Positions 1 to 32,000 of a stretch of 32,000 bases of DNA are shown here, in pieces (the first letter of the stretch is position 1; the number at the start of each line of letters is the position of its first letter). The position numbers and the translations under genes are program-made. Below the pieces are notes generated by a model, which was not told the origin of the DNA, searched no databases, and saw nothing but the letters and a program-made list of their open reading frames with translations. The stretch comes from Coprobacillaceae bacterium (GTDB lineage: Bacteria > Bacillota_I > Bacilli_A > Erysipelotrichales > Coprobacillaceae). The DNA is taken from positions 1,200,001 through 1,232,000 of the forward strand of contig OY776328.1 of NCBI GenBank assembly GCA_963675515.1, given 5' to 3'.

Positions 1-88
1 CAAGGTAAGATTTGGTGGAAGATAAGGAATCAATATCGATTATTATATTGATGGTTGTTTTGATGAATATGTTGATGATCCTCAACGT

Positions 89-274
89 TTGCATTGTGTT
101 ACATTCAAAACATTGGCCGACAATCTAAGTGCCATGAAGATTATGGGTGAACTGACCGGAACGCTCACTTATTATGCAGACGATTATTTGATCCTTGAGC
201 TAGATCGATACACACCGACTTATCAAAGAGAAACGGAAGAACGCATAAAAGCAGAGAAAGGAAAAACATTATGA
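89..274 (+). CDS. hypothetical protein (start uncertain)
   Basis: Frame is open from nt 26 to TGA 272-274. Only a TTG (89) or an internal ATG (134) is available as start, with no obvious RBS. The stop overlaps the next ATG (ATGA), consistent with operon coupling. No recognisable motif. Confidence 0.3.
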   Translation: MHCVTFKTLADNLSAMKIMGELTGTLTYYADDYLILELDRYTPTYQRETEERIKAEKGKTL

Positions 275-414
275 AACGACAAAAATATATCCCGGTAGAT
301 AATTGGGACGAGTTGGAACAAGCAGGACTTACAGTAGATGACTTGGACGATCTAGTGGAAATGACGGAAGAAGATTTTGAGTATGACGATGAAGAATCAA
401 AAGTTGAGGACTAG
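271..414 (+). CDS. small highly acidic protein, 47 aa (below the ORF-track cut-off)
   Basis: Hand translation: MKRQKYIPVDNWDELEQAGLTVDDLDDLVEMTEEDFEYDDEESKVED, with 19 of 47 residues D/E. ATG 271 overlaps the upstream stop. TAG 412-414 lies 3 nt before the ArdC-like start. Confidence 0.5.
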   Translation: MKRQKYIPVDNWDELEQAGLTVDDLDDLVEMTEEDFEYDDEESKVED

Positions 415-417
415 ACA

Positions 418-1860
418 ATGGCAAAGAAAAGTTATCCTAAAAAAACCAAAGCAGAAAAATATGACGAATGGCAACAGGGCATAGTTGATTACTTCCTGGA
501 AGATTTACAAAGGGTCAAAGACGAGCTGGAACAAGGAGTAGAAAACCCACGTTTGGCCTGGGAAAAAGAATGGGTCAACCTAATCCAAAAATCTATGGCC
601 AGTGGCAAAGACTATGCCGGTAAAAATCAGCTGATCTTGTCATTGCAGACTGCTAGAAAGAGATATACAGACAGTCGGTGGATAACCTACAATCAGATCA
701 TCAAGCACAATCAGGAATGTAGCGAAAACGAAAAGTGGAACGTGCCTTTGGAATTTCTCAAAAAGGATAACGGCCACATGACCACCGTAACGTTTGTAGA
801 TATCAAATATACCTATGACAAAGACAAGCGATACTATACTGAAAAGCAGATGAATGAGATGATAAAAAACAGCAACGGTTTGATATCGAAAAACGACTTT
901 GACAAGAAAATCAATCTCGGCTATAACAACGTCTATAACGTAAGTCTGGTTGAAGGTATCGAACCAGAGATACCGCTGGTGGTAGACTTTGATGATTACG
1001 TCATTGACAAGATTGTCGATAACTACCTTAGAAACAGTGGGGTTGAAGTCATCAATGCCCAACAAAATAGGGCCTACTATGCCCCGGCAGAAGACAAGAT
1101 TTGTCTGCCACCTCAAGGTGCTTTTAATGACAAACAGGGATATTATTCAACCTTGCTGCATGAAGTCGGCCATTCGATCGGTCACAAGGACAGAATGAAC
1201 CGGGAAGGAGTTTCCGTTACCGGATTCACTGATAAGAAAACCTATGCAAAAGAGGAGCTAGTAGCGGAGTTTACCAGTGTCTTGTTGAATACTAAATTGA
1301 ATATCCATACTGATGACAGCAACGAGAGCAAATACAATAACAATCTAGCCTACATTGAAAACTGGATTGAAATATTGAAAGACGATCCAAGCGTGCTGAT
1401 GGATAGTTTCGATCAGGCGGTTAAGGGTTATGATTATTTTGTGGAAAAAAGCAATCTTGAACTTTACAAAGAATATTTCGTGACGGACAAGGAAGATACC
1501 ATGTCAATCGTTAAGAAAAACATACTTGAATATCTCAATGAGACATTTGAAGATACATATGACAATACCTGCTTCAACAACATGGAAGATGTCGGTTTGC
1601 TTGTGACTACAGTTTTTGATAGTGAAGACAACGAGTATCAGTTTGAGGCAGTTGTGGACTTGAAAAATTTCAAATTTACCAAGCTGATTGATGGTGAAAT
1701 CTTCTACCAAAAAACATATGACAATATCGAACAACTTAATGAGGCTGAATTGATGGGATTGAATGAATCAGACTTGATGTATTTTGACGAAGATAAAAAA
1801 GAGATCAAGCAATTTTTTGAAAAACTGAATGGTAACGACCGGGAATTTGCACAAATCTAA
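418..1860 (+). CDS. ArdC-like antirestriction protein (N-terminal ssDNA-binding domain + HExxH zincin domain) with a long C-terminal extension
   Basis: The N-terminal block AGKNQLILSLQTARKRYTDSRWITYNQI resembles the ArdC N-domain (Y.G.N...L....W.T..Q). The metalloprotease motif LLHEVGHSIGHKDRMNR is like ArdC HExxHxxGH. The last ~150 aa carry no motif I recognise. Confidence 0.75.
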   Translation: MAKKSYPKKTKAEKYDEWQQGIVDYFLEDLQRVKDELEQGVENPRLAWEKEWVNLIQKSMASGKDYAGKNQLILSLQTARKRYTDSRWITYNQIIKHNQECSENEKWNVPLEFLKKDNGHMTTVTFVDIKYTYDKDKRYYTEKQMNEMIKNSNGLISKNDFDKKINLGYNNVYNVSLVEGIEPEIPLVVDFDDYVIDKIVDNYLRNSGVEVINAQQNRAYYAPAEDKICLPPQGAFNDKQGYYSTLLHEVGHSIGHKDRMNREGVSVTGFTDKKTYAKEELVAEFTSVLLNTKLNIHTDDSNESKYNNNLAYIENWIEILKDDPSVLMDSFDQAVKGYDYFVEKSNLELYKEYFVTDKEDTMSIVKKNILEYLNETFEDTYDNTCFNNMEDVGLLVTTVFDSEDNEYQFEAVVDLKNFKFTKLIDGEIFYQKTYDNIEQLNEAELMGLNESDLMYFDEDKKEIKQFFEKLNGNDREFAQI

Positions 1861-1871
1861 CAATGAGCAAA

Positions 1872-1889
1872 GGTGGCAATTTTGCCACC
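1872..1889. repeat. 18-bp perfect palindrome GGTGGCAATTTTGCCACC, copy 1
   Basis: 8-bp arms GGTGGCAA/TTGCCACC with a TT centre. It lies 12 nt after the ArdC-like stop and 11 nt before the AGGAGG RBS of the next gene. Confidence 0.9.
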
Positions 1890-1911
1890 TTTATCAATCA
1901 AGGAGGAAAAT

Positions 1912-2136
1912 ATGGTAATGAGATTTGGTTATGAAATTGAGAGGAAAATATTGAATCACCAAATGTTCATTTTAAATCGAGTATATGAAGATCGGACAAT
2001 TGAGTTATTGGAAGATAATTATCCATATTTGAATCGTAAAGAGAAACACAAACTAACAGATAAAAAAAGAGGATTAAAAATCGTATGCCTATTGGTGGAT
2101 AAATATGATATCATTGAGGAGTGGAGGTATTGTTAA
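1912..2136 (+). CDS. small hypothetical protein (74 aa) translationally coupled to the Fic gene
   Basis: ATG 1912 sits 5 nt after AGGAGG (1901-1906). The track's GTG 1873 start lies inside the palindrome and is rejected. Stop TAA 2134-2136 overlaps the Fic ATG (TAATG). Confidence 0.6.
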   Translation: MVMRFGYEIERKILNHQMFILNRVYEDRTIELLEDNYPYLNRKEKHKLTDKKRGLKIVCLLVDKYDIIEEWRYC

Positions 2137-2975
2137 TGACATCAGGAACATATGATAAAGTTGAACCAACAACGAACAAAGAACAACGTAAAAAATACTG
2201 GGATAATGCATTAGGACTTCAAAAAGTCGATAATCTATCACCTTCTGACTATATGTTATCGTTAGTCAATGAACATATAGAAGGTAAAATCACTTATGAT
2301 GAAATTGGTGATCAGCTTAAATCCTATTATGAAAAAAATGATAATATTTATGAGGAAGAGGCGGATATCGTTTCGTTACGGATTGCGAAGATTCTTGAAG
2401 ATGGTGCTTTTAGGTTCGATTACCGTACCTACTTAAATTATCATAAAATTTTGTTTCAAGGATTAGATATTGGCATTCCAAGTAAATATATTGGAAATGT
2501 GAGAGATTATAACATTTCTAAAAAAGAAGATATACTTAACGGTGATACGGTTATGTATGGTTATGCCGACAATATATTGGAAACACTTAAATACGATATT
2601 GAAAATGAGAAAAATGTTAAGTATTCAAAATTGAATGACGATGAAAGAGTGAGTCAGATTGCAAGATTCACATCATTGTTATGGCAAAATCACGTTTTTG
2701 GAGAAGGAAACACCAGGACGACAGCAGTATTTGTAGAAAAATATTTAATCAGCAAAGGATTGAACGTTGATAATGAGTTGTTTAAAGATAATTCATTATA
2801 CTTTAGAAATGCTCTCGTTAGAGCAAATTATTCGAACTTAAATTTAGATGTTGATGAGACGGATGAGTTTTTGATAAAATTCTTTGAGAATCTCATTCTA
2901 GGCAAAAACAATGTCCTGGATAATGAGGAGATGTATATAACACCAAGGATGAAATCTATGGAAAAAACCAGGTAG
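2136..2975 (+). CDS. Fic/Fido-domain protein with VbhA-like N-terminal segment and non-canonical active-site motif
   Basis: The Fic-like motif HVFGEGNTRTTA compares with canonical HxFx(D/E)GNGRxxR. The N-terminal NALGLQKVDNLSPSDY...IEGKITYDEI resembles the VbhA antitoxin fold sequence. A TGGAGG RBS precedes ATG 2136. Confidence 0.75.
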   Translation: MTSGTYDKVEPTTNKEQRKKYWDNALGLQKVDNLSPSDYMLSLVNEHIEGKITYDEIGDQLKSYYEKNDNIYEEEADIVSLRIAKILEDGAFRFDYRTYLNYHKILFQGLDIGIPSKYIGNVRDYNISKKEDILNGDTVMYGYADNILETLKYDIENEKNVKYSKLNDDERVSQIARFTSLLWQNHVFGEGNTRTTAVFVEKYLISKGLNVDNELFKDNSLYFRNALVRANYSNLNLDVDETDEFLIKFFENLILGKNNVLDNEEMYITPRMKSMEKTR

Positions 2976-2997
2976 GGGAAATTAACCCTACCTTTTT
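2971..2997 (+). terminator. rho-independent terminator after the Fic gene
   Basis: GGTAGGG-gaaattaa-CCCTACC followed by TTTTT. The stem overlaps the TAG stop. Confidence 0.75.
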
Positions 2998-3042
2998 ATA
3001 TTGAATAGTTATAATTTTTAAGATTAGATATCATTTAGTAAA

Positions 3043-3060
3043 GGTGGCAATTTTGCCACC
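3043..3060. repeat. 18-bp palindrome GGTGGCAATTTTGCCACC, copy 2
   Basis: Perfect copy. The 47-nt block 3040-3086 (palindrome + RBS + ATGG) is 46/47 identical to 1869-1915. Confidence 0.9.
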
Positions 3061-3082
3061 TTTATCAATTAAGGAGGAAAAT

Positions 3083-4906
3083 ATGGATAATACAAAGGCT
3101 TTGAAATCAAGAATTGCCCCAATCAATTTGAGTTTCAACCGGAATCATATCAGGTTCAACAACAAGTACCAACGGATATTGACGATTATTGAACTACCAA
3201 GCAATTTCTATTCAGGTGTTTTAAGCTGGCTGGTGTCAAGCGGTGACCCCGACATCAAAGTGGAGATTGAAACCAGTCAAAGCAACTACAGTATCGCTTC
3301 ACTGATCAACCGTGAAGTGCGGACAATGGAACAGGAATATAAAAATTCCAACACCACAAACAAGGAATCCTTAAGGCAAAAAATGGAAGGTCTACAGGAC
3401 TATATCCGGGAACTGATCCGCAGAAAGGATAAGACGTATAACGTGCTGATCAACGTCACGCTTTTAGCTGACAACTTTGATGAGCTGAATGAGAAAACAA
3501 AAGACATGGCTGAAAAGCTGATGTCTTATGGCTATAAATCTACCGTTATTGATTTTGACCAAGAAAAATTGATGAAGAAAACATCAGTATGGTTTGTCAA
3601 TGACAATTTCAATGAGGATATGAACTACAACCTGGGCTGTCTGATGTCGGCTCAATCGGTTGCCGGTTTATATCCTTTTATCTTTGATACGCTTGATGAT
3701 GAGCATGGCTTGTTGTTAGGGCACGAACTGAATAACTTTGGAAAGATCGTGTTTGATCAATTCTACTACAAAAACAGTTATGAACAGGCAAAAGTCTATA
3801 ACCGCTTGAATGGTAACATGATAGTGATTGGCTCGACCGGACAGGGAAAAACAACCACGGTCAATATGATCATGATGACCCATATGGTCAATCGCAGAAA
3901 GATATTGTGGATCGACCCGGAAAACAAAATTCGGACATTGATTGAAAAGACCAACGGTTCATTTTTCAACCTGGGAACAAGCAACGCTAGAATAAATGTA
4001 TTTGACTTAAAACCGATCTCTAGTGATGAAGATGAGGAAGTCGAGATGTATAACACCAGGCTTGCCATCTACAACGTGGTCGAGGATATCAAAATAGTGT
4101 TTGGTTATTTGTATCCTAGTATCAAAGAAGAAACGTTGGCGATTATCGGTGACCTCGCGGTTAACACATACAAAAAGGTTGGGATTGACTTCAATACCGA
4201 TTTTAGGCATTTGAACGCTGTTGATTATCCGACATTCTCACATTTCAAGACAGTGGTTGATGAACTAATTTACTACATGCAAGAGGCCAAGGTGGCCACC
4301 AATGATATTCAATTTACCGCAATAAAGGATATTCAAAATAAACTGCAACCGATAGTGACGGAATATTCAAGATATTTCAATGGTACAACGACAATCAACA
4401 CTGATGAAAATTCCAATCCGTTTCTCGGGTTTGGCACTAAGATATTTTTCAATCAGACTGACAAGGTTAGAAATGCGATCATGCACATCATCTTTCAGTT
4501 TGCCTGGTCGCTCTGTCTTGATGAGACTGAATTTAGCGCTTTTTGCATTGATGAAGCCCATTTGATGATCAATGAGGGTAAAACTGCCAAGATGGTCGAA
4601 CAGTTCATGAGACGCTCAAGAAAGTACAATAACGCAACTATCATATCGACCCAGGAAAGTAATGACTTTGCCAATGAAGAAAATCTTTCAAAAGGAAAAG
4701 CAATATTCAACAATGCCTGTTATAAAATCATCATGAAACTGGAACTTAACGGAATCAGTGATCTCAATAAGCTAATGCACCTGACCGATGGTGAAAACAA
4801 TCTGATCAGTGAACTAAGACAAGGTGAATGTATCATGATTGCCGGTAACAAGCGGATACCGGTTGCGGTCAGGGTGACTCCCGAAATGCTCTCCTTGATG
4901 TCATGA
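3083..4906 (+). CDS. VirB4-like conjugative transfer ATPase
   Basis: Walker A is GSTGQGKTT and Walker B is FCIDEAH. Size (~607 aa) and context are typical of Gram-positive T4SS VirB4/TrsE/TcpF-type ATPases. ATG 3083 follows AGGAGG; the GTG 3044 start in the palindrome is rejected. Confidence 0.85.
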   Translation: MDNTKALKSRIAPINLSFNRNHIRFNNKYQRILTIIELPSNFYSGVLSWLVSSGDPDIKVEIETSQSNYSIASLINREVRTMEQEYKNSNTTNKESLRQKMEGLQDYIRELIRRKDKTYNVLINVTLLADNFDELNEKTKDMAEKLMSYGYKSTVIDFDQEKLMKKTSVWFVNDNFNEDMNYNLGCLMSAQSVAGLYPFIFDTLDDEHGLLLGHELNNFGKIVFDQFYYKNSYEQAKVYNRLNGNMIVIGSTGQGKTTTVNMIMMTHMVNRRKILWIDPENKIRTLIEKTNGSFFNLGTSNARINVFDLKPISSDEDEEVEMYNTRLAIYNVVEDIKIVFGYLYPSIKEETLAIIGDLAVNTYKKVGIDFNTDFRHLNAVDYPTFSHFKTVVDELIYYMQEAKVATNDIQFTAIKDIQNKLQPIVTEYSRYFNGTTTINTDENSNPFLGFGTKIFFNQTDKVRNAIMHIIFQFAWSLCLDETEFSAFCIDEAHLMINEGKTAKMVEQFMRRSRKYNNATIISTQESNDFANEENLSKGKAIFNNACYKIIMKLELNGISDLNKLMHLTDGENNLISELRQGECIMIAGNKRIPVAVRVTPEMLSLMS

Positions 4907-6084
4907 AAAAGGTAAAGAAAACCGGTATCACCATAACGGCAGTTTTGATGTTTTTTCTAAGCAGTATGTTTCTAGTGGCCGCTTTATTCGAAGATGAAGA
5001 AAGCGACAATAACGAAAGCTATTATGGCAACAGCCTGATTGATCAATTTGTGGGAAATGCTCAAGGTGAGTATGAAAGCAATATCGGGATTGTTAGCGGT
5101 GACAAGTACCGGGAATGGTATACCGGGAACATTGATAATGCGCCCTGGTGTGCCACCTTTGTAAGCTACATTGCTGATAAGACCGGAATAATTGAAACAG
5201 TTATCCCTAAGTTTCAATCCTGTGATGTCGGGGTTGCCTGGTTTGAATCGAATGAGCGCTTTTACTATACCTCTAAATATGGCGGTGATTATGATGAGCC
5301 GGGTAAAGGTGATATCATCTTTTTCTCTGATGGACATGACATCAATGACAGTACCCATGTAGGGATAGTGTCTGACTATGATAACGGGGTTGTAAGCACG
5401 ATTGAGGGCAACTCCGGGAATCAGATCAAGACAAAAACCTATACCAATGACAGCATGTATATCATTGGTTATGGCGTGCCTGATTATCAGTCCTATACCT
5501 ATACCGGATTTATGAGCGATGAGTTCAAATACTTTGCCCAATTCGAATCAGGAGCCAACTATAATAAGACTTACAGCATGTATGACGGCTATCACGCTTT
5601 AGGTTATTATCAGTTTGACAACCGCTATGCCTTGCAAGATTTTTTGAAGTACTGCTATGACTTCAACACTGACCCCTACAAAATGTTCAAGCCGTTCTTG
5701 AAGATAAGCAAAGACAAACTTGCTGACAATTCCGCTTTGGCCAAGGCCTGGAATGAGGCCTATAATCTCAATCAAAGCAACTTCTGTGACCTGCAAGATC
5801 AATTTGAGTACAACAATTATTATCTGGTCATTGAAGACAAATTGATGAAAATGGGTATCGATATCCACAACCGCCCTGATTGCATTAAAGGGTTGATCTG
5901 TGGAATCAGTAATCTGTTTGGAAGTGGCGGAGCGGTGGAACTAATCACTTCATCGGGAGCTGACAACTCGATGAGTTCTGAAAATTTGGCAAAGACCGTT
6001 TGTAATTACATCATCGAAAATGAAGTCAGATATTCAACCAGATATCAAAATGAACTGGAAACAGTACTAAATTATTTGAGATAG
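4903..6084 (+). CDS. membrane-anchored peptidoglycan hydrolase (CHAP domain + lytic-transglycosylase-like C-terminal domain)
   Basis: There is an N-terminal TM helix. CHAP signatures are APWCATFVSY (Cys), STHVGIV (His) and IEGNSGN. The C-terminal FESG...ALGYYQFD resembles the SLT E-S...G-x-x-Q pattern. An ATGA overlap joins it to the VirB4 stop. Confidence 0.75.
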   Translation: MKKVKKTGITITAVLMFFLSSMFLVAALFEDEESDNNESYYGNSLIDQFVGNAQGEYESNIGIVSGDKYREWYTGNIDNAPWCATFVSYIADKTGIIETVIPKFQSCDVGVAWFESNERFYYTSKYGGDYDEPGKGDIIFFSDGHDINDSTHVGIVSDYDNGVVSTIEGNSGNQIKTKTYTNDSMYIIGYGVPDYQSYTYTGFMSDEFKYFAQFESGANYNKTYSMYDGYHALGYYQFDNRYALQDFLKYCYDFNTDPYKMFKPFLKISKDKLADNSALAKAWNEAYNLNQSNFCDLQDQFEYNNYYLVIEDKLMKMGIDIHNRPDCIKGLICGISNLFGSGGAVELITSSGADNSMSSENLAKTVCNYIIENEVRYSTRYQNELETVLNYLR

Positions 6085-6096
6085 GAGAGTATGAAA

Positions 6097-6657
6097 ATGA
6101 AGAATAATTTAAAGAAAATAATCATCGGAGCAATTAGTGTTTTGGTCTTGGTCTCGGGTGTTTTCGTCTATCAAAATGTAATCAATAAAGATACCGCTAG
6201 TGAGTGGTCACAGAATCCGATACCTGATTATCTACCCGATGATTTGGGTGTTAGAAGGGGGTATGTATTCGATGTGATAGATGGTTTTAATAGTTATAAC
6301 CTGGACAATGTGAAGTATGAATTTATATTTAGGCTAAAAGATGACCATAAGCAAATGATGGTCGATTATACAATGGCAACATTCTATGAGGCTTATTTTG
6401 TGGTCGATGACATTTATTATTTTTACTGTATGCTTGATGACGAATTGGAAACAATTTATGAGATCGGAGTAGGTACGGATTGCGTAGCTAGAAGTGTCTT
6501 GCAACTATCGGACAAGGAAGACATCTATAAACAATCGAAATTTACCGACCTTAGATATATCGATTTTTACGATGGGGTAACCTACATGAGAAAGTTCCAA
6601 AAGATTATGGAAGAAGTGCCGGCAGACGGTGTTGACCCGGAACAGGGAAATCAATAA
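6097..6657 (+). CDS. hypothetical membrane-anchored/secreted protein
   Basis: It has an N-terminal hydrophobic helix (IIIGAISVLVLVSGVFVY). ATG 6097 has better spacing to AGGAGA (6083-6088) than ATG 6091. No functional motif recognised. Confidence 0.6.
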   Translation: MKNNLKKIIIGAISVLVLVSGVFVYQNVINKDTASEWSQNPIPDYLPDDLGVRRGYVFDVIDGFNSYNLDNVKYEFIFRLKDDHKQMMVDYTMATFYEAYFVVDDIYYFYCMLDDELETIYEIGVGTDCVARSVLQLSDKEDIYKQSKFTDLRYIDFYDGVTYMRKFQKIMEEVPADGVDPEQGNQ

Positions 6658-6670
6658 GAAAGGACATTGA

Positions 6671-6832
6671 ATGAAAGAAGTAAGAAAAGGAAAGGCAAAG
6701 TGGACGTTTGTCAAAGAATACGAATTTTTCAATTTATGGATAAACCATATCGGAATCCGGGAGTGCTTTTTCAAATATGAAGACCCCAACCACGGCATGA
6801 TAATCAATCATGATCAGGTGCAAAGCAAGTAA
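6671..6832 (+). CDS. possible small protein (53 aa), not in the ORF track
   Basis: Hand translation: MKEVRKGKAKWTFVKEYEFFNLWINHIGIRECFFKYEDPNHGMIINHDQVQSK. The RBS is weak (GAAAGGA). It is followed by a hairpin/T-run at 6858-6895. Confidence 0.35.
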   Translation: MKEVRKGKAKWTFVKEYEFFNLWINHIGIRECFFKYEDPNHGMIINHDQVQSK

Positions 6833-6857
6833 GATTGACCAGGATTTTTTAAAGTGC

Positions 6858-6895
6858 TCGCCACTCCCACGGAGTGGCGAAAGGCGGTTTTTTTT
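6858..6895 (+). terminator. putative terminator hairpin
   Basis: 10-bp stem TCGCCACTCC-cac-GGAGTGGCGA. The T8 run starts 7 nt after the stem, which is atypical spacing. Confidence 0.5.
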
Positions 6896-6909
6896 GAAAG
6901 GAGTAGTAG

Positions 6910-7329
6910 ATGTATCTAACAGAGAAAGACCTCAAGGATAATTTTTGGAAGAAATATAATTACAGCAATCGGGCCATTAGGTATCAGTTTGAATTTATTC
7001 AAAGCGGCCGTCCACTTGATTTGATTACTGGTGAGAAGCTAGGCGAGAGCTATCAGCTTAATGCCTTTGAATTCAAGTTGACCGATATCAAGAAGGGAAT
7101 CGCTCAAGCAAAATTCAACCAGGAATATTTTCAAAAGTCATGGTTGGTATTCCCGATGGACCGGCAAGAGTTAATCGAAAACAAGTACCTAAATGAGATC
7201 AAGTCATCAGGACTTGGCCTGATTTTCGTGTCCGATGATGGAGCGTTTGACTTGTACCTGATCGCCAGAAATGAGAAACCAAGGGCAATATCCAATGAGA
7301 TTCTGGGTTGGTTATTGAATGGATATTAG
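6910..7329 (+). CDS. hypothetical protein with a PD-(D/E)xK-like pattern
   Basis: AGGAG RBS upstream. The pattern GRPLDL...(17 aa)...FEFKL fits D...ExK of the restriction-endonuclease fold (MmcB/DUF1052-like layout). This is pattern-only evidence. Confidence 0.55.
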   Translation: MYLTEKDLKDNFWKKYNYSNRAIRYQFEFIQSGRPLDLITGEKLGESYQLNAFEFKLTDIKKGIAQAKFNQEYFQKSWLVFPMDRQELIENKYLNEIKSSGLGLIFVSDDGAFDLYLIARNEKPRAISNEILGWLLNGY

Positions 7330-7333
7330 AGTC

Positions 7334-7426
7334 TCCTGTAATACAGAATTCCCTCTAATTGTATTACTGGAATATCCTAAGCAGGTTAAGGGGATTCGTA
7401 TCACAATATTAAAAATATTGTATTAC
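7334..7426 (+). promoter_or_regulatory. candidate oriT (inverted repeats + IncP-like nick motif)
   Basis: IR CCTGTAATACA (7334-7344) / TGTATTACTGG (7359-7369). TATCCTA at 7372-7378 lies just 3' of the IR (IncP-type nic core is TATCCTG, from memory). A second palindrome ACAATATT-aaa-AATATTGT is at 7402-7420, and a third TGTATTAC at 7418-7425. The region lies upstream of the RHH genes and relaxase. Confidence 0.45.
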
Positions 7427-7548
7427 GATCCCGAGGGAACAACGCCCCAACGGGCCGTTTTAAAAGAAAAAAGATGTAATGCAATCTGTGATATGTATGC
7501 AGTGCGATAATTTCAACATTTGTATTGCAGGAAAAGGAGCAAAAAAAC

Positions 7549-7944
7549 ATGAAAAAAAATATGTCTTTGAGAATTGATGACGATATTGAAATCAAATTAG
7601 ATTTTATAATCTCGAGCTTGAAAAATGAGAATCAGGAGCTAAGCAAATCAGAAATAATAAGATTGCTTATTGAAGAAAAATTTAACCAATTGGCCAAAGG
7701 GAAAACGGATCCTGTCGTTGGAGAAAAGCATGCTGACGTGAATCCTGATTTATTAATGGTTGCTGAAAAAATCAATTACATATTCGAGTATATGGAACTT
7801 CTTTTAAAGGCTGACAGCGAGATAAAAAAATTCTATTCCGATATCAAAGGCAAGTATGATTCAGAGAAAATCAAAAAGTATGTCAAATCCGAATCTTACT
7901 ACAGGGATTTCGTTACTGCGAAACTAAATAAGGAGATTGATTAA
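7549..7944 (+). CDS. ribbon-helix-helix-like relaxosome accessory protein (paralogue 1)
   Basis: ATG 7549 is 9 nt after AAAGGAG. The N-terminus MSLRIDDDIEIKLDFI fits an RHH beta-strand/helix pattern. Positioned immediately upstream of the relaxase. Confidence 0.6.
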   Translation: MKKNMSLRIDDDIEIKLDFIISSLKNENQELSKSEIIRLLIEEKFNQLAKGKTDPVVGEKHADVNPDLLMVAEKINYIFEYMELLLKADSEIKKFYSDIKGKYDSEKIKKYVKSESYYRDFVTAKLNKEID

Positions 7945-7945
7945 A

Positions 7946-8344
7946 ATGGATAATAAATATATATCTTTTAGATCAGAACCGGACATTGACGAAAAATTAA
8001 ATGAAATGATTGAGGTGTTGAATACCCGGTCTTTGAAAGATGGGGTTGAATATAATCGGACTGATGTTTTGAAAATGGCAATTGATTATTATTACTTTGA
8101 AGTGATGAATCAAAACAATACTGGTATTGTTAATGACATAATCATGAACGCTATAAATACGTACTTGCGTTCCCAAGTTCGAGTTGACAATGATTTCAAA
8201 AATGCCATGTTGACGGAGGTAATAATCAATCAGGAGTTATTGAAAATCTTACTATCATGTAACGATATCAAATATGAAGACATGATCGATACGATTCAGA
8301 ATAATATCAATGAAAGGATACTGTTTAATGAAAAAAACGGATAA
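7946..8344 (+). CDS. ribbon-helix-helix-like relaxosome accessory protein (paralogue 2)
   Basis: ATG 7946 follows AAGGAG. The N-terminus ISFRSEPDIDEKLNEMI shows the same pattern as the preceding gene. Size is similar (132 vs 131 aa). Confidence 0.6.
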   Translation: MDNKYISFRSEPDIDEKLNEMIEVLNTRSLKDGVEYNRTDVLKMAIDYYYFEVMNQNNTGIVNDIIMNAINTYLRSQVRVDNDFKNAMLTEVIINQELLKILLSCNDIKYEDMIDTIQNNINERILFNEKNG

Positions 8345-9539
8345 TGATCTAATCATTTGTGAAATGCGTTTTTTTGAATATGGCCAGCAGGCACCGGAAG
8401 GGTCAAGGTACAAAGGCACTGTAAATAGTGAATCGTTGGTTGGGTACATCGAATATACAGAGCGTGATGAGGCTAACGAAAGACATCAGGAGGACTCAAT
8501 ACATGATGGCGGATATTTAGGATATACCGACAAAGTAGAAAAGACGTTTAGTTCAAAAGGTTGGTTGAATAATGAGAATAATGGCGAGTTTAGAAAAGAG
8601 CTTTTAGACTCGTTTAAACAAGACGGTGATCTTTGGTGGGAGATCATTTTTTCATTGAAGGATTTTGATATTGCAAGTAAATATGGCTTGAACTCTGTTG
8701 ATGGTTACCAAGAATATATTCAGGCAAACATGGTAGGTGTTTTTAATAAAATGGGGTTGAAACCAAACAATATGATATGGTGGGCAAACTATCACAATGA
8801 CACTCAACACCCTCACGTTCATATCAATTTCATGGAAAAAGAAAAAACTAGGGCTCGAGGAAAACTTCAAGAAAAAAAAGAATTGAACAAGGTTAAAATG
8901 GAGTTTGCGAAAAACCTGGAAGATCGCCATGAGCTGGCCTCGGCCATCAAGGAAAATAACAAGCAACTTCTAAAGAACAAAGATATTCAATACAAGGCCT
9001 TGGTTGACACGGTCAATCGTGATGTGCTGTCAAAACCAGTTAAGGGGGTTGCTGATCTATATAAAATCTTACCCAATAACGGAAGGCTTCAATATGGTTC
9101 AGTTCATATGATACCGTATCGAAAGCAGATAGACGGAGTTGTTGACAATGTTCTCAACGACAAGCGAATCCAAGATCAGCTAAACAAATATTATAAATCC
9201 CTGGAAAAACTGGAATGGAACAGGAACAAATATTTTTCCACTGACGAAAGACAGGCGCAGGTGAGCAACATTGTTGCAGCGGAACAAGAACGGTTGAAAG
9301 AACGTATCGCAAATATGGTCTTGAAAAATTATAAGAAAAAAGTACCGGTAAGACGTGTAAGAGCAAAGTTAAACGATGGAAATTACAATACAAAAGACAA
9401 GCCTGTATTGAAAAAACAATTTGATGATAGACAGGCAAAAAAGACAACCAGACGTTATATCAGTCAGTGCTCGTTTCATATTCAAAAAGAGATGAGTGAG
9501 TGGGAGCGTAATAATGGAATAGACAATCGGATACAATGA
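8328..9539 (+). CDS. MOBP-type relaxase / mobilisation nuclease
   Basis: The histidine triad motif YHNDTQHPHVHINF matches the HxDxxxPHxH relaxase motif III. Candidate catalytic Tyr region is GYIEYTERDE. The C-terminal half is K/E-rich. Start is either ATG 8328 (after AAAGGA) or ATG 8310. Confidence 0.8.
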   Translation: MKKTDNDLIICEMRFFEYGQQAPEGSRYKGTVNSESLVGYIEYTERDEANERHQEDSIHDGGYLGYTDKVEKTFSSKGWLNNENNGEFRKELLDSFKQDGDLWWEIIFSLKDFDIASKYGLNSVDGYQEYIQANMVGVFNKMGLKPNNMIWWANYHNDTQHPHVHINFMEKEKTRARGKLQEKKELNKVKMEFAKNLEDRHELASAIKENNKQLLKNKDIQYKALVDTVNRDVLSKPVKGVADLYKILPNNGRLQYGSVHMIPYRKQIDGVVDNVLNDKRIQDQLNKYYKSLEKLEWNRNKYFSTDERQAQVSNIVAAEQERLKERIANMVLKNYKKKVPVRRVRAKLNDGNYNTKDKPVLKKQFDDRQAKKTTRRYISQCSFHIQKEMSEWERNNGIDNRIQ

Positions 9540-9681
9540 TCGACGTATTTAAATCCACTAGTATTTCTAAGCAATAAAAATATTGTGATACTACATAGTA
9601 GTTACGTTTCTATCTCATTTATAACAATAAGGTAACACATGTATAACATACTGATGTCATAAGTTTCCTAGAGTGTTTTAG

Positions 9682-9710
9682 TTTACAATGAATCATGTAT
9701 GTGTTATTAT
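9682..9710 (+). promoter_or_regulatory. putative sigma-A promoter of the adhesin gene
   Basis: TTTACA (9682-9687), 17-nt spacer, TATTAT (9705-9710). It sits ~50 nt upstream of the ATG 9763 RBS. Confidence 0.45.
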
Positions 9711-9762
9711 TTGTGCGCACTATTGGTTTGATAGACAAATGATAATAAAAGGGAGAATTTTT

Positions 9763-12700
9763 ATGCATAAGTTTAAAAAAAGACTCAAGTATATTTTCAC
9801 GTTTTTCTTGATTTCCGTGTTGGCGTTCAGCACGGTCAACTCAAGTTTATTTGTTGATGCCGAAACTGGTACTGACAAAACAGATGTATTGGAACCTGAA
9901 ATTATGCTACTTCAGGATAATGTTGAATTATCTGAAAGCGATGTGATTGATTCTACAAAAGATCTTGTAGTAAAAATTGATTTCAGTATACCGGTAATTG
10001 GTGATGAACCGTCCCCAACAAATCCGGTATTACAAGGTGATTACGCGTTTTTTGATTTGGGAAGTGATTTCAGCTTGCTAAATGAAGGCCTGCTAGAATT
10101 GACATACGGTGGCGTAAAGGTTGGTGAAGTAAATTTAGTAAATAATACTTCAACTAATCATGTTGAGGCTCAAGTTAATTTTAATGGTGATGTATCTGTC
10201 TATGACGGAACATATAATTCGGTTATAGCAGGTTTTAGCGCTACATTGCGCTATGATGGAAATGAACAGGGACCATCTGATGAAAACTACGATGTCACTA
10301 TTATAAACAAGACTTTTTCTGTAAATGTACCAGCGGCAGAAAAAACTTACAATTTGTCTAAGTCTGGTACTGTGGATCTTGATAATAAAGTTATCAATTG
10401 GACTATTAATGCGAGTGTTGAACAATTAAATCAATATATCTCATTGGAAGGTTATTCAATAGCTGATGATCTTTCGAATGTAGGAGAACTTGTAGAAAAT
10501 TCATTCAAGGTTAATGACGTTTTAGTGGCTAACAGCGTTAATGCTGCTGGGGTATTAAACTATATCTTCAGCAAGGATGACGGTGGACAAGCGGTAATTA
10601 CTTTTCAAACAAAGATAACAGATGAAGAATATTATTCTCAAACCACTCATACAAAAACAAATAGTGTTAATCTTAACGATACAGAGACTACAGTAGTAAA
10701 ATCAGCGACCAGTAGTGTATCATTTAAGCCACAGTGGATTACTAAATCCGGGTCATCTAGTGATGCAAACGTAGCTGTTTATGATCCGATAGGGCGCACA
10801 GTTACTTGGACTATTATTGCAAATGACAATGCAGTCAATCTCCAAAATGTAGTAATTAAGGATGCCTTAAGCACTGGACTTACTTTAAATACCGCAACTT
10901 GGTCAAAATGGGACAGCAGTTCATCTTCATGGATTAATACAACTGCAATCACACCTAATAGCAATGCAGAGTATGCATTAGGCAATATTGATACTAAAAT
11001 TATGTTAAGAATAGTTGCGAATGTTCCAGATCCGACTGGTTTAGGATTTGTAACAGGAGCAACAAATTACACAAATACGGCAACCATTTATTGGACCGGT
11101 AATGATTCAGGTATCACTTCTAATTCGGCAAGTGTAAATGTTGGATATAACGCGATCTCTAAAAGTGGGGTGGCTGATACAACTAACGGAACAGTAACTT
11201 GGACGGTCAATGTTAATACCAAGGGACAGGAAGTTCCGGATTTGAAAGTATATGACTTGCTGATTTTCGGTAGTCAAAATATTAATATGTCACAAGCAAC
11301 TGGCTTGCCTGCAGGAGTCAATTATAGTGACTTGACTCAAAGGACAAATCAAAGATATATTGAAGGAAGTCTTACTAGCAGTAGCGTAAACGTAATTGTG
11401 CACCCAATTTACATCAATGGAACACAAGTTGGAGAGCTCTTGGAATTTACTGGTTTATCAGTAACTGAGTCTAATTCTTACACCTTTAAAACACAGATTA
11501 CAAATCCGGATATTTATGCCGGAAATCGTTCTATAAATGTTTATAATACGGCATCACTATTTAGTGGCAATGAAAAATTGAATGCGGCAACAGGTAGGGT
11601 GACTTATACGAGTAGAATCCTTTCGAAAAGCTTAATCAATTTCAATTACCAAGATAATCTGTCTCAGGGGTTGTCTCATGTGACGACCGATGCTACTAAG
11701 GGGTTTAACTATTTGGATAAATCCATCGTTTATTATCTGGATGTTAATCGAAATGCAATGGATTTGACAAATATGCTTGATAGTAGTGGTACGTCTCTAG
11801 GCAATATCTCGGTAAGTGATATTTTGCCAGAAGGATGGACGTTCATTCCAGTGGTTGATGGGCAAATGTATCAACTCTACGAAGTGGATTCAAGCAATAA
11901 CTATACTTTAGTTAACGATTTATCATTTGTAACAAGTGATTTCACTAACCAACTAGGCCAAGCCACTTTTGATTTCTCGCAGCTGGACAAGCACTATGTG
12001 ATATTGGTTAAAGCTACAGCGGACGAAGATACTCTCAAAGAATATTTTGAAGGAACTGAAACAACAACCATTACAAATAATCTTACGTTAACAGCTACAA
12101 ACCACGTGTTCTCTCCTACGGTTACTGTTTCGCAAAATGTTCAAATTGTTAGTGACGTTTTGAGCAAGGATTATAATTTGCAGCAGGCTGGGGAGTTGGA
12201 GTGGATTGTAGATTATAAAACTTATAATCTTGACTTAAAAGGAATCAAAATTGAGGACACTTTACCACAAGGAATTGAATTGAAAAAGGATAGCAATGGG
12301 TCTTTGGTTATAGATGACAATATTGCTGCATACAAATTGATATTGAATGCTGATGGATCATATTCTCTTGGAGATCAAATTGTTTTGGTTGAAGGCGAGA
12401 ATGTATTGTATAACAGCACTGATCGAACTTTGACGTTTATGATTGAAGATTCAACCTGTTCTTATCGTTTTACTTATAAAACTGATATAACTGGAGATGC
12501 CGGAACAATATCAAATAGTGTCAAGCTCTATAGTGATAGTGAGCTAGAAGTCGATACACAAAAGGCATACTCGATAACTCAGCAAGATGAATATGCAAGT
12601 TTCCAAAAAAGCGGTTGGGTTGAAGTTACCAAAGTGAATCAAGATAATTCACCTCTAGCAGGAGTGGAATTCACCCTGTACACTACTGATGGAACAATTC

Positions 12701-14715
12701 TTCGCCAAGGATCAACTGACTCAAATGGTAAAATACGATTCAAGGTTTTACCAACTGGAGATTATACTCTCAAGGAAACATCAACAATTTCCGGTTATAG
12801 TGTCGAAGATATTGCTCACACCGTAAGTGTTGTAAAAGATGGTGATGCGACGGTTGCCTATATCGATGGTAAAACTGGTGCAAATTCGAATTTGTTGACG
12901 GTAAAAAATTATAGTGTTGACAATTACGGTTCACTTACACTTACAAAATATGTCACTGGCGATGGTGTAAACAGTGATCAAGACTTTGAATTTACAATTA
13001 AGTTAGACAATCAAAATGAATATGATTATTATTTGAATGATGTATACTCAGGAACATTGAGTTCTGGCGATAATGTTTCTTTAAAGGCTGGAGATGTTCT
13101 TAGCATTCCAGGGATCGAGCAGGGGACATCTTACGAAGTTACAGAGGCTGATTACAATGGGATCGGGTTAATGCACGAAAGTGAGAATGCAACAGGAACT
13201 ATTGTTGCCGGGCAAGTTGCTAATGTTGTTTATACAAATTCAAAAATTCCAACCGGGACACTCACCATTTCTAAAAATGTAACCGGAGTTCAAGGAGATC
13301 TTGAAAAAACATTTGATTTTACCATTAACTTTAAAGATTGTAACCGCACATTCGCATATACTGGTGATGGTGTAGCAGACGGTACAGTGACCAATGGATC
13401 ACAATTTTCTTTAGCCTCTGGTCAAAGCATTACAATAACAGATTTACCGGAAAATCTTGAGTATGAAGTCATTGAAAATGATTATACTAGTGATTTATAT
13501 ACAACAACAAGTAACAATGCTATAGGAGTAATAGTAGCTGATGAAAATATCGATGTTGTGTATACAAATTCAAGAATTCCAACCGGAACTCTCACAATTT
13601 CAAAAGATGTAACTGGAAACGGTGGAGACCTTGAAAAAACATTTGATTTCACTTTATACCTAAAGGATTGCACTGATACATTTGAATATATTGGTGAAGG
13701 TGTTGAAGATGGCACAATCAGTGACGGATCTCAATTTTCACTAGCTTCAGGTCAAAGTATCACAATATTGAATATACCTGAAAATCTTGAGTATGAGGTT
13801 GTGGAAAAAGATTATACTGATGATTTGTATAATACTACCAGTGAAAACGCGACCGGAAAAATCGTTGTAAATGAAAACATTGATGTAGCATACACAAATT
13901 CTAAGATCCAGGTTGGAACGCTGACAATATCAAAAGAAGTAATTGGTATTGGTGCTAATCTTGAAAAGCCGTTCGATTTCACTATTTATTTTAAAGATTG
14001 CACCCGTACATTTAAGTATAATGGGGATGGTATTGAAGATGGTATAATTAGAAATGGATCAGAATTTTCATTGGCGGCTGGACAAAGTATTACAATTTTA
14101 AATATCCCCGAAGACACGGAATATGAAGTTGTTGAGAAAGACTATACTGATGATTTGTATAAGTCATCAAGTGTAAATGCATCAGGTCTGATTGAAGCTG
14201 ATAATAACATAAATGTTGTCTATACAAACACAAAGATTCAAGTCGGTACATTAACAATTTCAAAAAAGGTAACTGGAAATCAAGGTGATTTGGAAAAGTT
14301 GTTTGATTTCACAATATACTTTGAAGACTGCAATCGTACATTTGAATTTACTGGTGATGGCGTTGAAGAAGGTACAATCAGTGACGGTTCTCACTTTTCG
14401 CTAGCATCAGGTCAAAGTATAACAATATTAGGAATACCAGAAGGTATTAAGTACGAAGTTGTGGAGAATGATTATTCTGGAGATGGATATACGACAACAA
14501 GTCTCAATTCATTTGGTGAGATAATTGGATTACAAAGCATTATCGTCGAATTTACCAATGATAATAATGTAGATGTTCAAGATGACTCTGCGAATGATCA
14601 ACAGGATACGGCATTATTGGATACAGGTGATAACAATAACAGTTTAGGCCTTAACATTTTATTATTGGTTAGCTCTATCTCAATTTTGTTTATATCTTTA
14701 AAAAAATACATTTAA
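9763..14715 (+). CDS. large cell-wall-anchored surface adhesin with Cna-B/SpaA-type and repeated pilin-isopeptide-type domains
   Basis: ATG 9763 follows AAAGGGAG. Signal peptide is KKRLKYIFTFFLISVLAFSTVNSSLFVDA. A SpaA/Cna-B-like domain reads GWVEVTKVNQDNSPLAGVEFTLY...GDYTLKETSTISGY. Five ~110-aa repeats run from G(T/S)LT(I/L)(S/T)K to Y(T)N. The C-terminal sorting-like signal is LLDTG + hydrophobic stretch + KKYI. Confidence 0.85.
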   Translation: MHKFKKRLKYIFTFFLISVLAFSTVNSSLFVDAETGTDKTDVLEPEIMLLQDNVELSESDVIDSTKDLVVKIDFSIPVIGDEPSPTNPVLQGDYAFFDLGSDFSLLNEGLLELTYGGVKVGEVNLVNNTSTNHVEAQVNFNGDVSVYDGTYNSVIAGFSATLRYDGNEQGPSDENYDVTIINKTFSVNVPAAEKTYNLSKSGTVDLDNKVINWTINASVEQLNQYISLEGYSIADDLSNVGELVENSFKVNDVLVANSVNAAGVLNYIFSKDDGGQAVITFQTKITDEEYYSQTTHTKTNSVNLNDTETTVVKSATSSVSFKPQWITKSGSSSDANVAVYDPIGRTVTWTIIANDNAVNLQNVVIKDALSTGLTLNTATWSKWDSSSSSWINTTAITPNSNAEYALGNIDTKIMLRIVANVPDPTGLGFVTGATNYTNTATIYWTGNDSGITSNSASVNVGYNAISKSGVADTTNGTVTWTVNVNTKGQEVPDLKVYDLLIFGSQNINMSQATGLPAGVNYSDLTQRTNQRYIEGSLTSSSVNVIVHPIYINGTQVGELLEFTGLSVTESNSYTFKTQITNPDIYAGNRSINVYNTASLFSGNEKLNAATGRVTYTSRILSKSLINFNYQDNLSQGLSHVTTDATKGFNYLDKSIVYYLDVNRNAMDLTNMLDSSGTSLGNISVSDILPEGWTFIPVVDGQMYQLYEVDSSNNYTLVNDLSFVTSDFTNQLGQATFDFSQLDKHYVILVKATADEDTLKEYFEGTETTTITNNLTLTATNHVFSPTVTVSQNVQIVSDVLSKDYNLQQAGELEWIVDYKTYNLDLKGIKIEDTLPQGIELKKDSNGSLVIDDNIAAYKLILNADGSYSLGDQIVLVEGENVLYNSTDRTLTFMIEDSTCSYRFTYKTDITGDAGTISNSVKLYSDSELEVDTQKAYSITQQDEYASFQKSGWVEVTKVNQDNSPLAGVEFTLYTTDGTILRQGSTDSNGKIRFKVLPTGDYTLKETSTISGYSVEDIAHTVSVVKDGDATVAYIDGKTGANSNLLTVKNYSVDNYGSLTLTKYVTGDGVNSDQDFEFTIKLDNQNEYDYYLNDVYSGTLSSGDNVSLKAGDVLSIPGIEQGTSYEVTEADYNGIGLMHESENATGTIVAGQVANVVYTNSKIPTGTLTISKNVTGVQGDLEKTFDFTINFKDCNRTFAYTGDGVADGTVTNGSQFSLASGQSITITDLPENLEYEVIENDYTSDLYTTTSNNAIGVIVADENIDVVYTNSRIPTGTLTISKDVTGNGGDLEKTFDFTLYLKDCTDTFEYIGEGVEDGTISDGSQFSLASGQSITILNIPENLEYEVVEKDYTDDLYNTTSENATGKIVVNENIDVAYTNSKIQVGTLTISKEVIGIGANLEKPFDFTIYFKDCTRTFKYNGDGIEDGIIRNGSEFSLAAGQSITILNIPEDTEYEVVEKDYTDDLYKSSSVNASGLIEADNNINVVYTNTKIQVGTLTISKKVTGNQGDLEKLFDFTIYFEDCNRTFEFTGDGVEEGTISDGSHFSLASGQSITILGIPEGIKYEVVENDYSGDGYTTTSLNSFGEIIGLQSIIVEFTNDNNVDVQDDSANDQQDTALLDTGDNNNSLGLNILLLVSSISILFISLKKYI
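12928..14574 (+). repeat. five in-frame tandem coding repeats (327, then 4 x 330 bp)
   Basis: Units start at 12928, 13255, 13585, 13915 and 14245. Each begins GG(T/G/A) (T/A)C(A/N) CT(C/T) AC... encoding G(S/T)LT(L/I)(T/S)K, and each ends ...(Y/F)TN. Confidence 0.9.
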
Positions 14716-14831
14716 GTTTAATTGACCATATGACCTAGGTATTTGTACTAATTACAAATTTCTAGGTCTCTTGTAATTTGATTAATACTATGAGAATCAA
14801 GAAGGGGTGATACTATTTTAGATAATTGATG

Positions 14832-14854
14832 GAAAGGACATTTTGTCCTTTTTT
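14832..14854 (+). terminator. rho-independent terminator downstream of the adhesin gene
   Basis: AAAGGACA-ttt-TGTCCTTT running into a T-tract. It is preceded by a longer imperfect hairpin at 14732-14768 (GACCTAGGTATTTGTA-ctaat-TACAAATTTCTAGGTC). Confidence 0.75.
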
Positions 14855-14946
14855 ATTACATACTATTAATAAGATAAATATTCTCTATTAATGCAATTAT
14901 ATGACAAAATTGAAATATAGTTACATTTATTTGTGTTGTTTGTGGG

Positions 14947-14964
14947 GGTGGCAATTTTGCCACC
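14947..14964. repeat. 18-bp palindrome GGTGGCAATTTTGCCACC, copy 3
   Basis: Perfect copy, 8 nt upstream of the AAAGGAG RBS of the coupling-protein gene. Confidence 0.9.
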
Positions 14965-14984
14965 ATTAAATGAAAGGAGCGAAA

Positions 14985-16805
14985 ATGAGAAAGATACTTA
15001 CTATTTTACTGGGTTTTATTTTGATTTTTGGTTTCGTTTATCTGGTTGGAATAAATATCGTCAACATCGTATATTACAAATTACTGAAGTGGACATTTGA
15101 TTTCCGATTGCTGTTTTTCAATAATCAAGGGCAGTACTTTTTTATTTTGACCCTGATTGCGTTGTTGCTTTGGAGCAATGTAATATATGCCCAACTATTC
15201 CGGGATAAAAAGGGCGGCAAGGGTAGATCGAAAAGAGATGATACCGAGGCAAGCCATATCGCCACGATTAAGGAAACCAAGAAATTTCTTACCTGCTTGA
15301 AGTTTGACAGTGAAAAACTTAAAGATGAATCAGCAGGTAAAAGAGCCGGATTGCCGATTGTCACTAAGAAAAACAAGGTATGGGTTAATGGTGGTGATGA
15401 ACACTCACTAGTGATAGGTACATCTGGTTCCGGGAAATCATGGTCTCTGGTGCTGGAATATATTGAACTGTGCCGGTTAACCGGTGAAAATATGGTGGTC
15501 AGTGATCCTAAGGGAGAACTCGCCTTAGCAACGAAAGACAAGCTTGAAAAGGACGGATATGATGTTATTATTCTTAACTTTGTCGAACCGGAATACAGCA
15601 ATGGTTGGAATCCTCTTGAGAAAGTAAAATTGGAATGGATAAAGGCCGAGGAAAAATTCAAGGCAACTAGCAATAAGAAAAAGCAATTTTGTCTTGACCA
15701 CGGCATTATCTTTTCTGATAGTGATGACCAGGGTATGAGAATGCGTCCTGATTACTCGAAAGCAATCGAACTGCTACGGGATATAGCGGATACGTTATGT
15801 TTGGATACCAATGTCAAAGATCCGTTTTGGAATGAATCGGCCCGGGATTTGATTGTAGGTGGGGCGTGTTTTCTGCTTGAAAATGAAGATACCAGAGATA
15901 GCTTTAATTTTCTGAATATCAAGAATGTGTTCGATATGGAAGTTGAAACCCTGGACAAAATCGTAAGAGAGAATCCGACCCGTTATTACAATACCTTGAA
16001 TAGCTTGGGTGCTTATCTCAAGGCGCCGGACAATACCAGGCAATCAATTTATTCAACGTTCAAAAACAAGATGGCGACGGTAACACTTAATGATGGGATA
16101 TCACGGATACTTGCAAACAATCATATCAATTTTGCCAAACTGAATGATACTAGGACAGCGATATTTTTGGTTATCCATGATGAAAAGAAAACCTACCATT
16201 CGTTGGCCACCATGTTTGTCAAGCAGACATATGAATCCCTGATTGAATTGGCCCGGAAGAACGAAAGTTTGAGATTGAAAATACCGATGAACTTCATTCT
16301 TGACGAGTTTGGCAATATGCCAAGACTTAAAGATGTTGATACCATGCTGACAGCTGCCAGATCAAGAGGAATCAGATTGACAATGATTGTACAGGACTTG
16401 CAACAGCTCAATGAAAAATATGGCAAGCAAACGGCTACGACAATCAAAGGAAATGTCATGTTGACCTGTTATTTATTGTCGGGAGCAAACGAAACATTGA
16501 AGGAGATTAGCGACCTTGCCGGGAAAAAATGGAACTTCAACAAGGATACCGATAAATGGGAACTGATACCGTGTTTCCCGGTTGACCGGTTGAAATACTT
16601 CCAACAGGGCGAGGCGCTTTTCCTGTTCCAAAGAAGATATCCTTACTATACCAAGCTACTGGGATATGATAAGTACCTGTTCTACGATTTGGAAGCTGCG
16701 AAAGGGTTCAAGTTGGTAAACAAGGAGAACGTCAAGGAATACCGGTTTAATGAGATTTACAAAATACCAAAACATAGGAGAAGCATAAATGCACAATCAA
16801 GATAA
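14985..16805 (+). CDS. VirD4/TraG-type type IV coupling protein
   Basis: Two N-terminal TM helices. Walker A is GTSGSGKS and Walker B is NFILDEFGN, followed by TMIVQDLQQL. ATG 14985 has better RBS spacing than ATG 14970. Confidence 0.85.
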   Translation: MRKILTILLGFILIFGFVYLVGINIVNIVYYKLLKWTFDFRLLFFNNQGQYFFILTLIALLLWSNVIYAQLFRDKKGGKGRSKRDDTEASHIATIKETKKFLTCLKFDSEKLKDESAGKRAGLPIVTKKNKVWVNGGDEHSLVIGTSGSGKSWSLVLEYIELCRLTGENMVVSDPKGELALATKDKLEKDGYDVIILNFVEPEYSNGWNPLEKVKLEWIKAEEKFKATSNKKKQFCLDHGIIFSDSDDQGMRMRPDYSKAIELLRDIADTLCLDTNVKDPFWNESARDLIVGGACFLLENEDTRDSFNFLNIKNVFDMEVETLDKIVRENPTRYYNTLNSLGAYLKAPDNTRQSIYSTFKNKMATVTLNDGISRILANNHINFAKLNDTRTAIFLVIHDEKKTYHSLATMFVKQTYESLIELARKNESLRLKIPMNFILDEFGNMPRLKDVDTMLTAARSRGIRLTMIVQDLQQLNEKYGKQTATTIKGNVMLTCYLLSGANETLKEISDLAGKKWNFNKDTDKWELIPCFPVDRLKYFQQGEALFLFQRRYPYYTKLLGYDKYLFYDLEAAKGFKLVNKENVKEYRFNEIYKIPKHRRSINAQSR

Positions 16806-18177
16806 TTACGATAATAATATTTACGAAATGTATGGCGTATCAAGAAAGATGGCTAATGATCTAAATATTGATGAATTAAATAACAATGTAGATGTAGCTG
16901 TTTTAAATAATCCGGCAGTTGATGTATCCGGACTATATGTGATTGAATCAATCTCTGGAAAACAACGAGAAAGAGTGATTATAAAAGATAGCTGTTTTTA
17001 TGGTGGTGGCTTAAGGAATTTCAAGAGCAAAGAAACGGTATTTGTGAACTGCATATTCTCTACTTGCGTTTTTGATGATGTCGAAACAGCAGACATAAAA
17101 TTCATTCTTTGTAAGTTTGAGGATACAAGGTTTTCCAACTCAAATCTGTTCCGGGCAAGCTTTATGAGATGTTCCGGGGTTAATGCCAAATTTACAAAGT
17201 GTAACCTGAACAATTCTCGGTGGATAGATACGCCAATGAGTGGTTTTGACATCAATCAAGGGGCCAATATCCTGTCTAGGTGTGATGTAAAGGAAATGTA
17301 TGTGTCGAGCGTTCAAAAAGATTTCACAGAACTGGAAGCCGAAGTAGTTACTGCTGGGTTCACAGCTGATGATCTTGAGCAAAACGTGGTCGAAAAGAAG
17401 ATATTCAAAGATACCACCATAAAGGTTCAGGACTTATTCAGGATATCGTTTGAGAAATGCGATTTTGAGTATGTTGAATTTCAAGATGATGTGAATGCGA
17501 CTGATCTATGGTGGACAAATAGATTACTTGGATTCAAAGATTGCAACTTTAATAACTGTACCTTTGCCAATGAGGGATATTTTAAAACTGATTTTGAAGA
17601 TTGCCTATTTTTTAATACCAAACTAAAATCCAACTTTGTCATGTGTCGGTTTAATAAAATCAAATTCGAGAAGGTATCGGTAAGTGAAACCTGTATATTC
17701 AATGACTCGATATTTATTGAATCAGACTTAGGTGATTGGGATTTCCTGAATCATAAGAAGGAAAACATGTACCAAGTGTCGATTGGTGTAAACCTTAACC
17801 AATATGCAAATGATAAGCAGTACCTGAATGAACTTGCCGTTGAAAATGAACAACTCTCTAAAGATTTGGAATTATTGGAAACTAAGATAGAGGAATTGGG
17901 GAATGAATCAGCAACAATAGAAGATAACAGTGGGTACGCCAAGAAGCTCATTGGCATCATTCTTAATGACTATCCTGAACTGCAAGCTGATTTCACTGTC
18001 AAAGAGGAAGTGATAAGGGAAACGGCAGTTGATGAAAGTAAGGTGATCACATTCTTAAGTGGCTTGAATGAAGTAGAGAGAATGAAATTGGTTACCCAAA
18101 CCTTTGTAGTAAATCATGGTGATGAATCAAACGCTGAAACAAACGACGATGAGGAAAATCAAGGGGAAAAGTTATAA
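16789..18177 (+). CDS. pentapeptide-repeat protein (two beta-helix blocks, coiled-coil, acidic tail)
   Basis: There is a strict 5-residue periodicity: NCIFS TCVFD DVETA DIKFI LCKFE DTRFS NSNLF RASFM RCSGV NAKFT KCNLN. A second block reads ...CDFEY VEFQD...NNCTF...DCLFF NTKLK.... The start overlaps the coupling-protein stop by 17 nt, and AGGAG lies upstream. Confidence 0.75.
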   Translation: MHNQDNYDNNIYEMYGVSRKMANDLNIDELNNNVDVAVLNNPAVDVSGLYVIESISGKQRERVIIKDSCFYGGGLRNFKSKETVFVNCIFSTCVFDDVETADIKFILCKFEDTRFSNSNLFRASFMRCSGVNAKFTKCNLNNSRWIDTPMSGFDINQGANILSRCDVKEMYVSSVQKDFTELEAEVVTAGFTADDLEQNVVEKKIFKDTTIKVQDLFRISFEKCDFEYVEFQDDVNATDLWWTNRLLGFKDCNFNNCTFANEGYFKTDFEDCLFFNTKLKSNFVMCRFNKIKFEKVSVSETCIFNDSIFIESDLGDWDFLNHKKENMYQVSIGVNLNQYANDKQYLNELAVENEQLSKDLELLETKIEELGNESATIEDNSGYAKKLIGIILNDYPELQADFTVKEEVIRETAVDESKVITFLSGLNEVERMKLVTQTFVVNHGDESNAETNDDEENQGEKL

Positions 18178-18195
18178 CTGGAAAGGAGTCATTAA

Positions 18196-19308
18196 ATGAG
18201 TAATGAAAGTATTGATCTAGGGAAATACAAGGACTATGCTTTTACACCTCAACAACGGAATATGATCAGAAAGGGATTGGCGGATGGTTTTGATGTGAGC
18301 GACTATGCCGATCCCAAATATGATTACTTGCAGATGGAACAGATATTGCTTTGTAAAATGGCTGGTGTCGACCCTTCAATTATTCTTGACCCGGAGATAC
18401 CTTATCAGTCGATGGAAAAGACCCGGTTGAAATTGTTCGACCAGCAACAAGTGGCCCAGAAAGAAAGAGAAAAGGTAAAATCAAGGCGACAGAAACGAGT
18501 GATTGTTTTAACAGTGTTCTTGATGTTCGTGCTTTCGGTTGGTGGTGGCCTGTATGCCAACAAAGAAGCAATCCAAAAAGCAATGGGAACACCTTTCCTG
18601 GAACTTAAGAAAAGCACATTGCAATTAGGACTGTCAGGAGTATCTGCTTTTGATAGCCTTGATTATGTAGCGGACTATGCAGAAGATTTTGAATTGATAG
18701 CACCGGTATATGATTTTTCAGCGGTGGGGGAGTATGATCTAAAGTATGAGATAACCAACGGTGCAAAAAATGAAGTGAAAATGCTTCATGTATATGTCTA
18801 TGATGATGTAGCACCAGTGATTGAATTATCCAAAACCAACCTGGTATTAGAGTATGGCAGTGGCTTCAATGCCAAAGATTATCTGCTTGTAGCGACTGAT
18901 AATGTAGATAATGATATTACGGCCAAAGTGGAAATTGAAAGTAATGTCGTTACATCTAAAAGCGGTGATTACAATGTAAGATATTCAGTTGCCGATCAGG
19001 CCGGCAATGATGACTTTAAGGAGTTGAAAGTGCACGTGAATGAAAAAGCGGTTGAGAAAGCACCGGAAACAACAAAACCAAACACCTCATCAGGAACCGG
19101 TACGGTTGATTCGACACCAGACAACAGCGACACTCAATCAAGTGGCACTGTATCAAATCCTGGTCAGTACAACAAATACTTTGATGGTAACAGTATTGAC
19201 AATTACAATAAAGCTATGGATTACGCCCAAGACATTTTTGATAAGGGTATGGTAAATGGATATACTGTAATGCCTACAGGCAATGGTTATCAGGTGACAT
19301 TTAGTTAG
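18196..19308 (+). CDS. single-pass membrane protein with extracellular bacterial Ig-like (DUF5011-like) domain
   Basis: AAAGGAG RBS. TM helix is VIVLTVFLMFVLSVGGGLYA. The segment DVAPVIELSKTNLVLEYGSGFNAKDYLLVATDNVDNDITAKV...GDYNVRYSVADQAGN resembles Ig-like/DUF5011 repeats. An S/T/P-rich linker follows. Confidence 0.65.
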   Translation: MSNESIDLGKYKDYAFTPQQRNMIRKGLADGFDVSDYADPKYDYLQMEQILLCKMAGVDPSIILDPEIPYQSMEKTRLKLFDQQQVAQKEREKVKSRRQKRVIVLTVFLMFVLSVGGGLYANKEAIQKAMGTPFLELKKSTLQLGLSGVSAFDSLDYVADYAEDFELIAPVYDFSAVGEYDLKYEITNGAKNEVKMLHVYVYDDVAPVIELSKTNLVLEYGSGFNAKDYLLVATDNVDNDITAKVEIESNVVTSKSGDYNVRYSVADQAGNDDFKELKVHVNEKAVEKAPETTKPNTSSGTGTVDSTPDNSDTQSSGTVSNPGQYNKYFDGNSIDNYNKAMDYAQDIFDKGMVNGYTVMPTGNGYQVTFS

Positions 19309-19350
19309 ATCGAAGATTAGAAATTATAAAGGTGGCAATTTTGCCACCTT
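19254..19350 (+). repeat. direct repeat A (3' end of the Ig-like gene + palindrome copy 4)
   Basis: This 97-nt segment re-occurs at 20556-20655 with five substitutions and a 3-nt (CCC) insertion. Confidence 0.9.
19331..19348. repeat. 18-bp palindrome GGTGGCAATTTTGCCACC, copy 4
   Basis: Perfect copy, 22 nt after the stop of the Ig-like protein gene. Confidence 0.9.
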
Positions 19351-19487
19351 GGACGTTTCGATTATTTATTATTCTATAATTCAAATAGCGAATTTTTTGA
19401 ACTAATGGCCGGTTACTATTAATTTTTTGATTTTCCAATACCAGGATAGAAAATGTAATATCTTTGCGTTGAAATGCTTATTCAAGA

Positions 19488-19516
19488 TTGACATAAAGGC
19501 TATGATGTAATACAAT
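19488..19516 (+). promoter_or_regulatory. near-consensus sigma-A promoter of the padR operon
   Basis: TTGACA (19488-19493), 17 nt, TACAAT (19511-19516). GTAATACAA occurs twice (19507-19515 and 19531-19539), overlapping and following the -10. Confidence 0.65.
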
Positions 19517-19556
19517 ATACCTACTATAAGGTAATACAAGATAGAGAGAGGTAAAT

Positions 19557-19892
19557 ATGATACCATCACAAATGCTCAAGGGCACTTTGGAAGGATGTAT
19601 TCTTAAAGTTATTTCCAAAAAGGAAACTTATGGCTACGAAATATCCCAGATGCTTAATGAATACGGCTTTGCGGATATTTCAGAGGGTACAATATATCCG
19701 CTACTGTTAAGACTCGAGAAGAATGACTTTATCAAAGCAAAATTTCGACAATCGCCTGTGGGACCAAAAAGAAAATATTTTAAGATTTCACCATCTGGCA
19801 TTAAGGAACTGAAAAATTTTTATGACAACTGGAATGAACTTTCGAATGCGGTTGAGAACTTATTCGAAAACGGGGAGGACGATCATGAATAA
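19557..19892 (+). CDS. padR: PadR-family transcriptional regulator
   Basis: Classic PadR winged-helix sequence: LKGTLEGCILKVISKKETYGYEISQML...SEGTIYPLLLRLEKNDFIKA...KRKYFKISPSG. Confidence 0.9.
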   Translation: MIPSQMLKGTLEGCILKVISKKETYGYEISQMLNEYGFADISEGTIYPLLLRLEKNDFIKAKFRQSPVGPKRKYFKISPSGIKELKNFYDNWNELSNAVENLFENGEDDHE

Positions 19893-20553
19893 GCAAACAA
19901 AAGAAATCAATAAGTTAAACAATATTCTAGATAAACAAATCAGTGACACCAATCAAGGAGTTTTCACTGACATGATTTGTTATTTGAGGGCTTCCGAATT
20001 GTCGGAATATGATATTGAAATAGTTCGGCAGGACCTGACCGAAATGGTTTTGTCGGCCCAGGAAAGAGGAGAAGATATCAAAAAGGTGATTGGGGGTGAC
20101 TACAGGGGATTCTGTGATACTATTATCGACTCTTTTCCTCCTAAATCATTAAAACAACGGTTTATCGATTTCCTTGATATTGTCTGTTTGCAGTTAGCTA
20201 TTTTGATTGCGATTAATACCGCAATAGCCAAAGAATCGTTTTTAATAATCATGAATATCCTTGATGGTAAACCTGTGAGCTATGATATTAATTTTACCAC
20301 AGGCAGTGTTGCTTCTATCTTGATCATCGTAGTGATGGCAAATTTACTAGTGAAAACAATTTGCAAAAACACTTTTGAGAGTATTCTCCATAACAAGCTG
20401 GTTCTATTTGCGATTTTTGCAACTTTGACAATTTTCATACAGGTCATTGTCTTTTATGGGCGCACTGTATTATTTACAACCAACGTATTTGTATCGGCAT
20501 TTTTAGCACTGGCTTTGTTCGGGATTCACAAGCTGTTGGAAAAAAACTTATAA
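19885..20553 (+). CDS. PadR-associated membrane protein (soluble N-domain + 3-4 TM helices)
   Basis: ATG 19885 follows GGGGAGGA and overlaps the padR stop by 8 nt. The N-terminal helical domain is followed by hydrophobic segments (LQLAILIAINTAI, VASILIIVVMANLLV, LVLFAIFATLTIFIQVIVF, VFVSAFLALALFGI). The layout resembles DUF1048/DUF1129-type PadR partners. Confidence 0.7.
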   Translation: MNKQTKEINKLNNILDKQISDTNQGVFTDMICYLRASELSEYDIEIVRQDLTEMVLSAQERGEDIKKVIGGDYRGFCDTIIDSFPPKSLKQRFIDFLDIVCLQLAILIAINTAIAKESFLIIMNILDGKPVSYDINFTTGSVASILIIVVMANLLVKTICKNTFESILHNKLVLFAIFATLTIFIQVIVFYGRTVLFTTNVFVSAFLALALFGIHKLLEKNL

Positions 20554-20555
20554 GC

Positions 20556-20655
20556 AAATGGATATACCCCTGTAATGCCAACAGGCAATGGTTATCAGGT
20601 GACATTTAGTTAGGTCGAAGATTAGAAATTATGAATGTGGCAATTTTGCCACCTT
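20556..20655 (+). repeat. direct repeat B (orphan 3' gene remnant + palindrome copy 5)
   Basis: It encodes an orphan ...NGYTPVMPTGNGYQVTFS-stop, versus ...NGYTVMPTGNGYQVTFS-stop at the end of the 18196-19308 gene. It starts 2 nt after the stop of the membrane-protein gene. Confidence 0.9.
20636..20653. repeat. 18-bp palindrome, copy 5 (TGTGGCAATTTTGCCACC, one mismatch)
   Basis: 17/18 match to the consensus. Only the first G is changed, to T. Confidence 0.85.
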
Positions 20656-20681
20656 TCATTTCAATGCGGCTAGGTTGGCTG

Positions 20682-20710
20682 TTGACATGAGACGACTAAA
20701 AGTTTAAAAT
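20682..20710 (+). promoter_or_regulatory. near-consensus sigma-A promoter
   Basis: TTGACA (20682-20687), 17 nt, TAAAAT (20705-20710). The -10 overlaps a 9-bp inverted repeat, AATTAATGT (20708-20716) / ACATTAATT (20732-20740). Confidence 0.6.
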
Positions 20711-20812
20711 TAATGTGTTCAGATTTTGCTAACATTAATTATGTTTATCAAGTTTCCCCAGCTTTGAATGGGCGAGATTACATGAGTTGCCCAGCTTGAA
20801 ATGGGTATGCGT

Positions 20813-20841
20813 AAAAGTAGGTTATCCTACTTTTTTATTTT
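20813..20841 (+). terminator. terminator-like hairpin at the end of a ~125-nt leader (attenuator or sRNA 3' end)
   Basis: AAAAGTAGG-ttat-CCTACTTTT followed by TTATTTT. It ends immediately before the AAAGGAAAG RBS of the 20855 gene. Confidence 0.5.
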
Positions 20842-20854
20842 AAAGGAAAGAAAA

Positions 20855-21319
20855 ATGATAATTGTAGAAGTAAGATTTAAAAACGGAATAAAAGCAAAGA
20901 TAAAAGAGACTGGACAAAAATATTATTTCTTTTGTCCGCAACAAGGAATACAAATCGGAGATTACGTGCTTGTTGAATCCCGAGAAGGCGTTAAAAGTTA
21001 CCATAACGATAATTTCAGGGTTGCTAGAATCGAACGGATATTTAAAGATGAAGAAGACAAGATTATGAAAATGCTGAGAGTCAGAAGATATGTCGTTTGC
21101 AAACTGGCGGTCAAAGATTTTGAAGAACGCTGTGCGGTTGTAAGGAAAATGAAAAAGGAAACCAACGGCCGGTTATGGGTCTGGGTACAAGAACAGGAAG
21201 CGAAAGAAAAGGAAGAAAGAAAACGAAAGAAAAGGGAAGAGGCTGAAAAGGCGAAATTGGATAAAGAAAAAGAAAAACCACAAAAGGCAAAGCGGAAGCC
21301 AAAAGCAGTGAAAAAATAG
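20855..21319 (+). CDS. hypothetical protein with Lys/Glu-rich C-terminal tail
   Basis: ATG 20855 follows the AAAGGAAAG RBS. The track's start at 20801 would read through the leader hairpin. The C-terminus is EQEAKEKEERKRKKREEAEKAKLDKEKEKPQKAKRKPKAVKK. No motif recognised in the N-domain. Confidence 0.6.
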   Translation: MIIVEVRFKNGIKAKIKETGQKYYFFCPQQGIQIGDYVLVESREGVKSYHNDNFRVARIERIFKDEEDKIMKMLRVRRYVVCKLAVKDFEERCAVVRKMKKETNGRLWVWVQEQEAKEKEERKRKKREEAEKAKLDKEKEKPQKAKRKPKAVKK

Positions 21320-21332
21320 CACTGCTTTTTTT
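21301..21332 (+). terminator. rho-independent terminator
   Basis: AGCAGTG-(9 nt)-CACTGCT followed by T7. The stem flanks the TAG stop. Confidence 0.7.
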
Positions 21333-21447
21333 GGTATATTAAGTTTATAAAGTGTATATGCCCTATTGATTTTACATTTTGAAAAATAAACTATTTTTTG
21401 GACCGATTTTCTGCATAAATCAGGCGATTTTTATGTATACTGTAATA

Positions 21448-21473
21448 GTGCAAAAAACGAGCGTTTTTTGCAC
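21448..21473. promoter_or_regulatory. 26-bp perfect palindrome (12 + AG + 12): candidate serine-recombinase crossover site / operator
   Basis: GTGCAAAAAACG-AG-CGTTTTTTGCAC, 29 nt upstream of the recombinase ATG. A weaker palindrome, GCATAAATC-aggc-GATTTTTATG, lies at 21413-21436. Confidence 0.55.
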
Positions 21474-21502
21474 GGAGATTTTGATAAATGAAAGGATAAA
21501 AA

Positions 21503-22060
21503 ATGAAATTTGGATATGCGAGGGTCAGCACAGAAGATCAGAACCTTGATCTTCAAGTTGATGCTTTAAATAAATACGGGGTTGATGAGATCTATCAAGA
21601 AAAGGTATCAGGTACTCGGTTGGAAAGAGAACAGTTAAATGAGCTGTTAAAAAAATTGAGAAAAGATGACACGCTTGTCGTATGGCGACTGGATAGATTA
21701 GGCAGAACGGTGAGGCAATTATTGGAGTTGTCTGAAGATTTTGAAAATAAAGGTGTGAATCTAGTCAGTATAAATGAAAACTTTGACACGTCCACGCCTG
21801 TCGGCAAATTTACATTTCATATGTTTTGTGCAATAGCGCAGATGGAGCGTGATGTTATATCGGAACGGACAAAAGCTGCAGTTGCTGCGGCAAGGTCAAG
21901 AGGAAGGGTGGGCGGTAGAAAACGCATCCCAGAAGAAACTGTTGAAACTGCATTAAAATTGTATGATGATGGGAAATTTAGTTTGGACGAGATTGTAAAA
22001 ATGACAGGAATAAGTAGATCCACGCTATACAATTATGTACGGAACCGCAAAAAGTTGTAA
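21503..22060 (+). CDS. small serine recombinase (resolvase/invertase family)
   Basis: MKFGYARVSTEDQNLDLQ contains the catalytic Ser motif. Other signatures are DTLVVWRLDRLGR, GRVGGRKR and the C-terminal HTH GISRSTLYNYV. At 185 aa it closely resembles Hin/Gin and Tn3-type resolvases. Confidence 0.92.
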   Translation: MKFGYARVSTEDQNLDLQVDALNKYGVDEIYQEKVSGTRLEREQLNELLKKLRKDDTLVVWRLDRLGRTVRQLLELSEDFENKGVNLVSINENFDTSTPVGKFTFHMFCAIAQMERDVISERTKAAVAAARSRGRVGGRKRIPEETVETALKLYDDGKFSLDEIVKMTGISRSTLYNYVRNRKKL

Positions 22061-22098
22061 GAATTTAGGTGATTTTCACCTTGTCTTGCAACTTTTTT
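22049..22098 (+). terminator. long hairpin terminator after the resolvase gene
   Basis: AAAAAGTTGTAAGA...AGGTGA-tttt-CACCT...TCTTGCAACTTTTTT. It has an A-tract and a T-tract on either side, so it may act bidirectionally. Confidence 0.65.
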
Positions 22099-22191
22099 AT
22101 TGTACTTTGGTACAGTTTTTCGCTTAAAGTGTTGCTTTAAGTCTTGAAGCTGTGTATATTGTTGATATTTACGAGAAAAGGAGATTATGTG

Positions 22192-23487
22192 ATGATTGCA
22201 GGATATGTGAGAGTTTCAACTCAAAGACAGGCTGATGAAGGCGTGAGTATTGAAATGCAACAGCAGATGATTATTCGCCATGCAAAAATGTTGGAGATGA
22301 TCGAAAACGATCACGAAATTACTTTTTACATAGATGATGGTTATTCGGGTTCAACCCTGGAAAGACCAGAGATGAAAAAATTGATAAGGGATATCAAGAG
22401 CAAAAGGGTAAATGTTGTAATTGCATATGATCTGTCTCGGATCAGCAGAGATATTTTTGATAGCAATAAATTTCTTAATATGTCTGATAAATATGAGGTT
22501 GTAATTAAGTGTCTCTATGATGATGTTAATATTACTACCGCTACAAGCAGGTTTGGTACTAATATCAAAATATTGACAAATCAATATGAACGAGAAAAGA
22601 TAATTGAACGGACTAACGATTCTCTGCAGTCAATAGCCGATAGTGGAAGGTATCCGTGTGGAGGCCGGCCAACATATGGATACACCAGAGGTTCGGATAA
22701 AAACCTGTACATTAATGAAGAGCAAGCAACAGTGGTCAAAAGAGTATTTGACATGGCGGTGAGAGGCTATGATATGAGTGACATTATCGATTATATTCGG
22801 GGTGCAACAAATGAGGTAAAAGCATACGAAGATACAATCATGAGGATGTTGAAAAATATTAGATATAAGGGTGAACTGGAATTCAAAGGTAAGATATATA
22901 ATAATTTGGTTCCGGCAATTGTAGATGAAGCTACCTTTAGAAAGGCTAATTATAATTTCAGAAAAATGAAACCAAATAAGGATAGTAATTACATATTTGA
23001 CGGTAGGGTTGTTTGTTCGAGTTGCAATACAATCCTGAGATGTTATCAAGGCAATAACGGCCAGGGGAAAAAATACTATTACTACATATGTAATGATTGT
23101 AAAAAAAGAATATCACAAGTTAAGTTGGAAAAACAATTCATTGAGCTGGATAAAAATACTAATTCATTCAAATTATATCGGGATAAACTTATGTCACGTA
23201 GAAGAAATTTAAGAGTGAAAATCGGTAAAGTTAATGAGAAGTACCAAATAGATGAAATTGAGGACGATGAATACTATCGTCTAGCGGTGATATTGGATAA
23301 GCAACTCGAAGATCTAAACAGAAAAATTGAAAGTATGGGAACTGTGAAATTTGAAGAATGGTGGGACAATAAAAGAAAAGCTGATTATATTAGAGCAAGG
23401 GTTAACTATATAGTATTTGAATTAACGAAAATTGAAATCAAGAATATCAAATACAATGATTATGTTGAGTGTGAAGATGATAAGTAG
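22192..23487 (+). CDS. large serine recombinase
   Basis: The N-terminal resolvase domain is IAGYVRVSTQRQ...AYDLSRISRD. A recombinase domain follows, then a zinc-ribbon (CSSCNTILRC...YYYICNDCKK) and a C-terminal coiled-coil. AAAGGAG RBS upstream. Start is GTG 22189 or ATG 22192. Confidence 0.88.
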   Translation: MIAGYVRVSTQRQADEGVSIEMQQQMIIRHAKMLEMIENDHEITFYIDDGYSGSTLERPEMKKLIRDIKSKRVNVVIAYDLSRISRDIFDSNKFLNMSDKYEVVIKCLYDDVNITTATSRFGTNIKILTNQYEREKIIERTNDSLQSIADSGRYPCGGRPTYGYTRGSDKNLYINEEQATVVKRVFDMAVRGYDMSDIIDYIRGATNEVKAYEDTIMRMLKNIRYKGELEFKGKIYNNLVPAIVDEATFRKANYNFRKMKPNKDSNYIFDGRVVCSSCNTILRCYQGNNGQGKKYYYYICNDCKKRISQVKLEKQFIELDKNTNSFKLYRDKLMSRRRNLRVKIGKVNEKYQIDEIEDDEYYRLAVILDKQLEDLNRKIESMGTVKFEEWWDNKRKADYIRARVNYIVFELTKIEIKNIKYNDYVECEDDK

Positions 23488-23698
23488 GTATGAAAATTGC
23501 TACACTTATCGTACAATCGCTGTATATTGTTCATAAAATTGTTTAAGATGGCATAATGTTGATAATGTAGTATTATATATAACCGGGACATAATAATTGG
23601 ATGTAAGTTATGCTTACTGGATATGGCATAACCAAATTCACAAAAAAATGAATTCAAAATCTTTCTATTGTACTATTGCCTCAATGGTAAAGGGATAG

Positions 23699-23729
23699 TC
23701 TAAGTACTGAAAGTCTTTGAGTACTTAGA
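23699..23729. repeat. 31-bp near-perfect palindrome downstream of the large serine recombinase
   Basis: TCTAAGTACTGAAAG-t-CTTTGAGTACTTAGA, with 15-bp arms and 1 mismatch, in a ~700-bp AT-rich non-coding stretch. Confidence 0.8.
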
Positions 23730-24160
23730 TTAAAAAATTTTGCAAATTGTTCTACCTTTTTGAACAAATACTGTGGAATAAAATCAATTTGTCTTGATAA
23801 TATCGATAGGTGTGTAAAATTCAGGAGAAATTTCATTTTTCAGAAATATTTCCTGAATTTTACTATCTATGTAAATTTTCTCTCAAAGATATTGAGCGCT
23901 TGGTTTGTATTGATTGAACAATATTAAAGAACTTAATTCGACATCAGACACATGTTGAGCTAAATCCAACGATTTTCAATTTGTATTTTGGTTTGAAATC
24001 GAAGATTACAGCTGCAATTCAATATTTCTAATTATCAAATATTTTAACTACATGTATTTGGTGGTCAATTAAGTTTAAGAATTACATGTTGTTCAAACGG
24101 AATAAAACGCATGGTTGGAGTTACAAAAATACACATTTTATAAAAATATGGTAATTACAA

Positions 24161-24189
24161 TTGAAAATATTCCTCAAAAGGAATATAAT
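24161..24189 (+). promoter_or_regulatory. near-consensus promoter of the R-M operon with embedded palindromic operator
   Basis: TTGAAA (24161-24166), 17 nt, TATAAT (24184-24189). The spacer and -10 contain the perfect palindrome ATATTCCT-caaa-AGGAATAT (24167-24186). Confidence 0.6.
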
Positions 24190-24224
24190 TAACTAGTGTG
24201 TTACTGTCGATATGGAGGGGAATT

Positions 24225-24413
24225 ATGGAATTTTTGACTACATCAGAAATCGCCGATAAATGGAGTGTATCTCGTCGACGAGTCACGACTTTGTGCCGTG
24301 ATGGTCGCATCGAAGGTGCGATTTTAATAGGTAACATGTGGCTGGTTCCGGAGAATACTAAAAAACCGGAAGATCCTAGACGTATCCGAAAGATTGGGCC
24401 GATAAAAGATTAA
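24225..24413 (+). CDS. small helix-turn-helix DNA-binding protein (excisionase/MerR-like HTH), possible R-M controller
   Basis: ATG 24225 follows TGGAGGGG. The sequence [39 protein letters not shown] is typical of the HTH_17-like fold. It ends 22 nt upstream of hsdM. Confidence 0.75.
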
Positions 24414-24435
24414 AAGAAAATGGAGGATTTGCATA

Positions 24436-25950
24436 ATGGCAATAGGTACTACGAATGTGGGTTTTGAGGAGCAATTGTGGCAGGCTGCCGATAAGTTGCG
24501 ATCAAGTATGGATGCTGCTGAATACAAGCATGTCGTTTTAGGGTTAATATTCCTTAAATACGTATCGGACTCGTTCAAAGAAAAATATGAACAACTTAAA
24601 GCTGAAGGATATGGTGACGAGGAAGATCGCGACGAATATATTGCCGATAATATTTTCTGGGTCCCGAAGGAAGCAAGATGGGAATACATAAAGGCTCATG
24701 CAACAAGTGCATTAATTGGTGATGTGATTGATAAAGGTATGGAATCAATAGAAAAAGAGAATAGTTCGTTGAAGGGCGTTTTAACCAAGAATTACTCTCG
24801 TCAAGAATTGGATAAGACTAGGCTTGGTGAGCTAGTAACCTTGTTTACCAATGTCGATATGGGTACATCTCTCGCCCAAGAAAGAGATGTATTGGGTAGA
24901 GTATATGAATATTTCCTTAGCAAGTTTGCATCGGCAGAGGGTAAATTGGGTGGCGAATTCTACACTCCGTCGTGTATTGTCCGTACATTGGTAGATATGA
25001 TAGAACCTTTTGAGGGACAAATTTATGACCCGGCTTGTGGTTCAGGTGGAATGTTTTGTCAATCTGCTCGTTTTGTAAAAGAGCATCAAGGTAATATTAG
25101 AGATATCTCAATTTTTGGCCAGGAGAGTAATCCGACTACCTGGAAGTTGGCGAAAATGAACCTGGCACTTAGAGGGTTAGAAGCAAACCTTGGAAAACAT
25201 AATGCGGATACATTCCATGATGATCAACATAAAACTTTGAAAGCAAATTATATCTTAGCCAACCCGCCTTTCAATATCTCGGATTGGGGTGGTGAACGAT
25301 TACAGCATGATATCAGATGGAGGTATGGGATTCCGCCTGTTGGTAATGCCAACTACGCATGGTTACAACACATGCTCCATCATCTAAATCCTGTTGGCGG
25401 CGTTGCCGGAACAGTATTGGCCAATGGTTCATTAAGTTCTAATACATCAAATGAAGGTGAAATCAGAAAGAATATGATCATTGGTGATGTGGTAGAGTGC
25501 ATCGTTTCAATGCCAAGTAACCTTTTCTATTCCGTAACTATTCCGGTCTCTCTTTGGATAATGAGGAAAGGGAAGACAGATGCGGCAAAAGGAAAAGTCC
25601 TTTTCATTGATGCTCGTAACCTTGGGTTAATGGTTGACCGTAAGGTCAGAGAGTTATCGGAAGAAGATATTCAGAAGATAGCTTCTACATATCAAAACTG
25701 GCGCCATGGTAAAGATTACGAAGATATCCAAGGATTCTGTAAGAGTGCGACGTTAGAAGAAGTAGCGGAGCAGGATTATATTCTAACTCCTGGCCGATAT
25801 GTTGGGATTGAAGAACAAGAAGATGACGGTGAACCATTCGAAGAAAAGATGACAAGACTATCTTCGGAACTATATGACTTGTTTGAAGAGTCGCATAAAC
25901 TGGAAGCTGAAATTTGTAAAAAACTGGCGGCTATTGGATATGGTAAATAA
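24436..25950 (+). CDS. hsdM: Type I restriction-modification system, DNA methyltransferase subunit M
   Basis: N-terminal HsdM_N-like sequence [33 protein letters not shown]. The AdoMet motif is DPACGSGGM and the catalytic motif is NPPF ([11 protein letters not shown]). Confidence 0.95.
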
Positions 25951-26000
25951 GATAAATTGTGATTTGTATGACTATAAAAAACATTTAGGAGGTTTTAAAA

Positions 26001-26777
26001 ATGGCAAAATACTCCCCGCAGACTAATTACTTTGAAACATCACAAAAATTATCCAAAGCATATACAATATCTTATTTGATTATCTTTATACTTTCAATTA
26101 TTGCAACAATTTTTGAACTTAGTGACATAAGTGAATATATTGGGATTATAGCGATAATATTTTTATTTGTATTAGAAGCTATATCTCAAGACTTCAAGTT
26201 GCGAGCAGAAAGGGTTCGCAGAAAAGACTTTATTGATAATTCATTCGGAACCAGTTTTGTTCATGATTCGTCGCAGGAATATTATGACAATGATGAGTTG
26301 GAAGTAGGTATGAAAAAGGCAATGATAAACTTGTTCGAGAATTCATTTTTTTCGTTTAATGTTTCAAAAGAAATGTTACGAAAAAGTATTGCTATAAATT
26401 TGTTATTTATGCTAGGTATCATATTCATGGCTATTTATGGGTTTAGTAGATATCAGATTGCAATTCCTATATTACAGTTATTTCTATCAAGATATTTTTT
26501 GTTGAAAATACTTAAAACATATAACTTTATGAATAGGGTCGAAGATAGTTTCAATTCATTGAAACAGATTACGGCAAATACAGAAAATAATAGAATACTT
26601 GATAAGAATGAAATCAAGTTTCTGACTGTTTTAGTAGATTATGAAGTGTTGATTGCTGAATCAAATATTAGCCTTGATTCAAAAGTTTTTGAACGGTTGA
26701 ATGATAAATTAACTGAGGAATGGGAGCAGATTAAGGATAAGTATCTAAAAGGGGGAAATAAAGATGAGTGTAAATAG
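26001..26777 (+). CDS. 4-TM membrane protein (2+2 helices), candidate S-4TM/SLATT-like effector
   Basis: Strong AGGAGG RBS. Hydrophobic helices lie at about aa 21-38, 45-61, 129-147 and 151-171, separated by a ~65-aa polar linker. There is an ~85-aa helical charged tail and no enzymatic motif. The stop overlaps the next gene by 14 nt. Confidence 0.55.
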   Translation: MAKYSPQTNYFETSQKLSKAYTISYLIIFILSIIATIFELSDISEYIGIIAIIFLFVLEAISQDFKLRAERVRRKDFIDNSFGTSFVHDSSQEYYDNDELEVGMKKAMINLFENSFFSFNVSKEMLRKSIAINLLFMLGIIFMAIYGFSRYQIAIPILQLFLSRYFLLKILKTYNFMNRVEDSFNSLKQITANTENNRILDKNEIKFLTVLVDYEVLIAESNISLDSKVFERLNDKLTEEWEQIKDKYLKGGNKDECK

Positions 26778-27558
26778 CTATGCAGAATCTCTTTCAAGTG
26801 ATTTGGTTTTAAGTCACAGTGAAAAAGAAAATATCAAAAGATCAATCACTACTTTAAGAACACGGCTAAATTTTTATTTTGGAGATATTAAAGAGATGTT
26901 TGAGTTCGGGTCATATACTAGAGGAACGATTTTACCAAGAAAGGCCGATTCAAATTCAGATATCGACTTTATGGTTGTTTTTGACAATAGTGATGACTAC
27001 AAACCCCAAACATATCTAAATAGGTTAAAGAAATTCGTTGAAAAATATTATTCTACTTCAGAGATTTTTCAATCATCACCGACTATTGTGTTGAATTTGA
27101 ACCACATTAAATTTGAGTTGGTTCCGGCGTATTCACCAATCTCTCTATGGAGTGCAACTTATTACATACCAGCACCAAAACAAGACTACAGAGAATGGAT
27201 GGAAACATCACCAAATAATTTTAACCAGTCCCTTATAGACAAAAATAATCAAGAAAACAGCAAGATAAAACCAGTGATACGACTTGCCAAATATTGGAAT
27301 GCTTCACAAGGTAGGGTTTATTCATCATATGCTTTGGAAGAGTATATTGTAAAATTAAGTTATGGTTATTTTTCAACTTCTGTGTTTGATTATTTTTATG
27401 ATTTTGCTTTAAGCCTTTCTACAGGACACCTAAATGTAACAGCAAAGACGAAGGTAGATCGCTTACAGAGTATCGTTAGAGAAATTAAACAACTGAAAGA
27501 TAATGGGAGTGAGTATTCTGCAGAGCAAAAGTTGAAAAAGATACTACCGGAATTATAG
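26764..27558 (+). CDS. minimal Pol-beta-fold nucleotidyltransferase, SMODS/CD-NTase-like
   Basis: The pattern FGSYTRGT (G49-S50) ... SDIDFMVVF (D66,D68) ... KFELVPA (E118) fits the GS...DxD...(D/E) catalytic pattern. The C-lobe-like segment VIRLAKYWNASQG..SSYALEEYIV is as in OAS/CD-NTase-type enzymes. AAGGGGG RBS upstream. Confidence 0.6.
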   Translation: MSVNSYAESLSSDLVLSHSEKENIKRSITTLRTRLNFYFGDIKEMFEFGSYTRGTILPRKADSNSDIDFMVVFDNSDDYKPQTYLNRLKKFVEKYYSTSEIFQSSPTIVLNLNHIKFELVPAYSPISLWSATYYIPAPKQDYREWMETSPNNFNQSLIDKNNQENSKIKPVIRLAKYWNASQGRVYSSYALEEYIVKLSYGYFSTSVFDYFYDFALSLSTGHLNVTAKTKVDRLQSIVREIKQLKDNGSEYSAEQKLKKILPEL

Positions 27559-27870
27559 GGTAGTATGCAAGTAATATGGTTGTGTTGTAAAAAGTTTATA
27601 AGAAGAAAAACGGAAAAATAGATGTTTTTTAATTTATCATTTATATATAGTCAAAATATAAATGTGAATAATAATTATATTTTGAGATTCGGTTTGATAA
27701 ATAGGACTGATTACAGTACGCTAGATTAGCTGAATCCTATTATAAAGACAGGGTTTTGGACAATTCTATCGAAGAATAAAAAAATGTTCAAATATCTTAC
27801 GAGTTGCAAAAATTAGGGATGTTAGCTCCAAAAATTGTGATTTAGCGTATCAAAAAGAAGGTGGAAATAG

Positions 27871-29055
27871 ATGGCGAAACTAGGTGATTATATAAAGATA
27901 AAGCATGGATTTGCTTTTAAGGGTAATTATATTTCGACAGAAGATAATAATGTAGTTTTAGTGACTCCGGGAAATTTTGCTATAGGCGGAGGATTTAAAG
28001 AACAAAAATGCAAGTATTTTAGTGGCGATTATCCAGACGATTATGTTCTTAATGAAGATGATTTGATTGTAACAATGACAGATTTAAGCAAGGCAGTTGA
28101 TACTCTAGGCTATAGTGCTCTAGTTCCTGGTTCAAATTCTCGAACATATCTTCATAACCAACGTATCGGATTAGTGCAGTTATTGAATAAGGACATTGAT
28201 AAGCATTATTTATATTGGTTTATGAGAACTCCAGTATATCAAAAAACTATTATTGCAACTTCAACAGGTTCAACAGTTCATCATACATCTCCAAAACGTA
28301 TTTATGAGGTTGAAATTCAAGTTCCAGAAATTGATGTTCAAAAGAAGGTAGCTAAATTTTTAGATGATTTAGAAAGAAAAATCATAGTAAATGAAAAGAT
28401 AAATAGGAATTTATATGACCTAACAAAAGCCGTCTATAATGAACGATTTGGAAATCTTCAAAAAACAAAATTATTAGAGGATTACCCTGTTAGAATATAT
28501 AGTGGTGGTACTCCAAGTACTTCATTGAGTGAATATTGGAATGGAGATATACCGTGGCTTTCATCAGGTGAAACAGCCGAGTCATTTGTCACAACAACAT
28601 ATAAAAATATTACCCAGTTGGGCGTAGACAATTCATCAACTAGATGGGCTGAAAAATACGATGTAGTAACTGCTTCTGCTGGACAAGGGCATACTCGAGG
28701 TCAAACATCAATGCTACTCCTTGGTGCGTATATAAATCAGTCGGTTATAGTGACTCATGCAGAAAAGCAATACATGCCATTTATTTATTTTAACATTAGT
28801 GGCAGATATGAAGAACTTAGAGTTTTATCTGATGGAACTAGTACACGAGGGAGTCTTACAACAAAGATTATGGCAAAACTAAGCATGCCAGACGTTTCTG
28901 AATCTGAAATATCTGAGTACGCTGAATTTGTATGGCCAATTATAGATAAAATTGAGATAAATCTGTTAGAAATAGAACGATTAACATTGCTTAGGGATAA
29001 TCTATTACCAAAACTAATGTCTGGTGAATTGAACGTTTCAGGTTTAGACATTTAG
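27871..29055 (+). CDS. hsdS: Type I restriction-modification system, specificity subunit S
   Basis: Two target-recognition halves are each followed by a conserved helical spacer (KKVAKFLDDLERKIIVNEKINRNLYDL and LLEIERLTLLRDNLLPKLMSGEL). The N-terminus LGDYIKIKHGFAFKG is typical. GAAGGTGG RBS upstream. Confidence 0.9.
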   Translation: MAKLGDYIKIKHGFAFKGNYISTEDNNVVLVTPGNFAIGGGFKEQKCKYFSGDYPDDYVLNEDDLIVTMTDLSKAVDTLGYSALVPGSNSRTYLHNQRIGLVQLLNKDIDKHYLYWFMRTPVYQKTIIATSTGSTVHHTSPKRIYEVEIQVPEIDVQKKVAKFLDDLERKIIVNEKINRNLYDLTKAVYNERFGNLQKTKLLEDYPVRIYSGGTPSTSLSEYWNGDIPWLSSGETAESFVTTTYKNITQLGVDNSSTRWAEKYDVVTASAGQGHTRGQTSMLLLGAYINQSVIVTHAEKQYMPFIYFNISGRYEELRVLSDGTSTRGSLTTKIMAKLSMPDVSESEISEYAEFVWPIIDKIEINLLEIERLTLLRDNLLPKLMSGELNVSGLDI

Positions 29056-29195
29056 TACGATAGATATTAATTTTTTTATGACGTTAAAGGATAGATATCT
29101 TTGTTAAAAGTAGCATTTGATAGGTTTTGAGCTATCAATGGATAAGGATAATTGTAGATATAAGACAACGATATAAAAAGGCGGAGGTATCTTAA

Positions 29196-30317
29196 ATGAT
29201 GCATGATGATTTATACTTTGCTACATATGAAGATTTTGTAGAAGAATACGGGAAGTATCATATGCATGATTGTAATGTATGCGGTGCTCATAGAGAACAA
29301 ACAGAAGCTTATCTCAATGTTTATTTAGATGACAAACATCTGGAATTTCAGGAGATATTAGTTTTGCAGTGTCAGCATTGTGGTAAATGGGTATTACCAA
29401 TGCATAGTAAAGAAATGATCGATGGTGCATTTAAAACAGCCGTTAAAGAGAATCAATCACACGGATTATTTTATCCAAAAGGATATAAGAAAGTGTTTGA
29501 TTATTGTGTGGCTATGGGACTAAAATACGACCATAGAGATTATTTTAACGTCCCAGGGTTAAGTTATGATGAGGAACATTCTGTTGAAGGGTTCTTGACG
29601 CCTGTATATTTTACCAAAAGTGGATTATATTACTTTCTTTATGATCCAGAATATAATCTGCATTTATTTTCAGAAACATATGGTAGCTTGAGTTTCCGTG
29701 ATGAATGGAATATTCCGTTTGGAATAAATAGGAATGGAAACGTCATCTTCTGGTTGGGCGATCTAAGTTACATTGATGAACGATCGTTGCAGATACTCAA
29801 ACCACATAATATTGAATCCGATCATCAATTAATTGTTTCGGAATTTTATGCTGCTCAATTGTGCTGTATTTGGAGCGAACCAAATAAAGAGATGAGTATC
29901 TACTTTCAAAGAAGTGCCCTCTATAAACGAATCGAAGATAAACATAAGATTAAACTGTTTCATTTAGAGGATGAAGTGAAAGAGCAGATGAATAAGTTCC
30001 AAAAACCAATAGTAATTACTGAAGCTAACATAGAACCAAGTATAAATCTATTACATAAGGTATTAGTTGAGGGTGTCGACATCCCAGAGCTGAGGAAGTT
30101 ATATGAAATATCGGTTGAGAGTACTTCAAAGGGATATACGGACTGGAAGTCAATTAAGTTGTATCAGGGGATATTAGAGCCATATGTTTCTGAAGATGAG
30201 TTGCGAAAGATCATCTCCCCAATGTTTCTACTAAATGATTTTCGTCAGTATTTCGATCATCTTTTGCCGAATGATAAAAGACAAAGTGGTACTATGTCAA
30301 TATTTAGGACAAATTAA
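29196..30317 (+). CDS. uncharacterised protein with N-terminal CxxC...CxxC zinc-ribbon; last codons supplied by the IS end
   Basis: GGAGG RBS. The zinc-ribbon is CNVCGAH...(28 aa)...CQHCGKW (YgiT/MqsA-like). The remaining ~300 aa have no motif I recognise. The final codons AGG ACA AAT TAA lie within the inferred IS3 terminal repeat. Confidence 0.7.
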   Translation: MMHDDLYFATYEDFVEEYGKYHMHDCNVCGAHREQTEAYLNVYLDDKHLEFQEILVLQCQHCGKWVLPMHSKEMIDGAFKTAVKENQSHGLFYPKGYKKVFDYCVAMGLKYDHRDYFNVPGLSYDEEHSVEGFLTPVYFTKSGLYYFLYDPEYNLHLFSETYGSLSFRDEWNIPFGINRNGNVIFWLGDLSYIDERSLQILKPHNIESDHQLIVSEFYAAQLCCIWSEPNKEMSIYFQRSALYKRIEDKHKIKLFHLEDEVKEQMNKFQKPIVITEANIEPSINLLHKVLVEGVDIPELRKLYEISVESTSKGYTDWKSIKLYQGILEPYVSEDELRKIISPMFLLNDFRQYFDHLLPNDKRQSGTMSIFRTN

Positions 30318-30327
30318 ATGTAAGAAT

Positions 30328-31149
30328 TTAACTTGCCTTGCTTAGGTTAATGTAATTCTTTTCAAATTGATTTGGTGATAAATATCCACAGTGTGAATGT
30401 ATTCGCACCGTGTTATAGAACCCTTCAATATATTCAAATATTATGCGATAAGCATGGTGATAATCTTGTATTATAAAACGATTTGTCCATTCTCGCTTGA
30501 TTAGTGCGTGAAAAGATTCGATACAAGCGTTATCCCAAGGGTTACCTTTGTCGGAGTAGCTGGTAACCATATCTTCAGTCATTTCCTTGAATAGTTTCGA
30601 AGTAAATTGCACACCTCGGTCAGAATGTATGACAATAGGGTCATCTGTGTTACGTCTCTGTTTGGCTTCCGCCAGGCATTTAAGCACTGCCTCGGAACTT
30701 AAGGTGTCGCTCAATGTCCAGGCAATTATCCGCCTAGAATAAAGATCCATTATGCTGGTCAGGTATACAAATCCGTCATCCTGAGTCCACACATAAGTAA
30801 TATCGGTACACCAGGCACCATTAGGTTTTTCGGGGTTAAAATCACGTTTAAGGATATTTCTAAGTTTATTTGAAAAGTCACAATCTTTGGTGGTCACTGT
30901 ATAAGGTCGGATATAGTGGGCTCTCATGTTGTTTTCTCTCATAATATTGCCCACATATTTTTCACTGATTTTATGGCCTGATTTTCGAAGCAATTCAGTT
31001 ATTTTAGGGGCGCCGTAGATCTGCTTGGAATCGTCATGTATTTCCTTGATTTCCTTTGCTAGAATGGCTTTTCTGACCTTTTGCTTTGATGGTGTTCTTT
31101 TCAAATAATTGTAATATCCTGATTTGCTTACTCCTAGTTTGTTTAGCAC
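30328..31149 (-). CDS. IS3-family transposase OrfB (DDE integrase domain), expressed as OrfAB fusion
   Basis: DDE signatures are WCTDITY, HSDRGVQFTS and NACIESFH. The orfB frame stays open upstream to the slippery site at 31239-31245. Confidence 0.9.
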   Translation of the reverse strand: MLNKLGVSKSGYYNYLKRTPSKQKVRKAILAKEIKEIHDDSKQIYGAPKITELLRKSGHKISEKYVGNIMRENNMRAHYIRPYTVTTKDCDFSNKLRNILKRDFNPEKPNGAWCTDITYVWTQDDGFVYLTSIMDLYSRRIIAWTLSDTLSSEAVLKCLAEAKQRRNTDDPIVIHSDRGVQFTSKLFKEMTEDMVTSYSDKGNPWDNACIESFHALIKREWTNRFIIQDYHHAYRIIFEYIEGFYNTVRIHSHCGYLSPNQFEKNYINLSKAS

Positions 31150-31214
31150 ACTGGAAACAGAAATTTTGGCTGTTTTGCCTTGTTCTTCTACTGCGGCGTA
31201 GATTTCCTGTTTTG

Positions 31215-31505
31215 TTATTTCCCCAGTATGCCAATAGCCTTTTTTAGGACATCTAGCGCATCCTTGGTATCCTTGAGTTCTTTCTTCAGTCTCGCAATTT
31301 CTTTTGCTTCATCGCTGGAAAAATTCCCGCTACCTCTTGAAGCAACAACCCCATTATTTGCACCAGCGTCTTTGAGCCATTTGTGAATCGTGGCATCCGA
31401 AATTCCAAAACGCTTGGAAACAGCTATTTTGGATTCTTCAGGGTGATCAGCAACATACTGAACAACGCCTTGTTTGAATTCATCTGTATAAATTGGTCTA
31501 CTCAT
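31215..31505 (-). CDS. IS3-family transposase OrfA (HTH)
   Basis: The HTH-containing sequence KIAVSKRFGISDATIHKWLK is followed by leucine-zipper-like KEIARLKKELKDTKDALDVLKKA. A GGAG RBS lies 9 nt upstream of the ATG. Confidence 0.9.
   Translation of the reverse strand: MSRPIYTDEFKQGVVQYVADHPEESKIAVSKRFGISDATIHKWLKDAGANNGVVASRGSGNFSSDEAKEIARLKKELKDTKDALDVLKKAIGILGK
31239..31245 (-). other. programmed -1 ribosomal frameshift heptamer A AAA AAG
   Basis: On the minus strand orfA reads CTA AAA AAG. This puts the canonical X XXY YYZ heptamer in the zero frame. A -1 shift enters the orfB frame. Confidence 0.8.
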
Positions 31506-32000
31506 ATCTCGATCTCCATCATAATTTTTAGTTTATGACATTCTACCACATTGATGGAAATTCTTCCATTTCACTAGTACAGTTTCTATTCTAGCATCAA
31601 AGTGTTAAGACGAATATATTGGAGTCGTTAGATGTAGATTCTTTTGAACAAATTAGTGAGATATATGATCTTATGTTAAAGCGGTTGGCTGTATTATATG
31701 AGTACTTAAGTATTGCTGTAGAGAAAACTAAAACTTTAGGTAAGACATGAGAAAATAGGCATCAGCTCGAGAAGATTTGAGGAAGATTATGGGGTAATTA
31801 TCCTTATAAATCTTAAAGCGTGAGGCATGGAAATAGTACGATAAATTTTAATTTTACTTTCAGGTTACCTAAGTACTGAATACAGCAATTACCCGAAAGA
31901 TAAGGATGTTATTTTGGCTGTTACGGAGCGTAACGGCTTCGTTATGGATCGTTTCTTGCATTCAATCAATTCCGTTGATATAGTGAAGTTGCCAATAAAA

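Follow-up and report, generated by a model that had tools for sequence, protein, structure and literature searches.

Two genes lie between hsdM and hsdS in the window, the whole 32-kb stretch of DNA analysed here. They probably constitute a minimal (type I) CBASS-type abortive-infection cassette, which sits inside a Type I restriction-modification (R-M) module on a conjugative element and is tied to the R-M genes by linkage and co-regulation. A minimal CBASS-type module, made of a SMODS/CD-NTase cyclase and a 4-TM effector, had been proposed in a sequence-only reading of this DNA, and PADLOC, Pfam and fold evidence bear it out. No ancillary genes of the Cap2/Cap3 (type II), HORMA/TRIP13 (type III) or OGG/QueC (type IV) kind were found among the neighbours (HTH, hsdM, hsdS, ORF373 and IS3). 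As the pair is not flanked by Cap2/Cap3/HORMA/TRIP13-type genes, it falls into type I CBASS.

Features of the hsd operon and of the cassette inserted in it (positions in the window)
Feature	Position	Strand	Evidence or remark
Promoter-like site	24161..24189	+	TTGAAA-17-TATAAT, 11/12; best consensus-scan match, just 5' of HTH gene
HTH_17 gene, 71 aa	24198..24413	+	Pfam HTH_17 8e-07; directly 5' of hsdM
hsdM, Type I R-M methyltransferase subunit, intact	24436..25950	+	N6_Mtase 2e-108, HsdM_N 2e-27
Left 12-nt direct repeat copy, AAATTGTGATTT	25954..25965	.	Conservation with empty-site relatives ends here
Inserted cassette, 1878 bp, G+C 0.30	25966..27843	+	RBS, 4TM gene, cyclase gene, non-coding tail, right repeat copy
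Gene 1, CBASS-type 4-TM effector, 258 aa	26001..26777	+	PADLOC 4TM models, hydropathy, AF2
Gene 2, short CD-NTase/SMODS cyclase, 264 aa	26764..27558	+	Pfam SMODS, PADLOC, fold
AT-rich non-coding 3' tail of cassette	27559..27831	.	G+C 0.27
Right 12-nt direct repeat copy	27832..27843	.	28 nt 5' of hsdS start codon
hsdS, specificity subunit, 394 aa, two target-recognition domains, intact	27871..29055	+	Methylase_S 6e-20, two stretches
ORF373, Zn-ribbon-containing	29196..30317	+	Where relatives carry hsdR; context only
IS3-family insertion sequence, orfA HTH_Tnp_1 and orfB rve	30328..31505	-	rve 2e-22, HTH_21, HTH_Tnp_1

The hsdM stop at 25950, the hsdS start at 27871 and the two genes between them are placed exactly as the sequence-only reading had them. 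That reading took adjacency of hsdM and hsdS to be the norm; in the closest empty-site relatives, loci L093 and L094 (hsdM lineage 89% identical), the two genes are separated by 47 and 32 nt, respectively. Homology to L092 and L093 ends at 25965, 15 nt past the hsdM stop, which is also the end of the left copy of the direct repeat. The repeated 12-mer AAATTGTGATTT is exact, occurs just twice in the 32 kb with both strands counted, and turned up just 66 times when the 312-nt spacer was shuffled 200,000 times. The insert has a lower G+C content than hsdM, as had been noticed from spot counts (0.30 versus 0.41; in detail, hsdM 0.407, 4TM gene 0.290, cyclase gene 0.328 and spacer 0.272). The 14-nt gene overlap, a ribosome-binding site for each gene and the 312 nt of AT-rich non-coding DNA were likewise confirmed. 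This spacer, running from the gene 2 stop to hsdS (27559-27870), contains no ORF, Rfam family or predicted terminator, and no homologue of it was found in about 100 related loci. The cassette DNA matches relatives solely between the ribosome-binding site and the cyclase stop. Both cassette flanks are weakly similar to empty-site intergenic sequence, and the DNA after the right repeat resembles the empty-site lead-in to hsdS. Inverted repeats are internal and imperfect, with none at the cassette ends, hence there is no sign of a transposon; the 12-nt repeat may be either a target-site duplication or a recombination scar. Together, the empty site, the sharp breakpoints, the repeat and the G+C content indicate that the cassette was acquired separately, as had been suggested, entering a short hsdM-hsdS intergenic region as a discrete 1.9-kb unit.

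Gene 2, whose start overlaps gene 1 by 14 nt and is preceded by the Shine-Dalgarno sequence GGGGGA, matches Pfam SMODS (PF18144) over positions 1-164 of 164 (1e-40, 140.1 bits against a cut-off of 26.5) and the PADLOC CBASS cyclase model PDLC00769 over 1-260 of 261 (1e-100, 334 bits). Its PDB profile matches at E<=3e-4 are CD-NTase/cyclic-nucleotide-synthase chains throughout. The AF2 model (pLDDT 90.3) has a two-lobed cGAS/DncV-like fold with an NTase core and a helical C-lobe. All of the top 50 Foldseek hits of this model in the PDB are CD-NTases, with TMq values of 0.76-0.79 to PaCdnD (6p8u/6p8j) and BfCdnB (7ljo). The Pol-beta NTase motif and the C-lobe KYWN segment, both picked out from the sequence beforehand, proved to be conserved in an alignment of 26 homologues: G49, S50, D66, D68 and K176-Y177-W178-N179 are invariant, and E118, conserved in at least 90%, lines up with the Asp that serves as third catalytic acid in solved CD-NTases. 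We rejected an MNT-type antitoxin or antibiotic nucleotidyltransferase, as MntA reached 14.9 bits (E=0.018), where the cut-off is 60, the best PDB chain of this kind E=0.06, and none appeared in the Foldseek top 50. Profile and fold comparison thus upheld the SMODS-type assignment, and the data demonstrate that gene 2 encodes a CD-NTase with, as modelled, the full two-lobed fold and an intact GS/DxD/E catalytic set.

The shortness of the cyclase had been regarded as unusual; it characterises a large family already on record (at least 1929 homologues measure ~260 aa, and PDLC00769 itself has 261 positions) and is not specific to this locus. The NCBIfam CBASS oligonucleotide cyclase equivalogs NF041117 and NF041116 scored 102.6 and 45.9 bits, both below the cut-off of 200, and to judge from these profiles the gene 2 clade is a distinct short clade outside both models. 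The best match among species-representative genomes was 58% identical.

Gene 1 carries the ribosome-binding site AGGAGG 8 nt 5' of its ATG. Its product matches the PADLOC 4TM effector model PDLC00726 (7e-44, residues 1-248 against positions 1-255 of 258), as well as PDLC00719 (3e-36) and phrog_31574 (7e-51). Hydropathy revealed four hydrophobic segments (residues ~21-40, 45-63, 130-148 and 153-171) and the AF2 model (pLDDT 78) four long helices followed by two C-terminal helices, in agreement with the 2+2 TM helices and helical tail described earlier. From the charge distribution, both termini are predicted to lie inside (N-in/C-in), as is the TM2-TM3 loop, which is highly conserved; the C-terminal tail is helical. 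R73, D79, N80, S91, Y94, G103, K106, N110 and N114 are invariant in the family. No Pfam domain was found in gene 1 or is on record for 42 homologues, a fold search against the PDB returned nothing under E=0.5, and a recognisable nucleotide-binding domain was not found. Membership of Pfam S_4TM or SLATT, as first proposed, had to be abandoned: S_4TM (PF18159) gave no match at E<=0.1, and the SLATT 2TM effector model PDLC00696 gave just a marginal one (E=0.0099). A genuine S_4TM gene is present in locus L083, where it is part of a separate neighbouring CBASS.

We surveyed the family in 79 species-level cyclase loci. In 64 of them a 4TM or 2TM effector gene lies at most 219 bp from the cyclase gene; the 4TM gene is upstream in 5 loci and downstream in 37, and a SLATT-type 2TM gene is upstream in 22. 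The 2TM partners, which belong to a sister sub-clade, match PDLC00712 (up to 2e-62) and SLATT_4 (2e-07). The conserved effector-cyclase linkage expected beforehand is therefore kept in dozens of genomes, showing that gene 1 is a member of a 4-TM effector family genetically locked to the short-cyclase family across many phyla. Effector-first order had been listed as a peculiarity of the pair; the pair is retained in every close relative, the nearest of them have the same order, and the 14-nt overlap recurs in L083 and L088. Family members are found in defence islands near Mrr, OLD/Gabija-like, Abi_2 and other CBASS genes, and homologues are also carried by one phage. In L083 and L084 the pair adjoins a second, canonical CBASS, and in L086 the effector is kept beside a cyclase gene truncated by IS66. 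Plasmid pMRC01 bears a homologous pair in cyclase-first order; no paper was found that joins this pair with the Abi phenotype of the plasmid.

The surrounding operon begins with the HTH gene. HTH genes upstream of hsdM are also found in L092, L093, L100 and L101 (68-85% amino acid identity), and the small HTH_17 protein kept ahead of this hsdM lineage is a candidate operon regulator. The best match of the promoter scan, which relies on consensus matching only and whose site count in the region is not above that of shuffles, lies inside the conserved HTH-hsdM module, whose homology to L092 and L093 begins at 24125-24161; this site is likely the operon promoter. The R-M assignments are supported by PADLOC (MTase_I 3e-231 for hsdM, with orthologues 83-94% identical; Specificity_I 1e-73 for hsdS, whose conserved central and C-terminal regions match L093). 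ORF373 gave no matches in Pfam, PADLOC or NCBIfam. Its family comprises 274 cluster representatives, typically of 400-415 aa, and the match stops at query residue ~364; ORF373 has probably been truncated at its 3' end by the IS3 element, which begins 10 nt past the stop codon and forms the right-hand bound of the operon. Neither the 32-kb window nor the syntenic L092 gave a match to any of four HsdR queries. The gene could lie beyond IS3 and the window end; as found in the window, the R-M system around the cassette is at best a methylase. The Type I R-M module itself rides on a conjugative element, with recombinases and IS3 nearby. A megablast of the whole locus against plasmids returned a single distant hsdM match.

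Sister loci carry other cargo between hsdM and hsdS. We found Abi_alpha and an integrase in L092, which has the same conjugative-element backbone as the window, an integrase plus 99 aa in L100, MNT and NTase_sub_bind (an MNT/HEPN pair) in L095-99, a PDDEXK nuclease-domain gene in L091 and a 249-aa gene of unassigned family in L101. The 249-aa gene was considered as a lone 4TM effector and rejected, as it is unrelated to gene 1 and matches no PADLOC model. The hsdM/hsdS junction in this hsdM lineage is thus a variable cargo slot that also accepts other Abi/toxin-type genes. With such cargo in sister loci, and with embedding in Type I R-M operons already documented, the locus does not represent the new architecture that had been proposed for it.

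Consensus scanning, which for terminators as for promoters does not rise above background, predicted no terminator-like sites in 23500-30400, and all genes are co-oriented. As no promoter or terminator within it is convincing, the cassette is probably transcribed together with HTH-hsdM (and hsdS) from the promoter 5' of the HTH gene, and the 14-nt overlap probably couples translation of the cyclase to that of the effector. By analogy with studied CBASS, phage infection would lead the cyclase to produce a cyclic oligonucleotide. Conservation alone suggests that cytoplasmic parts of the effector may sense this signal: one is the invariant loop between TM2 and TM3 (residues ~70-118), the other the helices at the C-terminus. 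The effector would then oligomerise and permeabilise the membrane, leading to cell death or arrest before phage release. A type I CBASS with a 4TM effector protects at least 10,000-fold against phage, and its toxicity requires the cyclase active site (bioRxiv 10.1101/2023.05.21.541620); a type I CBASS is also active in Lactococcus (PMC11381338). The pair would serve as a second, suicidal line of defence, moving and being expressed together with a first line that targets DNA. Linkage and co-regulation most likely account for its tie to R-M; a physical guard relationship is not likely. On the other hand, an internal promoter could be hidden in the 312-nt tail, or the tail could dampen expression of hsdS, and the association with hsd genes, which lie within 10 kb in most close relatives, could reflect functional coupling rather than mere hitch-hiking.

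A closer bond was implied by the suggestion that the R-M complex holds the pair in check as it does PrrC: an HsdM2S or R2M2S complex would keep the cyclase or effector inactive, and anti-restriction proteins such as Ocr, ArdA or Stp-like proteins would unleash suicide. The pair does share its strand with the hsdM and hsdS genes that enclose it, PrrC provides a precedent (PMC3710099, PMC12707154), and the short-cyclase family abuts a co-oriented hsd operon in 11 of the 79 species loci (14%; 36% of the 2TM sub-clade). Among effector-first contexts (5 species loci and 4 metagenomic), 4 of 9 have hsd genes within 10 kb; relatives follow directly after hsdR-YgjP (L088) or hsdS (L004), and hsdM identities rise and fall with those of the cyclase (r=0.81) in hsdM-hsdS-2TM-cyclase-hsdR-YgjP, an old composite lineage. 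However, such co-variation is equally expected from plain co-inheritance. In 65 of the 79 loci (~82%) hsdM was not detected within 10 kb, which is not a near-obligate association with hsd. The cassette occupies five positions relative to the hsd genes (M/S, after S, S/R, after YgjP and upstream of M), giving no hint of a fixed protein partnership, and unrelated cargo uses the same slot in sister loci. With hsdR found neither in the window nor in L092, a PrrC-like guard is unlikely here.

Signalling might also run in the inverse, Panoptes-like direction, with a constitutively made nucleotide keeping the 4-TM effector closed until phage sponges or nucleases (Acb1, Acb2, Tad-like) release it. The cyclase is a bare 264-aa catalytic core that lacks any added sensor or regulatory part (the CD-NTases it matches at TM-scores of 0.76-0.79 have 290-300 aa), some CD-NTases are constitutively active in vitro, and effector-first order with translational coupling would ensure that cyclase is present whenever effector is made. 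In OptS/OptE the TM effector is kept in check by a synthase that works constitutively (PMC12657218), and the pair in L083 and L084 stands beside a canonical CBASS, as is often the case for Panoptes. Nevertheless, the Panoptes mCpol synthase and the beta-barrel S-2TMbeta effector are both absent here, and the sole tested 4TM type I CBASS needs an active cyclase for toxicity, indicating positive signalling. Under strict inverse logic the effector beside the truncated cyclase in L086 would moreover be lethal, unless it is dead or silent. We therefore regard inverse logic as improbable.

It is a rather remote prospect that the short-CD-NTase clade and its 4TM/2TM partners form a CBASS lineage specialised for Type I R-M, a nucleotide-signalling analogue of PrrC, which could for example fire when anti-restriction proteins block the methylase/restriction complex, or sense a nucleotide or a DNA state that failed restriction leaves behind. 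We leave it standing because of the 14% abutment (36% in the 2TM sub-clade), the co-divergence with hsdM in one old composite lineage and the hsd genes near 4 of 9 effector-first contexts. Equally doubtful is that the pair is selfish addiction or stabilisation cargo, acting mainly like a toxin-antidote module to secure either the hsd operon or the whole conjugative element, or a passenger with no present function, and not primarily a phage defence: the location beside recombinases and IS3, a bona fide TA-type pair (MNT/HEPN) at the same slot in sister loci, the at best methylase-only R-M system and the selfish benefit of embedding discussed by Payne et al. speak for it, but both ORFs are full length against the family models with catalytic and invariant residues intact, and the family is classed with CBASS, is found in defence islands and has homologues on a phage too.

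Under the CBASS reading we recommend annotating the pair as type I CBASS (short CD-NTase and 4TM effector), carried as hsd-operon cargo on a conjugative element. The embedding pattern and the CBASS type are already known, so the locus is a fresh example and no new system; modestly new are a CBASS in the hsdM/hsdS slot and a short-cyclase family with hsd operons right next to it in 11 of 79 species. The locus is a very clean case of embedded defence, in which occupied site, empty site, breakpoints, 12-nt repeat and at least five alternative cargos can be aligned. Type I R-M operons contain members of the short-cyclase CBASS clade unusually often, one case being the long-lived hsdM-hsdS-2TM-cyclase-hsdR-peptidase composite. 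At ~1.6 kb, the pair is a good small system for asking if embedded Abi modules do no more than share regulation with R-M or sense R-M failure, and perhaps for learning how a signal is read by an effector in which no nucleotide-binding domain is recognised.

Among known systems, the EcCdnD12-4TM type I CBASS resembles the present pair in being a two-gene operon of a GS/DxD/acidic cyclase and a multi-pass membrane effector. As in type I CBASS, Cap2/Cap3/HORMA genes are lacking and the setting is that of defence islands and mobile elements; the pair also has full-length matches to the CBASS models PDLC00769 and PDLC00726. The EcCdnD12 cyclase is, however, a different and longer CD-NTase than gene 2, and the effectors are likened by 4TM type alone. 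The pair further differs from type I CBASS in its ~260-aa cyclase below the NCBIfam cut-offs, its effector outside any Pfam family, its effector-first order with a 14-nt overlap (a sub-clade trait) and its place inside an hsd operon. Panoptes is likewise a minimal pair of nucleotide synthase and TM effector, but OptS has an mCpol fold, compared with Pol-beta/SMODS here, and OptE a beta-barrel sensor, compared with the all-helical 4TM protein; inverse signalling logic has been demonstrated for Panoptes only.

PrrC in EcoprrI (hsdM-hsdS-prrC-hsdR) shares with our locus a suicide function within a co-oriented Type I R-M operon, plausibly as a second defence line. PrrC is an ABC-ATPase/HEPN anticodon nuclease, almost exclusively hsd-embedded and physically silenced by the R-M complex, whereas the present pair combines nucleotide signalling with a membrane effector, occurs mostly away from hsd genes and in variable positions, and has no hsdR in the window. 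Documented cases of a Type I R-M operon with an embedded suicide or toxin module are PrrC, DarTG2, TgvAB and those of Payne 2024 (PMC3710099, PMC11411939, PMC12255303, bioRxiv 10.1101/2024.01.29.577857). DarTG2 lies in an RptR-hsdM-hsdS-DarTG-hsdR-M48 island and TgvAB in V. cholerae VPI-2, and the 'guilt by embedding' study of Payne et al. 2024 described embedded MNT/HEPN, Abi_alpha, Abi2 and RhuM/Fic; CBASS does not occur in its main text. Like these embedded modules, our pair runs in the same direction as the hsd operon that carries it, and a small regulator gene stands at the head of that operon. In gamma-proteobacterial relatives, hsdM-hsdS-2TM-cyclase-hsdR-YgjP/M48 reproduces the exact layout of the DarTG2 island, with CBASS replacing DarTG. 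The present locus differs from other embedded modules in that its cargo is a CBASS and its slot lies between hsdM and hsdS, not between hsdS and hsdR.

Gene 2, the short cyclase gene of the pair, matched Pfam SMODS over the entire model (E=1e-40), as the sequence-only reading had anticipated; its generic NTP_transf_2 match reached just 1e-07. The PADLOC CBASS cyclase model PDLC00769 matched it at 1e-100 over positions 1-260 of 261. When a profile of 26 homologues was run against all PDB sequences, every match at a significant E-value (<=3e-4) was a CD-NTase, including 9sa4, PaCdnD (6p8u, 6p82, 6p8j) and CdnD/Cdn chains, and the sole MNT-like chain scored E=0.06. The AlphaFold model (pLDDT 90.3, pTM 0.85) was compared with the PDB by Foldseek, and the best 50 matches were all CD-NTases (CdnD, CdnB, CdnC, DncV, CdnE, CdnG), with TM-scores of 0.76-0.79 against the smallest of them. 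The Pol-beta nucleotidyltransferase motif G49-S50, D66-x-D68, E118 also held: G49, S50, D66, D68 and a KYWN motif are invariant in homologues, and E118 is almost invariant. Gene 2 is a CD-NTase, and since SMODS, PDB-profile and fold comparisons all lead to this family, its identity as an antibiotic nucleotidyltransferase or MNT antitoxin is excluded.

The cyclase had been called unusually short, which proved to be a trait of the whole family. A homology search at E<=1e-5 gave at least 1929 proteins; the best 120 are nearly all 259-278 aa and represent Firmicutes, Proteobacteria, Bacteroidota, Cyanobacteria and further groups. The family scores under the NCBIfam CBASS-cyclase equivalog cut-offs and thus forms a distinct clade; our literature search found no report characterising it.

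Gene 1, the putative effector gene, matched two PADLOC CBASS '4TM effector' models over their full length (7e-44 and 3e-36) and a PHROG of unknown function (phrog_31574, 7e-51), and hydropathy revealed four TM segments. The proposed 4-TM effector identity therefore stands, while the suggested kinship with Pfam S_4TM or SLATT does not: the Pfam search of gene 1 matched no family and none of 42 homologues has a Pfam domain on record, so the protein is not S_4TM/SLATT in the Pfam sense. Its AF2 model (pLDDT 78) has four long helices reaching past the membrane and two C-terminal helices, and no solved structure resembling it was found. Charge distribution and the positive-inside rule suggest an N-in/C-in topology. 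The 18 invariant residues do not cluster in the TM helices: half of them (the nine residues R73, D79, N80, S91, Y94, G103, K106, N110, N114) lie in the TM2-TM3 loop, predicted to be cytoplasmic. We propose that this loop and the C-terminal helices may form the signal-reading part.

Linkage was surveyed in 79 species-level genomic loci containing the cyclase and proved to be conserved. A homologous 4TM gene lies directly downstream of the cyclase in 37 loci and directly upstream, the window's order, in five. A SLATT-type 2TM effector lies upstream in 22 (PADLOC PDLC00712 up to 2e-62), and no effector partner was detected in 15, several of them at contig ends. The effector-first order, taken earlier as a peculiarity, is common to the closest relatives, including metagenomic ones with 65-69% cyclase identity, and the 14-nt gene overlap is retained in two loci (L083 and L088). 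No Cap2/Cap3/HORMA-type genes lie beside the pair, which makes it a type I (minimal) CBASS, in agreement with the sequence-only reading.

Several relatives of the pair merit mention. The Lactococcus lactis conjugative plasmid pMRC01 (NC_001949.1 21584-23131), known for phage resistance, carries a cyclase-first homologue made up of a 261-aa NTase (45% identity) and a 252-aa hypothetical protein, with an ISS1 element adjoining; we found no paper tying these genes to the plasmid's abortive-infection phenotype. In another close relative (L086, 8001-9419) the 4TM effector gene is intact and an IS66 insertion has cut the cyclase down to 65 aa, a locus that bears on the toxicity of the effector in the absence of its cyclase. 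Effector-first homologues occur on a 113-kb phage/phage-plasmid record, Clostridioides phage ES-S-0173-01 (CP067352.1 7266-8009), and on C. difficile plasmid pCd18_2 (5234-6813), where the pair adjoins an integrase and genes for phage lysis and tails; this indicates that the cassette travels on phage-like elements too.

The ORF map agreed exactly with the gene coordinates, overlap, ribosome-binding sites and intergenic gap read earlier from the sequence, and the insert is indeed lower in G+C (gene 1 0.290, gene 2 0.328, spacer 0.272) than hsdM (0.407).

Features of the window discussed in the text
Feature	Position	Strand	Details
ArdC-like anti-restriction/metallopeptidase gene and Fic-domain gene	418-2975	+	opposite end from R-M
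Surface protein	9688-14715	+	1675 aa; five DUF7601 repeats, SpaA-like and collagen-binding domains
Promoter-like site	24161-24189		TTGAAA-17-TATAAT
hsdM	24436-25950	+	Pfam N6_Mtase 2e-108, HsdM_N 2e-27; TAA stop at 25948-25950
12-nt repeat, left copy	25954-25965		last conserved 12 nt
Cassette	25966-27843		insert between hsdM and hsdS
Gene 1 (effector)	26001-26777	+	258 aa; AGGAGG upstream
Gene 2 (cyclase)	26764-27558	+	264 aa; 14-nt overlap with gene 1; GGGGGA upstream
Non-coding spacer	27559-27870		312 nt, between gene 2 and hsdS
12-nt repeat, right copy	27832-27843		28 nt before hsdS start
hsdS	27871-29055	+	Pfam Methylase_S, two stretches
ORF373	29196-30317	+	N-terminal CxxC...CxxC motif
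IS3	30328-31505	-	

The hsdM lineage of the window is highly conserved and widely spread, with orthologues 83-94% identical, and the content of the position between hsdM and hsdS changes among them. This slot is empty in two loci (L093 and L094, hsdM 89%), with gaps of 47 and 32 nt and then a 139-aa gene and hsdR. Elsewhere it holds Abi_alpha and a tyrosine integrase (L092, hsdM 94%), an integrase and a 99-aa ORF (L100, 91%), an unknown 249-aa gene with no relation to gene 1 (L101, 89%) or a pair of MNT and NTase_sub_bind (HEPN-type) genes (L095-L099, 83%); a more distant C. estertheticum plasmid (L091, ~67-72% DNA identity) has a PDDEXK nuclease-domain gene there. The window, with its CBASS pair, is a tidy illustration of this variable cargo slot.

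DNA homology to L092 and L093 ends 15 nt past the hsdM stop and restarts solely in conserved parts of hsdS. The last conserved 12 nt, AAATTGTGATTT, are exactly repeated shortly before hsdS; neither strand of the 32 kb holds further copies, and the 12-mer arose in 66/200,000 shuffles of the spacer. When the cassette is deleted in silico, the joined flanks align with the natural empty site, with weak similarity past the repeat and some also at the cassette's left end. Within the cassette, DNA similarity to relatives starts at the RBS and goes no further than the cyclase stop; the 273-nt tail matches nothing in them and has no ORF, Rfam family or predicted terminator. Together with the drop in G+C, the empty site, the breaks in homology, the flanking repeat and the cassette-limited matches make separate acquisition, as first suspected, well supported. 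Possible routes of entry are recombination at short homologies, target-site duplication, or an exchange mediated by the integrase found at this position in the nearest relatives.

The window is a conjugative element encoding ArdC, a Fic protein, a VirB4-like ATPase, a CHAP hydrolase, a MobL relaxase, a coupling protein and two serine recombinases, with the R-M module as cargo adjoining the recombinases. The ArdC-like gene and the R-M/Abi cargo thus combine anti-restriction and R-M/Abi functions on one element, and the large surface protein probably serves in mating or adhesion. L092 shares this backbone from coupling protein to recombinases (~65-72% DNA matches), with identity up to 85% over HTH-hsdM. 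Downstream of its hsdS are a ThsB-like TIR gene and a caspase-like Peptidase_C14 gene (14125-15467), which may be another defence module, in the slot that follows hsdS.

Four HsdR queries gave zero matches in the 32-kb window or in 19.5 kb (1-19515) of the syntenic L092. In the window, ORF373 and then IS3 occupy the position where relatives have hsdR. The hsdR gene could lie outside the window, and elements of this family seem to have HTH-hsdM-[cargo]-hsdS but no restriction subunit; the enzyme would be either methylation-only or supplied with hsdR from elsewhere. ORF373 matched nothing in Pfam, PADLOC or NCBIfam. It belongs to a family of 274 cluster representatives with a typical length of 400-415 aa. 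The copy in the window is ~35-40 aa short and probably truncated, since it ends early, 10 nt before IS3. It may be another defence gene.

The short-cyclase family is often built into hsd operons: the cassette lies inside or abuts a co-oriented hsd operon in 11/79 loci. Eight of these (L019, L024, L028, L048, L055, L075, L076, L078) read [half-hsdS]-hsdM-hsdS-2TM-cyclase-hsdR-YgjP/M48 peptidase within contig reach, the contig of L076 starting at the cyclase with upstream genes outside view. The 2TM gene encodes a SLATT-type effector (for example L055, 4851-14944), and the species are mostly Gammaproteobacteria, joined by one Riflebacteria and one actinobacterial MAG. Identity of the cyclase co-varies with that of hsdM (r=0.81, six composite loci and L056), which indicates that the composite operon is old and inherited as one unit. 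Independent associations are found upstream of a different hsdM family (L056), after hsdS (L074; L004, then Abi_2), 29 bp past hsdR-YgjP (L088) and in the window. In many CBASS-containing hsd operons a ~200-aa half-size hsdS-like ORF with a single target-recognition domain sits directly upstream of hsdM (L004 5439-6047; L055 4851-5450; equivalents in L019, L024, L075, L078).

PrrC and many Abi/HEPN families are embedded in Type I R-M operons (PMC3710099), and a PrrC-like guard, in which the R-M complex would hold the pair in check, had been raised on the strength of the nesting. We regard it as improbable, because the cassette takes varied positions relative to the hsd genes, no hsdM was detected within 10 kb in 65/79 loci, and the slot of the window holds interchangeable cargo. 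These observations point to linkage and co-regulation and speak against a specific guard at the protein level.

The mechanism that we consider most likely builds on what was observed: the fold and active site of the cyclase, the family and linkage of the effector, the insertion and the co-orientation. Transcription would run from the promoter-like site through HTH-hsdM-effector-cyclase and probably hsdS too, with cyclase translation coupled to that of the effector. Infection would activate the cyclase to make a cyclic oligonucleotide, which the effector's cytoplasmic loop and tail would bind; the membrane would then be permeabilised and the infection aborted. A 4TM type I CBASS gave at least 10,000-fold protection and needed the cyclase active site for toxicity (bioRxiv 10.1101/2023.05.21.541620), and a type I CBASS is active in Lactococcus (PMC11381338). 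Inverse signalling as in Panoptes, with a constitutive nucleotide restraining the effector (PMC12657218), is just as unlikely here as the guard, and a mainly selfish or stabilising role of the pair is the least probable of the three.

The family assignment of the sequence-only reading was right in substance, and its claim of a new architecture has to be withdrawn: the locus is a type I CBASS already recognised by PADLOC, in a documented kind of location. In V. cholerae, TgvAB is embedded in a Type I R-M operon (PMC11411939), and in a survey of Type I R-M, BREX, DISARM and Hma embedded genes were co-oriented in 96.7% (bioRxiv 10.1101/2024.01.29.577857), the word CBASS being absent from its main text. 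That an uncharacterised clade of short cyclases is recurrently associated with hsd genes is a modest lead that can be tested. Downstream of hsdS-hsdR-YgjP, L083/L084 (4731-10795) hold two CBASS systems side by side, one with a DncV-like cyclase, a 216-aa gene and a true Pfam S_4TM effector and, past PC4 and WYL regulator genes, a short effector-first pair related to that of the window; the arrangement recalls the habit of Panoptes of neighbouring CBASS. The plan of the DarTG2 island, RptR-hsdM-hsdS-DarTG-hsdR-M48 (PMC12255303), is matched by the hsdM-hsdS-2TM-cyclase-hsdR-YgjP/M48 loci, with CBASS as the cargo.
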